Shown: piece by piece, positions 1 through 64,000 of the stretch | Layout of the letters: each line of letters begins with the position of its first letter | How positions within the stretch are numbered: position 1 is the stretch's first letter | NCBI GenBank assembly: GCA_041645165.1 | Contig: JBAZQN010000007.1 | Span: 8,318 to 72,317 of the forward strand | Length of the DNA stretch: 64,000 bases | Reading direction: 5' to 3' | Origin: Patescibacteria group bacterium | Lineage (GTDB): Bacteria; Patescibacteriota; Patescibacteriia; 2-02-FULL-49-11 | Made by a program: the position numbers and the translations under genes | The notes under the pieces: model-generated | Seen by the model: only the letters and a program-made list of their open reading frames with translations | Told to the model about the DNA's origin: nothing | Database searches by the model: none

Positions 1-650
1 TTCCCCACATCAGTGTCATATCCGCGCTCTTTGAGCACCACCCCGAGCGCATGGAATACTGCAACGCCTACCCGCACTTTCTCCCGCGCGCCTTTTCCGC
101 ACAAGGGCACTACCATGATTTCCTGCACATCAAGATTATTGTCCGCATGCGCGCCGCCGTTGAATATATTGAACATCGGCGTCGGCAGCCTGCTGATATT
201 TCGATCATTCTTCACCGGATGCTTCAGGTATAATGCGTGTAAATATGCAAAGAGCTCCATTCCCTGCGCTTGCGCCGCCGCGCGCGCGCAGGCAAAGGAC
301 ACGCCAATGGTGGCATTGCCTCCTAGGCGCGCCTTTTGGGGCGTGCCGTCAAACACGAGCATAGTCGCGTCAATGCGCTCCTGATCGCGCACATCCATGC
401 CTTTGAGGCGCGCGCCGATCTTTGCGACATTGGCGGATGCACGCAGCACTCCCTTACCCCGGTAGCGCTTCGCATCCCCGTCCCTCAATTCTACCGCCTC
501 GTGCGAGCCTGTGGACGCGCCTGAAGGCACCCCTGCCTTGGCCACAATCCCGCTCTCGAGCGCGACGGAAACCTCAAGAGTCGGGTTGCCGCGGGAATCA
601 AGTATTTCCCGGGCGCATATATTCTTTATAGAAAACTTTTTATGAATCAT
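1..650 (-). CDS. eno: enolase (phosphopyruvate hydratase), N-terminal ~216 aa; the C-terminus runs off the window edge
   Basis: Minus-strand translation from the ATG (complement of 648-650) gives MIHKKFSIKNICAREILDSRGNPTLEVSVALESGIVAKAGVPSGASTGSHEAVELRDGD..., the canonical enolase N-terminus. It was not in the ORF track because it is truncated; plus-strand ORFs 13..631 are antisense to it. Confidence 0.85.
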   Translation of the reverse strand, partial: MIHKKFSIKNICAREILDSRGNPTLEVSVALESGIVAKAGVPSGASTGSHEAVELRDGDAKRYRGKGVLRASANVAKIGARLKGMDVRDQERIDATMLVFDGTPQKARLGGNATIGVSFACARAAAQAQGMELFAYLHALYLKHPVKNDRNISRLPTPMFNIFNGGAHADNNLDVQEIMVVPLCGKGAREKVRVGVAVFHALGVVLKERGYDTDVG

Positions 651-681
651 ATCAAATTCTTAATTCTAAATTCTATATTCT

Positions 682-1944
682 TTATTCTCTCAATGGTTTT
701 AGTCCCGGCAATTCCTGTCCTGACAAAAATGCGAGCATCGCTCCTCCGCCCGTTGATACGAACCCAAACTGATCTCTCACTCCCGCCTGATCCACCAGAT
801 CCAGCGTGTCTCCACCGCCGATAACGGTAAAAGAAGGCGTTTTGACCAGATTTTTGGCAAGATCGATACTTGAACGGGCGAATAATGGCACTTCAAAATA
901 ACCAAGAGGCCCGTTCCATACCGTAAGCTTAGAGCGCGAGGCTGAAGCTACCATCGCTTTCACGGTCTGAGGCCCGATATCGTAAATAAATTCATCATCT
1001 CTTACCTCATCAACCGCACAATGGCGCAGTCCTCTTCCTTTGGCATCCTGCGCAACCGTGACATCAACCGGAAGCTGCACTTTTTCCCAACCAGGAAAAG
1101 AAAGCACCTCTTCAAATCCCTTCATGGTCATCGAAAGCCCAACGGGTTTTCCTTGGTAGGAGAGGATGGTATTGGCGGCCGCGCCACCGATAAAGAGCGC
1201 ATCCACGCGCGGCAGCATGTTTTTAATAATCGGCAGTTTCGTTTCAAGTTTCACGCCGCCTAAGATCAAGGTAAAGGGATGCGCGGGATTATCCACGAGC
1301 GTACTTAAATGCGCGACCTCGTCTATGAGAAGCGCTCCTGCAAAACTCGGTACCAGTTCGGTGATGGCGGCAACAGATGCGTGCTTCCTGTGGGAAGCGG
1401 AAAACTGGTCATTCACAAAATAATCCGCGTGGTGCGTAAGAGAGCGCGCGAACTCCGGATCATTCGCTTCCTCTTCGGGGTGGAAACGCACATTTTCAAG
1501 CAGCACGAGGTCGCCCGGCCGCGCGTGGTCTATTACTTCTTCCGTAGCAATACCTGTGCAGTCCGGTGCGCATAAAATGAGCGCCGTGCGCTTACCCTGC
1601 ACGCGAGAAGGCGGCACGGCGCCACGTTCAAAATTCGTCCATACCACTTCATTGGGAATACCCTGCTGGATAAGCAAGCCGCTCAAACAATGCGCTATGG
1701 GGCGCACACGCAGCTCTTCGCGCACCATCCCCTTTGGCCTTCCTACGTGGGTCAAGAGCACCACGACCGCGCCCTGTTCCATGAGGTAGGTAATGGTGGG
1801 CAAAGAACGTTTGATCCGCCAGCCGCCGTGCGGATCAACTTCATAACCGCCACTCAAAGGGCGCAACGGCACGTTGAAATCCACGCGGACAAGGACGCGC
1901 TTTCCCGCGAGATCTTTGACCGAACGTATGTCACGGAGTTGCAT
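682..1944 (-). CDS. pgk: phosphoglycerate kinase
   Basis: 420 aa. The N-terminus KRVLVRVDFNVPL, the length and the overall similarity are typical of PGK. It sits directly upstream of eno. Confidence 0.9.
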   Translation of the reverse strand: MQLRDIRSVKDLAGKRVLVRVDFNVPLRPLSGGYEVDPHGGWRIKRSLPTITYLMEQGAVVVLLTHVGRPKGMVREELRVRPIAHCLSGLLIQQGIPNEVVWTNFERGAVPPSRVQGKRTALILCAPDCTGIATEEVIDHARPGDLVLLENVRFHPEEEANDPEFARSLTHHADYFVNDQFSASHRKHASVAAITELVPSFAGALLIDEVAHLSTLVDNPAHPFTLILGGVKLETKLPIIKNMLPRVDALFIGGAAANTILSYQGKPVGLSMTMKGFEEVLSFPGWEKVQLPVDVTVAQDAKGRGLRHCAVDEVRDDEFIYDIGPQTVKAMVASASRSKLTVWNGPLGYFEVPLFARSSIDLAKNLVKTPSFTVIGGGDTLDLVDQAGVRDQFGFVSTGGGAMLAFLSGQELPGLKPLRE

Positions 1945-2128
1945 GAATATACTATACCAAAAAAAACCTTTAAGTTCTAGGATGGACTAAATTATAATTC
2001 CCATCTTACAATAAATTATGGAAACCGCCCCTCAAAGTCCCCTCCTTACTAAGGAGGGGATGGGGAGGTCTCCTTAGTGAGAGGGATTGAAATTCCGTTA
2101 CAATCAATTATCACCATTCTTTTCACTT

Positions 2129-2986
2129 TTACTGCGAGGTTCGTGAGGTAATCACTATTATCTTCTTCTCCCCTTCTTCTATTTTCTCCTTCTCCCCGGG
2201 AAAATCGTGAATAGCGTTCCAGATAACCTCATAAGGATAGCGATATCCTTCGCCGCGGCGCGTACCGACGTCATTAGTGATGAATTCCTGTTTCTCATCG
2301 TCAAATCCGCGGACCACTATCATATGGTACCAAGGTCCGGGCTGGCGGAAATATGGATTTTTTAAAAGCCGGCCTGCCATTGGCGCGATGACTAAATTCC
2401 CTCCTTTCAAAATCTCTTTCACCTCTTCCACCCCCTTAACCTCTTTAACCTCAACTCCGATCCCATACACCTGACGCCCGATCTCCGCGGTGCGTTCGGC
2501 ATCACTGTCGCGGTAATCGCCATACTGTTCCTTTTGGTACGACACAAGCTTTAAAATTTCATCTCGCATTTCTTCTTGGGTAAGCGTTTCCATATGGTGC
2601 GCGAAACGGTTCGCAAGCGCCAAGGCCGCCTCTTCGCACGCTTCTCCCCACGGCTCCCGCCAATCGCCAAACGGCGCCTGAGGCTGAAAAGGAACCGGCA
2701 GTACGACGTTATCCGACCTATCCTCCCTCTCAGTCTTATCTATCATATCCGCCGTATCCGACTTATTCGTTCCATCAGCCTTATCCGAATTAATATTTGC
2801 CTTATACGACCTATCGGTCTTATCCGTCCTCTTAGTCTCACCTATGATATCTAACCTATCCACTGTATGTGACTTATCCGTCCTATCAATCCTATAAAAA
2901 GAATCCTCCGGAATAGGAAGGCTTAATCGATACGCAACCACTATCCCTAATAGAATGCTAAGAGCAATGACCGCGGTCCATTTCAT
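2129..2986 (-). CDS. membrane-anchored C39-like cysteine peptidase domain protein with a D/K/T-rich repetitive linker
   Basis: N-terminal TM/signal anchor. Catalytic-Cys context WGEACEEAALALANRF and later PWYHMIVVRGFDDEKQEFITND match the Peptidase_C39-like (C39_2) Cys/His pattern. The linker (aa ~35-95) is encoded by TATCC-type DNA repeats. Confidence 0.55.
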   Translation of the reverse strand: MKWTAVIALSILLGIVVAYRLSLPIPEDSFYRIDRTDKSHTVDRLDIIGETKRTDKTDRSYKANINSDKADGTNKSDTADMIDKTEREDRSDNVVLPVPFQPQAPFGDWREPWGEACEEAALALANRFAHHMETLTQEEMRDEILKLVSYQKEQYGDYRDSDAERTAEIGRQVYGIGVEVKEVKGVEEVKEILKGGNLVIAPMAGRLLKNPYFRQPGPWYHMIVVRGFDDEKQEFITNDVGTRRGEGYRYPYEVIWNAIHDFPGEKEKIEEGEKKIIVITSRTSQ

Positions 2987-3732
2987 ATTCGCAGCACTGA
3001 CGTATAGATATCATCCCGCGGATGAATCTTCAATTTACCTCTTTCGCCTCTGGTAATAAACGTAACCGGCGCATCCTCGATGACTGCGATTGGCGTGCGC
3101 TCGTCTCCCTCGCCCATCGCAAGGACTGCCGCGCTCGCGAGGCAATCCGCGGCTGACACTTTGGTCATCCGCAAGCGCCTCCCCATTAAATCTTTTTTTC
3201 CCACGTAATTCTTTTGTCCTTCAAATCCAAAATACCCTAATGCAATGCCTATGACACCGTGCCGCAAAGGCATAGTCCATGAATCAGTAATAAGCACGCC
3301 GAGCCGTTTCACTTTGTAACGCTGTTTAAACGCATCGTGCAAACGCTTTGCGCTTTCAAAGGCATTCTTAGGCCAAAGAATAAATCCGCCAAACGCATTG
3401 GACTCGTCGATGCCTGCATTGGGAATGAGCATCCCATTCTTTAATGCAAGCCAGCAATGCTCGCTCGGCCACACCTTGTCCGCTTCCTTCCGTACTAATA
3501 TCTCTAGCTGCTTTTCTCTTTCTCTATCTGCGTGAATCTGCGTTTTAGGCAAGCGTGACGATCTGCGTATATCCGCGTCTTTGGGTATGAATCTCCCTTC
3601 GCTTAAACTTACCACTTTTGAAGTAATCGCAATCACACTGCCTTCTTTCACACGGAGAAGCGCGCGATGAATTATCTTAGTGATATCATCACCCGTTTTC
3701 ACTAACGGTGTTTTTATGGGGGTTATATGCAT
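2983..3732 (-). CDS. CofE-like protein (F420-0:gamma-glutamyl ligase family)
   Basis: 249 aa with LIPNAGIDESNA and LITDSW motifs characteristic of the CofE/F420 ligase fold. Confidence 0.55.
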   Translation of the reverse strand: MHITPIKTPLVKTGDDITKIIHRALLRVKEGSVIAITSKVVSLSEGRFIPKDADIRRSSRLPKTQIHADREREKQLEILVRKEADKVWPSEHCWLALKNGMLIPNAGIDESNAFGGFILWPKNAFESAKRLHDAFKQRYKVKRLGVLITDSWTMPLRHGVIGIALGYFGFEGQKNYVGKKDLMGRRLRMTKVSAADCLASAAVLAMGEGDERTPIAVIEDAPVTFITRGERGKLKIHPRDDIYTSVLRI

Positions 3733-3733
3733 A

Positions 3734-4627
3734 TCAGCCTGCGTCCTGCATTTTTAAAATCTTTTCAATCACCTGGACTGCGCCATCCTCCTCCACAGGT
3801 GGCGCAATATAATCAGCAATTTCTTTCAGAGAGGAAACTGCATTGCCCATCGCTACCTTGTAACCGCATGCCATGAGCAGAGGGAAATCATTCTCATCAT
3901 TCCCTACTCCCACTATATTCTGCAGCGGCACCCCAGTTACTTTGGAGAGCTCGAACACACCGTGCTGTTTGGTTGCTTGGCTATGGGTAATGTAAATACC
4001 GACCATCCCCGCGTTCCTTATTTCTTTATGCGTAGAACGTACGACCGCATACGCAATATCAGAGAATTGATGGAGTATGCGCCGCGCCTCATCAAGCGCC
4101 CCTGGCTTCAGATACCATACCAGATAGGTGAACTTCGTATAGTCGAGTGATGAATGTACTGCCGGCGTCAACACTTTTAAAGGAGTGCGCATCCGTGGTA
4201 TTCGTCCTTGTTCTAATGGCTCTTTCACTAGATTAGCGTATAGCTGCGCATACGCGGAAGAATCAAACATTATCCTGCCTGTATGGGCATAAAAGGCTGC
4301 ATTCTGCCCGAGCAAGAGAGAGATGAGTTCCTTTGCTTCCGGTGCGTTAAGATAGCAGGTCCACAAATCCTTCCTTTTTTGGGGATCATACAAACGTGCG
4401 CCTCCCGCTAATACCACGGGCGCGGTGATGCTAAGCCATTCATTGACGGATTCAAATGCGTGAATCTCCCTTCCGGTTACCACGCTTATAAATATTCCTT
4501 TCTCCTGCGCATGTTGCACGGCGTCCCGTACGCATTGCGTAGGAGGAGTACGCGCCCCTGCGATGAGAGTGCCATCAATATCAAATAAAATTGCCTGAAT
4601 ACTTTTTAAACTTTTATGAGAATACAT
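3734..4627 (-). CDS. Cof-type HAD-IIB family hydrolase
   Basis: ILFDIDGTL (HAD motif I) and GNDENDFPLLMACGYKVAMGNA (motif IV). Length 297 aa. Confidence 0.7.
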   Translation of the reverse strand: MYSHKSLKSIQAILFDIDGTLIAGARTPPTQCVRDAVQHAQEKGIFISVVTGREIHAFESVNEWLSITAPVVLAGGARLYDPQKRKDLWTCYLNAPEAKELISLLLGQNAAFYAHTGRIMFDSSAYAQLYANLVKEPLEQGRIPRMRTPLKVLTPAVHSSLDYTKFTYLVWYLKPGALDEARRILHQFSDIAYAVVRSTHKEIRNAGMVGIYITHSQATKQHGVFELSKVTGVPLQNIVGVGNDENDFPLLMACGYKVAMGNAVSSLKEIADYIAPPVEEDGAVQVIEKILKMQDAG

Positions 4628-4636
4628 ACACGAGCG

Positions 4637-5137
4637 CTAACGCGCTATGGGTATTATAAACGCCCGATTCGCCCGATACGATCCCTTTCCATATTCTGCA
4701 GCGCCGTATTCGAGGGAAAAGGCAAGTTCATAATCGCCGCATGCATCGGTGCACTCTTCCGGCAACGCGCGGAATTGGTATGAATAGTTTTGATTAATAT
4801 CCGCGGGTATGGGATTTAAAAAAACAGCTGCTCCCTCGCCGCAACTCTCGTCTGATCCGAGAAACCCTTTTTGTGCAGATCCTGCACAGAGCTGCCCGCC
4901 GCCATCCTTTCCTAAGGTGACCTGATCACCCGCGGGAAAGGATCCCTGCTGTTTGAAATATTCCTGCAATGCCACGCGAATATCTTTTATATCATCCAAT
5001 CTTCCCCTATCGCGCGCTTCCGCCTGCTTCGACCTCACCCCCATCACCACCACCGCGCCAATAAAACAAAAAATAAGGACAAGACCAAGGTATTCCAAGA
5101 GTCTTTTTCGAGGAAGAATGATTGGCATATTAGACAC
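4637..5137 (-). CDS. type IV pilin/pseudopilin-like protein with a non-canonical N-terminus
   Basis: N-terminal hydrophobic helix followed by ARDRGRLDDIKDIRVALQEYFKQQGSFPAG, the conserved segment that follows the prepilin helix in type IV pilins. It lacks a canonical G-F-T-L-I-E cleavage motif. Confidence 0.4.
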   Translation of the reverse strand: MSNMPIILPRKRLLEYLGLVLIFCFIGAVVVMGVRSKQAEARDRGRLDDIKDIRVALQEYFKQQGSFPAGDQVTLGKDGGGQLCAGSAQKGFLGSDESCGEGAAVFLNPIPADINQNYSYQFRALPEECTDACGDYELAFSLEYGAAEYGKGSYRANRAFIIPIAR

Positions 5138-5270
5138 TTCTTACCAATATCATGATATTTAAACCAAAAATCCAAAATTCAAATGCCAAATGAAGCTCAA
5201 AGCACAAATATATAAATTTTGACATTTGGATTTTGATATTCCTTTGAACTTTTGATTTTGAACTTTGACT

Positions 5271-5690
5271 TTACTCACTGCCTCGCTCTTCCCCCAGCCT
5301 TTTCGCGAGCATCCTCTGCTCTTCGAGCGTGTCAATAATGTCGCCTTCGAATCGCCAATGGGTGATCGAGTTTTTGCCGAAAGGGTTTGCATGGATATGC
5401 TCGGTCACCGCGGGGATATTGAGTTCCGCACCGCGCAGCAGCTCATGCACGACCGGCTCGCCATCGTTCCCAAACACGGTCACCATGGATTCCCCCTCGA
5501 TCTGCTTAAGCCGCTCCTCGACCGGGCGATGGTGCCTCTGCATTTCCTTTCCCGGCGGCAGTTCTAAATATCCCTCGCTCTTCGCATGGGTAGCGCTCGC
5601 GATATAGACGGTATAACCGCCGAGGTCTAACCGCTCGGCATCTTGCAATTGGGGAATGGGGGTGGACATAATATTTAAAATAATTTTCAA
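5271..5690 (-). CDS. cupin-domain protein
   Basis: PGKEMQRHHRPVEE ... VTVFGNDGEP matches the two-motif cupin signature. The start may be the internal MSTPIPQ. Confidence 0.4.
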   Translation of the reverse strand: MKIILNIMSTPIPQLQDAERLDLGGYTVYIASATHAKSEGYLELPPGKEMQRHHRPVEERLKQIEGESMVTVFGNDGEPVVHELLRGAELNIPAVTEHIHANPFGKNSITHWRFEGDIIDTLEEQRMLAKRLGEERGSE

Positions 5691-5826
5691 TTCTCAATTT
5701 TCAATTTCTCCCTCTTCGCGGGATCCCGCGTAGCGGGACAATCAATGTCGCAATGAATCAATTTTCAAACATTGCATCATTGATTCATTGAAAATTAATT
5801 GAAAATTGGTATTTGAAAATTGGAAA

Positions 5827-6783
5827 TTACTCACTGGGTTCTCCTACAATCTCCTTCCTCACCTCCTCCAAATACCCCACCACCATTTGTCGGCATAATT
5901 CCTGTTCCTCAACGCTTTCAATCGCCGCGCACTCCTCTACATTGCCCGTCACCAAGGCGCGGCAAAGCGCTTGCTGGCGTATGCTTTCAAATGCATTGCA
6001 TGACTCTGGCTGGCGCGCGTACGCGATGCAGAGGAATTTCAGCTGCGAGCTCTCAGGACTTACAGAATCACAAAAATCTGGGGGCAGCGTGTCACCCGCA
6101 CTCGCCGCGGCTATTGCCACTTGCGTAAAGCATGAATCGCGCTTGACCCCTTCTTCCTGCGTCTCGCAATAGGCAAGCGATTGGGTAAGCGCTGCGGAGA
6201 TATTCTCCTCCCCTCCCGCACCCGCAGGCGCGGACGAGTAAGTCACGTCAAGCGCCCCCCACGCCGCGATCCGCACGGCAACCAATACGCACACCGCAAC
6301 GATGAGCAATCTGCCGCTGCCTTTGTGAAAATCCTCATCTTCCTCTTGCGAAAAAAACCACTTGATTTGGAATAGCCCTATAAGCAGCACCACCAACGCC
6401 GTGATGCAGAGCAAAATGCCTGCGACAAACCCTGCGACCCACCACCTCCCCAGTTGTGAAGGCCATGAGGCCGCCGCAAAGCTCGTTCCCACTACGCTGG
6501 CCATCATGGCAACAACGACCTGCAGCACCATCAGCCCCCACCCCCACTTCTTGCGCTTCCACAGGCCCACTGCAGTAACAAGCACGAATACGCCTGCCAG
6601 AAATAATAACACCTTCAACTGCGGCGCAAGCGCCACGCTCGTGCGAACTCGCGCAAGGCTTATCACTGCCGCAGGCGCGAACGCAACCGCCAGCAGCGCT
6701 AATCCCGTCGCCGCGCGCTCGAGTGCCACTACCTTCACGCCCCATGCAATATTTAATTGTTTATGCATATCAGCGTAACACAT
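5827..6783 (-). CDS. polytopic membrane protein with a C-terminal 8-Cys domain, function unknown
   Basis: Several predicted TM helices followed by a Cys-rich tail (CETQ...CFTQ...CDSV...CIAY...CNAF...CRAL...CAAI...CRQM). The region is GC-rich, which produces long overlapping ORFs on both strands. Confidence 0.5.
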   Translation of the reverse strand: MCYADMHKQLNIAWGVKVVALERAATGLALLAVAFAPAAVISLARVRTSVALAPQLKVLLFLAGVFVLVTAVGLWKRKKWGWGLMVLQVVVAMMASVVGTSFAAASWPSQLGRWWVAGFVAGILLCITALVVLLIGLFQIKWFFSQEEDEDFHKGSGRLLIVAVCVLVAVRIAAWGALDVTYSSAPAGAGGEENISAALTQSLAYCETQEEGVKRDSCFTQVAIAAASAGDTLPPDFCDSVSPESSQLKFLCIAYARQPESCNAFESIRQQALCRALVTGNVEECAAIESVEEQELCRQMVVGYLEEVRKEIVGEPSE

Positions 6784-6834
6784 TAACCATCCAATTCTGC
6801 CACCATTTTACCATCCTTCACCCATCCGCGCCAC

Positions 6835-7045
6835 TAAATTAATCAGCCATATCCGTCTTATCCCATCCTATCCGACTTATCCGTTCCTATCCGATCCATT
6901 CCGCTTATCCGTCTTATCCCAATATCTCCGACTTATCCGTTCCTATCCGATCCATTCCGCTTATCCGTCTTATCCCACCTATCCGTCTTATCCCAACCTC
7001 TCAAATCTAATCAACCTATCAGACCTATTCTGACTTATCCGTCTT
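6835..7045. repeat. pyrimidine-rich TATCC-type repeat array phased at about 10 bp, including a ~57-bp tandem duplication
   Basis: cttatccgt / cctatccga / ccattccgc units recur roughly every 10-11 bp. gacttatccgttcctatccgatccattccgcttatccgtcttatccca occurs twice in tandem. Confidence 0.8.
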
Positions 7046-7112
7046 ATAATCCTATCCGCCACCTCTCGCCCACCTTTCAACTTCCAGCTTCTAACTTCTC
7101 CCACTTTCTCCT

Positions 7113-7141
7113 TGACACAGAGAGATAATACATGGTAAACC
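7113..7141 (+). promoter_or_regulatory. putative sigma70-like promoter for the lipoprotein gene
   Basis: TTGACA (7113-7118), a 17-nt spacer, and an extended -10 TGgTAAACC. It lies within a ~100-bp segment duplicated at 8215-8320. Confidence 0.3.
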
Positions 7142-7206
7142 AGACTAATTAAATCCATCTTAATAATTCACTAAAATCGTTTCATTAACAAGAAAGGAGG
7201 TACGCC

Positions 7207-7947
7207 ATGCGTACCCAAACAATCGTACTAGGGGTCCTGGGGATTTTTATATTCTCAATTTTTTTCATCAGCTGTGGCAAGACTCCCCCACCCCCCGGTT
7301 CTGTCCTTGCGTTCTGGGACGGCGTTAGCGGTGGGCTGGAGGATATCCTAAAAGGAGACGTCCAGGTTCTGCTCCCCCAGTCACCAGGCGATTGGGTCCT
7401 CCAGGAATCAGAAAAATCCCCGACTGACAAAGGGCTGACCGGCCTTAAGGGGGTCTATTTCTCCGGAGAAGGGGTATCACCGGCAGAATGGGGTCTTTAC
7501 CTTTGGGATGGGAAAAATTGGCAATGTTCTAATTTAATTATTATGCCATCCCCGCAACTATGGAATACCACGGGGGTCATGGCTCTGGAAACGGGCCATG
7601 CCGAATTTAAAGGTTGGTGGTGGAGACTCGTAATGAGGATCCATAGTAAGGAATTGATTTTCCTACCAGAACAGGATCACACCTTCAAGGAGGTGCTGGA
7701 TTTCCATCCAACATTTTATCGAGTAACAATAAAAGGATTTACACTCGATAAAAAAGGAAATTTTTCTAGGCAAACATTCACATCTGACCTAGAGCCTGGA
7801 TGGGGTACCGAGTATAATCCTCGCCTATGGCCGGTATCGCTGGCTAATAAAAGCGCCTACGAAGATGTTTTCAGCTTTCTCGAAGCGTTATTCAAAAACC
7901 TGGGAGGAGTTTCTCTCCAGAAAGGAGGCGCGCCCCTCGAGCCTTAA
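7207..7947 (+). CDS. putative lipoprotein, function unknown
   Basis: Signal peptide ending in a lipobox-like FFISCGK. RBS aaggagg 9 nt upstream. 246 aa. Confidence 0.5.
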   Translation: MRTQTIVLGVLGIFIFSIFFISCGKTPPPPGSVLAFWDGVSGGLEDILKGDVQVLLPQSPGDWVLQESEKSPTDKGLTGLKGVYFSGEGVSPAEWGLYLWDGKNWQCSNLIIMPSPQLWNTTGVMALETGHAEFKGWWWRLVMRIHSKELIFLPEQDHTFKEVLDFHPTFYRVTIKGFTLDKKGNFSRQTFTSDLEPGWGTEYNPRLWPVSLANKSAYEDVFSFLEALFKNLGGVSLQKGGAPLEP

Positions 7948-8039
7948 GGCTCAACACATGGCTTTATCGCAACGCTGCAAAAATCAAAGCCGCCTTGAAT
8001 TTATCGGGCGGCTTTTACGTCGTCCAGATTCAATGCGAG

Positions 8040-8240
8040 AATCCAACCACCGACTTACCCGTTCCTATTTCAACTTATCTCATCCCATCCGATCAATCCA
8101 ACTTATCCGTTCCTATCCGACCTATTCCACTTATCCAGATCTATTCCAGTCTTTGCAATCCAACCACCAACATATCCATTCCTATCCGTCCTATCCCATC
8201 CTATCCGACCTATCCACTCTTATCCGCCTTATAATCCTAT
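8040..8240. repeat. second TATCC-type phased repeat array
   Basis: ccgttcctat, cttatccgttcctatccgacctattccacttatcc and cctatccgtcctatcccatcctatccgacctatcc, homologous to 6835-7045. Confidence 0.75.
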
Positions 8241-8304
8241 CCGCCACCCCCATTCCATCCTCCAACTTCCAGCTTCTATATTCTAACTTCTCCTCTCGCT
8301 CCCT

Positions 8305-8333
8305 TTGACAAATCTCTTCCCACCCTGTATCTT
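8305..8333 (+). promoter_or_regulatory. putative promoter for the small gene at 8387
   Basis: TTGACA (8305-8310), a 17-nt spacer, and TATCTT. The surrounding ~100 bp is a diverged duplicate of 7018-7125. Confidence 0.35.
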
Positions 8334-8386
8334 ATCAACTCAACACTAAAAATTCCAAAATCGAAAAACAAAAAAGAAAGGAATTT

Positions 8387-8578
8387 ATGCTAGTAAAAAT
8401 TAATCTTCACGGGCGACTGACAATTAAAGATGCCGTCGCCCAACTCCTTCCACATCGGCATATCTATAAATTAACCTCCCTTGATGAATCAGTCCTAATA
8501 ATAAGCAGAGGTACTGATGCCGACATAGACACGCTTCGAGCGAAAGGACTGGAAGCGGAAAAAGTGGAAGGAAAATAA
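8387..8578 (+). CDS. small hypothetical protein (63 aa)
   Basis: It has its own promoter-like element, RBS (aaagaaagga) and a downstream intrinsic terminator. No recognisable family. Confidence 0.4.
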   Translation: MLVKINLHGRLTIKDAVAQLLPHRHIYKLTSLDESVLIISRGTDADIDTLRAKGLEAEKVEGK

Positions 8579-8585
8579 CCTTAAA

Positions 8586-8618
8586 AAAGCCGCGACTCTT
8601 GTCCGGCTTTTGCTTTTA
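8586..8618 (+). terminator. rho-independent terminator
   Basis: agccgcgactcttgtccggct hairpin followed by TTTTGCTTTT. Confidence 0.5.
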
Positions 8619-8817
8619 TAAAGCTTCAATTCAAAATCAATTACTCACTTCAATCTTCTAACTCCTATCTTCCATCTTCCAGCTTCTAAATTCTATCTTC
8701 AAGATTCCAACTTCCATCTTCCAACTTCCCTTTCCTCCACAACTCATCAACTCAAAAACTCACAAACTAACTAATTGACTGATCAACTGATAAACCGACC
8801 AACTGACAAACTGAAAA

Positions 8818-9477
8818 CTACTCCCTCACTCTCGGCACGAGCACGTTCCTCCGCCAGAGCTTGATGCCGCCCCAGCCGAACGCAAACCCGCCGATGTGGG
8901 CAAAAAATGCCACGCCGCCGCCCACGATGCCGAGGCTGCCGATGCCGGAGATAAATTGGAAAAAAATCCAGTACAGGAGCATCATGCGCGCGGGCACGGT
9001 TTCCCGCGACAGCATGAATCCCCATGTCCAGAGCACGTCAATCCGCTCATGGGGAAATAACACAAGATAGCCTCCCATCACGCCCGCGATCGCGCCCGAG
9101 GCGCCGAGCATTGGAATCGTGGAAGCAGGGCCCATGACGATTTGGAGCGCGCTCCCCGCAACACCTGCGGCCAAATAAAATATCAGGTACTTTACATGCC
9201 CCAACCGGTCTTCGAGGTTGTCCCCGAAAATGTTTAAAAACAGCATATTGCCGATGATGTGAGCAAATCCTCCGTGGAGAAACAGGGATGTGAAAAGGCT
9301 CACTAAATTCACGCCGCGGATAATGTCATAAGGCGTCACCGCATACCTTCCCACAAACGCCTCAAGCCCGCTGCCCAATGAGAGCATATACGCAAACACG
9401 GCCACATTCGCGCCGATGATGCCGTAAGTCACGTAAGGGAATTTGCCCGAAGGGGTATGATCGCGGATAGGAATCAT
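8818..9477 (-). CDS. rhomboid-family intramembrane serine protease
   Basis: Six TM segments, GASGAIAGVMG (GxSG catalytic Ser) and a C-terminal AHIGGFAFG catalytic His context. Confidence 0.8.
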   Translation of the reverse strand: MIPIRDHTPSGKFPYVTYGIIGANVAVFAYMLSLGSGLEAFVGRYAVTPYDIIRGVNLVSLFTSLFLHGGFAHIIGNMLFLNIFGDNLEDRLGHVKYLIFYLAAGVAGSALQIVMGPASTIPMLGASGAIAGVMGGYLVLFPHERIDVLWTWGFMLSRETVPARMMLLYWIFFQFISGIGSLGIVGGGVAFFAHIGGFAFGWGGIKLWRRNVLVPRVRE

Positions 9478-9493
9478 ACATCAGCAATAAATC

Positions 9494-9925
9494 CTAAACA
9501 GGATTTAGAATTTTTTCACTCACCTTTCTCCAACGAGCGCAATATTCATTTACCGGAATATAGGTGATGCCCAGCTTCGGGTACACATCTTCCGCATCCT
9601 GCACACGGTCGTCAATGGCGAAAGAGATACCTTCAGGCAATTTCGCTTTGTATCCCCCTACCACAAGTTCGCCTTCCGGAAACCCGTGCTTTTGAAGCCA
9701 CTCCTGATACACGCCGCGCTGGTCTTCACCGCGGTGTCCGAGATAGACGAGGCTGAACCGCTCATGCATGACCTTGCAGAATTCAACCGCGCCCTCAACC
9801 GGCAAAGATTCTATTAAACGCCGCAGGTAGCCTGAATCGTGTTTGGTGACCTTAAGATAAAGAATGGCCCGATCGTCCAGAATCGTGCCTTCGAGATAAA
9901 TAAGAAGTTTTGGTTTAATTATCAT
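9494..9925 (-). CDS. HAD-like hydrolase-fold protein with a degenerate motif I
   Basis: LLIYLEGTILDD resembles the DxDGT motif I with E in place of the first Asp. C-terminal AIDDRVQDAE resembles motif IV. Confidence 0.35.
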   Translation of the reverse strand: MIIKPKLLIYLEGTILDDRAILYLKVTKHDSGYLRRLIESLPVEGAVEFCKVMHERFSLVYLGHRGEDQRGVYQEWLQKHGFPEGELVVGGYKAKLPEGISFAIDDRVQDAEDVYPKLGITYIPVNEYCARWRKVSEKILNPV

Positions 9926-10110
9926 AATTATGACATGAAGATTCTAGATTATTACCAATCTGTCTTTGCTCTCCCCCTTAAGATAAGGGGGACTTAAAAG
10001 GGAGTTATGAAAACTTGCTAAAATTTCTATTACCTCTATCCTACCACATTCCCCGCCACTTAAGCAAAAACACCCTTTGAGGATTTTCGCGATCAATCAA
10101 CCGCATTGTC

Positions 10111-10130
10111 ATTCCCGCGAAGGCGGGAAT
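10111..10130. repeat. attcccgcgaaggcgggaat hairpin, a member of the TCCCGC-N3/4-GCGGGA hairpin family
   Basis: Perfect 8-bp stem with a 4-nt loop. Related hairpins occur at 5720-5762 and 22621-22665. Confidence 0.6.
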
Positions 10131-10290
10131 CCAGAAATCACCATACTCACGTAATCACTCAACCTACAAGCTTCCTCACCCTCACCTTTGTACTACCATC
10201 ACTAGGTCTCAAATCTTTCATCTACCTCTCTGTCCTATTCAAAATGACCAAATATCAATTATCAATAATAAAACTTATGCTGGATACAAG

Positions 10291-10324
10291 GACAATTAAT
10301 CTCACGATCGTGAAAATAATTGTT
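10291..10324. repeat. 34-bp palindrome family, copy A (GACAATTAATCTCACGATCGTGAAAATAATTGT)
   Basis: Perfect CACGATCGTG core flanked by inverted AT-rich arms. See copies at 13947, 14266, 14368, 14632 and 15342. Confidence 0.85.
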
Positions 10325-10770
10325 CTCTCTTCTCTAAAATAACTGCTTATTGAGTACTACTCTTGCGCAACCCTCTGCACTCAACTCCTTCAGTGAGGTT
10401 GCCTGCAAAAAAGTGTCTCGGAGGATTTGCGGGCACGGTCTCCGACCTCACGTCGGAGGAGCAAATCCGAGAGTCAAGTGGCCAACTCCTCGCAGGGGAA
10501 TTGGACCGCGTCTTTTTCTGCAGGCAATCCGAACGCTAGCCCCCATTGCTCCATTGCCAATTATGAATCGGGACGCACTCCAAAATCCTCCCCCTATGGC
10601 TTCGCCATATCTTGATGATAAAAAGAGGGAGGTTAGGTGAGGGTGTCTGTCGCAAATAAGTATATGCCACTTTTCCCATTGCCCACACCATAATTTTCTG
10701 TTAAGGTAACTTAATCCAAAAACTTAATAAACAGTGAACTTTTAAAATTTATCCAAAGAAAGGACGGTGT

Positions 10771-11046
10771 GTGATGACAAGGGTATATGTCGTTAAAAGC
10801 GACCACTCATTGGCTCAACTTGTCTTCCCTCCAAGACAAGGGAGAAATAATACCCTGCGGAAACGTGTCAGTGGTATAGTCAAGACCGCAGAGTTCCGCG
10901 GGATATTTTCAGGAGGGGAATATGGAGTTTTTCGTCAAAATGATGGGCAGTACATCGGACGGGCTCAACATGACTACGTAAAATTAATCGAATTCTGTAC
11001 CAAACACAATGGAGGTAAGGCACCGAAAAGTATTTATGTAGTGTAG
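10771..11046 (+). CDS. hypothetical small protein
   Basis: 91-aa ORF with an RBS-like aaagaaaggacgg upstream. It sits immediately upstream of purB. No family recognised. Confidence 0.3.
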   Translation: MMTRVYVVKSDHSLAQLVFPPRQGRNNTLRKRVSGIVKTAEFRGIFSGGEYGVFRQNDGQYIGRAQHDYVKLIEFCTKHNGGKAPKSIYVV

Positions 11047-11084
11047 TAAAACAAATAACCTTTTTAAAAGAAAGGAGGGATCAA

Positions 11085-12380
11085 ATGATCCCACGTTATA
11101 CGCGGCCAGAAATGGGGGCGATCTGGGACGACATATATAGATTCCGCACATGGCTCAAAGTGGAGCTTGCGGCCTGTGAAGCATGGGCCGAACTTGGCCA
11201 CATACCCGAAGATGACTTGGAGGAAATCAGGACCAAGGCTCGGTTTGATGTGGAGCGGATTGCGAAAATCGAGAATGAAGTCAAACACGACGTCATCGCT
11301 TTCTTGACTAATGTGGCGGAGTATGTCGGCCCTTCGTCCCGATTCATCCATCTTGGTATGACCTCTTCCGATCTGCTGGATACCGCTCTGGCTTTGCAGA
11401 TGAAAGAGGCTGGAGAAATAATTGAGCAAGACATTCTCACTCTACGGAAGGTGTTGCGTGCGCAAGCGATTGCGCATAAAAACACAATCTGCATCGGGCG
11501 CTCTCACGGCATTCATGCAGAACCTACTTCTTTCGGCCTCAAGTTCGTTCTATGGCATGATGAGATGGATCGTAACCTTGATAGGTTACAACGTGCCATC
11601 GAAACCATATCCGTTGGGATGATGTCGGGAGCGGTCGGCACGTATGCTTTTTTGGATCCCCGGGTGGAGGAAATAGTCTGCCAGAAGCTTGGACTGAAGC
11701 CTGCCCGTATTTCCACCCAAATTATTCAACGTGACGTGCACGCCGAGTTCATGACGACGTTAGCCTTACTCGGCTGCAGCGTAGAAAAGATCGCGGTTGA
11801 GATACGCCACCTGCAAAGAACAGAAGTTTTGGAAGCCGAAGAGCCTTTTGCGAAGGGTCAGAAAGGGTCTTCGGCCATGCCGCATAAGCGCAATCCCATT
11901 GGCTGCGAAAATATTTCCGGTTTAGCCAGATTGCTGAGAACCAATGCTTTGGCAGCCATGGAAAACGTCGCGCTCTGGCACGAACGGGACATCAGCCATT
12001 CTTCGGTGGAGCGAGTCATTCTGCCAGATAGTTGTATTCTGGCAGATTACATGCTGGCACGGATGACCAAGATTCTCGAGAATCTGGTCGTCTACCCGGA
12101 TAATATGCTGGCAAACTTAAGATTGACGCGAGGCTTGATTTTTTCACAACCTGTTCTCTTGGCTTTGACACAAGCAGGAATGAGTCGTGAGGAGGCGTAT
12201 CAAATCGTGCAGACACACACAATGGCCTGCTGGCAAGAACGGAGCGATTTCAAGGCGGTCATTTTGGCCGATCGACGCATTACAAAATTGCTAAAGCACG
12301 ATACAATTGAAGCCTGCTTTGATGAGACCATTGGTCTCAAGCATGTCGATTACATCTATAAAAAGGTCGGCCTTTTATAG
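11085..12380 (+). CDS. purB: adenylosuccinate lyase
   Basis: 431 aa. The N-terminus MIPRYTRPEMGAIW and a length near 430 aa are typical of PurB. Strong RBS aaaggaggga. Confidence 0.9.
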   Translation: MIPRYTRPEMGAIWDDIYRFRTWLKVELAACEAWAELGHIPEDDLEEIRTKARFDVERIAKIENEVKHDVIAFLTNVAEYVGPSSRFIHLGMTSSDLLDTALALQMKEAGEIIEQDILTLRKVLRAQAIAHKNTICIGRSHGIHAEPTSFGLKFVLWHDEMDRNLDRLQRAIETISVGMMSGAVGTYAFLDPRVEEIVCQKLGLKPARISTQIIQRDVHAEFMTTLALLGCSVEKIAVEIRHLQRTEVLEAEEPFAKGQKGSSAMPHKRNPIGCENISGLARLLRTNALAAMENVALWHERDISHSSVERVILPDSCILADYMLARMTKILENLVVYPDNMLANLRLTRGLIFSQPVLLALTQAGMSREEAYQIVQTHTMACWQERSDFKAVILADRRITKLLKHDTIEACFDETIGLKHVDYIYKKVGLL

Positions 12381-12471
12381 GCGCGACTGCATTTAGGGAG
12401 GTGATAAGAAAAATAAAAACTCAAAACCCGGGGGATTTTCAAGTCATGACAAGTAACTGGGAGATAGTAAA

Positions 12472-13785
12472 ATGAACCCATTCGAAAAAGATACAATGAT
12501 AATCGAGGGTAAGACTAAGAAGGTTTATTACGTCAAAGGCAACGAACACCTTGCCATTTTTGAAAATAAACCAGACGTCACAGCCTTCGATGATCCCAAA
12601 TTCACTAAACAATTCGAAGCAAAGGCCACATACGCCACGACCACAACCTGCCGCGTATTCGAGCTATTGAAAGATGCTGGCATCCCTGTAGCATACAAGC
12701 AACGACTATCTGCTTCTGAGTTTCTTGCCTTACGTTGTAATATGATCCCATTAGAAGTGGTTGGCCGTCGACTTGCAGTGGGTAGTTATCTTAAGAGACA
12801 TCCAGAGCTGGCACTTGATGGCGCCTTACCACCTCATCGTTTCCACCGTCTTGTTGCAGAATTCTTTTTAAAAACTACTGGCGGCAAGTTAATTGGACGA
12901 GATGGCGAAATTCTTATTGAAGGATTGGATCCGTCAAAAGGGGAAGAGGATCCGTTTATACCCAATCCGTTCGAACCGGTATGGCAACTCTTCCACTCCA
13001 AAAAGCCAACTTGGGACAATTCTGCCAACCTTGAGCGTACCCTAAGATGCGATTCCGTTGCAGGGACGAGCATGATGCAAGAGATGGAAAAAATTCTCCG
13101 CCGGGTTTTTTTCGTCCTTGAAGGAGCATGGAATACACTTGGTTATCGTTTAGTTGATCTGAAAATTGAATTCGGTATCACAACTGACGGAAATTGCCTC
13201 GTTGTTGCCGATGTAATTGACAACGATAGCTGGCGTCTTCGCGATGCAACCTGGCAAGAGTTAAGCAAACAGCTCTTTAGGGAAGGAGCAGCCTTGGACG
13301 AAGTTGAAGAAAAGTATGGCTTTGTAGCGAGCCTGGTTGAACGATTTCGAATTCCTAAACAAGTCATGGTTTTATGGCGTGCCTCAACGAAAGATGATTT
13401 CCCAATAACTGGAATCCTACCAGGAGTCGAAGTTCAACAGATAACTTTGTCTGGACACAAATACCCGCAAGTATGCTTAGACAAGTTAGAGGAAATAATG
13501 CGTAATTACCCAGACGGTGGAGCTATCGTAGTAAAAGTGGGAATGAGTAATGGACTGGGACCAATGTTGGCCGCACGTACAACCTGGCCAGTTATTACCA
13601 TTCCCGCATCCACAAAGGATGCCCCAAGCGATGTGTGGAGCTCTTTGCATCTGCCATCACTTGTTCCGATGGCAACCATCCTATCTGATAAAAATGCGTT
13701 TGATTTTGCTCTTAATGTACTGTCTGCTAAAAATCCTGCGGTGTATATGCATCGTCAATTCGCAAATGAACAACTCGATAAATAG
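12472..13785 (+). CDS. purC: SAICAR synthetase (PurC) fused to a PurE-like AIR carboxylase/mutase domain
   Basis: The N-terminal ~300 aa are PurC-like (KKVYYVKGNEHLAIFENKPDVTAFD..., a long SAICAR-synthetase fold). The C-terminal ~140 aa (VMVLWRASTKDDFPITG...GGAIVVKVGMSNGLGPMLAARTTWPVITIPAS) resemble the PurE Rossmann core (GS-D, AG-AAHLPG-A-T--PVIGVP). Confidence 0.55.
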   Translation: MNPFEKDTMIIEGKTKKVYYVKGNEHLAIFENKPDVTAFDDPKFTKQFEAKATYATTTTCRVFELLKDAGIPVAYKQRLSASEFLALRCNMIPLEVVGRRLAVGSYLKRHPELALDGALPPHRFHRLVAEFFLKTTGGKLIGRDGEILIEGLDPSKGEEDPFIPNPFEPVWQLFHSKKPTWDNSANLERTLRCDSVAGTSMMQEMEKILRRVFFVLEGAWNTLGYRLVDLKIEFGITTDGNCLVVADVIDNDSWRLRDATWQELSKQLFREGAALDEVEEKYGFVASLVERFRIPKQVMVLWRASTKDDFPITGILPGVEVQQITLSGHKYPQVCLDKLEEIMRNYPDGGAIVVKVGMSNGLGPMLAARTTWPVITIPASTKDAPSDVWSSLHLPSLVPMATILSDKNAFDFALNVLSAKNPAVYMHRQFANEQLDK

Positions 13786-13793
13786 AAGAAAAA

Positions 13794-13836
13794 AGGCGGA
13801 CACGGAGTGAGGAACCTTGTCCGCTTTGCCATTTTT
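13794..13836 (+). terminator. putative intrinsic terminator after purC-purE
   Basis: gcggacacgg...ccttgtccgc hairpin followed by TTTGCCATTTTT. Confidence 0.4.
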
Positions 13837-13946
13837 AAGCCCCCATTTCACCCTCTCCAATATCTTCTTTCTTCCCCTCTACCGCTTTCGTCCGCTTTCG
13901 TCCGTCTCAACCAGCACTAAAATCTAAACCAACACTAAAAACGAAA

Positions 13947-13980
13947 GACAATTAATCTCACGATCGTGAGGATAATGTCC
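13947..13980. repeat. 34-bp palindrome family, copy B
   Basis: gacaattaatctcacgatcgtgaggataatgtcc. Confidence 0.85.
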
Positions 13981-14045
13981 CTTCCTGTACATTACCTCTC
14001 TCGACAATATCACATTTCCATAAAATTTTCTGTCCATATTCATAT

Positions 14046-14215
14046 GAAGCTCCGCGGGCTTACACCCGCGGTGTCTTCCTCAACAGGAGATCCGGCGGAA
14101 TCCGCTTTAAGCTGCCTGCCGCCTTCGTCCCGACATGTTGGGACTTCGGCGGGTCCGCAATCCCGCATTCATCCGCGTATCTTACGCCCGCGGTTTTTTG
14201 CGGAGGCGGATAAAG
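14046..14215. repeat. ~170-nt hairpin-rich element, copy 1 of a two-copy family (candidate ncRNA or MITE)
   Basis: gaagctccgcgggcttacacccgcggtg ... cccgcattcatccgcgtatcttacgcccgcgg ttttttgcggaggcggataaa. It is homologous to 50570-50722, and the stems differ by paired, stem-preserving substitutions. Confidence 0.6.
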
Positions 14216-14265
14216 TGAAAACATCAATGATTATAAGTATTCAGAAATGAATTTCAATGAATGCC

Positions 14266-14304
14266 GACGACAATTAAAAATACGATCGTGACAATAATGT
14301 CCCC
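14266..14304. repeat. 34-bp palindrome family, copy C
   Basis: gacgacaattaaaaatacgatcgtgacaataatgtcccc. Confidence 0.8.
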
Positions 14305-14367
14305 TTGTCTTTCCCCACTTCCCGAATATGCCATCTTCCTACTTCTATTATTGCCTTTTTCAAGAGA

Positions 14368-14546
14368 GCAATTAATTCTACGATTCAGCCGACTGAAGCC
14401 ACAAGGCCACTATGGCGAAATTGGCTCACCCGCCTGCCAACGCCTGTCAGCAATGAACGGTGACATTCATCACGTTGTTATTATCCCTGACCAACATAAC
14501 GTTCCCCGGGAAAGGCAGATGGCGGGCAGGTGACAATAATGTCCCT
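14368..14546. repeat. 34-bp palindrome, copy D, split at its centre by two nested insertions
   Basis: Left half gcaattaattctacga and right half gtgacaataatgtccc are separated by a ~44-bp insert (ttcagccgac...ctatggcgaaattggctc, 14384-14427). A ~100-bp MITE-like element (cccgcctgcc...ggcgggcagg, 14429-14530) follows. Confidence 0.7.
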
Positions 14547-14631
14547 CCTATTTCCCCTTCATCGCCAGTTCTTTCCATTTCTCGTATCTCACCTCTTCCC
14601 TCCACGCCCAATATTCTATACTATAAAGAGC

Positions 14632-14666
14632 GCAATTATTTTCACGATCGTGAAAATAATGTCCCT
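14632..14666. repeat. 34-bp palindrome family, copy E
   Basis: gcaattattttcacgatcgtgaaaataatgtccc, immediately 3' of the PaaX-like gene. Confidence 0.85.
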
Positions 14667-14698
14667 TCACCTTTTTCTATTTTCCTTGCGTCGCATTA

Positions 14699-15250
14699 TT
14701 ACAGCCCAAACATCTTTTCCGCCTGCGCCATACCGTCAAAGTAGTCTGCCCGAATGTAACGGACATACTTCCCCACCTTGTAGTACGCCGTGGTCGCATT
14801 AATCTCGTCCTGACATTCATACGGATAAGCCCACACGCTTAAATTCACGTAACGGAATCCGAGATCACGGAGTTTTTTCCGGAATGCATCGCGCGCGCGG
14901 CGAAAATCTTCAGGAATATCAAACACGACTATACGCCATTTCCCGTCCCAGTGGGGAGGTTTCATTATGGTAATCGAATCGATCGCTCTTCCTTTCAATA
15001 CCTCCTTCCCCCTCTGGGTGAGCCGATACTCCCATGCGGTACGTTTACTGCTCACCCGCTCCACATACCCTTGTCGCTCGAATCTCCGCAGCGTGCGGCG
15101 CAGCGGTTTGCGCGGAATCGAATAGCGATTCGCACCCATGCCGAAGAGCTGCACTGCATTGGGCGCCATAACAGCCACGGTGAGCATTCCAATGCCCTCA
15201 AGAATTTTCCAAATGGTATCAGCGTACGCTTTTCCTTTCTTGGGTCTCAT
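14699..15250 (-). CDS. PaaX-like transcriptional regulator (wHTH N-terminal domain plus PaaX_C-like C-terminal domain)
   Basis: WDGKWRIVVFDIPE matches the PaaX hallmark WDGKWLLLL-E. The C-terminal RRARDAFRKKLRDLGFRYVNLSVWAY also has a Cas2-like character. Confidence 0.45.
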   Translation of the reverse strand: MRPKKGKAYADTIWKILEGIGMLTVAVMAPNAVQLFGMGANRYSIPRKPLRRTLRRFERQGYVERVSSKRTAWEYRLTQRGKEVLKGRAIDSITIMKPPHWDGKWRIVVFDIPEDFRRARDAFRKKLRDLGFRYVNLSVWAYPYECQDEINATTAYYKVGKYVRYIRADYFDGMAQAEKMFGL

Positions 15251-15341
15251 AAAAGTTGTAAATAAGTTACATTTTCATTCCCTAAAAAGAAGCGGCAAGA
15301 ATAAGAGCGATATGGTAATATTACTACGATATTATTTAAAA

Positions 15342-15415
15342 GACAATTAATGTCACGAGCCAACTTCGCCATAGTAGCCGATGGCTACGTCGGCTGAATC
15401 GTGAAAATAATTGTC
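15342..15415. repeat. 34-bp palindrome, copy F, with a ~41-bp central insertion
   Basis: agacaattaatgtcacga | gccaacttcgccatagtagccgatggctacgtcggctgaat | cgtgaaaataattgtc. The insert is the reverse complement of the one in copy D (14384-14427). It lies in the divergent PaaX-like / ECF sigma promoter region. Confidence 0.75.
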
Positions 15416-15512
15416 TTCTTGCCAGTCTCTCTTTTATGGTATTTATGGTATAGTGAAATCCCAGATTGTAATGATTCTAGCCTTTTTTCGACTACTGATA
15501 ACGTAAAAAAAC

Positions 15513-16058
15513 ATGCCTCCCGAACCAATACCAACTCGCGACAAGGAACTTGAGGAGCGTTTTTTGGCTGCGTATGACGCCCAGGTGAAATCCATTTTCC
15601 GCTACATCTACTACCGCACTGGCCAGGAAAAAGAGGAAACGCAAGAGCTCACGCAGGAAGTATTCATGCGCACATGGGCGTACCTGCAAGAAAATAAGCG
15701 CCCCATCGACGACATCCGCGCTTTCCTCTTTCAAGTGGCCCGCCATGTCATCGCGGACCGGTGGCGCAAACACAAACCTGCGCTTTCCCTCGAAGAGTTA
15801 TCTCCTCAAGAAGAGCCTGCCACCCCGCCGCTCCCGCACGCATCCCTCGACCTTCTCATCCTTGAACAGCACCTTTTGAAGCTCCCCGTACGCCACAGGG
15901 AAATATTAACGCTGCGCTTTATCAGCGACCTCTCGACTGAAGAAACAGGGCGCGTTCTCGGCATTAGCGCGAATAATGTGGCAGTACTCACCAATAGGGC
16001 GATTAAAAAATTAAGAAAATTACTTCCCACTACCATGCATGATGTATTGGATGCATAA
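15513..16058 (+). CDS. RNA polymerase sigma-70 factor, ECF subfamily
   Basis: 181 aa. Region 2 (QELTQEVFMRTWAY) and a region-4 HTH (LTLRFISDLSTEETGRVLGISANNVAVLTNRAIKKLR). Confidence 0.8.
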   Translation: MPPEPIPTRDKELEERFLAAYDAQVKSIFRYIYYRTGQEKEETQELTQEVFMRTWAYLQENKRPIDDIRAFLFQVARHVIADRWRKHKPALSLEELSPQEEPATPPLPHASLDLLILEQHLLKLPVRHREILTLRFISDLSTEETGRVLGISANNVAVLTNRAIKKLRKLLPTTMHDVLDA

Positions 16059-16107
16059 TTTACCGCATTAAATTATAACAAATTTTCAATTTTCAAATAC
16101 CAATTTT

Positions 16108-16207
16108 CCCGCCTGCCAACGCCTGTCAAGGGGGACGGTAACATTCTTAAGGTAAAAATTCTCCCTCATATACGGCACGTTCCCGGGGGAAGGCTGTGGC
16201 GGGCAGG
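16108..16207. repeat. ~100-bp MITE-like element, copy 2 (cccgcctgccaacgcctgtca...ggc-gtggcgggcagg)
   Basis: It shares both ends and ~70% of its interior with 14429-14530. A truncated third copy is at 37928-37975. Confidence 0.65.
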
Positions 16208-16302
16208 CAATTAATTTTCAATATCACAATGTTTGAACATTAGGTCATTGGGATTTATTTGAAAATTGAGAATTGAAAATTGAGAATTGAAAATTACACA
16301 TT

Positions 16303-17451
16303 ATGGATCCTCTCGAACAACAACTTAAATCCCTGAATTCCTCGCCTGCGAGCGAGCCTGATCCGCAGTGGGTGGCGAGCGCGCGCACGAAACTTGCGTG
16401 GACGATGGAATATCCAGTACAAGGAGCGCTACCGCGCGCCACTCCCCTGCCGCGCCTGCGCTTCGGGCTGCGCAGAATATGGATGACGGTTTCAATATCG
16501 CTCCTCGTGGTGCTCCTCCTAGGGTCAGGCATCACGTACGCGGCGCAGGGCGTCATGCCGGATAACATCCTCTATCCGGTAAAAATTGCAAGCGAAGAAG
16601 TTCTCCTTGGCGTCACCAAAGATCCCGTACAACGCACCAACCTTGAACTGCGGCTTGCCAACCGCCGCGTTGACGAACTCCAAGCACTCTCGCAATCGGA
16701 AACATTAGACGCAGACATTGCAGCAGAACTGCACGCGCGTTACCAAAAGCATATCACTGAAGTCCTGCAGGCACTTCCCACCATACCCCAAGACAAAGTG
16801 CAAACGGTCACGGAAACGCTTTCCCAAGATACAGAAGAGCACGCGCGCATTACGCAAGAGCTGGATGTGCGCGCCTCATCCGAGATCAAAGGAGAAATCA
16901 AAGCATCGGTAAAGGCATCACTTGAGCAGATGCGGCAATTCACCGAAGAAACCTCGCGCGCCGCTCACTACTTGAAAGAAAAGAGCAACCGGCCTACGAA
17001 ATGGAAGGTGAAGGTTGAGACGAACACGACAGGCGAAGCCCATGTAAAAGTTGAGACCGAAATGGGGAATAATGAAAAAAAGGAAAAACGCGAAATAGAG
17101 TTTCGTGCCACGCCGGGAGTGCCGCTCACCGTGACCTCAACCTGGCCCATGATAAAGGAGCGGCGCGAGAAAAAAAATGACGAGGAAACTGAAGATCAAG
17201 AGCCCTCACGCGTGCGCGCCACCACAACGATAATATTTGACCTTGACCAAGCGACCACCACCGTGCCTTCAAACACCATTGAACAGCTTGAAAAGATGAA
17301 ACGTATCCTCAATAAAGGATCCTTCTTCCAGTTCCAGTCCGATATGAGCGCGGAGGGCGGCAGCGTCGAACAGCGCGTGGAAACCGATATTAAAGGACAA
17401 TCACACATCCGCGTTGATTCACAGGAGGATTCTCAAGAGGACGATGATTGA
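16303..17451 (+). CDS. putative anti-sigma factor (N-terminal anti-sigma region, single TM, periplasmic DUF5667-like domain)
   Basis: Immediately downstream of the ECF sigma gene. TM segment ISLLVVLLLGSGITYAA, then a coiled, charged periplasmic region with a pattern typical of DUF5667. Confidence 0.45.
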   Translation: MDPLEQQLKSLNSSPASEPDPQWVASARTKLAWTMEYPVQGALPRATPLPRLRFGLRRIWMTVSISLLVVLLLGSGITYAAQGVMPDNILYPVKIASEEVLLGVTKDPVQRTNLELRLANRRVDELQALSQSETLDADIAAELHARYQKHITEVLQALPTIPQDKVQTVTETLSQDTEEHARITQELDVRASSEIKGEIKASVKASLEQMRQFTEETSRAAHYLKEKSNRPTKWKVKVETNTTGEAHVKVETEMGNNEKKEKREIEFRATPGVPLTVTSTWPMIKERREKKNDEETEDQEPSRVRATTTIIFDLDQATTTVPSNTIEQLEKMKRILNKGSFFQFQSDMSAEGGSVEQRVETDIKGQSHIRVDSQEDSQEDDD

Positions 17452-17485
17452 ATTAAAAACCGTTATCATTAATCCAGGTTCAGCA

Positions 17486-17511
17486 CTGTAGCGTGGCAGT
17501 TTATCTGCCAC
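17486..17511. repeat. 26-bp element ctgtagcgtggcagtttatctgccac; its exact reverse complement is at 37879-37904
   Basis: Verified by reverse-complementing. It lies within a three-hairpin region (17486-17545). Confidence 0.8.
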
Positions 17512-17569
17512 AGAGGTGGTCGGAGACAAGCTCCGACGCTACAAAATGATCCAATACAATATAACAACA

Positions 17570-17630
17570 GCACCCCGCATTTGCGGGGTGCTGCCTGTTT
17601 ACCGCGGTACCGCGGCTTTCTTTCTTTTCT
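17570..17630. terminator. putative bidirectional terminator between the anti-sigma operon and the HU gene
   Basis: gcaccccgcatttgcggggtgc hairpin plus ccgcggtaccgcgg followed by CTTTCTTTCTTTTCT on the plus strand. A T-rich run follows the first hairpin on the minus strand. Confidence 0.4.
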
Positions 17631-17697
17631 CACACGGATTCCTCTACTTTCTAGGAATCCCTTGTGGTTAAAGGATATGTTCGCTTCACGCATTGTC

Positions 17698-17988
17698 CTA
17701 CTCTCCGAGGATGGAATCTTTTGCCGCTTTCGCGACCCGGAACTTCACCACGGTCTTTGCTTTGATCTGGATCTGCTCGCCGGTCGCGGGATTCCTTCCC
17801 ATGCGCGCGGGGCGGAATTTCTTCATGAGCTTGCCGACTCCCGGCAGGGTGACCTCTCCGGCCTTCTTCACCTCACCATACATGAGGCCCACGAGCGCGT
17901 CTACCACATTAGCTGCCTCTTTCTTGGTGTGCCCTGTCTTCTCCGCGAGCGCTTGAAGAAACTGAGTCTTCGTCATTGATTTACCCAT
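17698..17988 (-). CDS. hup: HU family DNA-binding protein
   Basis: 96 aa. GEVTLPGVGKL...RMGRNPATGEQIQI beta-arm signature. Confidence 0.85.
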   Translation of the reverse strand: MGKSMTKTQFLQALAEKTGHTKKEAANVVDALVGLMYGEVKKAGEVTLPGVGKLMKKFRPARMGRNPATGEQIQIKAKTVVKFRVAKAAKDSILGE

Positions 17989-18595
17989 AGTAGTATATGT
18001 TAACGATTGGTAATCCCAATCCTATTTTAAGAAGACCTTTGAGGTGCCTTCCGCCTATAACCCCGCAGAAGGGTGGGGATAAAATTATCTCGTACGTGGT
18101 TGAGTATAGCCCAAATGACAAATAATGTGAATATAACACAAGACAATTACCCGCTTTCGTGCGTGATAAAGGTCGCGTTTCGTAGCCAATTCCGCTAATA
18201 TTTTAGTGTACAAAAGCTCCATTTTCTGTTAAAATATACCCCGTTACATCCAATATCCAGGCTTTTAATAGTATACCTAATATGCCGCTTTCTACCCTTT
18301 ATTATAGAATATTAATAAATTTTAGGTAACGGGGTAAATAAGATTATTTCTCTTAAACAAGCCTAATTTATGCCCAGCTATACAACATCCAAGAGGGAGG
18401 AAGATATCTTTGGCTAAAGAATTACTATGATATATAAGAGAACCTATGGAGAACGTTAAGAAACGCTTATTGCCTCCCTCACCGACCGCCACACCAGCAC
18501 TTAACCTTATTATAAACATTCCATAATAATCGCATTCATTAACCACAAACATGCAACGTCATCCGTGTGTGGCGTTGGATGTTGATATACTGGGT

Positions 18596-20359
18596 ATGAA
18601 AAGAAAGGCTAAAATTATAACCACGATAATCATAATTGCGGCAGTCGGAAGCGCGGTAGGCATCTCTCTTGCAAGGCGCAAGAGCGCAGTCCCCTATCTC
18701 ACCGAAAAGGCATCAAGGGACAGCCTTGCGCAAACCGTATCCGCATCGGGAAAGGTGAAATCATCCACCGATGTGCTGCTTTCATTTTCGCAAAGCGGAC
18801 GCGTGGCGTCGATCAAAGTAAAAGAGGGAGACAGGGTGGAGGAAGGGCAGCTGCTCCTGGCCTTAGACCCTTCAGAGGCTGAAGCGCGGGTAGACGAGTC
18901 CTTAGCGTCAGTGGCCGCCGCACGCGCTGACTATGACAAATTAATGGCAGGCGCATCACTCACCGAACGGTACCTTGCATCTGTCGCCGAAAAAAACACG
19001 CGCAACAACCTCGCGCAGGCGCGCATCCGCACGGAGGCGGATATCGCAAAAGCGGCTCAAGCGCTTGAAGAGGCGCGTACTGCCGTGAGCGCGTCAGAGA
19101 CAAACCTTCAGGAAGACCTTGCGGCGAAACTCACCGATGCGAAAACCGCGGCCGATACTGCGGAAAAAAAGACGCAGGGAGCCATGAACACCCTCGAGGA
19201 AATATATGACTCCGGAAATGATTTTAATTCTTACTTCACCATAAATAATACGGAAGCAAAAGAGAACGCGAAAAGCGCGAAAAGCGCTGCAGACAGCGCA
19301 TGGAGCCGATTCTCCTCTTCCCTTTCTTTGTTCCGCAACGCGCCCACGGAAGTGGCGGTCCACCAGTGGTTCCCCCGCTTAATTGAAGACCTCTCAATAA
19401 TGCGGATCTCCGTCTCCAAAACAAGTCTGGCGCTCAACGACGCCACGGTGAGCTCAAGCGCGCCAAAAACACTCACCACCTACCGCGCGGATATTGCGAG
19501 CGCCTGGACTGACCTCAACGCCTCCATCGCGGACCTCAATGACGCGGACATCGACCTTACCACCGCGCGCTTGAACGGCGAAGCTGCTTTAAAACTCAAA
19601 AAAGCGGCAGCCTCCACCGCGGAAGAAACACTTCAAGTGACCAAGGCGCAGGCGCAAACCACCCTTACCCAGGCAGAGGGAGATTTAAGAACTGCGGAAG
19701 CACAAAACCAGAAAACCATTGCGCCGCCCACCAAAGAGGAATCTGCGCTCTTAATCGCGCGGCTCGGGGAAGCGCAAGCATCCCTTGCCACGACGCAGGA
19801 TGCCCTTGAAAAAACGACAATGAAGAGCCCCCTAAAAGGCATTATTACCAATGTGGAAGTAAAAGTAGGCGAAACCGTATCGCCCGCCGTGACGGTCATC
19901 CGCCTCCTCACGGAAAACGCCCTTGAAATTTCCGTACAAACGCCGGAGTCGGACATCCCAAAATTGCAGATGAATGATAAGGCCGATATCACCCTTGACG
20001 CGTTTGGCAGCGCTACTGTCTTCGCGGGAAAAATCCGCTTTATCAATCCGGCAGAAACCATCATCGAAGGCGTGGTGTACTATGAAGTAACCGTCGCGTT
20101 TGATAACGCTGTTCCTGAAATCAAGCCGGGCATGAGCGCAGATGTTATCATGCATACTGATGAACGCAATAATGTCCTCACGGTTCCCTTGCGCGCCGTG
20201 AAGGAAAAAGACGGCATAAACTTCGTGGAAATACTCAATGGCGCATCCCTCGAGCAGAGAGAGGTTTCACTCGGCTTGCGCGGCGACGGCGGAAGGGTCG
20301 AGATCGCCAGCGGCCTCAAGGAAGGAGAGCTCGTGATCATTGGAACCAAAAAGAAATAA
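18596..20359 (+). CDS. HlyD/MacA-type periplasmic adaptor (membrane fusion protein) with an extended coiled-coil
   Basis: N-terminal TM anchor (MKRKAKIITTIIIIAAV), a biotinyl-lipoyl-like segment (GKVKSSTDVLLSFSQSGRVASIKVKEGDRVEEGQLLLALD), a very long Ala/Glu-rich coiled-coil, and a C-terminal beta-barrel. The ORF could instead start at 18551. Confidence 0.7.
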   Translation: MKRKAKIITTIIIIAAVGSAVGISLARRKSAVPYLTEKASRDSLAQTVSASGKVKSSTDVLLSFSQSGRVASIKVKEGDRVEEGQLLLALDPSEAEARVDESLASVAAARADYDKLMAGASLTERYLASVAEKNTRNNLAQARIRTEADIAKAAQALEEARTAVSASETNLQEDLAAKLTDAKTAADTAEKKTQGAMNTLEEIYDSGNDFNSYFTINNTEAKENAKSAKSAADSAWSRFSSSLSLFRNAPTEVAVHQWFPRLIEDLSIMRISVSKTSLALNDATVSSSAPKTLTTYRADIASAWTDLNASIADLNDADIDLTTARLNGEAALKLKKAAASTAEETLQVTKAQAQTTLTQAEGDLRTAEAQNQKTIAPPTKEESALLIARLGEAQASLATTQDALEKTTMKSPLKGIITNVEVKVGETVSPAVTVIRLLTENALEISVQTPESDIPKLQMNDKADITLDAFGSATVFAGKIRFINPAETIIEGVVYYEVTVAFDNAVPEIKPGMSADVIMHTDERNNVLTVPLRAVKEKDGINFVEILNGASLEQREVSLGLRGDGGRVEIASGLKEGELVIIGTKKK

Positions 20360-20488
20360 CCAAGTGCATAAATCCCAAATCCCAATTTCCAATGACCAAT
20401 AAAATCCCAATGTTTCAATGATCAAGTTTGGACATTTGGATTTTGAGCTTTATTGGGAATTGGGATTTGGACATTGGGATTTTCTCTT

Positions 20489-21196
20489 ATGCTCATTGAT
20501 GTCCGTAATCTCTCTAAAACTTACGTGAACGACGAAGTGGAAACTCCCGTCCTCTTCAACCTCTCCTTTTCAATTCAGAACGGAGAGTTTGTGGCTATTA
20601 TGGGGCCTTCAGGCTCCGGCAAATCCACGCTTATGCACATCCTCGGGTTCCTTGACCGCCCCACCAAGGGCACCTATTCGTTTCTCGGCGAGAATACGGC
20701 GCAATTCAGCGACACGGATCTCGCGGCATTGAGGAACAAAAAAATTGGCTTCGTGTTCCAGTCATTCAATCTTCTGCCACGCACCAAGGTGCTTGAGAAC
20801 GTCATCCTCCCTCTTGAATATACGAACCGCAAGGATAAAATAGAAGCTTCTCAAAACGCCCTCCGCGCAGTCGGGCTCGAGCACCGTATGGGGCACTACT
20901 CCAACCAGCTCTCGGGCGGCGAGAAGCAGCGGGTGGCGATCGCGCGGGCCTTGGTCAATGATCCTGACATTATTTTTGCCGACGAGCCGACCGGCAACCT
21001 GGATTCAAAATCAGGCCAACAAGTGATGGAAATCCTCCAAAAACTGAATGAACGAGGCAAAACCATCATACTGGTCACCCATGAACAGTACACCGCGGGA
21101 ATGGCCAAAAGGATCATAAAGATGCACGATGGCGCGATCATCGCCGATGAACAGGTGGAGCAGCGGCTGATGGCGGCAGACGGACTCATCAAATGA
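20489..21196 (+). CDS. ABC transporter ATP-binding protein (MacB/LolD type)
   Basis: Walker [10 protein letters not shown], signature [15 protein letters not shown] and Walker [13 protein letters not shown]. Confidence 0.85.
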
Positions 21197-21334
21197 GAAA
21201 TCCCAAACCCCAATGTCCAATTCCCAATAAAATCCCAACTCCAAAAATCCCAATTTGGCATTTGTCATTTAATCATTATTGGTCATTGGTCATTCATTTG
21301 ACATTGGGATTTTGACATTTGGATTTCTATTTCT

Positions 21335-22564
21335 ATGTTTTTCTCCCCCATTAAATCCTCTATTAAAATCCTCCGAAAGAGCCGCAACCGGACTTTTTTA
21401 TCCATACTCGGGATTGTCATCGGCATTGCCGCCGTCATTATTATCATGTCCGTGGGCGCGGGCGCGCAAAGCCTCATCTTCAACCAAATCACGTCCGTCG
21501 GATCCAATCTCATCGGGGTGCTGCCCGGCTACAGCGACGAAGAAGGGCCGCCCGCGTCAATCATGGGCATCGCGGTGACCACCCTCAAACATGAGGACGC
21601 ACTGGCGCTAAAAAAAATTACGGGAGTGGAGGCGGTGACGAGCTACGTGCGCGGCATTGAGAGCATCCAGTGGCAGAACCAAACAACGGACGCCACCTAC
21701 ATCGGCACTACTGCCGAATACCCGCAGGTGGAATCGGCTGATATGGAGATAGGCGATTTCTTTGACGCATCAAGCGAAACCGGCATCGCGCGCGTCGCAG
21801 TCCTCGGCTGGCAAGTCTGGCAGGAACTCTTCGGCGACCAAAGCCCCGTAGGAGAAACCATACGGATAAAAAGCGAACAGTTTCGCGTCATCGGCGTGAT
21901 AGAGAAAAAAGGGGTGCAGGGATTTGAAAACAAAGATATGCAAGTGTTTATTCCCCTCGAGACTGCGCAAAAACTCATGCTGGGGATCCGCCATGTCAAT
22001 ATGATTCGCATCAAGGTGGTGAGCGATGAAATGGTGTCCACCGCACTCGACCAGACCAAAGCAATCCTAAGAGAGCGCCACCGCCTCACCGGCACGATGC
22101 CTGACGACTTCACGGCGCGCGCGGCAACCCAAGCGCTTGATTCGCTCGGCCAGATCACCAATGCGTTGAAATTTTTCCTGGCGGGGATCGCCGCCATCTC
22201 CCTTTTGGTGGGCGGCGTAGGCATAATGAATATCATGCTGATTGCCGTCAATGAGCGGATGAGGGAAATCGGACTTCGCAAAGCAGTAGGCGCCACCAAT
22301 AGCAACATCCAGACACAATTTTTATCGGAAGCCTTGGTGCTCACGGTAGTGGGTGGTGTCATTGGCATTATCGTGGGCGCCGCGGTGTCCGCGCTCGTGG
22401 CGCTCGTGGCAAATTACCTTGGCTACCAATGGCAATATGTGGTCACCCTCTCATCGATTGTGCTTGGTGTTGGCTTTTCCGGCATGGTGGGCATCGTGTT
22501 CGGCTGGTATCCTGCCCGACGGGCATCAAAACTCGAACCCGTGGAAGCGCTGAGATATGAATAA
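21335..22564 (+). CDS. ABC transporter permease, FtsX/MacB family
   Basis: N-terminal TM, a large periplasmic domain, and a C-terminal FtsX 4-TM domain (GIRKAVGATNSNI...). Confidence 0.8.
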   Translation: MFFSPIKSSIKILRKSRNRTFLSILGIVIGIAAVIIIMSVGAGAQSLIFNQITSVGSNLIGVLPGYSDEEGPPASIMGIAVTTLKHEDALALKKITGVEAVTSYVRGIESIQWQNQTTDATYIGTTAEYPQVESADMEIGDFFDASSETGIARVAVLGWQVWQELFGDQSPVGETIRIKSEQFRVIGVIEKKGVQGFENKDMQVFIPLETAQKLMLGIRHVNMIRIKVVSDEMVSTALDQTKAILRERHRLTGTMPDDFTARAATQALDSLGQITNALKFFLAGIAAISLLVGGVGIMNIMLIAVNERMREIGLRKAVGATNSNIQTQFLSEALVLTVVGGVIGIIVGAAVSALVALVANYLGYQWQYVVTLSSIVLGVGFSGMVGIVFGWYPARRASKLEPVEALRYE

Positions 22565-22796
22565 TTCAAATCCATAATTTTCAAGGTTCAATTTTGCAAT
22601 TTTTCCCCCGACTTGTCGGGGGATCCCGCTGCGGCGGGACAATCAATGTTACAATGATCCAATTTTCCAATGTTTGAAAATTGTCGCATTGAAAATTATT
22701 TGAAAATTGAGCACTGGGAATTGAAAATTATCAAGGTTGGGATTTATTTGGACACTGGACATTGGAATTTGGAAATTGAAATACACTCATTACTTT

Positions 22797-24047
22797 ATGA
22801 CTCTCCTCTCTCCCCTCTCCATCTCCTACCGCACCTTGAAGGCCCACAAAGTGAGATCGCTGCTCACGGTACTTGGCCTCATGATCGGTGTCATGTCAAT
22901 CATTCTCGTCATGAACATGGGGCAGGGCATCAAGCATTTCGTATTAAGCGAAGCATCGGCCTTTGGTACCGATTTTATCCAAATTGAAATCAAGGTGCCT
23001 TCCACGAAACATACCTCCAGCGAAAACGCCATGGGGCTCGCCCAGGGCATTACCATCACGACGCTGAAGATAAAAGACGCGGAACAGATAGCGAAACACC
23101 CTAATATCAAAGGCTATTACGCGAACCAAATGGGTCAGGAGATTGTGAGCACTGACATGGATGATAAAACGGCGATGCTCTGGGGTGTGTCAGCGCAGTT
23201 TTTTGGCCTGTATCAAGCGCAGGTGGCAGAAGGCCGCCCTTTTACCGATGAAGAAGACAAATCCCAGGAACAAGTGGCGGTCATCGGCACCGCTTTAAAA
23301 AAAACATTATTCAATGATGATGCCGCGCTCGGCAAGAAGATAAAAGTGGGAACGACGAAATTTACCGTCATCGGCGTCATGGAGGAGCAAGGAAGCTACT
23401 TTGGGTTCCTTGATATGGATAATATAGTCTTCTTGCCAGTGAGAACCCTGCAGAAAAAAATTATGGGCATTGACCACCTCCAGTCCATCACCGCATATTT
23501 GAAAGACCCTAATCTCGCGCATGCCACCGCAGAAGACATAACCGGCATCCTGCGTGAACAGCACGCGATTACTGATCCTAAAAAGGACGACTTTTCGGTC
23601 ACCACCATGGATGATGCGCTTGCCATGATCAACACCATCAGCGGCGGCATCACGCTCTTGCTTGTCGCGATCGCCGCCATCTCCCTTTTGGTGGGCGGCG
23701 TGGGCATCATGAACGTGATGTATGTGTCGGTGTCAGAGCGCACGTATGAAATAGGGCTGCGCAAGGCGGTGGGAGCGACAGAAAAAGCAATCCTTTGGCA
23801 ATTTTTATGGGAAGCGATTTTCTTGACATTTTCCGGAGGGCTTGTCGGCGTGACCTTAGGCACGCTCCAAAGTTTCGCCGTCACCTATGCGGCAAGGTAT
23901 GCAGGAATTGACTGGGGCTTCCAATTTTCCTGGGGAGGCGTGGCGCTCGCGGTATGTTTTTCCGTGGTGGTCGGCCTCATCTTCGGCATTTATCCCGCGC
24001 GCAAAGCATCCCGCATGCAGCCAGTCGAAGCCCTAAGGCAAGAATAA
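22797..24047 (+). CDS. second ABC transporter permease, FtsX/MacB family
   Basis: Same architecture (GLRKAVGATEKAI...). The internal ATG at 22797 is preferred because the annotated upstream region lies in a repeat. Confidence 0.8.
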   Translation: MTLLSPLSISYRTLKAHKVRSLLTVLGLMIGVMSIILVMNMGQGIKHFVLSEASAFGTDFIQIEIKVPSTKHTSSENAMGLAQGITITTLKIKDAEQIAKHPNIKGYYANQMGQEIVSTDMDDKTAMLWGVSAQFFGLYQAQVAEGRPFTDEEDKSQEQVAVIGTALKKTLFNDDAALGKKIKVGTTKFTVIGVMEEQGSYFGFLDMDNIVFLPVRTLQKKIMGIDHLQSITAYLKDPNLAHATAEDITGILREQHAITDPKKDDFSVTTMDDALAMINTISGGITLLLVAIAAISLLVGGVGIMNVMYVSVSERTYEIGLRKAVGATEKAILWQFLWEAIFLTFSGGLVGVTLGTLQSFAVTYAARYAGIDWGFQFSWGGVALAVCFSVVVGLIFGIYPARKASRMQPVEALRQE

Positions 24048-24107
24048 TTTTCAAGGCAAAAATAAAAACCATATCATACCCTGATATGGCATCTTGTTCC
24101 GTTAAAA

Positions 24108-24202
24108 CTATTCACCTATTTCCGCCATAGGCGGACAAGCGCGCCTGCCCCGCTCGCCACGTTGCATAACTGTGGCCGCATGGCTGGGGCGAATTAGAGA
24201 AG
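24108..24202. repeat. ~95-bp direct repeat, copy 1 (ctattcacctatttccgccataggcggac...ggctggggcgaattagagaag)
   Basis: About 95% identical to 26699-26792. It contains the hairpins ccgccataggcgg and gcccc..gccac..gtggc..ggggc. Confidence 0.85.
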
Positions 24203-24222
24203 GTAAATGAAATAATTCGTGT

Positions 24223-24990
24223 TTATTTGGTTTTCTCATCCCTTCCCAGCGATTCCCACAGTGACCAAAATAAGAAACACAAAATTTGCGCAATTGGTAC
24301 ACTCTCAATCACTATCGCTTGTGGTACTTTCTCAAACGAGACCAGGACAATTTTATCACCACAGAGACAGAAGATGGAATTGAACGTAATTGGTTTAGAC
24401 AAAAAGCGATACTCGCGGAATAACGTGTCGCCTTCCTGAAACCGTTTCTCACTAATCAAATTACGATCGGTAATCGCATAGAGCTTTGACCCACCAATCT
24501 GGCGGCGTTTTTTTGTAAATTTTTTAAGGATCTGCGCCAACGTCGTGTGTGCAAGTACTGTATTTCCCGAGTACACAAAAAGAAGATCATGCCGATCATG
24601 GAGGAGCTCGCTCCCCAGTTTCCACAGAGACATCACGCCTTCATATATTCTCACGTGCGGCATCGTCGCCGGAGACGCGGCAGCGAGTGCTTGCAATCGC
24701 GGCAAAGCTTTCATAAGGCTATTTTCTTTTGCTTCAATTTCAGCCTTCTGCGCGCGGACAAGTTTTAACAATTCTTCCGGATCGACCGCGCTGTAAGCTT
24801 TCTTGCCCTTTTTAACGCTCACTTCGATAACCCCAAGCTTAATGAGTCGCTCCAAGCAAAAATACACAGTGGGACGTTTAATACCCGAAATTTGGCTGAT
24901 TTCCCTAACTTCACTCGCTCCAAGCTTAAGCAAGGTGGTAAAGATACTTGCCTCTTTCTGTGATAATCCCAATTTTTCTAGAATTTTCAT
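24223..24990 (-). CDS. TrmB-family transcriptional regulator
   Basis: N-terminal wHTH (LSQKEASIFTTLLKLGASEVREISQISGIKRPTVYFCLERLIKLGVI) and a TrmB-like C-terminal domain. The annotated ORF begins at a TTG (25017); the first ATG (24990) is preferred. Confidence 0.6.
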   Translation of the reverse strand: MKILEKLGLSQKEASIFTTLLKLGASEVREISQISGIKRPTVYFCLERLIKLGVIEVSVKKGKKAYSAVDPEELLKLVRAQKAEIEAKENSLMKALPRLQALAAASPATMPHVRIYEGVMSLWKLGSELLHDRHDLLFVYSGNTVLAHTTLAQILKKFTKKRRQIGGSKLYAITDRNLISEKRFQEGDTLFREYRFLSKPITFNSIFCLCGDKIVLVSFEKVPQAIVIESVPIAQILCFLFWSLWESLGRDEKTK

Positions 24991-25225
24991 ATTTCTGTTA
25001 GTAACCGCTGACAACATTGATATCTTATTCTTTTGCTTAAATTAGTCAAATTTTCCGTGCCTTGTCCATGTAATGAAAAAATATTTCAGTACCTATTGTT
25101 AATAGAGCAGCAATGGAAGAAGCTGATAGTGATAAATTCACAACATTCTGTCATTCCGGACCTGATCCGGAGAATCCAGAAAAACAAATCACGTCAAATG
25201 AACCTTAACAAAAGGAGATGAGAAA

Positions 25226-26593
25226 ATGAAAAAGAGAGTATTGTTTTTGCAATTCACGATCGGTACACTAGACCGTGGATATTGGAATCCTCTTGGTTTG
25301 GCTCCGCATGATTATTTCTACGCGGAGCCAGGTGTCGCTTGGGTGGCACAAGCGATCGCGGCCGACCACGAAGTCCAAGTGATCGACTGCGACTTCTTGA
25401 ACGATGAGGAAGTGTTGTCCTCAATCGCCCAATTTGGTCCCAATATCGTCGGATTTTCCTGCTTCACCGCAGGATATCCACGAGCACAGAGGATTACCTG
25501 GTTAATTAATTCGGCAATTGTGAAACTTTGGGGCGGTTGGCACGCATCAATGATCTCGGCGCAAGTGCTCGCGGAGAACCCAAATTCTATCGTAGTCAAG
25601 GGAAGAGGCGAGGGAGTTATTCGAGATATCGTGAATTCGCCCCGGCACTACACCGGAACAATTATCGATGGGAACGCGATTCCAGCGCCGCGACATTATC
25701 CCTTCTCCGTGGTTACGCGGACGCCGTATTTTAAATTCTTCGGCGTTCCACCGGAACAAAAAACAGCTTCTGTCGTTATTTGCGGAGGCTGCACTTTAGG
25801 GTGCAGCTATTGCCCATCGGCCAGATCTGGTCTCGGGTTTATGCGATCCCCTGAAGATATCATTCACGAAGTAATACAGCTCGAAGAACGAGGAGTCAAC
25901 TTTATCTTTGTTCGAGATGAAAATCCCTTCCTCCTCAAGTTTCGACCATGGTTGCTCCGCTTCTGTGATCTCGCCGAACGAACAATTCGTGGACGGGTTC
26001 AATTCCATTCATTCGGCGACGCACGCTTTGTCGACACAGAACTCGTTCAAGCACTGGCAGGAGCAGGATGGAGCGGTTTGGATATCGGGATAGAACACAT
26101 CACCGCTGCGGGTCGCAAACGCTTAGGAAGAAAACAGGACTGGTGGAAAACCGTCGAGGCGTTCGAAATGATGAAGAATAAGGGTTTATTTTTGACCGCA
26201 AATTTCATTGTCTGGGCTCCTGGAGATACTCTTAAAACATTTAACCAAACACTACTGGGTCTTAAGGAACTCCGACCTGACGAATTACTGCCGCTATTTT
26301 TCACTCCTTTACCAGGATTGGCCGATGGCAAGTTTGACAGTCTTCCAAGGCGAACCCAACGATTGGAGGATTTTCATTTTTTAAAACCAATTCTGGTAAA
26401 TGACGCACAAGTAACCGATGAGGAGCTCATCGTACAGAGGAAACTCCTCATGCGAAATTATTACTCTTCATCTGAATATATAGCTTTAATGAAATTCCGA
26501 AGACGACAATTCGGAGACCAGCGGTTCAAGAATCTCACCGCCATCCGCCGGCAAAGGTTCTTGAAATACGGCATTGATCTATGGAACCTTTAG
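25226..26593 (+). CDS. B12-binding-domain radical SAM enzyme (class B rSAM family)
   Basis: N-terminal cobalamin-binding Rossmann-like domain and the CxxxCxxC motif CTLGCSYC in the radical SAM core. Strong RBS aaaaggag. Confidence 0.7.
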   Translation: MKKRVLFLQFTIGTLDRGYWNPLGLAPHDYFYAEPGVAWVAQAIAADHEVQVIDCDFLNDEEVLSSIAQFGPNIVGFSCFTAGYPRAQRITWLINSAIVKLWGGWHASMISAQVLAENPNSIVVKGRGEGVIRDIVNSPRHYTGTIIDGNAIPAPRHYPFSVVTRTPYFKFFGVPPEQKTASVVICGGCTLGCSYCPSARSGLGFMRSPEDIIHEVIQLEERGVNFIFVRDENPFLLKFRPWLLRFCDLAERTIRGRVQFHSFGDARFVDTELVQALAGAGWSGLDIGIEHITAAGRKRLGRKQDWWKTVEAFEMMKNKGLFLTANFIVWAPGDTLKTFNQTLLGLKELRPDELLPLFFTPLPGLADGKFDSLPRRTQRLEDFHFLKPILVNDAQVTDEELIVQRKLLMRNYYSSSEYIALMKFRRRQFGDQRFKNLTAIRRQRFLKYGIDLWNL

Positions 26594-26602
26594 TAAAAAA
26601 CG

Positions 26603-26636
26603 TCCGCATATAGTACGATCGTATTATAGACGGACG
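26603..26636. repeat. near-perfect 34-bp palindrome gtccgcatatagtacgatcgtattatagacggac, sharing the ACGATCGT core
   Basis: Its reverse complement differs at a few positions. It has the same architecture as the CACGATCGTG family (GC-rich outer arms, AT-rich inner arms). Confidence 0.6.
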
Positions 26637-26650
26637 TTTCCTAAACAGCA

Positions 26651-26688
26651 AAGACCGCTACAATATACGCAGCGGTCTTATTTTTTAC
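26651..26688 (+). terminator. intrinsic terminator after the rSAM gene
   Basis: agaccgctacaatatacgcagcggtct hairpin followed by TATTTTTT. Confidence 0.55.
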
Positions 26689-26698
26689 ACTATTCCCC

Positions 26699-26792
26699 TA
26701 TTCCCCTATTTCCGCCATAGGCGGACATGCGCGCTCGCCCCGCTCGCCACGTTGCATAACTGTGGCCGAATGGCTGGGGCGAATTAGAGAAG
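26699..26792. repeat. ~95-bp direct repeat, copy 2
   Basis: ctattcccctatttccgccataggcggacatgcgcgctcgccccgctcgccacgttgcataactgtggccgaatggctggggcgaattagagaag. Confidence 0.85.
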
Positions 26793-26829
26793 TATGTGAT
26801 GTATAATTTTCCTATAATCCTTTAAAAAA

Positions 26830-27360
26830 CTATGGTGAGAATCCCGCATCAATGATGCGCTTGGCTTCAGTGAGAAACGCCAGTTCCCGCGCGTGGATGA
26901 ATATGCCAAAATAATTGTCCACTTTCTCACCGCGTATCACATTGATGGCTTCCTCAAGCCCCATCCACTGGATTTCAAGCCCTTTCTCTTTCTCATCCTG
27001 GGTAAGCTGCGGCTCTTGTAGCTCGCCCACCGACCGCGCTATCCAACAATACGAATCCCTCATTTGCCGCGCGCGATCGCGATACTCGATGACGCGCCCC
27101 ACTTCATGGAGCAGAGTGACTTCACAGCCCACTTCCTCGCGCAACTCCCTCTTCAGCGACGCGGCAATTGATTCGCCGTCTTCCACGCCGCCGCCCGGCA
27201 GCTTGTGGTAACCGCGGTTTTTAATGTACACAAGCGCAATCTTTTGCACGGAATTAATCACGACCGCACGCACCGAGAGCTTACGATCATTATATATTCC
27301 ATGCCGCGTATCAGCGTCTTTCAACAAATCACGATCATGAATCTCTTGCAGTAGCTTCAT
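26830..27360 (-). CDS. NUDIX hydrolase
   Basis: Nudix box GGGVEDGESIAASLKRELREEVG. Confidence 0.8.
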   Translation of the reverse strand: MKLLQEIHDRDLLKDADTRHGIYNDRKLSVRAVVINSVQKIALVYIKNRGYHKLPGGGVEDGESIAASLKRELREEVGCEVTLLHEVGRVIEYRDRARQMRDSYCWIARSVGELQEPQLTQDEKEKGLEIQWMGLEEAINVIRGEKVDNYFGIFIHARELAFLTEAKRIIDAGFSP

Positions 27361-27376
27361 GAGGATTATGGCATAT

Positions 27377-27724
27377 TTATAATTTTGTATATTTTGTATT
27401 CTTCCCCTTTGATTTCTCTATGGGATATTTCGCTTCGTTTTTCCTGATTTTTTTCTGCGCGGCGGTGATCAGGTCAATGCCGAGCTTATCGCTCAACATT
27501 AGCAGGTAAACCAGCACATCTGAAAGTTCATCGCTCACTTCGCCCTTCTGGGCATCGAGGTATAGAGCGAGCTCTTCTCCATTTTTCCATTGAAAATGCT
27601 CTAGGACTTCAGCAGCCTCCAACACAAGCGAAATGGCAAGATCTTTGGGATTATGGTACTGATCCCAATCCCGGGCATTGGTAAATGCGCGTATTTTATT
27701 AAGAAGAGTCTCTATTGAGTCCAT
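27377..27724 (-). CDS. MazG-like nucleotide pyrophosphohydrolase (single-domain)
   Basis: 115-aa all-alpha protein with EAAEVLEHFQWK and DELSDVLVYLLMLSDKLGIDL motifs typical of the MazG/dCTPase family. Confidence 0.6.
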   Translation of the reverse strand: MDSIETLLNKIRAFTNARDWDQYHNPKDLAISLVLEAAEVLEHFQWKNGEELALYLDAQKGEVSDELSDVLVYLLMLSDKLGIDLITAAQKKIRKNEAKYPIEKSKGKNTKYTKL

Positions 27725-27831
27725 AAAATTACCATAAAATTACGATATTGACAGTATAATACTCAGCGCCTTTAGTATCAAATGAGTGTTACACGCACAC
27801 AGGATATCACGCGTCGTTTATATGAAAAATT

Positions 27832-28950
27832 TCATGCAAGCACTGCATTACGCGATAAAACATTTACGATGCCGTGATCCGCGTCAACCTCGACCAAATC
27901 TCCCTGTTGCAGTATGGAGGTTGCGTTCTGTGTGCCGACAATGCACGGTTTCTTCAATTCCCGGCAAATAATCGCCGCATGGGTGAGTACGCCGCCAAGA
28001 TCAGTCACTACCGCGATTGCCTGCGTGATGAGGGTGATGTACTCTGGCGTGGTCATAGTGCACACCAACACTTCATTCTCTTTAAATATTCCTTCCTGCA
28101 CGCGCGCTTCAGGCACGATGCGCACGCGGCCTTGCACGACCCCTCCATGCCCTATGTGGCCCTTGAGTGTAGCTTTAACCCCTACGTCAACATGATGGTG
28201 CAGAATCTGGAATTCGCTGTAGAGCGATCCCAACAGCCTATTATAATCAAGAAACCATATCCCGGATTCCTCCACGGTCACGGTTTCAAAATAACCCTGC
28301 AAATAATTATTTGAAAATAAAGCTCCCAATTTCTGTTGCAGCACATCCTGGATATGCCTCTCTTCTACCAAAAGGTGCTTCATGATAGCCAGCAAATGCT
28401 GCTGCGCCTCCTGATCATCTCCGCTTAATGTCCACTCACGCCAATCAAAAGAGAATGTGAGAGGCACCTGTTCAGCGTAAAACCCCTGCGTGAGCTGATA
28501 GTGGCCTCCGCGAATGATTTCTCCGCAAATACCATATGCATTGACGACGAAAATGGTTGACCACAGCGTGGTTTTATGGGAAACAAAATCTGCCCTGTAG
28601 TTCACCGGTTCAATCTGCTGCGCATGGAACCATGCCACGGCCTCTTTTACCGTATGCCCCCGCATGCGCAGCTTAGGCAAAGAAGGGTCAAGGGGAATGA
28701 GCCTTAACGCGCATAGTTCGTCACCCCGCGCGGCAAAGAATTCCTGAAATAGGGCGCTCTGCGAAGCAATATCCATTGCCGAAAATTGCACAGGCCTGTC
28801 AAAGGGAAGCCCGATCACTTCATTGAGCACCTTCATCCGTTCACGCTTTTCATTGTCTTCCTCGCGGAAAGCCCTTGCCTTTTCATGGCCGATTTTCTCC
28901 AGCCATTCCGTCAAAGAAATCTGCGTCTGGTAAAGTTTCGTAATATCCAT
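27832..28950 (-). CDS. PEP-utilizing-enzyme mobile (swivel) domain protein
   Basis: C-terminal VVTDLGGVLTHAAIICRELKKPCIVGTQNA is the phosphohistidine swivel-domain signature. The N-terminal ~250 aa are unassigned. Confidence 0.5.
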   Translation of the reverse strand: MDITKLYQTQISLTEWLEKIGHEKARAFREEDNEKRERMKVLNEVIGLPFDRPVQFSAMDIASQSALFQEFFAARGDELCALRLIPLDPSLPKLRMRGHTVKEAVAWFHAQQIEPVNYRADFVSHKTTLWSTIFVVNAYGICGEIIRGGHYQLTQGFYAEQVPLTFSFDWREWTLSGDDQEAQQHLLAIMKHLLVEERHIQDVLQQKLGALFSNNYLQGYFETVTVEESGIWFLDYNRLLGSLYSEFQILHHHVDVGVKATLKGHIGHGGVVQGRVRIVPEARVQEGIFKENEVLVCTMTTPEYITLITQAIAVVTDLGGVLTHAAIICRELKKPCIVGTQNATSILQQGDLVEVDADHGIVNVLSRNAVLA

Positions 28951-29063
28951 ATAGCCTTATGCCTATCTTCTCTAATTCATTTTACCTCCAATGATAAAGT
29001 CTTGACAAGAAAATATACAGCCGCTATACTTGTGCTACTGTGCTAATACAGTGAAACACTACT

Positions 29064-29348
29064 ATGGAACAACAGCTCTCGACAAAACAGGCCAATGACC
29101 TTTTTGACGCAATATTATCGCTCAAATCAGCCAAAGAATGCAAAGCATTTCTTAGGGATCTCTGCACTCTGTCTGAAATTGAGGCGATGATAGAACGTTT
29201 ACATGTTGCCAAAATGGTTAAAAGTGACATACCATACCGTGAAATTAGCGCTAAAACCGGTTCAAGTACCGCTACCGTCACCCGTGTGGCCCATTGGTTT
29301 CATCATGGGATGGGTGGCTATGGGCTTGTGCTTGACCGCGTGAAATAA
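29064..29348 (+). CDS. YerC/YecD (TrpR-like) family DNA-binding protein
   Basis: LSEIEAMIERLHVAKMV ... ISAKTGSSTATVTRVAHWF matches the Trp-repressor-like YerC/YecD family. A paralog is at 48979-49293. Confidence 0.7.
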   Translation: MEQQLSTKQANDLFDAILSLKSAKECKAFLRDLCTLSEIEAMIERLHVAKMVKSDIPYREISAKTGSSTATVTRVAHWFHHGMGGYGLVLDRVK

Positions 29349-29374
29349 ACTGCATCAAACACTTGCGTCCAGTC

Positions 29375-29408
29375 ACCCGTTTAAAAAACGGGTTTTTTAT
29401 TTTATTCA
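29375..29408 (+). terminator. intrinsic terminator
   Basis: acccgtttaaaaaacgggt hairpin followed by TTTTTTATTTTATT. Confidence 0.55.
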
Positions 29409-29423
29409 CCTAATTTTTGCCTT

Positions 29424-30713
29424 ATGAACAAAATCCAACCAACGATTCTCAAAGGAACCCGCGATGTGCTCCCTCCGCAAATGATACAGCGCAATGCGGT
29501 CATGGAAACCATGCGTAAGACTTTTGAAAGTTTCGGATATGCACCGATTGAAACGCCGATAATTTGCCCTGCGGAGACCATTTTGGGCAAATATGGCGAA
29601 GAAGGAGACCGGCTCACCTATTCATTCAAAGACCGAGGGGGAAGGCTCATCGCGTTGCCATATGATTTGACGGTGCCCTTCGCGCGTTTTTTCGCGGCAA
29701 ATTATCAAAAATTGCCTTTTCCTTTCAAGCGCTACCAAATGCAGCGTGTGTGGAGAGCGGAAAAACCGCAAAAAGGTCGCCTGCGCGAATTTTACCAGTG
29801 CGATATTGACATCATCGGATCAAAAAGCCTGATCTGTGAAGCAGAAATTGTCAAAATTATCGCGGTAGTATTTGAAAAACTGGGAATTCGAAACATCGTG
29901 ATCAAGGCGAACTCAAGACGGCTGATGAATGCAATATTGCAGTCTTATGGCATTGATCAAGACAATGCGGTATCAGTCATTCGCATAATCGACAAAATGA
30001 CAAAAATCGGGAAGGATTCTGTAATATCAGAATTGAAAAAAATGGGGGTAAACGACGCCGAAAAAATAATCAAAACGCTTTCTCCTGAAGATACAAACGC
30101 AAACACGCTGAAAAAACTAGCCGCGTACGACAGCTCCTCTTTGGAAGAATTTTTAGCTTACTGTAATACCCTTGGCGTACCTGAAAAATGCCTCCAAATT
30201 GATCCGACGCTGGCGAGAGGGCTCGATTACTATACTGGGCTTACCTTTGAGGCGGTGAGCGAGAATACGGATTTCGGATCAATATGCGCCGGCGGCCGTT
30301 ATGACGATCTCTGCGGCATTTTCTCTGATAAAAACTTTTCCGGAGTCGGCGTCGCGTTCGGTTTTGAACGGATCATGCTATTGCTCGAACAACTGCGGCT
30401 TTTACCCAACGGCAGCGCACCGTCGCAAGTTCTCGTGACTATTTTTGATAAAAATTCAATCCAAGAAGCGCTGCAGATTTATAACAGGCTCATTGAAGCC
30501 GGCGTCGCGGCGGAAATTTACTTTGAACCTGAAAAGCTGTCAAAACAATTCAAATTCGCGGATAAAAAACAAATTCCGTTTGTGCTTATTCAGGGGCCTG
30601 ATGAGAGGGGAAAAAGTGAAATTACCGTCAAACGAATGCAAAACGGAAAACAGAAAACTTTGCCGGTAAGCCAATTAATTTCCTATCTAGGAAATTTCTA
30701 TGAAACGAAATAA
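29424..30713 (+). CDS. hisS: histidyl-tRNA synthetase-like protein (HisRS motifs plus an anticodon-binding domain) at the head of the his operon; possibly doubles as HisZ
   Basis: Motif 2 WRAEKPQKGRLREFYQCD, motif 3 GGRYDDL, and a C-terminal anticodon-binding-like domain. Its 14-nt overlap with the short-form hisG is the position HisZ normally occupies. Confidence 0.6.
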   Translation: MNKIQPTILKGTRDVLPPQMIQRNAVMETMRKTFESFGYAPIETPIICPAETILGKYGEEGDRLTYSFKDRGGRLIALPYDLTVPFARFFAANYQKLPFPFKRYQMQRVWRAEKPQKGRLREFYQCDIDIIGSKSLICEAEIVKIIAVVFEKLGIRNIVIKANSRRLMNAILQSYGIDQDNAVSVIRIIDKMTKIGKDSVISELKKMGVNDAEKIIKTLSPEDTNANTLKKLAAYDSSSLEEFLAYCNTLGVPEKCLQIDPTLARGLDYYTGLTFEAVSENTDFGSICAGGRYDDLCGIFSDKNFSGVGVAFGFERIMLLLEQLRLLPNGSAPSQVLVTIFDKNSIQEALQIYNRLIEAGVAAEIYFEPEKLSKQFKFADKKQIPFVLIQGPDERGKSEITVKRMQNGKQKTLPVSQLISYLGNFYETK

Positions 30714-31320
30714 TATCAGGATCGCAATTCAGAAAGAAGGGCGGCTTAAAAACCCGAGTCTTGAGTTTCTTGAATCTTTAGGCCTTCAATTTTCCAAAGC
30801 CAGCGGCAGAACGCTTGTCGTGCCCTGCGAGAACGTTGATGTCGAAATTTTGTATGTGCGACACAGCGATATACCGCAGTATCTCCAGAGCGGAGCGGCT
30901 GATTTTGCCGTTGTCGGCGGCAATGTGCTGTATGAAAATAATTTTAACATAAGAGAAATAAAACAACTGGATTTTGGCATATGCAGTTTGGTGATCGCCA
31001 TACCAATCGACTCTCCCATTCAAAAAACACAGGAGCTTGAAGGAGAACGTATCGCAACGTCTTATCCAAACAGCTTGCGCAAATTTTTACAAAAACAAAA
31101 AATCAATGCGTCCATCATTGAAATAACGGGCTCCGTTGAAGTTGCGCCCGCGTTGGGGCTTGCAGATGCGATTTGCGATCTTACACAGACAGGGAATACG
31201 CTCAAAGAAAACGCTCTGAAACCGATAGAAACATTATTTGATTCTATGGCTGTATTCATTGCGTCGCCGTTTGAAAGCAGGCAGAAGAGTGGATTTATCA
31301 ATAAATTTTTAACCCAATAA
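30700..31320 (+). CDS. hisG: ATP phosphoribosyltransferase, short form
   Basis: 206 aa (HisG_S length). MKRNNIRIAIQKEGRL...DLTQTGNTLKENAL. Confidence 0.85.
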   Translation: MKRNNIRIAIQKEGRLKNPSLEFLESLGLQFSKASGRTLVVPCENVDVEILYVRHSDIPQYLQSGAADFAVVGGNVLYENNFNIREIKQLDFGICSLVIAIPIDSPIQKTQELEGERIATSYPNSLRKFLQKQKINASIIEITGSVEVAPALGLADAICDLTQTGNTLKENALKPIETLFDSMAVFIASPFESRQKSGFINKFLTQ

Positions 31321-31322
31321 AT

Positions 31323-31577
31323 ATGATTGAACTAATTGGATACACAGCAGCATTTCTTACGGCATCTGTTATGATACCTCAAATTGCTAGATCAATTCGC
31401 ACGAAAAGCGTTGGAGATATCTCGTTTATGATGTTGGCTTTATACATTACAAATACAGGATTATGGGTAACTTATGGCGTTCTCATAGGGGCTGGACCTG
31501 TTGTCGTAGCAGATAGTTTTGCTTGCTGTGCTGGAATTACACAATTAATTATAAAATTAAAATACAATAAATTATGA
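31323..31577 (+). CDS. SemiSWEET / PQ-loop small membrane transporter
   Basis: 84 aa, three predicted TM helices, PQ motif (MIPQIARSIRTKS) in TM1. It is embedded between hisG and hisD with 2-nt gaps. Confidence 0.55.
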   Translation: MIELIGYTAAFLTASVMIPQIARSIRTKSVGDISFMMLALYITNTGLWVTYGVLIGAGPVVVADSFACCAGITQLIIKLKYNKL

Positions 31578-32860
31578 AAAAATATTACTTCAAGCAACTT
31601 GACGACGTCTTATTAAAAAACCTTTGCGAAAGAAAGGCAATCCGTTTTGATGACGTTTTGCCCGTTGTTAAAAACATACTGGATAAAGTAAAAAATAATG
31701 GCGATGAAGCTGTGGGTGAATTTACGCAAAAATTCGACAAAGTTCACCTTTCGTCTCTCGCCGTAACTCAACAGGAAATTGATCGGGCTTGCAAGCGCAT
31801 TCCGACAAACATTCAAAATGCTTTCGCACAAGCGGCGCGTAATATTGAGAAATTTCACAAATCACAATTGGTTAAACGGATAAAAGTGGAAACAGCAGCG
31901 GGGGTTACCTGTTTTACAGAGACGAGGCCGATTGAAAAAGTCGGATTATACATTCCGGGCGGCACCGCTTCCCTGCCTTCCACAGTGCTCATGCTTGCAA
32001 TTCCTGCAAAGCTGGCGGGATGCGGGGAAATCGTGCTGGTGACCCCGCCCGCTAAAGACGGAAACGTCCCCGATGTTATATTATTCGCCGCCACGCTATG
32101 CGGAATTGCGCGAATCTATAAAATTGGCGGCGCACAAGCTATTGCGGCGCTTGCGTTCGGCACGGAAAGTATACCAAAGGTGTACAAAATTTTCGGTCCT
32201 GGCAATCAGTACGTCACCGCTGCAAAGATGCTTGTTTCCATCGATCCTGAAGGCGCTGCTATTGATATGCCCGCGGGCCCGACGGAGGTGCTGGTGATTG
32301 CCGATGAAAGCGCGCGAGCCGATTTTGTGGCAGGCGATCTTTTGGCGCAAGCGGAGCACGGTGCTGATTCGCAGGCGATACTCATTGCCACTTCCGACAA
32401 GAAAGCTGACGAGGTTTCAGATGAAGCGTATCGGCAACTACAAACCCTGCCGCGAAAAGAGACTGCTCAAAAATCTTTGAAAAACAGCTTCGCCATCATT
32501 GTCAATTCTATGAATGAGGCCCTTGCATTCTCCAACAGATATGCGCCGGAACACCTTATCTTGAATGTGAAAAACGCCTTCAGGTACGTGCCAAAAGTGG
32601 AAAGCGCCGGTTCCGTATTTTTAGGTCCGTACTCCTGTGAATCAGCCGGGGATTATGCAAGCGGTGCCAATCACACGTTGCCGACGTATGCGCGAGCCCG
32701 CGCCTCCGGAGGCGTCTCGGTAAGTAGTTTTCAAAAACAAATAACCTTTCAAAAAGTGACGAAGCAAGGCGCGAAAAATATAAACCCTCTCGTGTCCACC
32801 ATGGCCGGTCAAGAATCGCTTGAGGGGCACAAAAGAGCCATGCAATTGCGTTTAGAATGA
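31574..32860 (+). CDS. hisD: histidinol dehydrogenase
   Basis: 428 aa. The HisD length plus motifs IGGAQAIAALAFGTESIPKVYKIFGPGNQYV and EHGADSQ. Confidence 0.9.
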   Translation: MKKYYFKQLDDVLLKNLCERKAIRFDDVLPVVKNILDKVKNNGDEAVGEFTQKFDKVHLSSLAVTQQEIDRACKRIPTNIQNAFAQAARNIEKFHKSQLVKRIKVETAAGVTCFTETRPIEKVGLYIPGGTASLPSTVLMLAIPAKLAGCGEIVLVTPPAKDGNVPDVILFAATLCGIARIYKIGGAQAIAALAFGTESIPKVYKIFGPGNQYVTAAKMLVSIDPEGAAIDMPAGPTEVLVIADESARADFVAGDLLAQAEHGADSQAILIATSDKKADEVSDEAYRQLQTLPRKETAQKSLKNSFAIIVNSMNEALAFSNRYAPEHLILNVKNAFRYVPKVESAGSVFLGPYSCESAGDYASGANHTLPTYARARASGGVSVSSFQKQITFQKVTKQGAKNINPLVSTMAGQESLEGHKRAMQLRLE

Positions 32861-32870
32861 CTGTTATAAT

Positions 32871-34436
32871 ATGAGGAATCTCGCACTGGATAGAATCCGA
32901 AAGATGAAACCGTATATACCACCATTAGACGGCCGATTTATGTATGGTGGAATGCTGCTGGATTTCAGTGAGAACACATTATCATCCCGAAGTAAGGTCG
33001 CTCAAGCACTGAATAAATTTGTGAAGGAGAGAAAACTGCATATCTATCCCGAGTATTATAATTTGGAAGAAATAATCGCAAACTACGCGGGAGTGAATGC
33101 AAATCAGATAATGATCACCAACGGTTCCGACCAAGGAATTGACGTTATCTTTCGCACATTCACCGATAAGGGGAGCAAGGTCATCATTCCGCGCCCCAGC
33201 TTCGCCATGTTTTACCAATGCGCCCAAGTGGTCGGTAATGAAGTGGTGCGCCCCGCATATCGAGAGGAAGATCTTTCATTTCCGTTGGATGAAGTGCTTA
33301 ATTCGATTGATGACGAGGTAAGGCTCGTGGTGGTGTGCAATCCCAACAATCCTACGGGTACCGCCGTATCCGTTGCCGACATTGCAAAAATCGCACGTAA
33401 GGCGAAGGAGGCGATCATTTACGTCGATGAGGCATATTTTGAATTTTCAAAGATCACCGCTCTGCCACTCATTAATAGATTTCCTAACATCGTCATCACG
33501 AGGACTTTTTCGAAAGCATTCGGTCTCGCCTCCATGAGAATCGGCTACGTCATTGCAAGAAAAGAATATATATCCGAAATGCTGAAAGTGCGCGGTCCTT
33601 TTGATATCAATATGGCCGCGTACTATACCGCCAGTGCCGCACTTGAGGAGAAACAAAATATGCAACGTTACGTTGATGAAGTCATGCAGCGCGCAAAACC
33701 GTTTGTGGAAAAATTCTTTTCCCAAAATGCCATACCATATTTCTCCTCTTGTGCAAATTTTATTCTGTTTCGTCCAGACAATCCCGCCCGCGTCATGACA
33801 CAACTTCGTAGGGGCGGTGCGCTGGTGAGACCGCAAACTCAAAAAGGGGTGGAAAACACTTTACGGGTAAGCATTGGCACCGCTGATCAAATGCAGAAAT
33901 TCGTGGAGATTTATAAAAAATTCGTTCTGAGCAACTCTCAACAAAAATATGCATTTCTTGATCGTGACGGCACACTGATATATGAACCACAAACCACGTA
34001 TCAAATCGACAGTGTAAGGAAACTAAAAATCCTTGACGGCGCGATAAAAGGACTGCAAGAACTGCAAAAAAGGGGTTATTCATTAATAATGATTTCCAAC
34101 CAGGACGGCTTGGGCACCTCGTCATTCCCTCGTAAGAATTTTAAAGCTCCACAAGAGAAGATGCTGAATATTTTCCGCAAAAAGGGAATAACTTTTGAAC
34201 GGATATTCATCTGCCCTCACCTGCCGCATGAGGCGTGTACTTGCCGGAAACCAAAAATGGGACTGGTGGATGCGTATTTGAGGAACTCAAATTTTGATAA
34301 AAACCTGTCATTGGTGTGCGGAGACAGAAAAAGCGACCGGCAGTTCGCAAAAAATATCGGCCTTACATTCGTCTTTATGGAGACGAACGGCAATTTTTAC
34401 GAAGCAATTAAATCAGTGCTAACCGAATCTCTATGA
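32871..34436 (+). CDS. hisC: histidinol-phosphate aminotransferase fused to a HAD-type histidinol-phosphatase domain (HisC-HisN/HisB-N fusion)
   Basis: The N-terminal ~350 aa are a class-II aminotransferase (TRTFSKAFGLASMRIGY). The C-terminal ~165 aa have HAD motifs FLDRDGTL, ISNQDG and GDRKSD, as in the HisB N-terminal phosphatase. Confidence 0.75.
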   Translation: MRNLALDRIRKMKPYIPPLDGRFMYGGMLLDFSENTLSSRSKVAQALNKFVKERKLHIYPEYYNLEEIIANYAGVNANQIMITNGSDQGIDVIFRTFTDKGSKVIIPRPSFAMFYQCAQVVGNEVVRPAYREEDLSFPLDEVLNSIDDEVRLVVVCNPNNPTGTAVSVADIAKIARKAKEAIIYVDEAYFEFSKITALPLINRFPNIVITRTFSKAFGLASMRIGYVIARKEYISEMLKVRGPFDINMAAYYTASAALEEKQNMQRYVDEVMQRAKPFVEKFFSQNAIPYFSSCANFILFRPDNPARVMTQLRRGGALVRPQTQKGVENTLRVSIGTADQMQKFVEIYKKFVLSNSQQKYAFLDRDGTLIYEPQTTYQIDSVRKLKILDGAIKGLQELQKRGYSLIMISNQDGLGTSSFPRKNFKAPQEKMLNIFRKKGITFERIFICPHLPHEACTCRKPKMGLVDAYLRNSNFDKNLSLVCGDRKSDRQFAKNIGLTFVFMETNGNFYEAIKSVLTESL

Positions 34437-35023
34437 AATCAAGAACGGCAACAATCAGGCGCAAGACGATGGAAACGGATATAACTGTAAATGTGAATCT
34501 CGACGGTACGGGCAAATACCGGGTGGATACCGGCATCGGCTTCCTGAATCACATGCTGGAGCTTTTTTCCAAGCATTCATTGATAGATCTCACCCTGAAA
34601 GCGAAAGGCGATGCGAAGGTGGATGAACACCACACTATTGAGGACGTCGGCATCTGTCTCGGCAAGGCGCTGCGCAAGGCTTTAGGGGATAAGAAAGGCA
34701 TTGAGCGGTATGGATTTCTGCTGCCGATGGACGAAGCTCTGACCGAAGCCGCAATTGATTTGGGCGGAAGGCCTTATCTTGTGTGGAACGTTTCTTTTAA
34801 GCGGGAAATGATCGGAGACATGCCGACAGAGCTTTTCGAGGATTTCTTCAAGGCAGTGGCCGATAACCTTCAAGCGAATATCCACCTCAATGTAAAATAC
34901 GGCAGGAATGAACACCACATCGCGGAAAGCGTCTTTAAGGCGCTCGCAAGATGCTTGAGGTCTGCAGTGAGCCGCCAAACTCGCACGAAAAAACTATTAC
35001 CCTCTACCAAAGGAAAACTATGA
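34433..35023 (+). CDS. hisB: imidazoleglycerol-phosphate dehydratase
   Basis: 196 aa with the IGPD conserved His/Glu clusters (DEHHTIED, HHIAES). Confidence 0.85.
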   Translation: MKSRTATIRRKTMETDITVNVNLDGTGKYRVDTGIGFLNHMLELFSKHSLIDLTLKAKGDAKVDEHHTIEDVGICLGKALRKALGDKKGIERYGFLLPMDEALTEAAIDLGGRPYLVWNVSFKREMIGDMPTELFEDFFKAVADNLQANIHLNVKYGRNEHHIAESVFKALARCLRSAVSRQTRTKKLLPSTKGKL

Positions 35024-35610
35024 TTGCCATAATCAATTACAAGGCCGGCAATGTCGCGTCAGTGAAAAATGCGCTGGAACGGCTGGGGAGCGCGTGCACC
35101 GTCACATCCGATCCGGAGGAAATTCTATCCGCTGATGGCGTGATTTTCCCTGGCCAAGGCAGGGCAGGCGCCGCTCTGTCAGAACTGCAAAAGGCACGCA
35201 TTGATACCGTTATCCCTCGAATCACCAAGCCGTTTTTAGGCATTTGTTTAGGGATGCAGCTCCTTGGACGCTTTTCCGAAGAAGATAACACAAAATGTCT
35301 CGAGGTGTTTCAGGGTATAAGTCGCAAGTTTCCGCCGACGCTCAAAACCCCGCACCTCGGCTGGAATAAAGCAGAACTCACGAAAAAATCCCCCCTCACG
35401 GCGGGTATCACGAACGGATCGTACTTTTATTTCGTGCACTCATATTACATGGATGCTACGGAGGATCAAACGGCGGGGACAACGAGTTATGGTTTTGATT
35501 TCACTTCAATCATGCAAAAAGACAACTTTTTTGCCGTCCAGTTCCACCCAGAAAAATCCGGCGCGCAGGGCTTGCGATTGCTTACTAATTTTTACGAATT
35601 ATGCTTGTAA
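35020..35610 (+). CDS. hisH: imidazole glycerol phosphate synthase, glutamine amidotransferase subunit
   Basis: MIAIINYKAGN start and GICLGMQLL nucleophile-Cys context. It overlaps the hisB stop (ATGA). Confidence 0.8.
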   Translation: MIAIINYKAGNVASVKNALERLGSACTVTSDPEEILSADGVIFPGQGRAGAALSELQKARIDTVIPRITKPFLGICLGMQLLGRFSEEDNTKCLEVFQGISRKFPPTLKTPHLGWNKAELTKKSPLTAGITNGSYFYFVHSYYMDATEDQTAGTTSYGFDFTSIMQKDNFFAVQFHPEKSGAQGLRLLTNFYELCL

Positions 35611-37076
35611 TACCAGCCATTGATATTGTCGGCGGCAAATGCGTGCGCCTCACGCAGGGCGATTTTGCCAAAAGCACCCTCTACAGCGCGAATCCGGCTG
35701 ATGTCGCGAAAGATTTTGAACGTCAGGGTACGCGATTTCTGCATGTCGTGGATTTGGACGGCGCCAGAACAGGTTTTCCGGTGAATTCGGAAACAATTCT
35801 TTCCATCGCAAAATCGGTCGGCATTCCGATCCAAATCGGAGGAGGAATCCGCTCCTACGATCAGGCACGCGGGTATCTTGAGGGCGGCGTCTCGAAAATC
35901 GTTTTAGGCACCGCGGTTATTGAGAATCCAAAAATGCTAGAGCGCGTGTCCAGGGATTTTGGTAAGTCGCGTGTTACGGTCTCTGTCGACATAAAAGATG
36001 GAAACGCTGCCACTTGCGGGTGGCTGAAAAAGAGCACTGAAACCGCTCCTGCACTCATTGCCGCTCTCAAAAAAATAGGTATTGCGTCCGTGATAGTAAC
36101 CGACACTTCAAAAGACGGCCTGCTCCAGGGTCCGAATTTTGGTTTGACAAAGCTGTTTATTGATGAAGGTTTTGAGACTATCGCGGCCGGAGGCGTGACC
36201 TCTTTATCCGATATTAGGGAGTTTACCAAACTTGGCGCGTATGGCGTTATCGTGGGGAAAGCGATCTATGAAAATAAGATTGATATGCGAAACGCGCAGC
36301 GCGAAGCGGCGTACAAAAGCAGCTTGGCAAAAAGAATAATCCCGTGTTTGGATGTAAAAAATGGACGCGTGGTAAAGGGCACTTATTTTACGAATCTGCG
36401 CGATGCCGGCGATCCCGTTGCATTGGGAAAAAAATATTGCCAGCAAGGAGCCGATGAGCTCATTTTATTGGATATTGCGGCAACGTTAGAAAGCCGCAAA
36501 ACGTTTTGCGATCTGGTATCGGCAATAGCGCGTGAGATAAGCATACCATTTACCGTAGGCGGCGGGATCACCACCATAGAAGACATTCGTAAACTGCTGA
36601 GTGTCGGGGCAGACAAAGTTTCCATCGGGACCGCGGCAGTGAGAAATCCCCGTTTTATCAAAGATGCGGCCGCATATTTTGGTTCGCAATGCATTGTTAT
36701 TTCAATTGACGCAAAAAGGCAGAATGAAGACTTCATAATTTACATAAAGGGCGGGACGGAAAAAACAGAGATGGACGCCGTGGCTTTTTCCAAACAAATG
36801 GCGCAGTATGGCGCCGGCGAGCTTCTGGTAAATAGTTTGGATCGCGACGGGACCCAAAAAGGATTTGATGTTGAGCTGTTAAAAAGAGTTACCGACAGCG
36901 TATCCATACCGGTGATTGCTTCAAGCGGCGCAGGCTCAATGAGGGATTTCTTGACGGTCTTTGAAAAAACAAACGTAGATGCGGCTCTTGGCGCGAGCAT
37001 TTTTCATTCTCAAGAGAAGAGCATCATGGAACTTAAAAGGTTTTTATCCAGCAATAACATACCTATACGCCTATGA
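35601..37076 (+). CDS. hisA: HisA-HisF fusion (ProFAR isomerase plus IGP synthase cyclase subunit)
   Basis: The N-terminal half is HisA-like (LVIPAIDIVGGKCVRL). The C-terminal half is HisF-like (RIIPCLDVKNGRVVKG...). Both are (beta/alpha)8 barrels in one 491-aa ORF. Confidence 0.8.
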   Translation: MLVIPAIDIVGGKCVRLTQGDFAKSTLYSANPADVAKDFERQGTRFLHVVDLDGARTGFPVNSETILSIAKSVGIPIQIGGGIRSYDQARGYLEGGVSKIVLGTAVIENPKMLERVSRDFGKSRVTVSVDIKDGNAATCGWLKKSTETAPALIAALKKIGIASVIVTDTSKDGLLQGPNFGLTKLFIDEGFETIAAGGVTSLSDIREFTKLGAYGVIVGKAIYENKIDMRNAQREAAYKSSLAKRIIPCLDVKNGRVVKGTYFTNLRDAGDPVALGKKYCQQGADELILLDIAATLESRKTFCDLVSAIAREISIPFTVGGGITTIEDIRKLLSVGADKVSIGTAAVRNPRFIKDAAAYFGSQCIVISIDAKRQNEDFIIYIKGGTEKTEMDAVAFSKQMAQYGAGELLVNSLDRDGTQKGFDVELLKRVTDSVSIPVIASSGAGSMRDFLTVFEKTNVDAALGASIFHSQEKSIMELKRFLSSNNIPIRL

Positions 37077-37756
37077 ATACCGTTAAAAATGCGAAAAAAA
37101 ACGTACTAAAACCTGTTCAGGTTAATATCTCTCATGGGGTAGATAAACTCAACACCGAACGATTGGATTTCGAGAAACTTAGCGGGATCATACCTGCTAT
37201 CATTCAAGATGCCGACACCAAGCTCGTGCTTATGCTGGGTTTTATGAATAAAGACGCACTGAACAAAACAATAAAAAACAGAAAGGTGACTTTTTGGAGT
37301 AGGACAAAAAAACGGCTATGGGAAAAAGGGAAATCTTCTGGCAATACGCTTAAGGTGCTCTCCATTGCCACAGATTGCGACCACGACACGCTTTTGATTT
37401 TAACAAAGCCGCAAGGGCCTGTCTGCCACACCGGTGCCTATTCTTGTTTTGGAGTAAAAAAACAAGAGCGATCTGATTTTTTGAAGGAACTCTATGACCT
37501 GATCGCCACAAGGAAAAAAGAATTGCCGATACGTTCTTACACCACCTCTCTTTTTAACCAAGGGCTGGGTAAAATACTGAAAAAGGTTAAGGAAGAATCC
37601 GGTGAAGTAATACAGGCTGCGAAAAAAGAGTCAAAAACACGGCTCATCGAAGAAAGTGCCGATCTCGTCTATCACTTATGGGTGCTGTTGGCTGAAAAAA
37701 ACATCTCAATCTGCGATCTCCTTACTGAACTCAAACGCAGAAGAAAAGGCGGTTAA
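37073..37756 (+). CDS. hisI: bifunctional phosphoribosyl-AMP cyclohydrolase / phosphoribosyl-ATP pyrophosphatase
   Basis: HisI core (TFWSRTKKRLWEKGKSSGNTLKV...CDHDTLL) plus a C-terminal HisE/MazG-like domain (KILKKVKEESGEVIQAAK). Confidence 0.8.
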   Translation: MNTVKNAKKNVLKPVQVNISHGVDKLNTERLDFEKLSGIIPAIIQDADTKLVLMLGFMNKDALNKTIKNRKVTFWSRTKKRLWEKGKSSGNTLKVLSIATDCDHDTLLILTKPQGPVCHTGAYSCFGVKKQERSDFLKELYDLIATRKKELPIRSYTTSLFNQGLGKILKKVKEESGEVIQAAKKESKTRLIEESADLVYHLWVLLAEKNISICDLLTELKRRRKGG

Positions 37757-37878
37757 ACCCGTTCCCGCTCCCCTACCACCATATAAAAGAGCGTCGGGAT
37801 GATAAAGAGCGTGAAAAAGGAATAAAACAAAAATCCTATCTCAAAGGACAGGGTGATTTCAAATATGGAAGCGACGTG

Positions 37879-37904
37879 GTGGCAGATAAACTGCCACGCT
37901 ACAG
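37879..37904. repeat. inverted copy of the 26-bp element at 17486-17511
   Basis: gtggcagataaactgccacgctacag. Confidence 0.8.
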
Positions 37905-37927
37905 TCGATTGCATTTCTCGCCGTATG

Positions 37928-37975
37928 CCCGCCTGCCAACCCGCCCACAGATACGCAGTTGCTGGCGGGGGCAGG
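37928..37975. repeat. truncated third copy of the MITE-like element (cccgcctgccaacccgcccacag...gctggcgggggcagg)
   Basis: It shares both terminal motifs with 14429-14530 and 16108-16207 but has a much shorter interior. Confidence 0.5.
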
Positions 37976-38111
37976 TAGCTTCGGAACTTGTCTCCGACTT
38001 CACGTTCGTAGCGTCAGAGCTAGTCTCTGACTTCGTGTGGCAGGCATCCCAGTCATTCGACGGGACAAGAGCTGCCACACTACATTGTCCGTGTGCGTCA
38101 GCGTTTGTGTA

Positions 38112-40871
38112 TCAGGCGGCGCTCATTTTCGCAAATGCGATAAACAAAAGCGTGAACACGGCGGTCATAATAAAGGGCGCAAAATCGGAGAGATAGTCGC
38201 GCCGTGCTAATTGAAACCGTTTCAAAAGGAGCGAATTGGTAACGACCGAAACCGAGCTTAATGCCATCGCAAGGCCCGCAAGCTCCGGCTTGAGCGACAA
38301 GCCGATCCCTATGAATATCCGCGCCGCAACGGGAATACCGATGACGTTATAAAACAGGGCGAAGAACATGTTCTGTTTTACCTTGCTCATGGTCACGCGG
38401 CTTAAACGGATGGCATGCGCCACATCTTGCAGGTCATTCTTGATAATCACGACGCCGCCCGCTTCCATCGCCACATCAGTGCCGCTCCCCATGGCAATGC
38501 CCACATCCGCCTGTGCGAGCGCGGGCGAGTCATTGATGCCGTCGCCCACCATGGCGACCCTGCTCGCGCGCACGCGCCCCCGCCGATCCGTCTGGGGCAC
38601 GAGTTGGAGCTTCTTCACTGCTTCTGCTTTTTCGTGCGGCAATACCTCCGCTAAAATATTCTGTTCGGGAATGCCGAGTTGTTTGCCTATTGCCAAGGCA
38701 GTACGGCGATTGTCTCCCGTTATCATATAAATGGAAATCTTTGCATCTTTAAGCATGGACAGTGCGGCAAGCGACGTATCTTTGATCGTATCGGATACCG
38801 CAATAATGCCCAGCACTTTGTCTCTGCGCGCGAGCAGCATCGCGGTTTTGCCCGCAGTCTCAAGGCGCTCTACTCTGCGGCTAATTATTTCTAAGTTATG
38901 CCCCAACCCTGCCATAAGCGCGCGATTGCCAAAGAAATATTCTTGGCCTGCCACAGACCCTGAAACGCCCTTGCCGGGAATCGCTTTAAAATTCTCGACT
39001 TCTTGCATCTGCGCGCGTTCGGCTTCCGCGTAGGCGGTAATGCTCTCTGCAAGCGAGTGTTCAGAGCCTTTTTCAAGGCTGCCGGCAATCCCCAACAGTT
39101 CGTCTTCCCCTATCTCGCTTACTGAGACAAGGTCAGTTACTTCAGGAGTTCCTTTCGTGAGCGTGCCTGTTTTATCAAAGAGCACCGCATCAATTTTTGA
39201 AAGCGCTTCCAAGGGCTCCCCTCCTTTAATCAGTATGCCGAACTCCGCGCCCTTGCCGGTCCCCACCATCACCGCCGTCGGCGTGCCAAGGCCGAGCGCG
39301 CAGGGACACGCAATCACAATCACTGACACGAAGGTAAGGAGCGCGAACGTGAGAGAGGCACCTAGGGCAAAATACCATACCAGGAAAGAGAGGAGCGCCA
39401 AACCGATCACCGCAGGGACAAACCATGCGGAAATCCGGTCTGCATACGCCTGGATCGGCGCCTTTGACCCTTGCGCGTCTTCAATAAGCTGGATGATGTG
39501 TGAAAGAACCGTATCCGCGCCCACTTTCGAAGCGCGAAATTCAAAACTGCCGAGCTTGTTCATGGTCGCGCCGATGACCGTATCGCCCTCTTTCTTTTCC
39601 ACCGGCATGCTTTCGCCCGTGAGCATGGACTCGTCAACGGCAGAATACCCTTTGGTGATCACGCCATCGACAGGAATCTTCTCGCCCGGGCGCACCACCA
39701 CCGTATCGCCTGCCACGACCTCTTCCACGGGAATGTCCATAGCGGTTCCTTGGCGCAATACCCGGGCGGTTTTCGCCTGTAATCCCATGAGTTTCTTGAT
39801 CGCATCGCTGGTGCGGCCTTTCGCGCGCGCTTCCAGCCACTTCCCCATGAGCACGAAGGTAATGAGCAACACGCCGATTTCGAAATAGAGATTAGGAATC
39901 TTCTCGCCCAAAAGCGCCCACACAGAACCCGTGGCGAGCCAAAAGCGGACAAACTCGTAAAGGCTGTAGAAAAATGCGGTGCTCGTGCCGATCGCGATGA
40001 GGCTGTCCATGTTAAACGTGCCCATGCGCAGGCTAGACCACATGCCGCGGTAAAAACCCGCGCCGAGGATGAATTGCGCCGGCAGCGCCAGCATGAGAGA
40101 AATGGCGCCAATGGCAGGAAGGATCTGCTCACGGAAGGGAAGGCGGGAAGAAAAATCAAGCGCCATGAAATAGACGAGCGGCACGCTCAATATCACGCCA
40201 AAGATAAACTTGTCACGGTACGCGCGAATTTCCTTCTCGCGCTTTTTCCTATCAAATTCCTGGTCTTTGGGATTGCTTATCTCCGCCTTATATCCCGCGG
40301 CCTTCACCGCATCCTTTATCTTCTCCTCATTGAGCTTCCCCGCATCAAACACCACGCGCGCTTTTTCGGCGCCATAATTCACATGCGCCTCCCTGACCCC
40401 GGGAACTTTCCTTAATTTGCGCTCAATAAGATTCGCGCAGCTTGTGCAGTGCATGCCATAGATATTGAAACTTGCGCGCCTCTCTCCCTGTGCTCCTGCT
40501 GCCTGCGGCGCAGCCTGTGCGGGCTCTCCTTGCTCGCCTTCGCCTAAAGGCTTCGGCGAAGCAGGCCCGCCTTGCGGCAGGCCCGGCGAAGCAGGCTCAT
40601 ACGCGCTTAATCGTTCCAAAAGGGAGCTCATGGGCCGCAGCGTCTTCTGCAAAAATGAAGCAAATTCCTCTGCGTCCTGCTTGCCTTCCGGAAACTCTAT
40701 GGAACCATTTTTTTGCACCTCAATTTTCCCCACGAACTGGGGCGACTGGTCCTCTGAATGCCGTAAATTCCCTTCAGCGTGAATCGTGCTCTCAATGTGG
40801 AGCTTGAACGCGTGCGGGTCTTTTTGCGGCTTTAAATCCATGGGATGAGCCGCGCCATTTGAGGTATCCAT
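38112..40871 (-). CDS. copA: copper-translocating P1B-type ATPase
   Basis: HMA domain ([12 protein letters not shown]), CPC in TM6 ([15 protein letters not shown]), DKTGTLT, and the [10 protein letters not shown] hinge. The internal ATG (MDTSNG) is preferred so that it does not overlap copZ. Confidence 0.85.
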
Positions 40872-40878
40872 ATATTTA

Positions 40879-41097
40879 TTATGATAAAACGCCTTCGAGC
40901 GTATACGCGCCGAGCGATTCAATCTCTTTCTTTAAACGCTGCCAATCCAGATTCTCTTCGTGTTCAACCACCGTCTTCCCGGTGATAAAATCCACGGTGC
41001 ACGCGCGCACCCCCGGCACGTCGCGGCAGGCATCTTCGATGAGCGCTTTGCACGATGCGCAATGTGTCCCTTTGATGGTAATGGTCGAGGTAGCCAT
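40879..41097 (-). CDS. copZ: copper chaperone CopZ-like HMA domain protein
   Basis: 72 aa. [12 protein letters not shown] (MxCxxC). Confidence 0.7.
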
Positions 41098-41139
41098 ACT
41101 TGATTTATTAAAGTTGCTAAATAAATTATGTTAAGTCTC

Positions 41140-41808
41140 TCATTTTATAAGCCATACAATAAGCAAAAGGCCAGAAATAATCATGGAGAGCGCCATGATG
41201 AGCTTCACCGACGAAAAGGTGCGGGTATGCAGCTGTTGGCAGTACTGGAAAACAGCCTTGTTGCTCACCGAAACAAACAGCACGACGAGCGGAAGGACAA
41301 ACATGAAATTATACACAAGCAAATACCCCACTCCGCGCCAAAACGTCTCCTTGATGCTCAACAGGCTCACCGTGGCCAGATACACGCCGCCAGAACAGGG
41401 AAATTCACAGATACCCACCAACACCCCCAAGGTGATCGCTGACATGATGGTAATCTCCGGTTTCCATTTTGGAATTCGGCAGCGATTGAAGAACGAGGAG
41501 AGAAACGGTATCCGCACACGCGGCCATACATACTCCTTAAGGTGGAAAATCCCCAACGCGAGTATGAGGATCGCGGCTGCCCAGCCGAAGAAATCATGAA
41601 CGCCGAAGAGGTGCGCTACTTTCAGGATCCCCAGCCCTATGAGGAAATAGGTGACATAGGTGGCGGCGATATAGAAGAGGCCGAAACTTATAAAAAGCCT
41701 TTTCTCCAGCTTCAAGGAAAGCATCATCGCCAAATAGAACAGGAGCACGCCCACTGCGCAGGGATTGAATGAATCTATAAGGCCATTTATTAAAACAAGA
41801 GGAAGCAT
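41140..41808 (-). CDS. ccdA: CcdA/DsbD-family thiol-disulfide transporter (cytochrome c biogenesis protein transmembrane region)
   Basis: Six TM helices. DSFNPCAVGVL and CEFPCSGG Cys motifs. Confidence 0.7.
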   Translation of the reverse strand: MLPLVLINGLIDSFNPCAVGVLLFYLAMMLSLKLEKRLFISFGLFYIAATYVTYFLIGLGILKVAHLFGVHDFFGWAAAILILALGIFHLKEYVWPRVRIPFLSSFFNRCRIPKWKPEITIMSAITLGVLVGICEFPCSGGVYLATVSLLSIKETFWRGVGYLLVYNFMFVLPLVVLFVSVSNKAVFQYCQQLHTRTFSSVKLIMALSMIISGLLLIVWLIK

Positions 41809-41941
41809 ACATTAAGATAAGCATTTCGTGGCGTATACTGGCGTTATGCTGGCGTAAACTGGCTTCTATACCCCATAGATGCGGAAGAACGCAGATAATT
41901 ACGCAGAATAACGCAGAAATTAAAAACTCCGGTACGATAAA

Positions 41942-42439
41942 TTATTCGACATCTGCGGTGAATTTCAGGTTCACCAAGGGTCTCAAAGGGTCATTCGTCC
42001 TGAAAACCACCTCCCGCGTGACACGACCTTTTACCGGCATGATCGAAGGCTGATAGGTGACTCTTACCACTGCTTCGCCGCGAGGCGATATTTCCCCGCG
42101 CCATTGCGGGTTGCGATGCATGGAAAACCGAGGGCTTTCCCTCCCGCCGATGATAAACTGCGCAAACGTGCAATCGCATGAGGTGATCACATCATTGATG
42201 ACGAGCGGCTTCTCGCCCCGATTTGTTAATCGTATCTCTTTGACTTTTGTTTCTTCCAATTTCATGGTACCAAAATCAAATACGGTTTCATCTATGAGCA
42301 AGCGGGGAGCGGGGCTCTCTTGGGTTGTGTACTGGGGAATAGGGGCTCCCCGCTGGCTGAGCGCTGCAGCGAGCACGCCGCCCATGACCATAATAATCAA
42401 TATGATAATGCCGGCCATGATAGGATCAATCTTCTTCAT
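41942..42439 (-). CDS. DUF1573 domain protein (membrane-anchored)
   Basis: PLVINDVITSCDCTFA matches the DUF1573 SCGCT-type motif. Start taken at the internal MKKIDP. Confidence 0.55.
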   Translation of the reverse strand: MKKIDPIMAGIIILIIMVMGGVLAAALSQRGAPIPQYTTQESPAPRLLIDETVFDFGTMKLEETKVKEIRLTNRGEKPLVINDVITSCDCTFAQFIIGGRESPRFSMHRNPQWRGEISPRGEAVVRVTYQPSIMPVKGRVTREVVFRTNDPLRPLVNLKFTADVE

Positions 42440-42440
42440 A

Positions 42441-43472
42441 TCACTCTTTCTTAAGCAGGCCATCAATAATTTGCTGGAACGCCTCATAGGGAAGGGCGCC
42501 GCTTACCAGCTGGCCGTTCACAAACGTCGCGGGAGTGCCGTTCACCCCTTTGCGCTGCCCTTCATCAAAATCACTCTGGACCTTTGATGCGTATTTTCCC
42601 GCATCGAGACAGCTATTAAATTGCGCTGCGTTAAGCCCCGTATCTTGCGCCCATTTCTTAAATTTATCCAGGCTGTAACCGCTTGGCTGGTTTTCGAAAA
42701 GGATGTCGTGATACTCCCAAAATTTCCCTTGCTCGTCGGCGCACTCTGACGCTTCAGCGGCCTTCTGCGCATTGGGATGGAAACTTAAGGGAAAGTGCTT
42801 ATATACAAGCCTTACTTTTCCCGCATAATCGCTTAATATCTTTTTCAGGGTGGGATAATGCCGCTCGCAAAAAGGGCATTCAAAATCAGAAAACTCAACA
42901 AACGTAATAGGCGCGTCGAACTCTCCCCGCACATGATTATCCTCTGCGACCTCAAACGTCTGCAGGGGAAGCGGATTATTCGCGGGCGCGGGGGCAGGCG
43001 GAAGGATGGCGCCTGCCGCTTGCTTATTTTGCGCCTGTACGGCTTTTTGTCCCTGCGCTGTGTCATTTGTCCGCGATGCGCGGAGAAGCTTTACTCCCAA
43101 TACCACATTGAGAGACAGAGAAAGCAGAGAGACGCCCGTGAGAAAACCAAGGAGGAATGGCGCTTTCCCATTACGCGCGGGGATAAACACGCGCTGCGAG
43201 GGCGCAGATTTTGTCTCTTTCATTTCTTCCTTCACTTCCCTTATCATCTCCACCGCATAATCCCCCGCTCCCCTTACCGTTTTTTCAATATCCTGTTCGC
43301 TGATTTTGCTCTCGTCATACACCACCGCAAGCTTCTGGGATTCGTGGTTCGCTTTCGCTCTTACGACCCCTTCCTTTTTCCCTAAAAGATCCTCGAGAGC
43401 GTCAGCGTTCGCGCTCCCGCGCATGCCTGCCTGTGCAGACAGGCCTTTGATATGGAATGTTGCTTTTTTCAT
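42441..43472 (-). CDS. DsbA-family thiol:disulfide oxidoreductase with an N-terminal HMA-like (Cys-less) domain
   Basis: The N-terminal ferredoxin-like ATFHIKGLSAQAGMRGSANADALEDL segment lacks CxxC. It is followed by a TM segment and a thioredoxin-fold domain with CPFC. Confidence 0.6.
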   Translation of the reverse strand: MKKATFHIKGLSAQAGMRGSANADALEDLLGKKEGVVRAKANHESQKLAVVYDESKISEQDIEKTVRGAGDYAVEMIREVKEEMKETKSAPSQRVFIPARNGKAPFLLGFLTGVSLLSLSLNVVLGVKLLRASRTNDTAQGQKAVQAQNKQAAGAILPPAPAPANNPLPLQTFEVAEDNHVRGEFDAPITFVEFSDFECPFCERHYPTLKKILSDYAGKVRLVYKHFPLSFHPNAQKAAEASECADEQGKFWEYHDILFENQPSGYSLDKFKKWAQDTGLNAAQFNSCLDAGKYASKVQSDFDEGQRKGVNGTPATFVNGQLVSGALPYEAFQQIIDGLLKKE

Positions 43473-43695
43473 AGGTGGAATATAAACATGATAATTGTAT
43501 TCATTCGCGAGGGCGTGTCACAGTTCGCCGTGAGGATTGTCTGAGGCAGTCCCGATAAGCTATTGACTGATGAGGATTGGAGGCTTATCGGGACGGTCTC
43601 CCGACCGCGTCGGGAGAGCCGAGTTCCGCAACAAGAACTGGGGTGCGCTCGAGCAGAATAGTACCAATTCATAGTGTAAAATTAATATTAATCTT

Positions 43696-45432
43696 CTATT
43701 GAGGGACCCCGCAGCTGCCGCTTCCCCCGCCTCCGCAGCCGCATCCGCTCGCGCCTGAAGGCACCGGGGAATTATCGCTCAAAGCCGCGCCAGAAAGAGT
43801 GGGGGCGTCCGCGCGGTCAGCGCTCACCGCTTCGATAACGCCAGAAATCATGCCCATCCAGCAGCTGAATTTATATTTCCCGGCTTTGGGCACCGTGAAT
43901 TCCTTAACCGATGTCGTGCCGGGAGTAAGGTCTATCTGCCCGCTAAACAAGCCGCGCGCGAGCACCGCATTGGTGCAGCCGCTGGTGCCCGTATCAGTAA
44001 TCTCCCACCTCACGGGCACGCCTGCCCTCACCTTGAAATAGTTAGGCTTATACCCTTGCGAGGACGCTTCCATCTTGATAACCTGCACGCCGTTTACCAT
44101 GGCGGGAAGGTCTTTATCGTCTGTCTTCGCGGCGCCGTTCGTAGCGGAAGTGGCCGCTTTAAGCGAGAAATTACTTAATGAGGGAGCTCCCAGCGCGTTT
44201 AACTGCGAATTAATATTGAAGAGAGCGAAAAAGAGCACCACCACTCCCGCGACCTTAAGGAAGGAGCTCGACAGATGCGGCCTTGAAGCAAATGTGACGC
44301 TCGAGAGGCCAATCATGAGGAGAGGCAGTGCGGTGCCCAAGGCAAACGAGAACATGATAAGCCCGCCTTGAAGAGCGCTGCCGGAGAGGAGCGCCAATCC
44401 CTGCGCGGTGATGGTAAATCCGCAGGGAAGGAAAAAAGTAAACGCGCCCATCAAGGATGGGAGGAAACGCCCTTTAAATTTCGATTCGTCCGCAATGCGC
44501 CGGGTAATGGATTTTGGCAAAGTAAACTGGAATTTCTGAAATGCCTTGACTCCCAGCATTTGGAGGCCCAAAAGCAGCATGAATCCTGAAACGCCAATCA
44601 CGAGCAAGGAGCTAAAGGTTAAGGAAATTCTCAACTGGCTCCCCACGGCCCCGAGCACCGCGCCGAAAAAGGCGTAGGAAGCCATCCGTCCCGCGTTGAA
44701 AAGGAGATGCGGCTGGAGTTTAGAGATGAGCGTTGCCTCGCGCGCGTAAAGCTCATGCCACTGTTTCGACATTGACAGGATGATGCCGCCTACCAAGGCC
44801 GCGCAGGTGGAAAGGCCCGCAAGCAACCCGAGGAGAAAAAAAGAAGGCAGGGATGAACGCGCGCTCACATTGACGAGGGCGCCGATACCTAACTTATTAA
44901 ACAGTATGAAAACGGCAATAATGGCAAGAGAAATGCCGATAACCGCACCCGCATTGCTCTTCTTTTGAACCTCGGCTTCGCGGGTTGGATGGTTAAAAAA
45001 CCGATATCCATCTTGCTTAAATAATTGATCCAACTCTGCGATATTTGGTTTTTTGTCTCGGTATTCTATTACTACCTCTCCCTTATTGGTTGAGGCTTCG
45101 ACTGATCGTATGCCATCCAATTTAAGCAGCTTTTTTTCTATAAGCACTTCGCAGCTCGCGCAGTGCATGCCTTTAACATAATAGGTGTGCTCTTGCGTTA
45201 GTTGAGCGCTCTGCGCAGGGTCTGCTATGACGCGGTAGCCAAGGCTCCTCAAAGCCTGAATAATTTCATCCTGCGCGATACTCTCTTTGTCAAATTCGAC
45301 AGACGCCTCTCCTGTCTGCTCATTGACGAGTACGCTCTGCACGCCTGCCAGCACCTCAATTTCTGTTTCAATGCGTATTTTATCATCAATGGATTCCACG
45401 CCCTCAAGATGAACCTTTATAGTATGGAACAT
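43696..45432 (-). CDS. two HMA domains, a DsbD_2-type transmembrane domain and a C-terminal cupredoxin-like domain with a Gly/Cys-rich tail
   Basis: YYVKGMHCASCEVLIE (MxCxxC), membrane Cys motifs LAGLSTCAAL and FFLPCGFT, the C-terminal beta-sandwich FKVRAGVPVRWEITDTGTSGCTNA...FSCWMGMISGVIE, and the tail GCGCGGGGSGSCG. Confidence 0.55.
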   Translation of the reverse strand: MFHTIKVHLEGVESIDDKIRIETEIEVLAGVQSVLVNEQTGEASVEFDKESIAQDEIIQALRSLGYRVIADPAQSAQLTQEHTYYVKGMHCASCEVLIEKKLLKLDGIRSVEASTNKGEVVIEYRDKKPNIAELDQLFKQDGYRFFNHPTREAEVQKKSNAGAVIGISLAIIAVFILFNKLGIGALVNVSARSSLPSFFLLGLLAGLSTCAALVGGIILSMSKQWHELYAREATLISKLQPHLLFNAGRMASYAFFGAVLGAVGSQLRISLTFSSLLVIGVSGFMLLLGLQMLGVKAFQKFQFTLPKSITRRIADESKFKGRFLPSLMGAFTFFLPCGFTITAQGLALLSGSALQGGLIMFSFALGTALPLLMIGLSSVTFASRPHLSSSFLKVAGVVVLFFALFNINSQLNALGAPSLSNFSLKAATSATNGAAKTDDKDLPAMVNGVQVIKMEASSQGYKPNYFKVRAGVPVRWEITDTGTSGCTNAVLARGLFSGQIDLTPGTTSVKEFTVPKAGKYKFSCWMGMISGVIEAVSADRADAPTLSGAALSDNSPVPSGASGCGCGGGGSGSCGVPQ

Positions 45433-45470
45433 AAGATTATGGTATCCCGCGCGATATGCGCGGGTGCAGT

Positions 45471-45785
45471 TTATTTGTTAAACAACTTGGTCACCTTTAA
45501 TATTTCCTGGGTCATCTCCTGCTTCCTCTTCTCGTTTTTTGTCACCATCGCGGTCTTAAAACAAGAGTTGAGATGATTCTCCATCAGCATCTGGTGGGCG
45601 GACTTTAAAAGCCCCACCACCGCTAAATTCTGCTGCATGACGTCGATGCAGTAATGGTTGCCCTCGACCATCTGGATGATCTTTGATAAAAGGCTGTGGG
45701 CTTTTTTGAAATTAATCAGGGTCTTCTCTTTGTGGCTTTTCATAGGTGTAGCGATTACGTGGGTATATAGAGTATTAAAAGGCAA
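45471..45785 (-). CDS. csoR: CsoR/RcnR-family metal-sensing transcriptional repressor
   Basis: HYCIDVMQQ...HQ...HL...C residues in the CsoR W-X-Y-Z positions. Confidence 0.7.
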   Translation of the reverse strand: MPFNTLYTHVIATPMKSHKEKTLINFKKAHSLLSKIIQMVEGNHYCIDVMQQNLAVVGLLKSAHQMLMENHLNSCFKTAMVTKNEKRKQEMTQEILKVTKLFNK

Positions 45786-45875
45786 ATGCTATACCTATAC
45801 CCCAGGTATAGGTCTATCCCACAGGATAGCAAATCACCGTAGTGCTGTCAATAACCCACAAAGGAGAACACGAGA

Positions 45876-46154
45876 TTAATGGCAACAGCCGGAATCGCCT
45901 TTCCCCTCGCTGCCTGATTTCGGCCTTTCGTCCTCTTTGCGCGTGCCATGCGCGCCATGCCTCCGCATCCTGCCGAGATGGAAGGCGATGAGAACAATCG
46001 CGGGAATGAACCATACCCAGCTTCTCTCTCCGCCGGACGTGTTGATCCGGCCGCTAAAGAGCACGAGGAACATGGGCAGGAGAATGCACCCTGCCATCAT
46101 CCACCACATGTGTTTTGAATCATGGTTATTGTGATCGGAGTGCGACATACACAT
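45876..46154 (-). CDS. small His/Cys-rich membrane protein (DUF2933-like)
   Basis: MSHSDHNNHDSKHMWWMM..., a TM helix, and a C-terminal CCH. Confidence 0.35.
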   Translation of the reverse strand: MCMSHSDHNNHDSKHMWWMMAGCILLPMFLVLFSGRINTSGGERSWVWFIPAIVLIAFHLGRMRRHGAHGTRKEDERPKSGSEGKGDSGCCH

Positions 46155-46171
46155 AAATAAAAAGATAAATT

Positions 46172-46885
46172 TTATCTACTGCTAAATAGAGAACTTTTTA
46201 GTTCTGGTTTCCGTTGGGGAACCCATGCGGGCGTTGTTCGCGCGTAGGTTCCCCACGCTTCGCCGAACGTCAATCGTGCTTCTTCCTCTTCCTTTTTCGC
46301 CAAGCGCACATACCTCCAGGTCAGGATGGGAAACATGATCAACGTAAGAATCGTCGGCCATTGCAGGAGGAATCCCACCATAATCAAAATGAATGCGGTA
46401 TATTGAGGATGGCGTATGCGCGCGTACGGACCGGTCATTGCCAGCGCGTGTTCACGCTGCGCCTGATAGAGCACCTTCCACGCATCCGAGAGAAGACCGA
46501 AACCGATGAAGATGAGTATAATACTCACGATATGGAATGGTCCTATGTGAGGATTCGCGCGCCAGCCGAAGAGCGTTTCCAGGAGATGGCCTGAGTCGTG
46601 GGAAAAGAAGTTGACGCCAGGGAACCTGCTCGTGAGCCACCCTGAGAACAAGTAGATCGTGAGAGGAAAGCCGTACATCTCCGTAAACAGCGCGACGATG
46701 AATGCCGCGAATCCTCCCAAGGTGCGCCAGTCTCGCGAAGTTTTCGGTTTCACGAAACTCGCCGCGAAGGCAATCAGCAGGACGGAGGCGATGATAACGA
46801 GCGGCCATCTGCCATAGTCCTCGAATAGTGTATTCATGTGGGTTGAGATTATGTGTGTGGTTGCCGCGATAATGTCGACTCGCAT
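46172..46885 (-). CDS. ICMT/PEMT-family membrane methyltransferase
   Basis: RIRHPQYTAFILIMVGFLLQWPTIL and the C-terminal E...W pattern of isoprenylcysteine carboxyl methyltransferase-like proteins. Confidence 0.55.
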   Translation of the reverse strand: MRVDIIAATTHIISTHMNTLFEDYGRWPLVIIASVLLIAFAASFVKPKTSRDWRTLGGFAAFIVALFTEMYGFPLTIYLFSGWLTSRFPGVNFFSHDSGHLLETLFGWRANPHIGPFHIVSIILIFIGFGLLSDAWKVLYQAQREHALAMTGPYARIRHPQYTAFILIMVGFLLQWPTILTLIMFPILTWRYVRLAKKEEEEARLTFGEAWGTYARTTPAWVPQRKPELKSSLFSSR

Positions 46886-46923
46886 CGCCGCATAAATTCA
46901 GTGTTGATTTTTTAACTCAACGT

Positions 46924-47640
46924 CTACGAATAGAGATATTTGTACAAGAGCTGTGCTTGGTCAACGATTGCCTGAAATACGCTTACTTCATCTCCCAGAT
47001 CAGAATTCATCGTCTTCGGGAACACCAGATATCCTTGCACCGGCATCTCCTGATCGGTGGTGGGGATTACGCAGAGTTCGCCAATCTCGCGAACGTTCTT
47101 TTTTTGTTCTCTTGTCTGGATAAGTTCCCGATTGGAGACGCTTGTTTTGAGGAGCAGAAAATGTCGCGACGTATACACGAATTCTTTCACGGTTTGCTCG
47201 TGCGCGCTCTCCACAAACCTGAACATCCCCCACTCGGCCTTAGCGACCGACGTGACAGCTACGGCGAGCAACCGCTGAAACATGTCTTTTCGAGCCTTCT
47301 CGCTCCCTTTCTCGGTCGCAAGGAGATCGCTCGTGAGTTTCTTGAGAAGCGGCAGTCTGCGGTTCACCACGCCGATGTACTCAAACGCGTCAATGAGCTT
47401 TTCTTGGGTGATACGCCCCTCGTGCTCGATCTGCCGCACATGTTCTTCTTTTCGTTTCACATCGCGCCGATGGAGCACATATACTCCATAGGCGAGACCG
47501 AATGCCAGCAAGGACACGACTGACTCTGCGTATTCTTCTGGAAGGGCAAACACATGGCCGGTAATCACATGCGGCTCTCCCAAAATCACCAGAAACAATA
47601 TGAAAAATGCCATTTTCATGGTAAGAGTCATGGCCGTCAA
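46924..47640 (-). CDS. hypothetical membrane-anchored protein
   Basis: N-terminal TM followed by a soluble domain with no recognised motifs. Confidence 0.35.
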   Translation of the reverse strand: MTAMTLTMKMAFFILFLVILGEPHVITGHVFALPEEYAESVVSLLAFGLAYGVYVLHRRDVKRKEEHVRQIEHEGRITQEKLIDAFEYIGVVNRRLPLLKKLTSDLLATEKGSEKARKDMFQRLLAVAVTSVAKAEWGMFRFVESAHEQTVKEFVYTSRHFLLLKTSVSNRELIQTREQKKNVREIGELCVIPTTDQEMPVQGYLVFPKTMNSDLGDEVSVFQAIVDQAQLLYKYLYS

Positions 47641-47642
47641 TA

Positions 47643-48032
47643 TTAAAGAGCGTCAATCACACCCTTGAGGATCGTCTCAACTTCTTGGGCAAGCGGCTCC
47701 AGCGATACATTGTTAATAACGCTAAACGCAATAGTCGGACGCTGTGCAGATACGACCACTGAACCATCATCCCGTTCATAGACGATCACGTTGCAGGGCA
47801 GGAGCAGTCCGATTTCTTCTTCCCTCTGCAGCGCCTTATATGCCCTAGGCGGATTGCATGCGCCCAAGATGCGATAGCGCCTAAACTCAACGCCAAGTTT
47901 TTCCTTTAAGGTCTTCTGCACGTCAATGTCCGTGAGTATGCCGAATCCTTGCGCCTTGAGCGCCGTGACTGTTTTCTCAACCGCTTCCTCAAAAGGAATG
48001 GTAAGGTGCTTTGAGTATCCGTAAGTAGACAT
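47643..48032 (-). CDS. DUF302 domain protein
   Basis: GFGILTDIDVQKTLKEKLG...YRILGACNPPRAY fits the DUF302 consensus. Confidence 0.65.
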   Translation of the reverse strand: MSTYGYSKHLTIPFEEAVEKTVTALKAQGFGILTDIDVQKTLKEKLGVEFRRYRILGACNPPRAYKALQREEEIGLLLPCNVIVYERDDGSVVVSAQRPTIAFSVINNVSLEPLAQEVETILKGVIDAL

Positions 48033-48039
48033 AGGATTA

Positions 48040-48264
48040 TTAGTTAATCTCTTTCTTTATTTTCTCGAATTCCTCTCTTGTGATTTCTCCCTTTGCATAC
48101 CGCTCTTTCAGAATATCAAGCGCTGGTTTCCCTTGCGGCTGACCCCTTCCGCTCATCTCACGGATAAGCCAGGCAATCAGGAGAACCACCCCTCCCCAGA
48201 AGAGGAGCATCATGACGCCGCCCATAAACCACCCAAACATATTACCGGCTGCATAGTTCCACAT
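48040..48264 (-). CDS. SHOCT-domain small membrane protein
   Basis: TM helix plus C-terminal LKERYAKGEITREEFEKIKKEI (SHOCT motif). Confidence 0.6.
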   Translation of the reverse strand: MWNYAAGNMFGWFMGGVMMLLFWGGVVLLIAWLIREMSGRGQPQGKPALDILKERYAKGEITREEFEKIKKEIN

Positions 48265-48352
48265 AAGAAATTGAATAAATTAAATAAAACAAAAATACGC
48301 CTCTATAACTGCGAGGGCAAAGCCTTTCTATAAACTTATAGAAAGGTTGCCT

Positions 48353-48784
48353 CTATATGGAAGCGTATACGCGGGGATTGAGCACCCCGCCGGCATAAGC
48401 GCGCACGAGATACGAATACCACTTGGAGTCTCTCACGAAACGTTCATAGAGCAAGAACCGCCTACTAGGAGGGCTCTCCGCAACCATCGGCGTAAGGTGC
48501 CACACGACGATTGCGATGAACATGGTGAGGCTCATCAAGAGCAGGGTCACCCACAGAGGGGCGCTCGCGAATAACGCGCGCCACTCCATGAGGTGGCTGC
48601 CCACATTCATGGGACAGAAAGATGACTTATGCTGCGGCGCAAAGGGGCACCCTGACATGCCCTGCTCGTCCATGCGCATGGTGAGATTTGCTCCTACGGA
48701 AACCAACACAAGCGCCAGCGCCGCTCCCGCAACCAACAGGCGAAATGCACTGTGTTTTTGAACCGATAATTTCATAATCCTCAT
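48353..48784 (-). CDS. hypothetical membrane protein
   Basis: Signal/TM segments. Paired Cys (CPFAPQHKSSFCPM). No family assignment. Confidence 0.35.
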   Translation of the reverse strand: MRIMKLSVQKHSAFRLLVAGAALALVLVSVGANLTMRMDEQGMSGCPFAPQHKSSFCPMNVGSHLMEWRALFASAPLWVTLLLMSLTMFIAIVVWHLTPMVAESPPSRRFLLYERFVRDSKWYSYLVRAYAGGVLNPRVYASI

Positions 48785-48978
48785 TGTGTAACAATTTGGC
48801 AGTTTAACAGTTTAGCAGTTTAAACAACTTAGGGCGCTTAAAAAAATAACATTTCTATTAACTACAAGGTTTGGCCTTGTTTTCCGGAACTATAATGTCA
48901 ATAGGTTGGATATGTTATTTTTTTACGGCGCCTTAGCCATTTAACCATTAATATTAAACAACAATTAAAGTGCAGAAA

Positions 48979-49293
48979 TTATAGCACAGTTCTCTTTTTC
49001 TTGCCAACACCCATGCGCGTAAGCATAGCGCGGTAACCACCCATCCCACTTTTTAGCCAGTGCGCCACGCGCACCACCGTGGAGGTAGACAGTCCTGTCT
49101 TTTTCGCCACCTCGCGGTAGGTCTCCCCTTCTGCCAGCAGATTCACCGCCTGCCAGCGCTTGCTGAATTCCCTGATTTCTTCAAGGGTCAGAAGGTCCCT
49201 GAAAAAACGTTCGGCTTCGCTCAAGTCTTTGAGCTTCAGCACTGCCCTGCACAGGGATCTGGTATGTTCATTCGTCCATGGATACGGAGCCAT
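48979..49293 (-). CDS. YerC/YecD (TrpR-like) family protein, second paralog
   Basis: LTLEEIREFSKRWQAVNLL...VAKKTGLSTSTVVRVAHWL, closely parallel to 29064-29348. Confidence 0.65.
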   Translation of the reverse strand: MAPYPWTNEHTRSLCRAVLKLKDLSEAERFFRDLLTLEEIREFSKRWQAVNLLAEGETYREVAKKTGLSTSTVVRVAHWLKSGMGGYRAMLTRMGVGKKKRTVL

Positions 49294-49329
49294 AAAACAG
49301 CTAACTATAGAATATATGTCGTTTGAAAA

Positions 49330-50523
49330 TCAATCAAATGTAGCCAGAACTTGAGGCCAATCGCGCCAGCCGAGCACGGAAGCGGCCTGGCGCTTCTGCG
49401 TTTGTTCTCCCCCATACACAATATACGACGAAGCGGCCTGCTTGGATATGGCACGGTAATACGCAATCCCGTCAAAAAATTCTGATGCTACGGTCTGGCC
49501 GGATTTGATTTCAATCGGCAGTAACCCTCCATGACGCTCAATAACCAGGTCAACTTCGTGGCCGGTTTTGTCCCTCCAAAAAAACGCCCGAGGCACAAGC
49601 CCGCGGTGAAAACGGTGCTTTAACCACTCCGCGATCACCATTGATTCAAAAATCCCTCCTCTCAAGTAATGGCTTTTGAGTTGACTGGCCTGTGTAATAT
49701 GGAGAAGGGCGCACAACACGCCCGTATCATAAAAATAAATTTTTGGCGTTTTCACCACCCGTTTATTAAAATTCCTGTGATGCGGCTGCAATAAGAAAAT
49801 AATGAAGCTCGCTTCCAGGATGGAGAGCCACGCCTTCACGGTTGCCTGATTAATGCCGCAATCGTTGCCAAGCGAGGTGATATTAAGGAGTTGGCCAACC
49901 CGTGCCGCTACGAGCTGTAAAAATTTTCTAAAAGTGCTGAGGTTTTCGATATTTTTAATCAGCCGCACGTCGCGCTCCACATAGGTCTGAATATAATTTT
50001 GGTAATAACTGGATGCGTCCATCTTTTGATCAAATAGCTTAGGGTAGAATCCCTTCAATAGTACTTCCTCAATCGTTATCCGAGTAAACCCCTTATACGC
50101 TTCGGCCAATTCTTCAAGCGCAAGCGGCAGCAAATGCGCGATGGCAACCCGGCCGGCAAGCGACTGGGTAATGCCTTCCAGCAATAAAAAATTCTGTGAG
50201 CCGGTCAAAATATACTGGCCGTTCTTGCGTGTTTCGTCCGCGATTGTTTGCAAGAGGGAAAAAAGCTTAGGCACCCGCTGCGCTTCATCAATCACCGCCC
50301 CGTCCGCATACTGGCCAAGCAGGCCTTTCGGATCCTTTTCAGCAAACTCCCTCGTTTCCAGATCTTCAAGGTTGAGGTAAGGTTTAGTGGGGAAAAGGGA
50401 TCTGACGAGGGTAGTTTTGCCAGACTGTCGAGGACCTGTCACGGCAACGACCGGATAGTGTCGAGTGTATTCTTTAATTTTTTTCGCTAGGGTTCTCTTA
50501 ATCATGTTATTATGATACTCCAC
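49330..50523 (-). CDS. AAA+ ATPase (AAA_14 plus DUF4143 family)
   Basis: Walker A GPRQSGKTT, Walker B AVIDEAQ, and a C-terminal DUF4143-like region. Confidence 0.75.
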   Translation of the reverse strand: MEYHNNMIKRTLAKKIKEYTRHYPVVAVTGPRQSGKTTLVRSLFPTKPYLNLEDLETREFAEKDPKGLLGQYADGAVIDEAQRVPKLFSLLQTIADETRKNGQYILTGSQNFLLLEGITQSLAGRVAIAHLLPLALEELAEAYKGFTRITIEEVLLKGFYPKLFDQKMDASSYYQNYIQTYVERDVRLIKNIENLSTFRKFLQLVAARVGQLLNITSLGNDCGINQATVKAWLSILEASFIIFLLQPHHRNFNKRVVKTPKIYFYDTGVLCALLHITQASQLKSHYLRGGIFESMVIAEWLKHRFHRGLVPRAFFWRDKTGHEVDLVIERHGGLLPIEIKSGQTVASEFFDGIAYYRAISKQAASSYIVYGGEQTQKRQAASVLGWRDWPQVLATFD

Positions 50524-50569
50524 TTGGACAAATCTGTCAATTGAGTATAAGATTTGTCAAAACGCACGT

Positions 50570-50722
50570 GAAGCTCCACGGCTTTACCGCCGTGGCATCT
50601 TCACGTTCTTCGGCGGAACCCGCCGAAGCGTATCCGCCTTCGCTTGAAGGCTACGGCGGATTACCCGCATCGCATTCATCCACCCCGCCATGGCGGGGTG
50701 GCTTTCTGCGGAGGCGGGTAAA
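50570..50722. repeat. ~155-nt hairpin-rich element, copy 2 of the family seen at 14046-14215 (candidate ncRNA or MITE)
   Basis: gaagctccacggctttaccgccgtgg ... cccgcatcgcattcatccaccccgccatggcggggtgg ctttctgcggaggcgggtaaa. Every stem is complementary within the copy, and the stems differ from copy 1 by paired changes. Confidence 0.6.
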
Positions 50723-50907
50723 ATTTACCATCAGAGGCCTTCATTTTCAGTTGGTCACATTTTGTGACTAGTGCCGTAACAATTTAATTATGCCATATCA
50801 CTGGCGTGTTTTGAGCAGTATTTACAGGGAGATTTGGCACTATGCATGTTGCGAAACTTAATTGTTACGGTACTAGGCCGCAAACCGCGGCGCCCTCCCC
50901 TTTCTCG

Positions 50908-51639
50908 CTATTTTTCCCCAAGAAAGCTTACGATTTTCTGCTCAAGGATTTTACGGAAATCTTTAAGATGCATGACATGGCTTGCGGGTAAAAATTCCCG
51001 AAGTTCGCCGCGGAAATTGATCTTGGATTTCTTCAATAAAGCAAGAACTTGAGTGAGATCGTCTTTTTCCTTCACCAATGGATAGTTTCCCGAAAGCAAA
51101 AAGAAATAATCGTAAAAATCCCTTGGTTTATGACGATTGATAAGTGCTTTCATTTTACCTTTAATGATTTCTTCTTTCGGTAAATGGACAAGGGTATAGG
51201 GCTGAATATAGTCATTTTCAATCAGCGTTCTGACGCCCCTAATCCAATTGTCATTGCGCAGAGAAACCTCAAAATAAATTTCAGTGATTTTATCGTAGGC
51301 GCTAAATTCAAATATGCCCAAGTATCCTCCGGTTGTGTATTTCCCTTCTTTGAGGGAAACGTGGATACCGGTCTTCTCGATATTGGCCAAGGTATTGATA
51401 AAAAGTTTCTCAACTTTATGTTTGGCAATTTTCACACCGGTAAAATCAAGATCTTCTGAAAAACGAGGACTATGGAAAACAATCCGCAAAGCTGTGCCGC
51501 CCTTGAAGAGCAGACGATCCGCATCGGGCAATTGGTAAAGATACGACAAAAACAAGTGCTGGCAATATTCTCGAACGACATTTCCGAGTTTAGTTTGCGT
51601 GTGATCAGTAAATTTTTGGAGGTTTGCGCGTGTCAACAT
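50908..51639 (-). CDS. AbiEii/AbiGii-family nucleotidyltransferase toxin (type IV TA)
   Basis: GGTALRIVFHSPRFSEDLDFT is the DUF1814/AbiEii signature. Confidence 0.7.
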   Translation of the reverse strand: MLTRANLQKFTDHTQTKLGNVVREYCQHLFLSYLYQLPDADRLLFKGGTALRIVFHSPRFSEDLDFTGVKIAKHKVEKLFINTLANIEKTGIHVSLKEGKYTTGGYLGIFEFSAYDKITEIYFEVSLRNDNWIRGVRTLIENDYIQPYTLVHLPKEEIIKGKMKALINRHKPRDFYDYFFLLSGNYPLVKEKDDLTQVLALLKKSKINFRGELREFLPASHVMHLKDFRKILEQKIVSFLGEK

Positions 51640-52231
51640 ACATTTGCTTGATACGCTTTAACATACCCGGCCTCTTGAACAGTTTTGCATATTCAATCAG
51701 TTTCGGCCTGTCAATGTTCCGCAGTTTCAAACGATCATTCAGGGACACTTTTTTGAGATCAACAAAATACAGATAATCAGCCAGCGCCTTTTCCGGCTCG
51801 GCAATCAAAACTTTATAACGATCGACTTCCCGTAATTCATAACCGGTGAATGCCTCGGTTTTAATATGACGATAAGTGAAATTCCCGATTGGCGTTTCAA
51901 ATTCCCTGGAAGTTTTAGTGGTTATTGAAGTATTTCCATACACCACTTCTGGAATAATTTTATAATAAGATAGCGCCGTTTCCAGCGAGACATAAGATGG
52001 CTGATAAAGCTTGTTCGCGATAAAAAAGTAATCCGGGTGGCTGTCTTTAATTGTATAAAAATTATTGCGCAACTTTACAAAAAGACCGCTCGTTAAATTC
52101 GAGGAAATAAAATTAGCCGCTCTTTTCAAGGACACATTGAAAACGCCCTTGAATTCTTGTGGAGTAAACACCTCTAATCCTATTTTTTTAAGTTTTTCTT
52201 CCACTTCTATACGTTTCAGTTTTAGTGCCAT
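51605..52231 (-). CDS. AbiEi-like antitoxin / transcriptional regulator
   Basis: It is immediately upstream of and overlaps the AbiEii gene. Length and composition are typical of AbiEi. Confidence 0.6.
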   Translation of the reverse strand: MALKLKRIEVEEKLKKIGLEVFTPQEFKGVFNVSLKRAANFISSNLTSGLFVKLRNNFYTIKDSHPDYFFIANKLYQPSYVSLETALSYYKIIPEVVYGNTSITTKTSREFETPIGNFTYRHIKTEAFTGYELREVDRYKVLIAEPEKALADYLYFVDLKKVSLNDRLKLRNIDRPKLIEYAKLFKRPGMLKRIKQMYVDTRKPPKIY

Positions 52232-52760
52232 ATACCAGTAAAAATGAATTGACTACCTTCATTGTAGTCTATGGCGAAATCCATGTCAAACATATATAGA
52301 GGAGTGGCGCGGAATGCACCCCTCTCACACACTCCTGCTTATTATATTTTAATTCGCGCGAATTAGAATATATAAGAATGGTCCCATTTATATCAGTTTT
52401 CTCGTGTAGCCTGTAAGAATGTTCAAAAAAACAAAACGGGCGATAATAGCTCTATGAGCATATTCCGCCCGTTGCCGCAAATAGTATTTACTATTAAAAC
52501 TGGAAGTGAAGACCCAGCTGCTGCTGATAACCAGCGATTCTTGCGCTCAATGCAACGAATCGCCCCAGAAGTGAGTTCATGTTCGGCATGATGATAACGC
52601 CGGCTAAGAGGATGACGATCAAATATTTTTTCATAAGAGTCTGCGCCTTGTGGGGAATACCTCGACCTTTGATCCCCTCCATTGATTCCATTACACCATA
52701 CCGCGGCAATTCCGCATCAGGGGGAAAACTGACTCAATTCCTCCCTGCAAAAAGGATCTG

Positions 52761-55136
52761 TCAGAGTTTCTCAAAATCCTTTTCCGAAATTCCGAGCCCG
52801 AGATTCCTCATCACGCTATAGGCGTCTGCGGCGCGGCCGAGGAAATAGCGCTTACCGTCTTTGGGGTTGATATACCACGCCTCTCCCCTGCTCTCTACCT
52901 GCAGAAATATCTTGCCCTTATGCTTATTGGCAAACGCGATATCAGTGCGCACCTTAGCGGTGCCATGCACCGTGGGCGCGCTTCCTTGCTCGATCTCTTG
53001 CTTATCGCCCATGCCGTCGCCATCCGTATCGGCTTTCGCCTTATCCGTTCCCAGCGCGTCTTCGAGCAGATCCGACAATCCATCTTTATCTGCATCCTCC
53101 CCTGCCATCTGCACGAGCCCCACGGGAATTTTTGACAAATCAACTGTCTTTACGCCAACCCCCTGCTGGCGCATAATCGCATACGCATCATCCGCACGGC
53201 CTAAGTAATACGCGGTCGTGTCCCGCACGCTAAAATACCAGGCTTCACCATGTTTCTCGACCTGGAGAACAATTCTCCCCAAAAGCGACCTCCCCTTGCT
53301 GCTGGAAATTTTCTTTGAGGACAAGGGCGCAGAAGACGATTGAGGCTGGAGGTTCTGCGACAGTGATGGCGCGGGTGACGGAGCGGCTGAAGAGGAGGGG
53401 GTCGCCGCAGGAGGAGCAGCTACCGGCCTGCCGAGCGAGAGCCCGGCAAGCACCTCACGCTCAAACTGCGCGACAAGATCGTCAAATTTCTTCTGATCGC
53501 TGCCGTACCACTCAAACATGACAACCATCACGCGATCCTTCTCTCGTATGCGATAACCGGCGCCAAACCATTCAGCGGTGTTCCCCGTTTCTTCATTTTC
53601 GAAACGGTATCGGTAGTGGATGCCATCCGGCACCTCGCCGTTCACACGGTAATGAAATGATGACTGATAACGTTTGGGAGTGTAGAGAGACGCGACGGTA
53701 AAATCGCTGGCAATGATATTCTTAATAGAATCAAAATACTGTTCATTTGTCGCGTTTTCTACGCTTGAGGTTTGTTCCACAAGATACACGCCCCAGCCTA
53801 ACTCCGGTATGTCCTGATTTTGGCCGCTCGCCGGATGGCCGGAATGGTTAAGCGGCTTGAGCACCCATGGCTTGGGTACGGTAATCGTAAAGTGAGGTTT
53901 CGCGTGTTCGTAATACCGCTGTTCTGTAAAAGGAGCGCCATCATCCTTCAACACAAGCGTTTTGAACATGCTGTCAATCTTGTCTTTATCTTTCTTGTTT
54001 TTGCCTTCATACCAGGTGAGCGTGACAATGTATTGCTTACTTGGGAATAGGGCGGTATATAACTCCCCTTCCGACACTTGTTTTGCGAAACGTTTGCCGG
54101 TCTTTCCGCTCACCACCATATCCCCCTGTTGAATAAGAGAAGAGATCTTCTGGAGTATGTTAGCACTTACTTCCAGGATATGCGGCGTGATGAGAAGCTC
54201 CGTAGGCGCCCAAGATGCACTCAAAAATCCACCGTCGGGATCGTCATTTTCCACGCCTATGGCGTTCTCGTCATCGTGAAAAAATTTCCAGCCATCCGGT
54301 TTCGTCATCTTAAGATAAGGGATAGTGCTGGTAAACACGTTGATATTTTTCAGCCCCACTTGCTCCCTGATAAGCGCATCTATCCTGCCCTGCAAAGGTG
54401 AAACGCTTGTGGACTTCTGGTATGCCTTCAAGAGCCACGGTTCTACCGTTGCCATGCTAATGGCGTATCCAAGGCTTCCCGTGTAATCAGAATGCGCTTC
54501 CGAAGTGATGCCGATAAGTTCTCCGCTCACATTCACGAGTGCGCCGCCGGATGATCCAAAGGAAATCACGGCGCCGGTTTTTATCCACGATTTTTGATAT
54601 TTTTCTAACGTGCCCGCGACCGTATCCACGCTTGCGGTAATGGTCTTCCCTCCAATGCTGGGGTACCCGAGCGCGAGCACCTCGTCGCCGGTTTTCACTG
54701 ACGCGTGCGTGCCGCGATTATAATAATCAAACTGGGTGATGCGGCTAAGACCCTCCACGTTGCGGATTTTCAAGAGCGCGAGATCAAGCTCCTTATTTTT
54801 GTCGATCACGTGGGCGGAATAACTGCAGTCCGGCTCCTCGGTGAGCGATGTGGTAAGGCATACGATGTACGCGGTTGCGAGGGGCTCCCGGAACCGATCC
54901 TCGCTGTGGATGACGTGGTAATTGGTGAGCATGTCGCCCTGGTTATTGATGATAACTCCCGAACCATAGCCCACGAGGACGAGATTGCGATAATTATCCT
55001 CAATGTAAGTCTTGATTTTTACCACAGCCTTATGCGCGTCATCCGCGTTCACCGCCGCGCGTGCGGGCATAGCGGTGCTGACAACAAACAAGATTGCAGC
55101 CATGATAATGACAAATGTTCGGGAAATGGTATACAT
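52761..55136 (-). CDS. secreted trypsin-like (S1C/HtrA-family) serine protease with a Pro/Ser-rich linker, TSP3-like calcium-binding repeats and two ~45-aa C-terminal modules
   Basis: Catalytic triad contexts TNYHVI, D, GSSGGALVN. DTDGDGMGD / DADKDGLSD repeats. The duplicated LQVE(K/S)(H/R)GEAWY...YFLGRA(D/A)DAY modules. Confidence 0.7.
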   Translation of the reverse strand: MYTISRTFVIIMAAILFVVSTAMPARAAVNADDAHKAVVKIKTYIEDNYRNLVLVGYGSGVIINNQGDMLTNYHVIHSEDRFREPLATAYIVCLTTSLTEEPDCSYSAHVIDKNKELDLALLKIRNVEGLSRITQFDYYNRGTHASVKTGDEVLALGYPSIGGKTITASVDTVAGTLEKYQKSWIKTGAVISFGSSGGALVNVSGELIGITSEAHSDYTGSLGYAISMATVEPWLLKAYQKSTSVSPLQGRIDALIREQVGLKNINVFTSTIPYLKMTKPDGWKFFHDDENAIGVENDDPDGGFLSASWAPTELLITPHILEVSANILQKISSLIQQGDMVVSGKTGKRFAKQVSEGELYTALFPSKQYIVTLTWYEGKNKKDKDKIDSMFKTLVLKDDGAPFTEQRYYEHAKPHFTITVPKPWVLKPLNHSGHPASGQNQDIPELGWGVYLVEQTSSVENATNEQYFDSIKNIIASDFTVASLYTPKRYQSSFHYRVNGEVPDGIHYRYRFENEETGNTAEWFGAGYRIREKDRVMVVMFEWYGSDQKKFDDLVAQFEREVLAGLSLGRPVAAPPAATPSSSAAPSPAPSLSQNLQPQSSSAPLSSKKISSSKGRSLLGRIVLQVEKHGEAWYFSVRDTTAYYLGRADDAYAIMRQQGVGVKTVDLSKIPVGLVQMAGEDADKDGLSDLLEDALGTDKAKADTDGDGMGDKQEIEQGSAPTVHGTAKVRTDIAFANKHKGKIFLQVESRGEAWYINPKDGKRYFLGRAADAYSVMRNLGLGISEKDFEKL

Positions 55137-55232
55137 AAAATTCGCGATTAATAATAAAGCCCCTATGCTTAAAATGTTCAGATCGACGTGTCAAGTGTCC
55201 GTAGACTTGGCATCTATGAAATTATAATAAAC

Positions 55233-56036
55233 TTACTTTGAGACCTCATTTGAAGGCGCGCCCTTTATTGTATTTAATTCTTTATACTGCAAATACGTGT
55301 AGGCGATGAATACAGGAGTGATGATGCTGGTGATAATTTGTATGATGTTTTGCCATACTGCGCTGAAGATCTTGTCGCCTGTGAACATTTTCACGGGAAT
55401 GGAGAGGATGACGTAGATCAAGACTGAGATAACGAGGACAAACAGCGACCTTCCAAATATCGCCCACCAATATCCTGTTATTATTTCCTTACTTCGCTTC
55501 AATGACGCGCGGATTCCCGAATTTTCGAAAACCACCACAAATAACGCAAACGAATAATACACCCAATAGATAATGCCAGGTACGATGAGGAGAAGGGACA
55601 ACAACACAATTAACAATCCGTACAGAAAGCCCGCACCTACCACTTTCCACCAATAGCGCTGCGCGCGTTTGAATGTCTCTCGCACCGATTCGGAGGGCAG
55701 TGACTGCATGCGGAGACATATCGCCGTAGAGGTAAGAATGCTGAGGTAAACAAGCAGAAGAAGCCACACGATACCGAAGATGCCCAGAATAATATTCACA
55801 ATCGCCTCCTCTCTTGCGCTCCCCTTATGAAGTACCATGATTATCACATTAAGAAGCAGCAATACACGGGGGAGCAATCCTACGAGGATTATCAATGCGT
55901 AAGGCTTGAGCTGTGAAAGGACGAGCTCAACCGCCTGTTTGAATAGGTCGGGAGGACTGCTAAGTGTGGGTCGTTGAATTGTAAGTGGTTGCATATCATT
56001 GGTCATACGTGATGGAGTGAGATTTAATGCCAACAT
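55233..56036 (-). CDS. polytopic membrane protein, function unknown (DUF975-like)
   Basis: Six or more predicted TM helices, no motifs. Confidence 0.4.
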   Translation of the reverse strand: MLALNLTPSRMTNDMQPLTIQRPTLSSPPDLFKQAVELVLSQLKPYALIILVGLLPRVLLLLNVIIMVLHKGSAREEAIVNIILGIFGIVWLLLLVYLSILTSTAICLRMQSLPSESVRETFKRAQRYWWKVVGAGFLYGLLIVLLSLLLIVPGIIYWVYYSFALFVVVFENSGIRASLKRSKEIITGYWWAIFGRSLFVLVISVLIYVILSIPVKMFTGDKIFSAVWQNIIQIITSIITPVFIAYTYLQYKELNTIKGAPSNEVSK

Positions 56037-56899
56037 AGTGAAGGTTTTTCACCGATGATTTTCTCCAAGTAGGTGATTGCGTCCCGCTGGTCTCCCAAAC
56101 GGTCTGCCAAGCCCACATCCAATGCGCGTTTACCCAACATGGTTGATCCATCGGCAAGGTTCTTGATAGCCGCTTCATCAAGTCCTCTATTGACCGCCAC
56201 ATCTTGGACGAACATATCGTGGAGCGCCACGATGTCCCGCATCATGAGCTGTCTTTCCTCATTTGTTAGTGGCTTATTTGAGTTTCCAATATCTTTGTAT
56301 TGTGCGGATACTAAGCGTTCGTATACGAGCCCTTCACGATTATTTTTTCCTGTTTCCTCAAGAAAAGACCAGTTGACGCCTATCCCACCTACATCAGATG
56401 TAGGTGAAACGAAAATCGTATCGGCGCCGCTCGCGGCTAAATATGCGGACGAAGTACCGCTGCTTCGTATGACCGCAACCGTCGGCTTCTGCACCCGCTT
56501 GAACGCGTCGGCAATTTCTTTCCCCGCAGTGAGGGAACCGCCGTATGAATCAAACTCGAGCAACACCGCCTTGACGCGATCCAGTCCTTCAGCCTGCTCA
56601 AGGTAGTGAATGATCCTGTCCGACGATACCCTGCTCTCTCGCTCCTCATTTTCATCTGATTTATCATCACCAGAGTTCGACTCATTCGGTATATAAGTTA
56701 AGATGGTTCCATGCACCTCGATGCCCATTACATTGCCGTCTGGACAGATTTCTGACGATACACTCATCTCCCCACGAGTCGAATCTTTTCCAAAATGGTT
56801 CTGATAATTCAACGTCCAATACGAAACCAACGTTCCGACAACGAGGAAGTAAAAAAGTACTTTCAACGATCTCATTGTGCTTTCAAATGCTGGGGACAT
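56024..56899 (-). CDS. sppA: signal peptide peptidase SppA (S49 family)
   Basis: VAVIRSSGTSSAYLAASGADTIFVSPTSDVGGIGV is the S49 catalytic-Ser region. Confidence 0.7.
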   Translation of the reverse strand: MSPAFESTMRSLKVLFYFLVVGTLVSYWTLNYQNHFGKDSTRGEMSVSSEICPDGNVMGIEVHGTILTYIPNESNSGDDKSDENEERESRVSSDRIIHYLEQAEGLDRVKAVLLEFDSYGGSLTAGKEIADAFKRVQKPTVAVIRSSGTSSAYLAASGADTIFVSPTSDVGGIGVNWSFLEETGKNNREGLVYERLVSAQYKDIGNSNKPLTNEERQLMMRDIVALHDMFVQDVAVNRGLDEAAIKNLADGSTMLGKRALDVGLADRLGDQRDAITYLEKIIGEKPSLCWH

Positions 56900-57022
56900 A
56901 GTATTATGTTGATCGCTTCAGCCAATTATATCATCCAACTCCTATGTTGGCTAACAGTCAAATGCAAATATTGCTCAATATTAAGCTCTGTGTGTGAGTA
57001 CAAATCAACGTACTTTTATTAT

Positions 57023-57268
57023 TTAATTACCTATAAAATTCAATACGACACCCATAATTATCAAACAAATTCCCAAAAGCGTAAACGGAATTTTTATCAG
57101 GATTCGAGTTTGCTCATTTTTATCCTGAAATAATTCCCTGAATCTACCATAGCCGGGGAAGATAGTAAATAAATAGTATATCTTACCCAATGCTGAAATA
57201 ATGATGGGGAACTGCATTAATGCTATTATGACAAAACCAAATATAATCAGACGTATTGCTGTACTCAT
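57023..57268 (-). CDS. small two-TM membrane protein (possible immunity or orphan)
   Basis: 81 aa, hydrophobic, immediately downstream of the RHS remnant. Confidence 0.3.
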   Translation of the reverse strand: MSTAIRLIIFGFVIIALMQFPIIISALGKIYYLFTIFPGYGRFRELFQDKNEQTRILIKIPFTLLGICLIIMGVVLNFIGN

Positions 57269-57279
57269 AGACTAAGCTA

Positions 57280-58085
57280 TTATTCACTACTCTGGGTCTT
57301 TTCTAATCCAACCGCCAAGAAAACCGAATCCTGTCTTAAGAACTGACCAATATTCTGCTTGTAGTACCTGGCGTTCGCATACGTCAAACTGGTGTCCCTG
57401 TCATACATGTGCCCTGTAAACTTCCTCTGTTCGTCGAAGGAGCCTGATTTCCAGTCAATCCTCATTGATCCGTAGGGGTAGTAGTCCAATAATTGTACCA
57501 TGCCTCCGGTGCTATTCGTAGCGACGTTAGAACCCGTCAGATGATCCGTGTGGATGTATTGGAGGGTTGAGCCTTCCACTGTGGCAACCAGCTGGCTTCC
57601 TGCGTAGATATGCTTACTATTCTTCGTCCCATCGCTATTATACAGCTTATTCGCATACCGCGTCGTCACGCTTCCTGAAACCAGTTTCGTCCTCTGGCCT
57701 GTATGGTCGTACTGATAGGTGACGGTGGAACCTGTTTTCTGGGATTGGGTCAGCTGGTTGGCGTAGTTCCATGAGTGAGTCCAGGTGGAATCAGAGGTCA
57801 GGTTGCCGTTGTTATCATACGCGTAGGTCACGCCGTTGACCGACGTTGCCGCATGGGGGTTCGCGTAATTGGTGCCTTGGTAGAGGTAAGCCCCGACATC
57901 TGACTTGTTAGAGATGTTGCCGATGGCGTCGTAGGAATACGTTTGCGTGAAGTTTCCTGGACTGGTGGATGTGGCGTTGGTGGCGATAGCGGAGGTAAGG
58001 CGATGCAGATCATCATAGGCATGGGTGATGGTATCCGCGTCTGGCTCTGCATTTGGCGCGATTGCGGGGGCTATTTCGTCGAATA
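57280..58085 (-). pseudogene. RHS/YD-repeat C-terminal fragment, truncated and frameshifted remnant
   Basis: 57280-57831 encodes YDHTGQRTK...YANARYYKQNIGQFLRQD but stops right after the RHS core. 57828-58052 continues in another frame. The DNA is near-identical to 59200-59640 and 61590-62040. Confidence 0.55.
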
Positions 58086-58129
58086 AATCTTATTAAGGTA
58101 TTTGCCCCCTTATCTATACTCAACTTCAC

Positions 58130-58417
58130 TCAATCAATCATAATGCCTATATTATGCAATTGTTTCTTTGGGTCCCAATTTTCTGGTTCATTGTCTATCT
58201 TATCTCTCCATGGCATTCCCTCCTCTATCCACTTTTTACGCAATTCCAAATGCCGTTTCTCGCGCTCTTGCGCAGTCTTACCGAAATCATGATATCCATA
58301 TTGTATATGACAACATGGGCAAATATTATCGGACTGACTGTCTCCCTTCCATGCAGGCTCATGATAAACCGAATATATATCGTACCCGCATACCGGGCAA
58401 TAAGAATCGTTAGTCAT
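58130..58417 (-). CDS. small Cys-rich (zinc-ribbon-like) protein, candidate immunity protein
   Basis: CPVCG...CPCC. Its start is 3 nt after the stop of the upstream RHS-CT cassette. Confidence 0.4.
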   Translation of the reverse strand: MTNDSYCPVCGYDIYSVYHEPAWKGDSQSDNICPCCHIQYGYHDFGKTAQEREKRHLELRKKWIEEGMPWRDKIDNEPENWDPKKQLHNIGIMID

Positions 58418-58420
58418 ATC

Positions 58421-59656
58421 TCATTCCTTAATAACGTTATCAACTTTATTCCAATCAACCAACTCGCCTTGTTGGTTATTCCAATAATCCAGATTTGTTC
58501 CTTGTCCATGAACGGCAGGGTCTGGTTTGAAGAACGTCCTGATAGTGCCGTCCGGATTGTAGGAACCGAGCGTGTTCGCTGCTTCGTCATAGACTCTGAC
58601 AATGCCATCTTTATCAATCTTAGTCGGCAACTTATCGCTCTGTGCTCTCTGAAGAAAGTCGCGAGCCAAATCTGTATATTCGTCAGCGCTCCGAGCGCCG
58701 AATTCGCTAGCATGGTCCAAGTAATGTTCTTTATATTTTGTAGGGCTGGCCCACGCCTTAGCTCCTTTCAACCCTTTCGACGCATCCGCCACATTATCGA
58801 AGTGGCCCGCAACGAGTCTCGCTGCCTTACCGTATCCGCCTCCAACGGATAGAAGCCCAATGCCTACGCCTGCAAGAGTAATACTCTTCTGAATTTTGGT
58901 CGAGTTTGGATTAAGCCAAGTCTTTACGAGATCATAGACGTCCCAGACCGTAAAACCCGCTTCAACTGCAAGGTACATTAATCCTGCGATACTGAATGTA
59001 ACCGGTTCAGTGCCGAACGGGTCAATATATTTCATCGGATTATTATTCGCGTATGCATAGCTGTTCAATCCTTGTGGATTGCTCAACAGTGCTGCCGACT
59101 GCGCTCCATCTCGAACACCAATAGTAAGATACACGGGATCCTGTGATAAGAACCGTCCAATCCCCTGCTTGTAATACCTCGCATTGGCATACGTTAAACT
59201 GGTATCCCTATCAAACTCATGCCCCGTGAACTTCCTCTGTTCGTCGAAGGAGCCTGACTTCCAGTCAATCCTCATTGATCCGTAGGGATAGTAGTCCAAT
59301 AATTGTACCATGCCTCCACTACTGTTCGTAGCGGCGTTCGAGCCGGTGAGGTGGTCGGTATGGAGGTATTGAAGTGTCGTACCCTCGACTGTTCCTATGA
59401 GCTGGCTTCCTGCGTAGATATGCTTGGTTGCCGTGGTTTGCTTGATATTGTAGAGCTTGTTGGGATAGTGGCGGGCATAGCCGCTCACGCCGTCATAGTA
59501 CTTGGTCCTTTGCCCTGTGTGGTCGTATTGGTAGGTGACGGTGGAGCCTGTTTTCTGGGACTGGGTAAGCTGGTTAGCGTAGTTCCAAGTGTGAGTCCAC
59601 GTCGAATCTGACGTGAGATTGCCGTTGTTGTCATACGCGTAGGTCACGCCACCCAC
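58421..59656 (-). CDS. orphan RHS C-terminal cassette: RHS core plus a distinct C-terminal toxin domain of unknown type
   Basis: YDHTGQRTKYYDG...DRDTSLTYANARYYKQGIGRFLSQDPV (RHS repeat-associated core), then a ~230-aa unrelated C-terminal domain ending HGQGTNLDYWNNQ. Confidence 0.6.
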   Translation of the reverse strand: MGGVTYAYDNNGNLTSDSTWTHTWNYANQLTQSQKTGSTVTYQYDHTGQRTKYYDGVSGYARHYPNKLYNIKQTTATKHIYAGSQLIGTVEGTTLQYLHTDHLTGSNAATNSSGGMVQLLDYYPYGSMRIDWKSGSFDEQRKFTGHEFDRDTSLTYANARYYKQGIGRFLSQDPVYLTIGVRDGAQSAALLSNPQGLNSYAYANNNPMKYIDPFGTEPVTFSIAGLMYLAVEAGFTVWDVYDLVKTWLNPNSTKIQKSITLAGVGIGLLSVGGGYGKAARLVAGHFDNVADASKGLKGAKAWASPTKYKEHYLDHASEFGARSADEYTDLARDFLQRAQSDKLPTKIDKDGIVRVYDEAANTLGSYNPDGTIRTFFKPDPAVHGQGTNLDYWNNQQGELVDWNKVDNVIKE

Positions 59657-59696
59657 TGACGTTGCCGCGTGGGGATTGGCGGTTTCAGTGTCGGAA

Positions 59697-60233
59697 TCAA
59701 TTTTCGGTGCTTGTTATTGTATTATTCGGATTAAAGTATTTTTTATTCTTAAACAGTCCTATTAATAACACAATAAAGACTAAGAAATAAATGCCAAAAT
59801 TTACCGCCATGCCCACCGGAGAAAAAGTAAAATCAAGCGCTTCCTGACGTACCGCAAGTCCACGCGCCTCACGACTTATAATATATGCGTCCTTTGCCAA
59901 ATCGACATGAGTGAATGAAATGACAAACATGACTACCGTAAAGAATAAATAAAGAACAATACCCGCCACAGCTATTGGGAAGGCTCGTGGATATTGTTTA
60001 AATACAAAGACCGCTGCACTACCCGTAACAATCAATACCGCGAGAGCAAAGACTATATACAATACACCGAATCCAAAATTATTTAGTATATTGTAGTCGG
60101 ATACCGTTTGATAGCGGAGAAGATCGAAAAGTGTGCGTACGAACAACCAAACTAATACGATTATAAGAATCGTGATAATTTTGGGCCGTTTTGACTGCGT
60201 ACTGACCTGTGAATTTGTGACCGTTTGTTCCAT
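59697..60233 (-). CDS. four-TM membrane protein, function unknown
   Basis: Hydrophobic segments only. Confidence 0.4.
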   Translation of the reverse strand: MEQTVTNSQVSTQSKRPKIITILIIVLVWLFVRTLFDLLRYQTVSDYNILNNFGFGVLYIVFALAVLIVTGSAAVFVFKQYPRAFPIAVAGIVLYLFFTVVMFVISFTHVDLAKDAYIISREARGLAVRQEALDFTFSPVGMAVNFGIYFLVFIVLLIGLFKNKKYFNPNNTITSTEN

Positions 60234-60248
60234 ATGATTTTTTGTAGA

Positions 60249-60842
60249 TTACCACATCCGTTCGAATTCGGTGGATTTTATCAATTCTAAATTGGTGAGC
60301 TTAGCGCTTTCGAGCGCCTCTGCAACACGTTCTGTGACGAATCTTACACCTGTACCTTCCGCAAGGAAAATATCGCTTCCGTCCCACATTTTGAGATCGA
60401 AGTAATATCCATATCGTGCACGATATGATCCGTACTTCTCACTTGCAGGTACCTGCACCCACTCACTTTTACTATCATCAATGGGTCCACACTTACCCGT
60501 CACTACAAGCCCGCTATATCCTGACACTTCCTCTCTTTTTTTATTAAAAACTCTTGCCGGGAAAGTTGACCAGCCGGTGAACCTTCCCTTCTTCAACACT
60601 TCGACTACTCTATCGCTGATTAGGAGAATGGGAGGGTTTGCCGACATGAAGTCCTTTGGCCGTGTGCCGCCATTATGACCGAAGATCACGGGCTTTGCTG
60701 AACCTTCCTTTCCAGCAAGCAAGTCGAAGTCGTATTGTACCTTATCTTTGACTCTTTCAGGATACTCCTTAACATATTGGCTCATCGCGCCATATTCTAT
60801 CCCCGCTCCTAGAAGGTAAAATTGGTCTGGAGTGTATGCCAT
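60249..60842 (-). CDS. candidate immunity protein for the AHH toxin
   Basis: Its start codon is 1 nt after the toxin stop. The longer annotated ORF (to 61133) would overlap the toxin by 290 nt, so the internal MAYTPDQF start is preferred. Confidence 0.45.
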   Translation of the reverse strand: MAYTPDQFYLLGAGIEYGAMSQYVKEYPERVKDKVQYDFDLLAGKEGSAKPVIFGHNGGTRPKDFMSANPPILLISDRVVEVLKKGRFTGWSTFPARVFNKKREEVSGYSGLVVTGKCGPIDDSKSEWVQVPASEKYGSYRARYGYYFDLKMWDGSDIFLAEGTGVRFVTERVAEALESAKLTNLELIKSTEFERMW

Positions 60843-60843
60843 A

Positions 60844-62451
60844 TTATTCAATCTTAAAATCAATCCTATACTTCTCGGCTGTTTCATTCGCAAAATTATG
60901 TATCTGCTCTTGCGAAGCGTTTGGATTTTTACTGATAAACTTCTCCCACCTTGCATTATACTCGTTTGATAACTTCTGATGTGTCCCATCCGGTCCCTTC
61001 TGCCACCATGAACCGTACTTGGGATCATGGACATTAATACCGGCTCGCTCAAAGAATCCTCTAAAATTTTCCGTTTGCGGCAACATATGGTGCGCGTCGA
61101 ACCCGCTCCCCGGATTCTTTCCAGTGAGTTCAATTAAGTTACCCCTGAAATGCCCTGAGGTAAAACTCTTAAAGTTCATCGCTCTGTCGACCGCTTTTGC
61201 TGCGTCACTCGCCTTATCCGCAACCCTCGTCACCCGTGCCGCTGCTCCCAACCCGGTCGCGAAAGGAATAGCGGCGCCGCCAATATCAAGCCCCAGGCTC
61301 AACATTTCTCCCTTCACGTCTCCTCCATGAGCAATCGCACCACCTAATTTGTAAAGATCGTACGCGATGAAGCCGATATCAATAAAGGTATCAAGAAACT
61401 CACCTCCCTTGTCAACATACTTGAGAGGATTGTTGGTGACGTAAGAGTAAGAATTGAGGTATTGAGGATTGGAGAGATACTCTCGCATCCTCATGTTCGT
61501 TCCTTGTTGGATTGCCTGCTCGTCCCCGATAGAGAGGAATACGGGATCCTGCGACAGGAAACGCCCTATGTTCTGCTTATAATACCTCGCATTGGCGTAG
61601 GTAAGACTGGTGTCTCTATCGAACTCATGCCCCGTGAACTTCCTCTGCTCGTCGAAAGAGCCTGATTTCCAGTCTATCCTCATGCTGCCATACGGGTAGT
61701 AGTCCAATAATTGTACCATGCCTCCACTGCTGTTCGTAGCGACGTTCGAGCCAGTGAGGTGGTCGGTATGGAGGTATTGGAGGGTTGAGCCTTCCACGGT
61801 GGCAATCAGTTGACTTCCGGCGTAGATGTGCTTGGTTGCCGTGGTTTGCTTGATATTGTAGAGCTTGTTGGGATAGTGGCGGGCATAGCCGCTCACGCCG
61901 TCATAGTACTTGGTCCTTTGCCCTGTGTGGTCGTATTGGTAGGTCACGGTGGAGCCGCCTGTGGATTGGGTAAGCTGGTTAGCGTAGTTCCAAGTGTGAG
62001 TCCACGTCGAATCTGACGTGAGATTGCCGTTGTTGTCATACGCATACACGGCAGAGCCGACTTTTGTCACTGCATGAGGGTTGGCGTAATTGGTGCCTTC
62101 ATAGAGATACGTGCCTTGGTCAGATGCCGTGAGAATATTCCCAATCGCGCTGTAGGTGTACGTTCTTCCGGTGTTATCGCCATTCGCCGCGCCGGTAATT
62201 GAAGAGGTCAAAAGCCTATGCAAATCGTCGTAGGTATAGGTGATGGTCTTGCCTGCGTTGGTGCTGGACGCTTCTACGATCTGAGTGATATTCCCCACCT
62301 GGTCGTATGACCATTCTTGAGGTATCACATTTTTACGATCGTTAGCTTTTGATACCTCTGCATCATCACTTGCAATCCACCCCCTATCAATAACGATCGC
62401 TATATATTGGAAGTGGATATGAACGAGTATTGAACGCCATAATGCTCTCAC
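60844..62451 (-). CDS. RHS/YD-repeat protein (C-terminal portion) with an AHH-family HNH-like nuclease toxin domain
   Basis: YD repeats (TYTYDDLHRL, YAYDNNGNLT, YQYDHTGQRT), the RHS core (DRDTSLTYANARYYKQNIGRFLSQDPV) and C-terminal GSGFDAHHMLPQ (the AHH motif). Confidence 0.6.
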   Translation of the reverse strand: MRALWRSILVHIHFQYIAIVIDRGWIASDDAEVSKANDRKNVIPQEWSYDQVGNITQIVEASSTNAGKTITYTYDDLHRLLTSSITGAANGDNTGRTYTYSAIGNILTASDQGTYLYEGTNYANPHAVTKVGSAVYAYDNNGNLTSDSTWTHTWNYANQLTQSTGGSTVTYQYDHTGQRTKYYDGVSGYARHYPNKLYNIKQTTATKHIYAGSQLIATVEGSTLQYLHTDHLTGSNVATNSSGGMVQLLDYYPYGSMRIDWKSGSFDEQRKFTGHEFDRDTSLTYANARYYKQNIGRFLSQDPVFLSIGDEQAIQQGTNMRMREYLSNPQYLNSYSYVTNNPLKYVDKGGEFLDTFIDIGFIAYDLYKLGGAIAHGGDVKGEMLSLGLDIGGAAIPFATGLGAAARVTRVADKASDAAKAVDRAMNFKSFTSGHFRGNLIELTGKNPGSGFDAHHMLPQTENFRGFFERAGINVHDPKYGSWWQKGPDGTHQKLSNEYNARWEKFISKNPNASQEQIHNFANETAEKYRIDFKIE

Positions 62452-62893
62452 CGGATGCTTTTAGAGATTTTCAAGGTGCTTTGCGGTTACTATGCCCACC
62501 TCTGGAGGGTCTACTGGACTTCCCCTACCCCTGCGGCATCATTGTCCTGTAATGAAGTATATCACGGAGGAAATCGAACGAAAAAATCCATGGAAGCCGT
62601 CTTTCTGATACGGTGATAAAGGGGATGTTTGATCGAAATTCTCTCTCCTTGAATAGGGGGAAAGGTGCCCGCGTCACGAAATATCGGAGTGCGATCAGCA
62701 GCGGCTTCGCTTCAATGTGAGCAACAAATTGAGTATGCCCGCCCAAGGCTAGACTCCACCGACGTACATCCCCTACCCATGGGAGCAAAATCGTCTATTC
62801 ATTGAAGAACTAAGTGTTAAGAAGAGAGGAGAAAATAACATACGTATCCTCTTTATCTTATACTACAAATAGGATAGGGAAATCATTCAAATA

Positions 62894-63718
62894 TTACTTA
62901 GGTATTAACACTTCTATATCCAGAAGCTGATATAAATAATATTTAGTTTTTTCTATTACCTTATTGGTTAAACCATAAATTTGTTGATAATTATATTTGG
63001 CATTTTCTGACCACCAATTTTTTCCTTCTTCAATTGATTCTGTTAAATTTTTCTTCACCTCAACTACCCCTTTTTCTGTTAACCTACTGAATAATTCTTC
63101 CTGATTAAGTATTGTTTCGGCCATATACGCTTTTGAAATATAGGGGTCAACGAATCTATAATTTCCATGACGAAGATCTCCCCTTAATTTTGAACTACCA
63201 AAAACTCGTGATATATCTTTCACCCATTGCTTCAATGCTTCGTCGACTTCTTTTTTATTTATAGCAACTTTTTTAATATCGTTTTTCATTTCAGTTATAT
63301 AACGTACTATTTTATTTTTTACCGTCTCCATATCTTCTAGATAAGCGTATATATGATGTTCTAAAGCTTCATGGTTTGAAACTTTTTCATTACTTGTATA
63401 AAATTCGTTAAAATAAAGCGGGTATTTGCTTATTTTTTTTACAAACCAATCAATTGCTGTCAGTAATTTCCAATATTTTTCTACGATATCCCTATTAAAA
63501 CTTGATCCTTTTTTCGTATCGTCTGCTAAAGAAGGAGAAAAATACTCTGGATTAAGATAAATCAACAAATTGGATAATAGATTTTCTATTTCATTTTGTC
63601 TACTAGGAGTACTCATACTTGCTTCTTCAATTCTACATCTCCAGTCGAGAAAACAGTACTTTGTTGATAGCCGACTGAAAGAGTGGGGTGCAGGCGGCCG
63701 GAACGCTGAAGTCTTCAA
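62894..63718 (-). CDS. hypothetical protein encoded in a strongly AT-rich segment
   Basis: 274 aa, K/E/N/Y-rich. Local composition is far more AT-rich than the flanks. Confidence 0.4.
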   Translation of the reverse strand: MKTSAFRPPAPHSFSRLSTKYCFLDWRCRIEEASMSTPSRQNEIENLLSNLLIYLNPEYFSPSLADDTKKGSSFNRDIVEKYWKLLTAIDWFVKKISKYPLYFNEFYTSNEKVSNHEALEHHIYAYLEDMETVKNKIVRYITEMKNDIKKVAINKKEVDEALKQWVKDISRVFGSSKLRGDLRHGNYRFVDPYISKAYMAETILNQEELFSRLTEKGVVEVKKNLTESIEEGKNWWSENAKYNYQQIYGLTNKVIEKTKYYLYQLLDIEVLIPK

Positions 63719-64000
63719 GACTCGGATGAAAGAGCTACAGACTCCGCAAGCTCGAGCATCCCAAACCTCGCAACAGCTTCTTCCTGCATAACATACTCAA
63801 CAACAATTATGCGACTCAGCTCCGCAGAGTTATTTTATTTCTCCTCATGTAAATAAATTGGAGAGGGTTCTTGAAACCGCTATTCGCTCTTACCCACTAA
63901 GCAGGACCATTCAAGACATACCGGCCATTGTGCCAGGTCACCAATAAAACGTATAAGTAATTTCTTTATACGTTTGCATTCTTTTTTTCAACAACCAACC

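Follow-up and report, generated by a model that had tools for sequence, protein, structure and literature searches.

The peptidase gene and its translated repeat

The window, that is, the whole 64-kb stretch of DNA analysed here, contains three arrays of one short repeat, the first of which lies within a gene:

2129-2986, minus strand: membrane-anchored cysteine peptidase gene (product of 285 aa, C39-like, papain fold) (evidence: Pfam PF13529, homologues, AlphaFold)
2705-2896, minus strand: coding array of ~20-21 nine-bp units, in frame (evidence: spacing in multiples of 9 nt, matrix matches, autocorrelation)

The gene had originally been called a C39-like peptidase, and the Pfam match of its product to Peptidase_C39_2 (PF13529, E = 8.9e-9) confirms this. 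Cys117, His221 and other residues are invariant among 695 homologues, and Foldseek matched the AlphaFold model to 3erv and to phytochelatin-synthase-like folds. The protein is composed of a conserved transmembrane helix (residues 3-22), the repeat linker and the catalytic domain (residues 93-285). The start codon of its gene overlaps with the stop codon that ends the preceding gene.

The repeat unit is 9 bp long and reads CYTATCCGW on the plus strand, with [T/A]C[T/C]TATCCG[T/A] as its fuller form. To locate it we used an 11-nt weight matrix trained on the two intergenic arrays alone (6847-7062 and 8040-8247), counting scores of at least 8 bits as matches. The region 2690-2900 held 11 matches, compared with 0.08 expected from the background rate in the rest of the window (Poisson p ~2e-20). 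Over the 64-kb window, 29 matches fell in arrays, and elsewhere there were 25 on the plus strand and 21 on the minus strand. Chains of at least three units spaced 9-10 nt apart were more discriminating: all six lie within the three array regions, 20 shuffles gave 0-1, and no such chain occurs outside the three sites in 72 kb (the window plus 8 kb of its contig). The original prediction had placed a YTATCCG-type unit at these three sites and had taken coding and intergenic sequence alike to be built of one repeat; both points are supported by the matrix matches and by the shared consensus, which is identical across 8-9 coding and intergenic arrays from four genomes. The orientation is also the same in the coding and the intergenic arrays, with CYTATCCGW on the plus strand at all three sites. 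The repeat is a real, lineage-specific feature.

On the sense strand of the peptidase gene the unit becomes GAT-A[AG]G-NCG, or D-[K/R]-[T/S], and the array as a whole encodes residues ~31-94, the D/K/T/R-rich stretch that had been read from the open reading frame. The frame stays open throughout, since each unit consists of three codons and includes no stop, and the same holds in four orthologues. The resulting linker of ~65 residues is disordered, as had been proposed: AlphaFold pLDDT is below 50 over residues 27-89 (27-78 and 82-89), where secondary structure is not predicted, and both flanks are modelled with confidence. Codon choice in this segment is driven by the DNA unit. In four orthologous linkers Arg is encoded by AGG in 26 of 28 cases (15% genome-wide), Lys by AAG in 16 of 16 (36% genome-wide) and Asp by GAT in 35 of 37 (62% genome-wide). 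In other homologues this position is taken by unrelated linkers, some of them Pro-rich, that measure 0-100 aa. The coding array has the properties of an in-frame VNTR, namely a unit length divisible by 3, gain and loss of whole units and a location in a non-globular spacer between domains.

The spacing of the coding units is strict. Their TATC cores lie 9, 18 or 27 nt apart with the single exception of 30, and autocorrelation peaks at lags 9 (z = 7.3), 18 (z = 6.6) and 27 (z = 6.8), with no signal at lags 10-11 or 21. TRF did not call this array because its units are too diverged.

Intergenic arrays and the neighbouring promoters

The two other arrays lie between genes a few kb away, in the following setting:

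5827-6783, minus strand: gene whose product is a multi-pass membrane protein, its C-terminal domain rich in Cys
6805-6834, minus strand: putative promoter of this 313/318-aa gene, proposed from conservation (a simple consensus scan made no call)
6847-7062, no strand assigned: array 1, ~24 units of 9-10 bp (CYTATCCSWY), from TRF, unit listing and autocorrelation
7112-7141, plus strand: putative promoter (TTGACA, 18 nt, TGG-TAAACC) of a 246-aa lipoprotein-like gene, read from the sequence
7989-8017, plus strand: terminator-like hairpin (GCCGCC...GGGCGGC, then TTTT) after the 246-aa gene, read from the sequence
8040-8247, no strand assigned: array 2, ~20 units, those at the 5' end more degenerate, from TRF and unit listing
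8305-8333, plus strand: promoter-like site (TTGACA, 17 nt, TATCTT), from the consensus scan (10/12 matches)

Array 1 occupies the spacer between two divergent promoters. On one side is the membrane-protein gene, whose NCBI start at 6768 gives a product of 313 aa that matched no Pfam or NCBIfam family. Its putative promoter includes the extended -10 element TGGTAAAAT (the reverse complement of 6805-6813) and, 17 nt upstream of this element, a conserved GTGGCGC (6828-6834), with array 1 starting ~12 nt further upstream. This promoter sequence is kept in five lineages (the window, L003, L004/L011, L005 and L135). On the other side, ~50 nt downstream of the array, lies the putative promoter of the lipoprotein-like gene (7207-7947), which is kept in L005; the consensus scan made no call here either.

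Array 2 begins just 3' of the terminator-like hairpin and is followed by the promoter-like site, which lies upstream of a 63-aa ORF (8387-8578). When 6784-7206 was aligned with 7990-8386, mean column identity was 77%, with a common block CTTATAATCCTATCCGCCACC...AACTTCCAGCTTCTA. Judged by this alignment, array 2 and the promoter following it are a duplicate of array 1 and its downstream promoter.

In both intergenic arrays 9- and 10-nt units are intermixed. The period is 9.3-9.5 bp, with spectral peaks at 9.3 and 9.7 (9.2, 9.3 and 9.7 bp over the three arrays) and autocorrelation peaks at lags 9-10, 19 and 28. TRF reports periods of 9, 19, 28 and 56, and array 1 has a higher-order period of 56 bp (88% matches) as well as one of 28 bp. 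Short tandem repeats of many different units are ~18-fold enriched in intergenic DNA. A literature search on tandem repeats in Patescibacteria returned nothing relevant.

The arrays in related lineages

In three related lineages (L003, L004/L011 and L005) the linker array is accompanied by a second one that directly precedes the promoter of the 313-aa gene. The two arrays co-occur in all four examined lineages that have either as a full array. The 313-aa gene is the only consistent neighbour of the intergenic array: the other side of the array is the terminator of a rhomboid gene in L003 and L011, and in the window and L005 the array sits between divergent promoters. Among the genome contigs searched with the peptidase there was a single close relative, L011 (Uhrbacteria RIFCSPLOWO2_02_FULL_49_11), and the distant peptidase matches L012-L014 had no arrays.

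Comparison of orthologues reveals linkers that are polymorphic in length by whole units. Relative to an orthologue of 80% identity there is a linker indel of 54 nt (6 units), flanked by the 12-nt direct repeat AGGACGGATAAG, and a second, separate one of 9 nt; in one strain variant the linker is shorter by 18 nt. Unit counts run from 0-3 in more distant relatives (0 in L008, 3 in L009) through ~7-9 in L003, L005 and L011 to ~20-21 in the window; in L008 another gene, that of the HAD hydrolase, contains a 3-unit array. The linkers of close orthologues are thus both repetitive and variable, relatives possess the intergenic arrays too, and the description of the repeat as an expanding one is sustained. 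Within the L011-like species the arrays are equally long in 7 contigs from different samples, as are the linkers in 11 of 14 proteins, which argues that slippage is not fast. The number of intergenic units (~12 to 24) and their spacing (9.0 in L003, 9.3-9.5 in the window) also vary among lineages, which argues against any phase-dependent architecture.

The suggestion that the repeat is mobile was not supported: it has no terminal inverted repeats and no further copies in 72 kb of the window genome or in ~80 kb of relatives, the ~150 kb of sequence on which its description as purely local is based. A MITE was likewise rejected: arrays 1 and 2 are neither flanked nor spanned by inverted repeats, and those around the coding array are trivial pairs of 10-15 nt. 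We also searched metagenome DNA with the pattern DATARG-NNN in four units; the matches listed were mostly eukaryotic GATA-type microsatellites, and the window organism was not among them. They include at least five bacterial arrays with ACGGATA[AG]G units (L032, L041, L067, L122 and L130). They are no evidence for a repeat family spanning phyla, because the fraction of ACGGATA[AG]G among the listed matches is about that expected by chance for a free 3-nt spacer. When the linker peptide was searched against 5.8 billion proteins, the word filter let no candidate through.

The window and L003 are only 36-55% identical at 4-fold degenerate sites, and the spacer between the peptidase and PGK genes is unalignable even with the closest relative, L011 (27-47% identity, random-like). 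Orthologous intergenic arrays have 10-20 12-mers in common; the intergenic and coding arrays of one genome share 0-3 (9 in L003). This pattern indicates that coding and intergenic arrays evolved as separate orthologous lineages.

Origin and possible function of the arrays

We favour, with a probability of roughly 0.5, a reading in which the repeat is a clade-restricted 9-bp minisatellite, translated in one copy, whose intergenic copies upstream of promoters are likely binding-site arrays. The array-bearing clade is a small group of Uhrbacteria-like Patescibacteria. The coding copy is held strictly in frame because its unit (GAT-A[AG]G-NCG) amounts to three codons, and its translation supplies a charged, disordered (D-K/R-T/S)n spacer that joins the membrane helix to the catalytic domain. 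Resizing by whole units may proceed through slipped-strand mispairing or recombination between units, and the peptidase would tolerate it because a flexible spacer suffices at this position. Free of any reading frame, the intergenic copies may have drifted between 9- and 10-nt units, with 28- and 56-bp higher-order periods. They would occupy untranscribed spacers immediately 5' of promoters, with the promoter of the 313-aa gene, ~3.9 kb away, as the constant partner, and one array-plus-promoter module was duplicated in the window genome. The unit common to the coding and intergenic arrays could stem from old local copying within a ~5-kb neighbourhood, followed by separate evolution.

The case for a function of the intergenic copies is built on constraint. 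The unit consensus has remained unchanged despite ~1 neutral substitution per site, from which we infer selection on the intergenic motif; its most plausible role would be that of a binding-site array for a DNA-binding protein that acts on the adjacent promoters. The argument is only moderately strong: the chance that seven positions would stay unchanged is ~0.004-0.02 for L003, and the arrays were detected with a window-derived matrix. A search of the neighbouring gene products for a DNA-binding protein, which counts against this reading too, found none. A consensus that is constant over nearly saturated neutral divergence points to an uncharacterised promoter-upstream motif in Patescibacteria, a phylum whose transcriptional regulation is, to our knowledge, almost wholly uncharted.

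The same arrays may instead be a neutral satellite, with a 9-bp unit that arose once in a slippage-prone genome, was copied locally and has been kept by molecular drive alone; the intergenic arrays would then be functionless and the linker sequence incidental. We consider this possible, at clearly less than even odds. It agrees with the ~18-fold intergenic enrichment, with the 28- and 56-bp periods of array 1, with the differences in unit number and spacing among lineages and with the distant relatives, which have no arrays and quite different linker compositions. It accounts poorly for a consensus that is constant in eight arrays when 4-fold sites are only 36-55% identical and the ordinary peptidase-PGK spacer can already no longer be aligned with that of the closest relative. 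Conversion from the protein-constrained copy cannot easily hold the motif either, given how few 12-mers the coding and intergenic arrays exchange.

Selection could also act on both kinds of array through a single protein. Under such a scheme, a lineage-specific protein would recognise GGATA[AG]G at both, the linker DNA would be constrained twice over, as protein spacer and as binding array, and the two arrays, which bracket a ~4-kb block of envelope genes from the 313-aa gene to the peptidase, would co-regulate that block by looping, spreading or a roadblock. If true, the sequence of a protein would here have been shaped by regulatory DNA, or regulatory DNA by a protein sequence. Consensus and orientation are alike at both sites in four lineages, the two arrays occur together in all four, and the linker codons fit the DNA motif far beyond genome usage, yet recent slippage alone can explain identical codons. 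An apparent conservation of synonymous sites in the linker (46 of 47 codons identical between the window and L004/L011) had to be set aside, because it is not specific to the linker and belongs to a 500-nt block of high identity (2600 to 3100) that also takes in the end of the upstream gene, the transmembrane region and the start of the catalytic domain. Placement is loose as well, with three units in the linker of L009 and three in the HAD hydrolase gene of L008, and no candidate binding protein was found among the neighbouring gene products: none of the hypothetical proteins has a DNA-binding domain, and neither ParA, ParM, TubZ nor a small DNA-binding gene is encoded near the arrays. We regard dual use of the linker DNA as unlikely.

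An element acting as RNA is a still weaker prospect, and we think it very improbable that the GGAUARG sense repeats sequester an RNA-binding protein like a sponge (as CsrB and RsmZ do) or slow translation past the membrane anchor through pausing or rare codons. In the peptidase gene and the 313-aa gene alike the motif does lie on the sense strand, and the minority codons AGG and AAG cluster 10-75 codons past the transmembrane helix. The intergenic arrays, however, sit between terminator and promoter and are probably not transcribed, predicted RNA structure is absent (folding z = 0.04), and AGG, at 15% of genomic Arg codons, is not especially rare. An Rfam search gave no match at E <=1 apart from a chance miRNA match elsewhere, and a structured or sponge RNA was rejected on these grounds.

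Intrinsic curvature, or protein sites phased at 10.5 bp along a single face of the helix, can be dismissed almost entirely even though the arrays lie upstream of promoters, a usual place for curved DNA: the units, originally thought to recur every ~10-11 bp, have periods of 9.0 bp in the gene and 9.3-9.7 bp between genes, autocorrelation peaks at multiples of ~9 and is absent at lag 21, spectral power at 10.5 bp is at background level, the unit has no A-tracts, and successive 9.3-bp units should turn ~40 degrees round the helix, so that bends from each unit would cancel across the array.

Three further candidates were discarded. DnaA boxes are 9-mers near TTATCCACA, and the unit TTATCCGTC departs from them at positions 7-9, which speaks against an oriC or DnaA-box cluster; GC skew stays negative along the whole window and does not switch, and the neighbouring genes are those for PGK, a HAD hydrolase, a CofE-like ligase, a rhomboid protein and purine synthesis, not dnaA or dnaN. 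A phase-variable contingency locus was rejected because unit length is divisible by 3, no array falls within the -35/-10 spacer and the seven conspecific contigs carry identical arrays. The intergenic array is not a coding extension of the 313-aa gene, given its stops, the frame shifts that the mix of 9 and 10 nt brings and the conserved promoter between array and ATG.

The minisatellite that we favour has partial counterparts in known systems. Rickettsia palindromic elements are palindromes of ~150 bp with tens of dispersed genomic copies, some in frame inside ORFs, and they and MITEs resemble the present case in that one family of DNA repeats is both intergenic and translated inside an ORF whose host tolerates it (PMC10969869). 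Unlike them, the present repeat is a head-to-tail array of 9-bp units with neither inverted repeats nor defined ends, and it occurs at only 2-3 neighbouring sites in ~72 kb. The intergenic arrays resemble the heptads bound by the omega repressor of pSM19035 and the ParR-parC iterons of R1 and pSK41, which are short direct-repeat arrays, cooperatively bound and next to promoters. Here, too, at least 10-20 contiguous direct repeats of 7-11 bp in the same orientation, with a conserved core and variable edges, abut or flank promoters. The likeness is one of repeat architecture and of position next to promoters. The present arrays differ in that they stand in a housekeeping region of a chromosome, where neither partition nor replication genes are close by, and in that one of them is inside an ORF.

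The feature is restricted to one lineage and opens no major question. What it offers is one short repeat under two regimes within 4 kb, a frame-bound strict 9 bp and an unconstrained 9/10-bp mix, and an indication that minisatellite dynamics can make and resize the low-complexity linkers that envelope proteins carry in reduced-genome Patescibacteria. In this respect a close parallel is the 'R region' of the staphylococcal ClfA and Sdr proteins, an in-frame Ser-Asp VNTR stalk encoded by an 18-bp DNA repeat. The stalks and the peptidase linker are alike in having an in-frame unit that is a multiple of 3 nt, in forming a flexible, charged, low-complexity spacer between an envelope anchor and a functional domain, in changing length by whole units between strains and species, and in their monotonous codons, which follow from the DNA unit being the entity that is copied. 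They differ in the anchor, an N-terminal membrane helix in the peptidase and a C-terminal wall anchor in ClfA and Sdr, and in the unit, which in the peptidase measures 9 bp and, unusually, is also found in promoter-adjacent non-coding arrays a few kb away.

The repeat unit and its period

We conclude that the repeat is a clade-restricted 9-bp minisatellite. It forms three arrays in the window, and at each of them the unit can be discerned by eye:

2705..2896, coding array inside the C39-like peptidase gene (2129..2986, minus strand)
6847..7062, intergenic array 1, next to a membrane-protein gene (5827..6783, minus strand)
8040..8247, intergenic array 2

The window lies within a 74.8-kb metagenomic contig (ENA ERZ27249422 k141_80972, Patescibacteria bacterium); among named organisms, Candidatus Uhrbacteria bacterium RIFCSPLOWO2_02_FULL_49_11 is the nearest relative, and the repeat-bearing peptidase is NCBI entry MFA4872952.1, 'C39 family peptidase'. 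All genes between 682 and 6783 are on the minus strand. Ordered by rising coordinate, they encode PGK, C39-like peptidase, CofE-like ligase, HAD hydrolase, pilin-like, small cupin-like and the membrane protein (313 or 318 aa, depending on the start chosen), for which no known family was found.

Anchoring the units of both intergenic arrays on TATC yields the consensus [A/T]C[C/T]TATCCG[A/T][C/T]. A weight matrix made solely from these units and run over the whole window matched, at a cut-off of at least 8 bits, 29 times in the intergenic arrays and 11 times in 2690-2900, compared with 25 plus-strand and 21 minus-strand matches in the remaining 63 kb. The Poisson probability of the coding cluster is ~2e-20, and chains of at least three units at 9-10 nt spacing are confined to the three regions (shuffles give 0-1). 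The original prediction that one repeat occurs both between genes and within the ORF is thus borne out.

The same prediction put the phase of the repeat at ~10.5 bp (10-11 bp), which would suggest intrinsic DNA curvature or arrays of protein-binding sites. Within the ORF, however, cores lie 9, 18 or 27 nt apart, with autocorrelation z scores of 7.3, 6.6 and 6.8 at these lags, while the intergenic arrays alternate 9- and 10-nt units (autocorrelation lags 9-10, 19 and 28; TRF periods 9, 19, 28 and 56). Spectral peaks in the three regions fall at 9.2-9.7 bp, and neither the spectral nor the autocorrelation analysis of the arrays gave a signal at 10.5 or 21. The proposed phase therefore does not hold, and the period of the arrays refutes the curvature reading.

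Arrays in related lineages

Three related lineages were recovered, with peptidases 80% (L004/L011), 69% (L005) and 59% (L003) identical to the query by BLAST and syntenic regions ~70-88% identical to the window in nucleotide sequence. Each has one array in the peptidase linker and one directly upstream of a gene for a 311-316-aa membrane protein; no further arrays were found within the 7-20 kb per lineage. More distant relatives (~53-54% identity) have few units or none: the linker of L009 has 3 units, and that of L008 is Pro-rich, with no array upstream of its 298-aa gene. L008 also has a 3-unit TCGGATAAG mini-array (8309-8337; Ser-Asp-Lys) at the N-terminus of the adjoining HAD hydrolase gene.

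Linker length is polymorphic among orthologues and changes by whole units. The 80% orthologue is missing six units (54 nt) present in the window, a gap with AGGACGGATAAG at either junction, and carries an extra 9-nt unit; one strain variant is 18 nt shorter. Seven contigs of the L011-like species from separate samples have identical arrays, so the arrays are not hypermutable. A block of ~500 nt (window 2600-3100, L011 7560-8060) that runs from the end of the CofE-like gene (3') into the first half of the peptidase gene (5') is 92-100% identical to the L011-like species, against ~80% in its flanks, and has the look of a tract recombined between lineages. The apparent synonymous conservation of the linker against L011 belongs to this block and is unusable as evidence.

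Orthologous intergenic arrays of different genomes have 10-20 12-mers in common, and coding arrays are likewise more alike among themselves, whereas the intergenic and coding arrays of one genome share 0-3 (9 in L003). This pattern indicates that the two classes had already separated when these lineages diverged. The coding copy may be the older: this is hinted at, without being settled, by a unit as long as three codons (9 nt), by the strictly 9-nt spacing of the L003 intergenic array and by the 3 units in the L009 linker.

The coding copy as a peptidase linker

On the coding strand the unit reads GAT-A[AG]G-NCG and encodes Asp-Lys/Arg-Thr/Ser; ~21 variably decayed units make up residues ~31-94 of the peptidase. 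The AlphaFold model divides the protein as follows:

Residues 3-22, N-terminal helix, confident
Residues 27-89, unstructured stretch, pLDDT <50
Residues 93-285, papain-like domain, confident; best PDB match 3erv, a C39-like peptidase

The proposed disordered linker rich in D, K, T and R is supported by this low-confidence stretch between two confident parts. Among homologues, the helix at the N-terminus and the Cys and His of the active site are conserved, while the linker between helix and catalytic domain is hypervariable in length and composition (Pro-rich, charged or absent); the array is therefore indeed translated and forms a spacer. Codon choice in the linker tracks the DNA unit and not genome usage: in four orthologous linkers, AGG serves for 26 of 28 Arg (genome 15%), AAG for 16 of 16 Lys (36%) and GAT for 35 of 37 Asp (62%). 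Here the reading frame filters the minisatellite, which serves as a resizable, disordered, charged stalk and behaves much as do the stalks that in-frame repeats encode in surface proteins of Gram-positive bacteria.

Intergenic arrays and comparable repeats

The array of L003 and L011 is bounded on one side by the rhomboid-gene terminator and on the other by a promoter-like element (GTGGCGC, 17 nt, TGGTAAAAT) that is conserved in five lineages; the first unit is ~10 nt upstream of this element. In the window and L005 an insertion on the other side has brought in a lipoprotein-like gene under its own TTGACA-type promoter, which leaves array 1 as the spacer between two divergent putative promoters. 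Array 2 and the promoter after it duplicate array 1 and its promoter (77% identical) and lie behind a terminator, ahead of a 63-aa ORF. Given these positions, the spacers are probably not transcribed. No RNA structure (z = 0.04) or Rfam match was found in the intergenic arrays, and no dnaA, dnaN, partition genes or GC-skew switch near the arrays.

Between the rhomboid gene and the 313-aa gene, the 246-aa lipoprotein-like gene (7207-7947) and the 63-aa ORF (8387-8578) are lineage-specific insertions, and an array-plus-promoter module precedes each of them; L003 and L011 lack both, L005 has the former, and neither product matched a Pfam or NCBIfam family. Mutation of the terminal units to CTTATAAT has created perfect TATAAT hexamers in array 1 (7044-7049) and array 2 (8231-8236), with no suitable -35 element 17 nt upstream.

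The intergenic copies most likely act as arrays of protein-binding sites upstream of promoters. Their likeness is to the iteron or heptad arrays to which small repressors bind; here the cognate genes are absent from the neighbourhood. A neutral satellite is a serious rival. The consensus of such a satellite is expected to drift at the neutral rate, yet the unit consensus is identical in nine of nine arrays while 4-fold degenerate sites of the window and L003 are down to 36-55% identity, or about one substitution per site, and the peptidase-PGK spacer is random-like even against the closest relative. We infer from this that the motif of the non-coding arrays is under selection; it is the weakest step of the argument, as the chance of an unchanged consensus under neutrality is ~0.004-0.02 and the arrays were detected with a window-derived matrix.

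In the intergenic spacers the repeat is free to adopt units of 9 or 10 nt as well as higher-order periods. The genome's general tendency to short intergenic tandem repeats, which cover 6.8% of non-coding DNA in the window (TRF arrays) against ~0.4% in shuffles, fits frequent slipped-strand events. Others, with periods of 7-19 bp, occur at 5682-5828, 8648-8729, 16259-16295, 20370-20482, 21273-21326, 22644-22782 and 48789-48832; their units differ (CTTCCAT x11.7, AATTGAA, TTGAAAA, ATTGGGA and others), and L003, L008 and L011 have the same habit with different units. A 300-nt direct repeat (57323-57622 and 59133-59432, starts 1.8 kb apart) is 82% identical.

Rickettsia palindromic elements likewise place one repeat both between genes and in an ORF (PMC10969869). 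None of the features that define MITEs was found here: the arrays have no inverted repeats, and 72 kb of the contig and about 80 kb of relatives gave no dispersed copies. The suggestion of a mobile element is not supported as far as a MITE is concerned. Altogether, the repeat is genuine, a modestly unusual variation on known repeat biology.

The matches listed by a metagenome DNA-pattern search include contigs of unrelated bacteria. L041 (Ga0187893_10000580, GC 69%) has an RND-type transporter, one loop of which contains (Asp-Arg-Thr)n, encoded at ~3280-3360 by nine in-frame GATAGGACG units with codons atypical for that GC; given how the search pattern was built, the likeness is probably a coincidence. 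Short arrays of the 9-mers GATAGGACG or GATAAGACG in L122 (~350-450, reverse strand) and L130 (two copies) are inverted pairs that form hairpins just 3' of genes, resembling REP or terminator elements.

What the first reader, a model, noticed from the sequence alone, without database searches (positions are those of the whole stretch)
10291..15415. Dispersed 34-bp palindrome family (CACGATCGTG core), six or more copies in 5 kb around a PaaX-like regulator and ECF sigma gene, two split by nested insertions
GACAATTAAT-cTCACGATCGTGA-aAATAATTGTC(CC) occurs at 10291, 13947, 14266, 14632 and in split form at 14368/14531 and 15342/15400. A related near-perfect palindrome with the same ACGATCGT core is at 26603. 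In the two split copies, a ~41-44-bp sequence (ATTCAGCCGAC...CTATGGCGAA(A/G)TTGGCTC) is inserted exactly at the palindrome centre. The orientations are opposite. In copy D a second ~100-bp MITE-like element is also inserted. This is either an operator array for the adjacent PaaX-like or ECF regulators that is being targeted by small mobile elements, or a family of miniature insertion sequences that home to the palindrome.
Basis: seen in the sequence. Interest (0 to 1): 0.75.

Follow-up and report, generated by a model that had tools for sequence, protein, structure and literature searches.

The report
Regulator binding palindromes invaded by mini-elements
The 34-bp palindromes are most likely the DNA recognition sites of the neighbouring small PaaX/Cas2-like regulator, an arrangement (site-gene-site) that proved general for this protein family across Patescibacteria, and two tiny mobile hairpin elements have jumped precisely into the centre of some copies.

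Summary
Six copies of a ~33-bp palindrome (centre ACGATCGT) lie in 5.1 kb and none of this family in the other 59 kb. Two copies are split exactly at the centre by a 40-43-nt hairpin element ("ins1"). One of those also carries a 102-nt MITE.

Relatives supply exact empty sites, and one filled site where this window is empty, so ins1 is mobile and leaves no target duplication.

Across 83 Patescibacteria loci, 64 genes for this 183-aa wHTH + PaaX_M (Cas2-like) protein carry the same sequence upstream and downstream. Controls gave 3/196 and 11/288. The palindrome centre tracks the protein clade. In several subfamilies the upstream copy overlaps a -10 or -35 promoter-like element.

Best reading: these are cognate operator sites of an autoregulated regulator, here also bracketing a purB-purCE operon, and the palindrome centre is an insertion hot spot. 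One point does not fit a plain duplex operator: the arms evolve by compensatory double changes. Hairpin or cruciform recognition, or a nuclease or recombination role, is therefore not excluded.

Verdict: new variant of a known kind, moderately to highly interesting.

The parts
10291..10324 (.). Palindrome copy A (intact), upstream of the orf91-purB-purCE operon. Its orthologue in L004 is filled with ins1.
13947..13979 (.). Palindrome copy B (intact), about 160 nt downstream of the purCE stop. Together with A it brackets the pur operon. A counterpart is present in L004 and L008.
14269..14301 (.). Palindrome copy C (intact, left arm diverged: AAAAATACGATCG). An extra copy not seen in L004 or L008.
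14367..14543 (.). Palindrome copy D, doubly interrupted. Left half 14367-14382, ins1 14383-14425 (+), TC 14426-14427, MITE 14428-14529, right remainder 14530-14543.
14383..14425 (+). ins1 copy in D (43 nt, degenerate inner hairpin).
   Evidence: (48.7 bits)
14428..14529 (+). 102-nt MITE with terminal inverted repeats (CCCGCCTGCC...GGCAGATGGCGGG), inserted at CGATC^GTG. A copy in L003 lies at the same position of another CGATCG-core palindrome.
14632..14663 (.). Palindrome copy E (intact), about 35 nt downstream of the stop of the PaaX-like gene. Conserved position in L003, L004 and L008.
14699..15250 (-). Gene for the 183-aa wHTH + PaaX_M (Cas2-like) protein, the proposed cognate binding protein.
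15342..15415 (.). Palindrome copy F between the divergent PaaX-like and ECF sigma genes, split at CACGA|TCGTG by ins1. Exact empty sites exist in L008, L003 and L004.
15359..15398 (-). ins1 copy in F (40 nt, read on the minus strand: TTCAGCCGAC-GTAGCCATCGGCTAC-TATGGCGAAGTTGGC).
   Evidence: (66.3 bits)
15318..15346 (-). Putative promoter of the PaaX-like gene: -35 TTGTCT (15346-15341, the last bases of the palindrome arm), a 17-nt spacer, then -10 TAATAT (15323-15318). The geometry is conserved in L008 and L003.
   Evidence: alignment; sequence reading; one search gives a second, window-specific candidate at 15356-15329
15446..15454 (+). Extended -10 (TGGTATAGT) of the ECF sigma gene, about 30 nt beyond the palindrome. 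Conserved in L003, L004 and L008.
   Evidence: sequence reading
10771..13785 (+). orf91-purB-purC/E operon bracketed by copies A and B. The whole cassette is absent from relative L003.
16108..16207 (+). Second copy of the 102-nt MITE family (same ends, different interior), inserted in an AATTTTCAA-type repeat region rather than in a palindrome.

Best explanation
The palindromes are the cognate DNA recognition sites (operators) of the adjacent 183-aa winged-helix + Cas2-like (PaaX_M) protein. A dimer would bind the dyad, whose centre (T/C)ACGATCGT(G/A) is the clade-specific determinant. Site F overlaps the -35 of the regulator's own promoter and lies just upstream of the divergent ECF sigma promoter. 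Site E lies just past the gene's stop. The gene is therefore bracketed by two sites, giving autoregulation, possibly by looping or by controlling an inward-facing antisense promoter. In this Uhrbacteria-like clade a second bracket (A...B) encloses the purB-purC/E operon, and C and D are extra, decaying copies.

The long A+T-rich perfect dyads can extrude as hairpins or cruciforms. Their centre has become an insertion hot spot for two unrelated non-autonomous elements: the 40-nt hairpin element ins1 at CGA^TCG with no target duplication, and a 102-nt MITE at CGATC^GTG.

Shown: the sequence architecture, its statistical association with the gene family, the match between centre motif and protein clade, the overlap with promoter-like elements, and the empty/filled polymorphisms.

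Inferred: protein binding, repression, and the transposition mechanism.
For: - **Local enrichment.** Six copies in 5.1 kb and none of this family elsewhere in 64 kb.
- **The palindrome pair flanks the gene.** This holds in L003, L004 and L008 (81-82% identical proteins) and in L006 (52% identical, unrelated neighbours).
- **Family-wide association.** Upstream and downstream flanks share a match of at least 14 nt, mostly 20-46 nt, in 64 of 83 loci. Displaced windows gave 3/196 and other ORFs of similar size gave 11/288.
- **Sites are confined to the gene flanks.** Only 2 distant extra sites were found in 421 kb.
- **The centre motif follows protein clusters.** Cluster 23 has CGATCG. Clusters 3 and 4 have GCATATGC in at least 17 of 24 loci. 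Cluster 21 has GTACTATAGTAC.
- **Promoter overlap.** In the GCATATGC subfamily the site reads CATATGCTA(G/T)AAT, an extended -10, 9-17 nt before the ATG. In this clade the arm end TTGTCT lies 17 nt from a conserved TAATAT.
- **Protein fold.** The model (pLDDT 81.7) matches E. coli PaaX best (8a39, E 2.8e-4), then Rv0674, wHTH proteins and Cas2. It carries the PF20803 domain at 84 bits.
- **Insertions.** ins1 is a precise 40-nt insertion relative to three relatives. L004 has ins1 in the orthologue of A, which is empty here. The two ins1 copies are 95% identical while the genomes are about 75% identical in the adjacent gene. Two of the four MITE copies lie at the same position of a CGATCG core.
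Against: - Arms beyond the core differ between the two copies of a locus, yet stay self-complementary. Of 22 differing arm positions, 14 are double changes that keep complementarity. Independent half-site recognition by a homodimer does not predict this. It needs intrastrand pairing (hairpin or cruciform) or quasipalindrome template-switch correction; the latter comes from my own knowledge and was not tested.
- The sites are 30-50 bp, longer than an ordinary wHTH operator.
- The orientation of the downstream copy relative to the upstream one is mixed: 27 direct, 19 inverted, 17 symmetric.
- The conserved FDIPE motif resembles the Cas2 catalytic strand and is absent from E. coli PaaX. An enzymatic role is therefore possible.
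- No binding data exist.
- Start codons were assigned mechanically, so distances to the ATG are approximate.
Confidence: 0.6

Rival explanations
1. The palindromes are single-strand (ssDNA or cruciform) recognition or cleavage sites of a Cas2-like nuclease or recombination factor. The palindrome-gene-palindrome unit would be a REP/RAYT-like or cassette-like selfish module, and solo copies (A-D) would be footprints or docking sites. Nicking at the centre would then explain why foreign elements integrate there.
For: - Arm evolution is compensatory.
- The invariant FDIPE motif lies in the Cas2-like strand.
- Each flank is a palindrome, so the flanks are both direct and inverted repeats of each other.
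- Two unrelated elements inserted within 2 nt of the dyad centre.
- The pur cassette is present or absent next to a palindrome.
- There are several paralogous units per genome, each with its own palindrome.
Against: - No near-identical units occur in different contexts. Homologues diverge like vertically inherited genes, and only L067/L081 reach 95%.
- Copies are normally just two per unit, unlike REPs.
- The L003 deletion has only one breakpoint at a palindrome. The 10540-10730 homologue lying between A and the operon is retained.
- The Cas2 model score is below threshold: 20.6 against 24.5.
- The promoter overlap fits a regulator.
Confidence: 0.17
2. The palindromes act as RNA hairpins in the 5' and 3' untranslated regions. 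They would serve as terminators or insulators, as RNase III or stability elements, or as binding sites for autoregulation of translation by the RRM-like Cas2 domain.
For: - The compensatory changes are typical of RNA stems.
- Predicted hairpins are stable: mean -20 kcal/mol, z-scores of -3.6 and -5.1 for the two intact window copies tested.
- Some members are flanked by A and T tracts like bidirectional terminators.
- Many upstream copies end 3-50 nt before the ATG.
Against: - Only 5 of 27 downstream copies have a T-rich 3' flank.
- Mismatches show no excess of sense-strand G.U over A.C: 22 against 16, with 67 of other types.
- In the GCATATGC subfamily the -10 lies inside the site, so the upstream copy would not be part of the gene's own transcript.
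- No Rfam family matches.
Confidence: 0.15
3. The palindromes are a generic REP-like or MITE repeat family with no relation to the neighbouring genes, clustered here by chance or by local duplication.
For: - Copies B-E form a loose array in which each palindrome is followed by a similar C/T-rich tail. The 53-nt units are 62-72% identical.
- C and D look like decaying duplicates.
Against: - The family-wide association with the gene is 64/83 against 1.5-3.8% in controls.
- The positions are conserved across genomes whose adjacent gene is about 75% identical at the DNA level.
- The centre motif tracks the protein clade.
Confidence: 0.04

Closest known systems
PaaX repressor and its palindromic operators (E. 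coli / Pseudomonas phenylacetate regulon; PDB 8a39)
   Same: - An N-terminal winged helix followed by a Cas2-like middle domain (PF20803).
- It is the best structural match.
- A dyad-symmetric DNA site overlaps promoters of the regulator's own neighbourhood.
   Different: - The protein has 183 aa against 316 and no C-terminal domain.
- It scores 40 bits against a TIGR02277 cut-off of 264.55.
- There are no paa genes nearby.
- It keeps a Cas2-like FDIPE motif that E. coli PaaX lacks.
- The sites flank the gene on both sides and are 30-50-bp near-perfect palindromes with clade-specific centres.
REP/BIME elements with RAYT, and IS1397/ISKpn1- or IS110-type insertion into REP hairpins (from my own knowledge)
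   Same: - Extragenic palindromes flank a cognate gene.
- The palindrome centre or loop is a specific target for other mobile elements.
- Insertions are nested.
   Different: - The flanked gene is not a Y1 (HUH) transposase.
- There are usually two copies per unit instead of hundreds per genome.
- The inserted elements are 40 and 102 nt and non-autonomous.
IS200/IS605-derived palindrome-associated elements (PATEs) and MITEs
   Same: - ins1 has no target-site duplication, folds in a strand-specific way with a conserved G.T pair, and inserts into hairpins.
- The 102-nt element has terminal inverted repeats and variable interiors, like a MITE.
- An IS200-like tnpA remnant exists in relative L003.
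   Different: - ins1 is only 38-43 nt with one hairpin.
- The end hairpins of the one IS200-like copy recovered (L109) do not resemble ins1.
- No transposase was found in the window.
CRISPR repeats with Cas2
   Same: A Cas2-fold protein lies next to several ~33-bp palindromic repeats.
   Different: - There is no regular repeat-spacer array.
- No cas gene appears among the 25 Pfam families displayed for the other ORFs.
- The Cas2 models score below threshold.
- The sequences between the repeats are related to each other.
HIP1 (GCGATCGC) of cyanobacteria (from my own knowledge)
   Same: The palindromic core is the same or nearly so. Several family members have exactly GCGATCGC at the centre.
   Different: The lineage is different. 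Here the core sits inside a long gene-flanking dyad rather than being a hyper-abundant dispersed octamer.

Membership tests
PaaX (TIGR02277 equivalog) | Whole-protein score at or above the curated cut-off (264.55 bits) | tested here: not met
   40 bits
PaaX (TIGR02277 equivalog) | wHTH plus the PaaX_M Cas2-like central domain | tested here: met
   PF20803 scores 84.3 bits against a cut-off of 24. The fold matches 8a39.
PaaX (TIGR02277 equivalog) | C-terminal PaaX domain and paa catabolic gene context | tested here: not met
   The protein ends after the Cas2-like domain. Its neighbours are an ECF sigma gene, purB and purC/E.
Cas2 / CRISPR | Cas2 model at or above threshold (TIGR01573, 24.5 bits) | tested here: not met
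   20.6 bits. PADLOC Cas2 models score about 20 bits.
Cas2 / CRISPR | Regular repeat-spacer array | tested here: not met
   Repeat spacing is 3656, 322, 102, 264 and 710 nt, and the inter-repeat sequences are related to each other.
Cas2 / CRISPR | Adjacent cas1 gene | tested here: inconclusive
   No Cas family appears among the 25 of 69 Pfam families shown for the other 55 ORFs. The remaining 44 families were not displayed.
Transcription-factor operator | Dyad symmetry at or overlapping a promoter of the regulator's own gene | tested here: met
   Sequence only. The arm end TTGTCT lies 17 nt from a conserved TAATAT. The GCATATGC sites contain TGCTA(G/T)AAT 9-17 nt before the ATG.
Transcription-factor operator | Site sequence varies together with the regulator clade | tested here: met
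   The centre motif follows the protein clusters.
Transcription-factor operator | Specific binding by the protein | not testable with these tools
   Needs EMSA, DAP-seq or ChIP.
REP / RAYT | Flanked gene encodes a Y1 (HUH) transposase | tested here: not met
   The gene has wHTH and PaaX_M domains and no PF01797 hit.
REP / RAYT | Tens to hundreds of dispersed copies per genome | tested here: inconclusive
   The six copies lie within 5.1 kb and none lies in the other 59 kb. Only 2 distant sites were found in 421 kb of relatives. The whole genome is not available.
MITE (102-nt element) | Terminal inverted repeats and several copies with conserved ends | tested here: met
   Four copies in three genomes share their ends and differ inside.
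MITE (102-nt element) | Target-site duplication | tested here: not met
   The flanks rejoin to TCGTGACAAT and ACGATCGTGG with no duplicated bases.
IS200/IS605-derived element (ins1) | No target duplication and a strand-specific hairpin | tested here: met
   The alignment shows a precise 40-nt insertion. The G.T pair is conserved in 8 of 8 sequences, and the hairpin has two compensatory pairs.
IS200/IS605-derived element (ins1) | Ends resemble those of a cognate autonomous IS in the lineage | tested here: not met
   The end hairpins in L109 and L003 (CTACCGGC-TCT-GCCGGTAG) do not resemble ins1.
Intrinsic terminator | G+C-rich stem followed by a T tract | tested here: not met
   Mean G+C of the palindromes is 0.32, and 5 of 27 downstream copies are T-rich at the 3' side.
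Any Rfam RNA family | Covariance-model match | tested here: not met
   No gathering-level hit in the window. No relevant hit at E up to 10 in 13900-15500.

The most novel reading that the evidence does not exclude
The ~185-aa wHTH-Cas2-like proteins of Patescibacteria (about 3,700 clusters at 50% identity) may not be plain repressors. They could be structure-specific DNA enzymes that recognise and nick the tip of extruded palindromes flanking their own gene. That would make palindrome-gene-palindrome a new kind of self-contained genetic module, analogous to REP/RAYT or to integron cassettes but built on a Cas2 fold. It could bracket and mobilise neighbouring operons (here purB-purC/E), and its nicked centres would capture small hairpin elements such as ins1.
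Probability: 0.12. Interest if true: 0.85.

Novelty: new variant of a known kind. Interest (0 to 1): 0.62.

Why it matters
Patescibacteria (CPR) have tiny genomes, and almost nothing is known about how they regulate genes. This analysis assigns a candidate recognition site to each member examined of a large, unstudied protein family: 3,692 clusters at E ≤ 1e-10, with several paralogues per genome. It also reveals a stereotyped site-gene-site layout with clade-specific centres. This amounts to a set of natural, possibly orthogonal protein/DNA pairs that can be tested directly in vitro without cultivating the organisms.

It also documents a 40-nt hairpin element, among the smallest mobile-looking elements. 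The evidence includes empty and filled sites, nesting inside itself, and presence in several unrelated metagenome contigs. Finally, it gives a clear example of palindrome centres acting as integration hot spots.

Tried and rejected
- **Rfam.** No family matches the palindromes, ins1 or the MITE.
- **IS200/IS605 link.** A truncated IS200-like tnpA lies in L003, and a fuller copy was fetched as L109. Its end hairpins do not resemble ins1, and no tnpA is present in the window or in the other loci.
- **RNA-hairpin test by wobble bias.** No strand asymmetry was found.
- **Terminator hypothesis.** T tracts are present in only about 20% of copies.
- **Recent transposition of the whole unit.** No near-identical units occur in different contexts.
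- **Palindrome-to-palindrome recombination as the cause of the pur-cassette difference.** L003 keeps sequence homologous to window 10540-10730, which lies between A and the operon. The breakpoints therefore do not coincide with A and E.
- **A uniform TIR-like orientation of the two flanking sites.** It holds in the GCATATGC subfamily but not in general.
- **The 26603 palindrome as a family member.** Only the 8-bp centre is shared.
- **Viral contigs.** No ins1 was found.
- **Literature.** No paper in the held library links PaaX-like or PF20803 proteins to Patescibacteria, Cas2-like modules or flanking palindromes.
- **Pfam sweep of the other 55 window ORFs.** No transposase or integrase appears among the 25 families displayed. 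44 further families were not shown.
Full report
**1. The observation**

Reading 10100-15700 and the repeat finder confirm six copies of a ~33-bp dyad with consensus GACAATTAAT-nTCACGATCGTGA-nAATAAT(T)GTC.

| Copy | Coordinates | State |
|---|---|---|
| A | 10291-10324 | intact |
| B | 13947-13979 | intact |
| C | 14269-14301 | intact |
| D | 14367-14382 and 14530-14543 | split |
| E | 14632-14663 | intact |
| F | 15342-15358 and 15399-15415 | split |

- The 12-mer TCACGATCGTGA with at most 1 mismatch occurs 4 times against 0.16 expected, and no shuffle reached 4.
- Scans for half-sites and BLAST of each element against the window found no further member in the other 59 kb.
- The palindrome at 26603-26640 shares only ACGATCGT and has different G+C-rich arms.
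- In F, 40 nt (15359-15398) lie exactly between CACGA and TCGTG.
- In D, a 43-nt version in the opposite orientation (14383-14425) lies at the same point. After two more bases (TC) a 102-nt element (14428-14529) follows. Removing both restores the palindrome.
- A second copy of the 102-nt element is at 16108-16207.

**2. Source and neighbours**

- The window is a Patescibacteria metagenome contig (ENA ERZ27249422 k141_80972). The protein is in NCBI as WC659_03460. The closest named relative is Candidatus Uhrbacteria RIFCSPLOWO2_02_FULL_49_11.
- The gene at 14699-15250 (-) encodes 183 aa with a winged helix and the PaaX_M Cas2-like domain (PF20803, 84 bits).
- It is neither a true PaaX (40 bits against 264.55) nor a true Cas2 (20.6 against 24.5).
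- An AlphaFold model (pLDDT 81.7) matches E. coli PaaX 8a39 best (E 2.8e-4), then Rv0674, wHTH proteins and Cas2.
- The family keeps an invariant FDIPE motif in the first Cas2-like strand, which E. coli PaaX lacks.
- Other neighbours are an ECF sigma gene (15513-16058), a DUF5667 protein, and orf91-purB-purC/E (10771-13785).

**3. Orthologous loci: empty and filled sites**

Three relatives were compared: L003 (GCA_040757655.1), L004/L005 (GCA_040960315.1 and GCA_040960375.1) and L008 (Uhrbacteria). Their proteins are 81-82% identical to the window's and the adjacent gene is about 75-78% identical at the DNA level. All have an intact palindrome between the sigma gene and the PaaX-like gene, and another just after the stop of the PaaX-like gene.

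- L008 reads GACAATTAATGTCACGATCGTGAAAATAATTGTC. This is exactly the window's F without the insert.
- The four-way alignment shows a clean 40-nt gap. The junction is ambiguous by one base, and there is no target-site duplication.
- In L004 the orthologue of A is filled with an ins1 copy 95% identical to the one in F, while A is empty in the window.
- ins1 has therefore moved since these genomes diverged.
- The 102-nt element also occurs in L003, inserted at ACGATC^GTG of yet another CGATCG-core dyad. That is the same position as in D. Copies at window 16108 and in L010 lie in A+T-rich repeats instead.

**4. The palindrome belongs to the gene family**

In L006 the protein is 52% identical and the neighbours are unrelated (cysS upstream). 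The gene is again flanked by TTGCTAATGTAACTTACGATCGTGAGTTACATTAGCTA and GATCACATAACTCACGATCGTGAGTTATGTGATC.

A genome-collection scan returned 80 further loci from more than 590 hits. All of the best ones are Patescibacteria, with several paralogues per genome.

- **Association.** In 64 of 83 loci, the region up to 450 bp upstream and the region up to 300 bp downstream share a match of at least 14 nt, mostly 20-46 nt. Displaced windows gave 3/196. Other ORFs of 130-300 aa in the same loci gave 11/288.
- **Form of the sites.** They are 30-50-bp near-perfect palindromes.
- **Centre motifs.** They fall into classes: CGATCG, GCATATGC, GCTATAGC/GTACTATAGTAC, GCGGTCGC, GCTATCGC, CCATGG and CTGCAG. 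The classes follow the protein clusters.
- **Location.** Sites are confined to the gene's own flanks. Only 2 distant sites were found in 421 kb, one of them the window's A. The extra copies here are therefore unusual.
- **Family size.** There are 3,692 clusters at E ≤ 1e-10 among 1.84 billion representatives. Nearly all of the 150 best listed are about 180-240 aa and match over most of the profile.

**5. Evidence that the sites work as DNA operators at promoters**

- In the GCATATGC subfamily the upstream site reads ...CCG-CATATG-CTA(G/T)AAT. This is an extended -10 (TGnTATAAT) ending 9-17 nt before the ATG, which implies short or absent leaders. The downstream site is mostly its mirror image, so the -10-like arm faces into the gene from both ends.
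- In the window's clade the last bases of the arm (TTGTCT) lie 17 nt upstream of a conserved TAATAT (TGGTAATAT in L008 and L003).
- The scan tool also proposes a window-specific promoter, GTGACA-16-TAATAT.
- Towards the sigma gene a conserved TGGTATAGT lies about 30 nt beyond the palindrome.
- Binding at F would therefore occlude the regulator's own -35. This step is inference.
- In this clade a second pair of sites brackets the pur operon. A is upstream and B is about 160 nt after purC/E, and both are conserved in L004, with the B counterpart also seen in L008. L003 lacks the pur cassette and has only the E and F orthologues.
- C and D are extra copies. D has been hit twice, and C has a diverged arm.

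**6. What does not fit a plain operator**

- Comparing the upstream and downstream copies within nine loci, 22 arm positions differ. Of these, 14 are double changes that keep complementarity, 7 are single changes and 1 is an unpaired double change.
- Half-sites read independently by a homodimer should drift independently. So either intrastrand pairing matters (cruciform, ssDNA or RNA hairpin), or imperfect palindromes are continually corrected by template switching. That second mechanism is a known mutational process that I cite from memory and did not test.
- Tests for an RNA role gave no support. Mismatches show no sense-strand G.U excess (22 against 16, with 67 of other types). Only 5 of 27 downstream copies carry a T-rich tail.
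- Tests for mobility of the whole unit were also negative. No near-identical units occur in new contexts, and the L003 deletion has only one breakpoint at a palindrome.
- The relative orientation of the two sites is not uniform: 27 direct, 19 inverted, 17 symmetric.

**7. The inserts**

- **Structure of ins1.** It reads TTCAGCCGAC + hairpin GTAGCC-loop-GGCTAC + T(A/C/T)TGGCGAA(G/A)TTGGC.
- **Other copies.** A metagenome scan found true homologues on other contigs (L090 with at least two copies, L099, L100/L107, L108, L092).
- **Base pairing.** The hairpin shows compensatory pairs (GTAGCT/AGCTAC and GCAGCC/GGCTGC). The outer stem GCCGAC/GTTGGC keeps a G.T in 8 of 8 sequences, although the ends were fixed by the search pattern. 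On the opposite strand that pair would be A.C, so the element folds in one strand.
- **Effect on the host palindrome.** Inside the palindrome it simply lengthens the stem: -37.2 kcal/mol, z = -8.0.
- **Target sites.** Five of nine copies lie in hairpins: three in the CGATCG palindromes and two nested inside another ins1 (L100 and L090 12870). Four lie at sites with no obvious symmetry.
- **No source identified.** There is no Rfam match, no viral copy, and no resemblance to the ends of the only IS200-like element recovered.
- **The 102-nt element.** It has inverted termini, conserved ends and variable interiors, like a MITE.

**8. Verdict**

The most likely picture (about 0.6) is a self-bracketed, autoregulated wHTH-Cas2-like regulator whose cognate dyads also bracket the pur operon, with the centres of those dyads acting as landing sites for two miniature elements.

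The rivals are a structure-specific nuclease or recombination module (about 0.17) and RNA-hairpin function (about 0.15). Both remain open because of the compensatory arm evolution and the conserved Cas2-like motif.

Operators, MITEs and insertion into palindromes are all known kinds of thing. The family-wide site-gene-site architecture with clade-specific centres, and the 40-nt element, appear undescribed in the literature I could search.

Noticed in passing
window 16081-16108, 16256-16302; also 5682-5828 and 22697-22781: Arrays of AATTTTCAA / GAAAATTGA(G)AATTG heptamer-like repeats form long imperfect inverted repeats around intergenic regions. One pair flanks the second MITE copy, between the ECF sigma gene and the DUF5667 gene. 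Similar motifs occur in L003, L010, L023, L029, L060 and L064. This could be another regulator's site family.
   Followed up: partly
window 10395-10540: A 146-nt element folds into one long hairpin (-63.7 kcal/mol, z about -4). Its left half is conserved in L004 (9112-9177), where it directly abuts the ins1-filled palindrome A'. The palindrome's position relative to this element therefore differs between the genomes.
   Followed up: partly
window 14040-14215: A 176-nt G+C-rich multi-hairpin element lies between palindromes B and C (-78 kcal/mol, z about -4.5). It has no copy in the window or in the ~87 loci held when it was searched, and no Rfam match.
   Followed up: partly
window 26603-26640: A 38-bp palindrome AAACGTCCGCATATAGTACGATCGTATTATAGACGGACGTTT lies between convergent genes (a radical-SAM-like gene and a NUDIX-like gene). 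It shares the ACGATCGT centre, but its arms are G+C-rich and terminator-like.
   Followed up: partly
window 12472-13785: A single ORF fuses SAICAR synthetase (purC) with an AIR carboxylase (purE) domain.
   Followed up: no
window 10705-10723: The motif GGTAACTTAATCCAAAAAC lies upstream of orf91/purB and is conserved in L004. It is also conserved in L003, where the pur genes are missing and the motif sits right next to the palindrome downstream of the PaaX-like gene.
   Followed up: no
L003 1461-1664; L109 2657-3345 with 2808-3055: L003 carries the C-terminal remnant of an IS200-like Y1 transposase, followed by hairpins. The fuller homologue in L109 is itself interrupted by a ~245-bp MITE with ~25-bp terminal inverted repeats (GTTCTTCCGACTTTCCTGTGGGTAA...).
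   Followed up: partly
L003 10553-11133 versus window 9926-14698: Relative L003 lacks the whole orf91-purB-purC/E cassette and palindromes A-D, but keeps the sequence homologous to window 10540-10730. The palindrome next to the junction has a new left arm that mirrors its right arm.
   Followed up: partly
window 14699-15250 (protein residues ~17-40): The PaaX-like proteins have a conserved hydrophobic N-terminal stretch (GMLTVAxMAPNAVQL) that is modelled with low confidence. It might be a membrane-associated or dimerisation segment.
   Followed up: no
window 10112-10131 and 9001-9021: A short G+C-rich hairpin, TTCCCGCGAAGGCGGGAA, lies after the 143-aa gene, and a related sequence lies about 1.1 kb away inside the rhomboid gene (8818-9477). 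A similar stretch occurs in L061.
   Followed up: no
window, other ORFs: Two proteins with Trp_repressor domains, a his biosynthesis cluster and a heavy-metal P-type ATPase are encoded elsewhere in the window. No transposase or integrase appeared among the 25 families displayed.
   Followed up: no

Follow-up and report, generated by a model that had tools for sequence, protein, structure and literature searches.

Does a single open reading frame (ORF) in a Patescibacteria genome encode an enzyme of the animal PAICS type, with a SAICAR synthetase (PurC) followed by an AIR carboxylase (PurE), and to which class does its PurE domain belong? The question was raised by a gene in a 64,000-nucleotide stretch of DNA, referred to here as the window, that had been predicted to encode such a fusion with a PurE-like part of unclear class. 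Our data suggest that the gene very probably encodes a bacterial PAICS-type bifunctional enzyme, combining SAICAR synthetase with a class II AIR carboxylase.

The fusion gene and its neighborhood

The fusion was contained in one ATG-initiated ORF of 437 codons plus a stop codon (Table 1), and the N-terminus of the encoded 437-aa protein aligned with the N-termini of 58 homologues. Pfam assigned the N-terminal part to SAICAR synthetase (E 1.4e-35, 123.6 bits, cut-off 20) and matched residues 318-425 of the C-terminal part to the AIRC/PurE family (E 1.6e-14, 54.1 bits, cut-off 30). The original prediction of a single ORF with a PurC N-terminal and a PurE C-terminal region was thus borne out by the ORF list and Pfam, and the PurE match above the cut-off showed that the C-terminal region is PurE-like and not a mere extension of PurC. 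With the NCBIfam equivalog models, the scores were well below the cut-offs for both purC (81 vs. 189.9) and purE (54.5 vs. 149.6).

Table 1. Location of the fusion gene, its predicted domains and motifs, and the adjacent purB gene in the window
Feature	Position	Strand	Evidence or remark
purB (adenylosuccinate lyase)	11085..12380	+	Pfam Lyase_1 3e-54 and ADSL_C 9e-23
Shine-Dalgarno-like GGGAGA	12459..12464	+	7 nt before ATG, sequence inspection
Fusion gene, putative PAICS-type bifunctional SAICAR synthetase / class II AIR carboxylase	12472..13785	+	ORF, Pfam, phmmer, Foldseek, AF2
PurC domain, residues 1-292	12472..13347	+	Pfam PF01259 SAICAR_synt
Lineage-specific conserved PurC insertion, about residues 136-185	12877..13026	+	Alignments
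Predicted class II PurE (AIR carboxylase) domain, residues 296-437	13357..13782	+	Pfam PF00731, PDB matches, NJ tree
First substrate-binding loop A304-S305-T306-K307-D308 (human G273-S-T-S-D277)	13381..13395	+	Alignment
Catalytic loop S327-G-H329-K330 (human S301-A-H303-K304)	13450..13461	+	Invariant in 59/59
'70s loop' G357-M-S-N-G-L-G-P364 (human G330-R-S-N-G-L-G-P)	13540..13563	+	Alignment; class I has AGGAAHLPG
P-V-I-T-I-P strand motif, residues 373-378	13588..13605	+	Alignment; P373 and V374 nearly invariant

Over its full length, the protein was colinear with human PAICS (2H31, 9e-44) and silkworm PAICS (4JA0, 5e-47) in phmmer searches, and Foldseek returned full-length matches to human PAICS (6YB8, E 2e-33) and silkworm PAICS (E 1e-30). 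In sequence as well as in fold, full-length animal PAICS scored higher than PurC or PurE proteins alone. This colinearity confirmed the PAICS-like bifunctional arrangement that had been proposed for a bacterium. Single PurC structures superposed on the PurC domain with TM-scores of up to 0.93 (Foldseek), and for the PurE domain, PAICS structures gave the best PDB matches with their PurE halves (4e-12 and 7e-11). The AF2 model of the monomer had a pLDDT of 92.9 and a pTM of 0.93.

The domain order of the animal enzymes (human 2H31/6YB8 and Bombyx mori 4JA0), PurC at the N-terminus and class II PurE at the C-terminus, was the same as in the window protein, the catalytic residues matched at both sites, and the motifs DVIDNDSWRL, S-x-H-K, G-x-SNGLGP and DVWSSLxLPS were held in common. 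The identity to human PAICS was 34%. Unlike the animal enzymes, the window protein is bacterial (from a Patescibacteria MAG), has PurC insertions that total about 40 residues, a shortened PurE helix alpha1 and three substitutions in the carboxylase site (G to A, S to K and R to M), and lacks the animal C-terminal tail.

The purB gene lay directly upstream of the fusion gene; its product acts one step after SAICAR synthetase. No terminator-like site was found on the plus strand in the 91-bp gap, and from this layout the two genes are probably co-transcribed. The same synteny was conserved in the closest relative, and purB was present in 30 of 85 surveyed loci, directly 5' of the PurC or fusion gene in 21. 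A Pfam scan of 42 ORFs, the larger ones in the window, detected purB as the only further purine gene and neither purK, as stated in the original prediction, nor a stand-alone purE. The window had no match to Rfam and no predicted tRNA.

Active sites and class of the PurE domain

In the PurC domain, the site residues were identified as the ATP loop G13-K14-T15-K16, E95, K134, K231, E233, D247, D252-S-W-R255, K266 and R270, and all 59 family members had identical catalytic and binding side chains. When compared with a published active-site model of human SAICARs, 21 of 24 residues were identical. The insertion in this domain, with the motif 'GLDPxKGEEDPFI...HSKKPxW', was absent in human PAICS and much shorter in a second bacterial clade (see below) according to the alignments; it was conserved about as well as the remaining protein, and short beta strands with high pLDDT were predicted for it in the AF2 model. 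Because of the insertion, the human Mg ligand D137 aligned ambiguously, with D153 or D160 (MAFFT and pairwise alignment). The pair D160-P161 was invariant, and D160 is the likely equivalent of the human ligand in these alignments.

The active-site residues of human PAICS (PMC9376930) were used for mapping of the carboxylase site, which placed it at S305, D308, S327, H329, K330, G357, S359, N360, G361 and L362. Together with the catalytic and binding set of PurC, these residues were conserved in 57-59 of the 59 family members. The sequence 'RASTKDD' at residues 303-309, which had been singled out as divergent, corresponds to the G-S-x-S-D loop with G replaced by A and S by K; the substitutions are real, yet the Ser and the Asp (S305 and D308) were invariant in 59/59, so that the loop is less aberrant than claimed. 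The family consensus is W-R-G-S-x-x-D, with G at position 304 in 56 of 59 members and A rare (3/59), and with K at position 307 in 27 members and S in 21. Three positions in total were off the canonical site: the rare G273 to A304, and S276 to K307 and R331 to M358, both common variants in the family. The spacing from the S-x-x-D loop to S-x-H-K was 19 residues compared to 24 in human PAICS and all class I PurEs, and this shortened segment was the least conserved stretch of the fusion protein. Since the segment is five residues shorter, the AF2 model shows no helix alpha1 there, a loss that could alter phosphate binding.

These features bear on whether the PurE-like domain is an inert oligomerization scaffold for PurC, with CAIR supplied by another enzyme or a host, which we consider improbable. 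The shortened helix alpha1, the three positions unlike human PAICS, the score far under the NCBIfam purE cut-off, and the frequent metabolic dependence of CPR bacteria on hosts (PMC11608272) would fit such a scaffold, but the catalytic and binding side chains of human PAICS, save S276 and R331, were invariant in 59/59 members. The dN/dS ratios of 0.09 for the PurC domain and 0.15 for the PurE domain indicate that both are under purifying selection and conserved to a similar degree. In addition, no purK or separate purE was found within 10 kb on either side at 39 fetched clade-1 fusion loci (L001-L040) and in the window, whereas at nine Patescibacteria loci where a PurC belonging to the fusion subfamily is unfused, a class I PurE was encoded nearby, and four of the nine carried PurK as well. 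All nine stand-alone PurEs had the GSDSD, SAHR and AGGAAHLPG motifs and an AIRC E-value of 1e-60; the unfused Patescibacteria PurCs were 49-59% identical to the window PurC domain and fell inside its clade. The canonical set of PurK, class I PurE and separate PurC, as in E. coli and in the Saccharibacteria and Kaiserbacteria loci (L043-L056), has the same net conversion of AIR to SAICAR, but needs three proteins and one extra ATP and uses a class I PurE with the above three motifs.

Class I and class II active-site residues were compared for the PurE domain, and the class II residues were found conserved and the class I motifs absent. In the catalytic loop, the His acts as general base, and roles have been described for the Lys/Arg position (PMC9376930, PMC10484210); the change from R to K after the catalytic His is the distinct difference between the class I and class II active sites (PMC10484210). 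The residue in this position was the class II marker Lys (K330) in all 59 members. The hallmarks S-x-H-K, G-x-S-N-x-L and SSL-x-x-PS, common to human PAICS and the Treponema denticola enzyme, were present, with S390-S-L-H-L-P-S as the counterpart of S-T-V-Q-M-P in class I; the class I motifs SAHR, AGGAAHLPG and S-T-V-Q-M-P were not found in the window protein. The PVITIP noted earlier in the PurE-like core was recovered as a strand motif. A tree of PurE domains was built by neighbor joining (NJ), a simple distance method, with few reference sequences, and it separated class II (animals, T. denticola and the bacterial fusions) from class I with 96.5% bootstrap. By these motifs and its placement in the NJ tree, the PurE domain is a class II AIR carboxylase, and the class is not unclear as originally predicted, since H-K, G-x-S-N-G-L-G-P and SSLxxPS assign it. 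[quoted passage not shown]

A class I N5-CAIR mutase with PurK encoded elsewhere in the genome was therefore rejected as very unlikely. In its favor, the visible part of the genome is only 64 kb, PurK with class I PurE is the route of most bacteria (PMC3261824, PMC10484210), a distant fusion (L079) has SAHR, and a fusion locus of Dependentiae (L065), outside Patescibacteria, carries a PurK-like gene. However, the window domain has Lys and not Arg after the His, G-M-S-N-G-L-G-P in place of AGGAAHLPG and SSLHLPS in place of S-T-V-Q-M-P, it lies in the strongly supported class II clade, and PurK was missing from the 39 clade-1 fusion loci.

Distribution and origin of the fusion

The fusion had been described as unusual in bacteria, which holds for textbook organisms only. 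Database matches and a scan of species-representative genomes demonstrated its wide distribution in Patescibacteria and its presence in further phyla. The best 120 database matches were 55-77% identical to the window protein and 431-462 aa long, and both Pfam domains were present in all of them. Homologues of this architecture number in the thousands and lie on bacterial contigs of up to 0.9 Mb, with ribosomal, pur and other bacterial genes around the fusion, and the identical protein was recorded in four sources, including a 77-kb Patescibacteria MAG contig. Although the architecture is held typical of eukaryotes (PMC3261824), these records, the uninterrupted ORF and the low identity to human PAICS led us to reject, as next to impossible, that two genes were joined by misassembly or by a missed stop or frameshift, or that the bin was contaminated with eukaryotic DNA. 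Equally remote, and likewise rejected, is the reading that the C-terminal domain has the PurE fold but is LarB-like or otherwise serves a pathway other than purine synthesis: LarB has this fold (PMC10484210), but the 37 PDB sequence matches to the domain (E<=1) included no molecule named LarB, the domain has motifs specific to PAICS and class II, and purB adjoins the gene, with purB, purM, purL and purH recurring beside the PurC or fusion gene in relatives.

A second fusion clade was found in MAGs labeled as Verrucomicrobiota/Chthoniobacterales, Xanthobacteraceae/Alphaproteobacteria, Dependentiae and some Paceibacterota. Its members have the same two-domain architecture and about 40% identity to the window protein, but they come from high-GC genomes (57-68% GC) and are without the large PurC insertion; their PurE domains have C-S-(V/I)-H-K and G-R-S-N-G-A-G-P, and their 'DITAGDGAKH' resembles the human 'QITAGNAARK'. 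A search for eukaryotic PAICS among 150 representatives yielded none more than 37% identical to the human protein, and all were therefore taken as bacterial.

In the NJ tree of PurE domains, the window clade and the second bacterial clade formed one group with 100% support, while all fusions without T. denticola were grouped with 57% and animals with T. denticola with 42% support; backbone support in the PurC tree was below 20%. The stand-alone class II PurE of T. denticola (3RG8/3RGG) has S-A-H-K, G-R-S-N-x-L and SSLRMPS, the same hallmarks as the window domain, and PurK-independent chemistry is expected for both. It is not fused to PurC and is about 21% identical to the window PurE domain; the human PurE domain is nearer to the T. 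denticola enzyme (38%) than to the window domain (30%). Ade2 of fungi and plants is a PurK-PurE fusion, which also joins consecutive purine steps with a PurE domain, but it has PurK where the window protein has PurC, and its PurE is class I.

We tentatively propose, as a scenario that is possible but rather less than even in probability, that the PAICS architecture is an old and widespread bacterial trait, that one fusion event gave rise to the bacterial and animal enzymes with transfer between domains of life, and that lineages of Patescibacteria switched, by domain loss and gene replacement, between the fused class II route and the one with PurC, class I PurE and PurK. If true, the PurK-free, ten-step 'animal' purine pathway was not an animal invention.

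Proposed function and its meaning

In the bifunctional enzyme as proposed here, the class II PurE domain at the C-terminus would convert AIR and CO2 directly to CAIR and would need neither ATP nor PurK. From the homology, H329 is expected to serve as general base, with S305, D308, S327 and K330 as the residues that bind the nucleotide. CAIR and aspartate would then be joined to SAICAR by the N-terminal PurC domain with ATP and Mg2+, and SAICAR would be converted to AICAR by the product of the upstream purB. We infer the catalytic activities, a PAICS-like octamer with possible channeling of CAIR, and a complete remaining pathway in the genome.

The annotation can be made more precise as bifunctional AIR carboxylase / SAICAR synthetase, EC 4.1.1.21 / 6.3.2.6. 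JGI annotation already names the fusion as a bifunctional enzyme, and the window gene adds a new, uncharacterized bacterial enzyme to a known type. The literature search yielded no paper on bacterial PurC-PurE(II) fusions, which is weak evidence of absence since 'Pure' is a common word and made the search noisy; no enzymology was found for any bacterial fusion member.

In the recent biochemical literature, direct carboxylation of AIR and the PurC-PurE fusion are presented as the human or animal solution, and PurK with class I PurE as that of microbes. Efforts to develop antimicrobials against N5-CAIR enzymes build on this contrast (PMC10484210, PMC3261824). With the 'animal' arrangement common in Patescibacteria and found in at least three further bacterial phyla, the human/microbial dichotomy is blurred. 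The fusions also provide a large and diverse sequence set for PAICS evolution and for class I/II specificity. De novo purine synthesis was scored as complete in 32% of CPR MAGs (PMC11608272). The fusion helps explain how these genome-reduced bacteria make purines de novo, with one gene and one ATP fewer, and CO2-rich habitats plausibly aid their PurK-free purine synthesis.

Fusion gene and its surroundings

As originally predicted, a single 437-aa ORF combined an N-terminal PurC with a C-terminal PurE-like region: Pfam SAICAR_synt (PF01259, E 1.4e-35) matched the N-terminal two thirds of the protein and AIRC/PurE (PF00731, E 1.6e-14) matched residues 318-425, both above the gathering threshold. 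The PVITIP motif noted in the PurE-like part was located at residues 373-378. The NCBIfam purC and purE equivalog models also matched, with scores so far under their cut-offs that NCBI names are inconsistent across the fusion family. The gene purB lies 91 bp upstream, and no terminator-like site was found on the + strand of this gap. Neither purK, whose absence from the window had already been noted, nor a separate purE or further pur genes were found by Pfam among the 42 larger ORFs of the window.

Coordinates of the fusion gene and of other features in the window and in related loci (L numbers)
Feature	Position	Strand	Description
PurC-PurE fusion gene	12472..13785	+	single ORF, ATG start, 437 codons
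Shine-Dalgarno GGGAGA	7 nt 5' of fusion ATG	+	read in the sequence
purB (adenylosuccinate lyase)	11085..12380	+	431 aa; Lyase_1 3e-54, ADSL_C 9e-23
Repeat, ~33 nt	10288-10320, 13944-13976, 14266-14298, 14628-14660		brackets the purB-fusion pair
PaaX_M/HxlR-like regulator gene	14699..15250	-	convergent with the fusion gene
Stretches flanking the purB-fusion pair	9478-11084 (~1.6 kb), 13786-14698 (~0.9 kb)		no convincing ORF, Rfam family or tRNA found
Histidine operon	29424-37756	+	complete, with unusual gene fusions; HisIE included
HisRS-like protein and short-form HisG	29424-31320	+	429 aa with anticodon-binding domain; 14-nt overlap with start of HisG (206 aa)
Probable defence or toxin modules	49330-52231, 58421-59656	-	DUF4143/AAA_14 ATPase; AbiEii-type nucleotidyltransferase toxin with adjacent unannotated 208-aa ORF; RHS-repeat protein
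Repeat copy, syntenic relatives	L085 5022-5033; L086 6113-6124		one copy at the corresponding position in each relative, between the two gene 3' ends
Distant fusion, Giovannonibacteria MAG	L079 10001-11257		class I-like S-A-H-R and class II-like G-R-S-N-G-L-G-P loop
Dependentiae MAG locus	L065 3648-4898, 10001-11227		PurK-like ATP-grasp gene at same locus as S-L-H-K fusion
Falkowbacteria MAG locus	L046, about 1766-3026		fusion gene apparently in two pieces, 296 aa and 140 aa

The repeat core is a perfect palindrome, TCACGATCGTGA, with three exact copies in the whole window versus 0.16 expected; the repeats fill the non-coding stretch between the fusion and regulator genes and could be hairpins that terminate transcription from both sides, sites bound by a regulator, or a small repeat element. 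In a syntenic relative, two small genes occupy the upstream stretch, one for a 151-aa protein and one for a member of the 23S_rRNA_IVP family; both seem missing or decayed in the window.

The histidine operon encodes a 521-aa HisC aminotransferase with a C-terminal HAD/PNK3P-type phosphatase domain and a 491-aa protein that looks like a HisA-HisF fusion, with His_biosynth matched in two stretches. Together with PurC-PurE, these suggest a genome with a tendency to fuse enzymes of consecutive pathway steps. Short HisG normally requires HisZ, a HisRS paralogue without the anticodon-binding domain; the HisRS-like protein may be HisZ, or HisRS in a double role. The defence or toxin modules are probably unrelated to the fusion.

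Likeness to animal PAICS and class of the PurE domain

The best PDB sequence matches, with both domains aligned, were Bombyx PAICS 4JA0 (E 4.8e-47) and human PAICS 2H31 (9.2e-44), far ahead of single PurC (~1e-18) and single PurE (~1e-6) entries; the C-terminal 147 residues alone best matched the PurE halves of PAICS. An AlphaFold2 model built from 59 family sequences was of high confidence (pLDDT 92.9, pTM 0.93). In Foldseek, human PAICS 6YB8 (E 2e-33) and Bombyx PAICS ranked first, followed by single PurCs (TM ≤0.93 on target) and then single PurEs; the Treponema denticola class II PurE gave a TM of 0.73. Because PAICS tops both searches, the window protein is, as judged from sequence and model, a true PAICS-type fusion, in agreement with the bifunctional arrangement first proposed for this bacterium. 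The domain order is identical to that of animal PAICS (PurC then PurE); the human enzyme lacks the conserved lineage-specific insertions of the PurC domain (~40 residues in total, about residues 136-185).

Residues of both human active sites (PMC9376930) were mapped by alignment to a human PAICS sequence, of which residues 264-425 were exact against 2H31, and conservation was scored in 59 family members. In the SAICAR synthetase site, G13-K-T-K16, T37, E95, K134, K231, E233, D247, D252-S-W-R255, K266 and R270 were identical to human and family-invariant. In the carboxylase site, S305, D308, S327, H329 (the predicted general base), K330, S359, N360 and G361 were invariant (59/59), and G357 (57/59) and L362 (58/59) nearly so. 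RASTKDD (residues 303-309) had been read as replacing the canonical loop; it is the G-S-x-S-D loop itself (family consensus W-R-G-S-x-x-D), in which the window protein has G replaced by A, rare in the family (3/59), and S replaced by K (27 members have K and 21 have S). At the position of human R331 the protein has M358 (R in 36, M in 20). The one real deviation of the PurE domain is the short segment from the S-x-x-D loop to S-x-H-K, of 19 residues (family mode 22) versus 24 in human PAICS and all class I PurEs; it varies more than any other part of the protein, and helix alpha1 is missing there in the model. Both domains are constrained, with family-wide identities of 0.60-0.62 (PurC) and 0.55 (PurE) and dN/dS against a 77%-identical relative of 0.09 and 0.15, respectively.

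The PurE class and activity were originally left unclear. The residue after the catalytic His is Lys, not Arg, which is the one distinct active-site difference between the classes (PMC10484210); the 70s loop reads G-x-S-N-G-L-G-P, not AGGAAHLPG, and SSL-x-L-P-S is found, not S-T-V-Q-M-P. Human and Bombyx PAICS share these markers, and the stand-alone T. denticola class II PurE also has class II motifs in common with the protein. A neighbor-joining (NJ) tree of PurE domains separated animals, T. denticola and bacterial fusions from class I with 96.5% bootstrap. The markers all point to class II, and the domain is best read as an ordinary, probably active class II AIR carboxylase, which would account for the missing purK.

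Gene neighbourhoods and distribution

ORFs were called in 84 fetched loci (80 from a genome scan, four from earlier look-ups) and the window, neighbours were clustered, and recurrent clusters were annotated. purB was present in 30 loci, directly 5' of the PurC or fusion gene in 21, with purM in 20, purL in 17 and purH in five. The closest relative (77% identity) showed full synteny around purB and the fusion; in another, the purB-fusion gap was 4 bp and purM lay 9 kb downstream. A separate PurE with class I motifs (GSDSD, SAHR, AGGAAHLPG; AIRC E 1e-60) occurred in nine loci, all Patescibacteria with an unfused PurC of about 290 aa that shares 49-59% identity with the PurC part of the window protein; four of these loci also had PurK. 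Neither PurK nor a separate PurE was found within ±10 kb of the 39 Patescibacteria (clade 1) fusion loci or of the window gene. This either/or pattern is as expected if the fused domain replaces PurK and class I PurE. Two distant loci, L079 and L065, could be class I/II intermediates or exceptions to the class split, and the apparent split in L046 may stem from a frameshift, an error in sequencing or a recent separation of the two domains. A functional purine pathway is plausible in such organisms, since a published survey scored de novo synthesis as complete in 32% of 399 CPR MAGs (PMC11608272).

A MAG named 'Patescibacteria group bacterium' has an identical protein on record, on a contig of 77 kb. 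The best 120 database matches (55-77% identity) all had both domains; those with a named source came from Patescibacteria, Parcubacteria, Pacebacteria or Minisyncoccia, except for one MAG whose label was just 'bacterium'. Searched exhaustively, 1.84 billion cluster representatives yielded 291 clusters at E≤1e-30, and a scan in which each species was represented by one genome found at least 577 relatives; Patescibacteria carriers spanned many lineages, including Falkowbacteria, Moranbacteria, Magasanikbacteria and Peregrinibacteria. A second clade of fusions (~40% identity) carried the MAG labels Verrucomicrobiota/Chthoniobacterales, Xanthobacteraceae/Alphaproteobacteria and Dependentiae. The 57-68% GC of its Verrucomicrobiota or Alphaproteobacteria loci is consistent with non-Patescibacteria genomes; the remaining loci (Dependentiae, Paceibacterota and some others) had 36-55%. 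A search seeded with this clade gave ~4000 further proteins, the named ones all from MAGs, and no cultured carrier was found in these database searches. The fusion is already recognised by annotation pipelines, with several homologues named 'phosphoribosylaminoimidazole carboxylase / phosphoribosylaminoimidazole-succinocarboxamide synthase' by JGI. A literature search found no paper on bacterial PurC-PurE fusions; fused PurCE has been described as 'common in eukaryotes', with class II PurE in prokaryotes treated as exceptional (PMC3261824).

Origin of the fusions

An NJ tree of the PurC region grouped the bacterial fusions (81%) in two clades with human PAICS outside, with poor backbone support. 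Unfused Patescibacteria PurCs nested within the Patescibacteria fusion clade of this tree, a placement suggesting that they lost the PurE domain secondarily. In the PurE tree, bacterial fusions were monophyletic (100%), and animal fusions were placed with them in 57% versus with the stand-alone T. denticola enzyme in 42%; the human PurE domain shared 38% identity with its T. denticola counterpart and 30-34% with the domains of the bacterial fusions. Animal and bacterial fusions may therefore have arisen once.

Assigned from sequence and model, the window protein adds a new bacterial example to the known PAICS type. Its main interest lies in how widely the fusion is distributed among bacteria, in the natural switch between class I and class II among Patescibacteria, and in the origin of animal PAICS.
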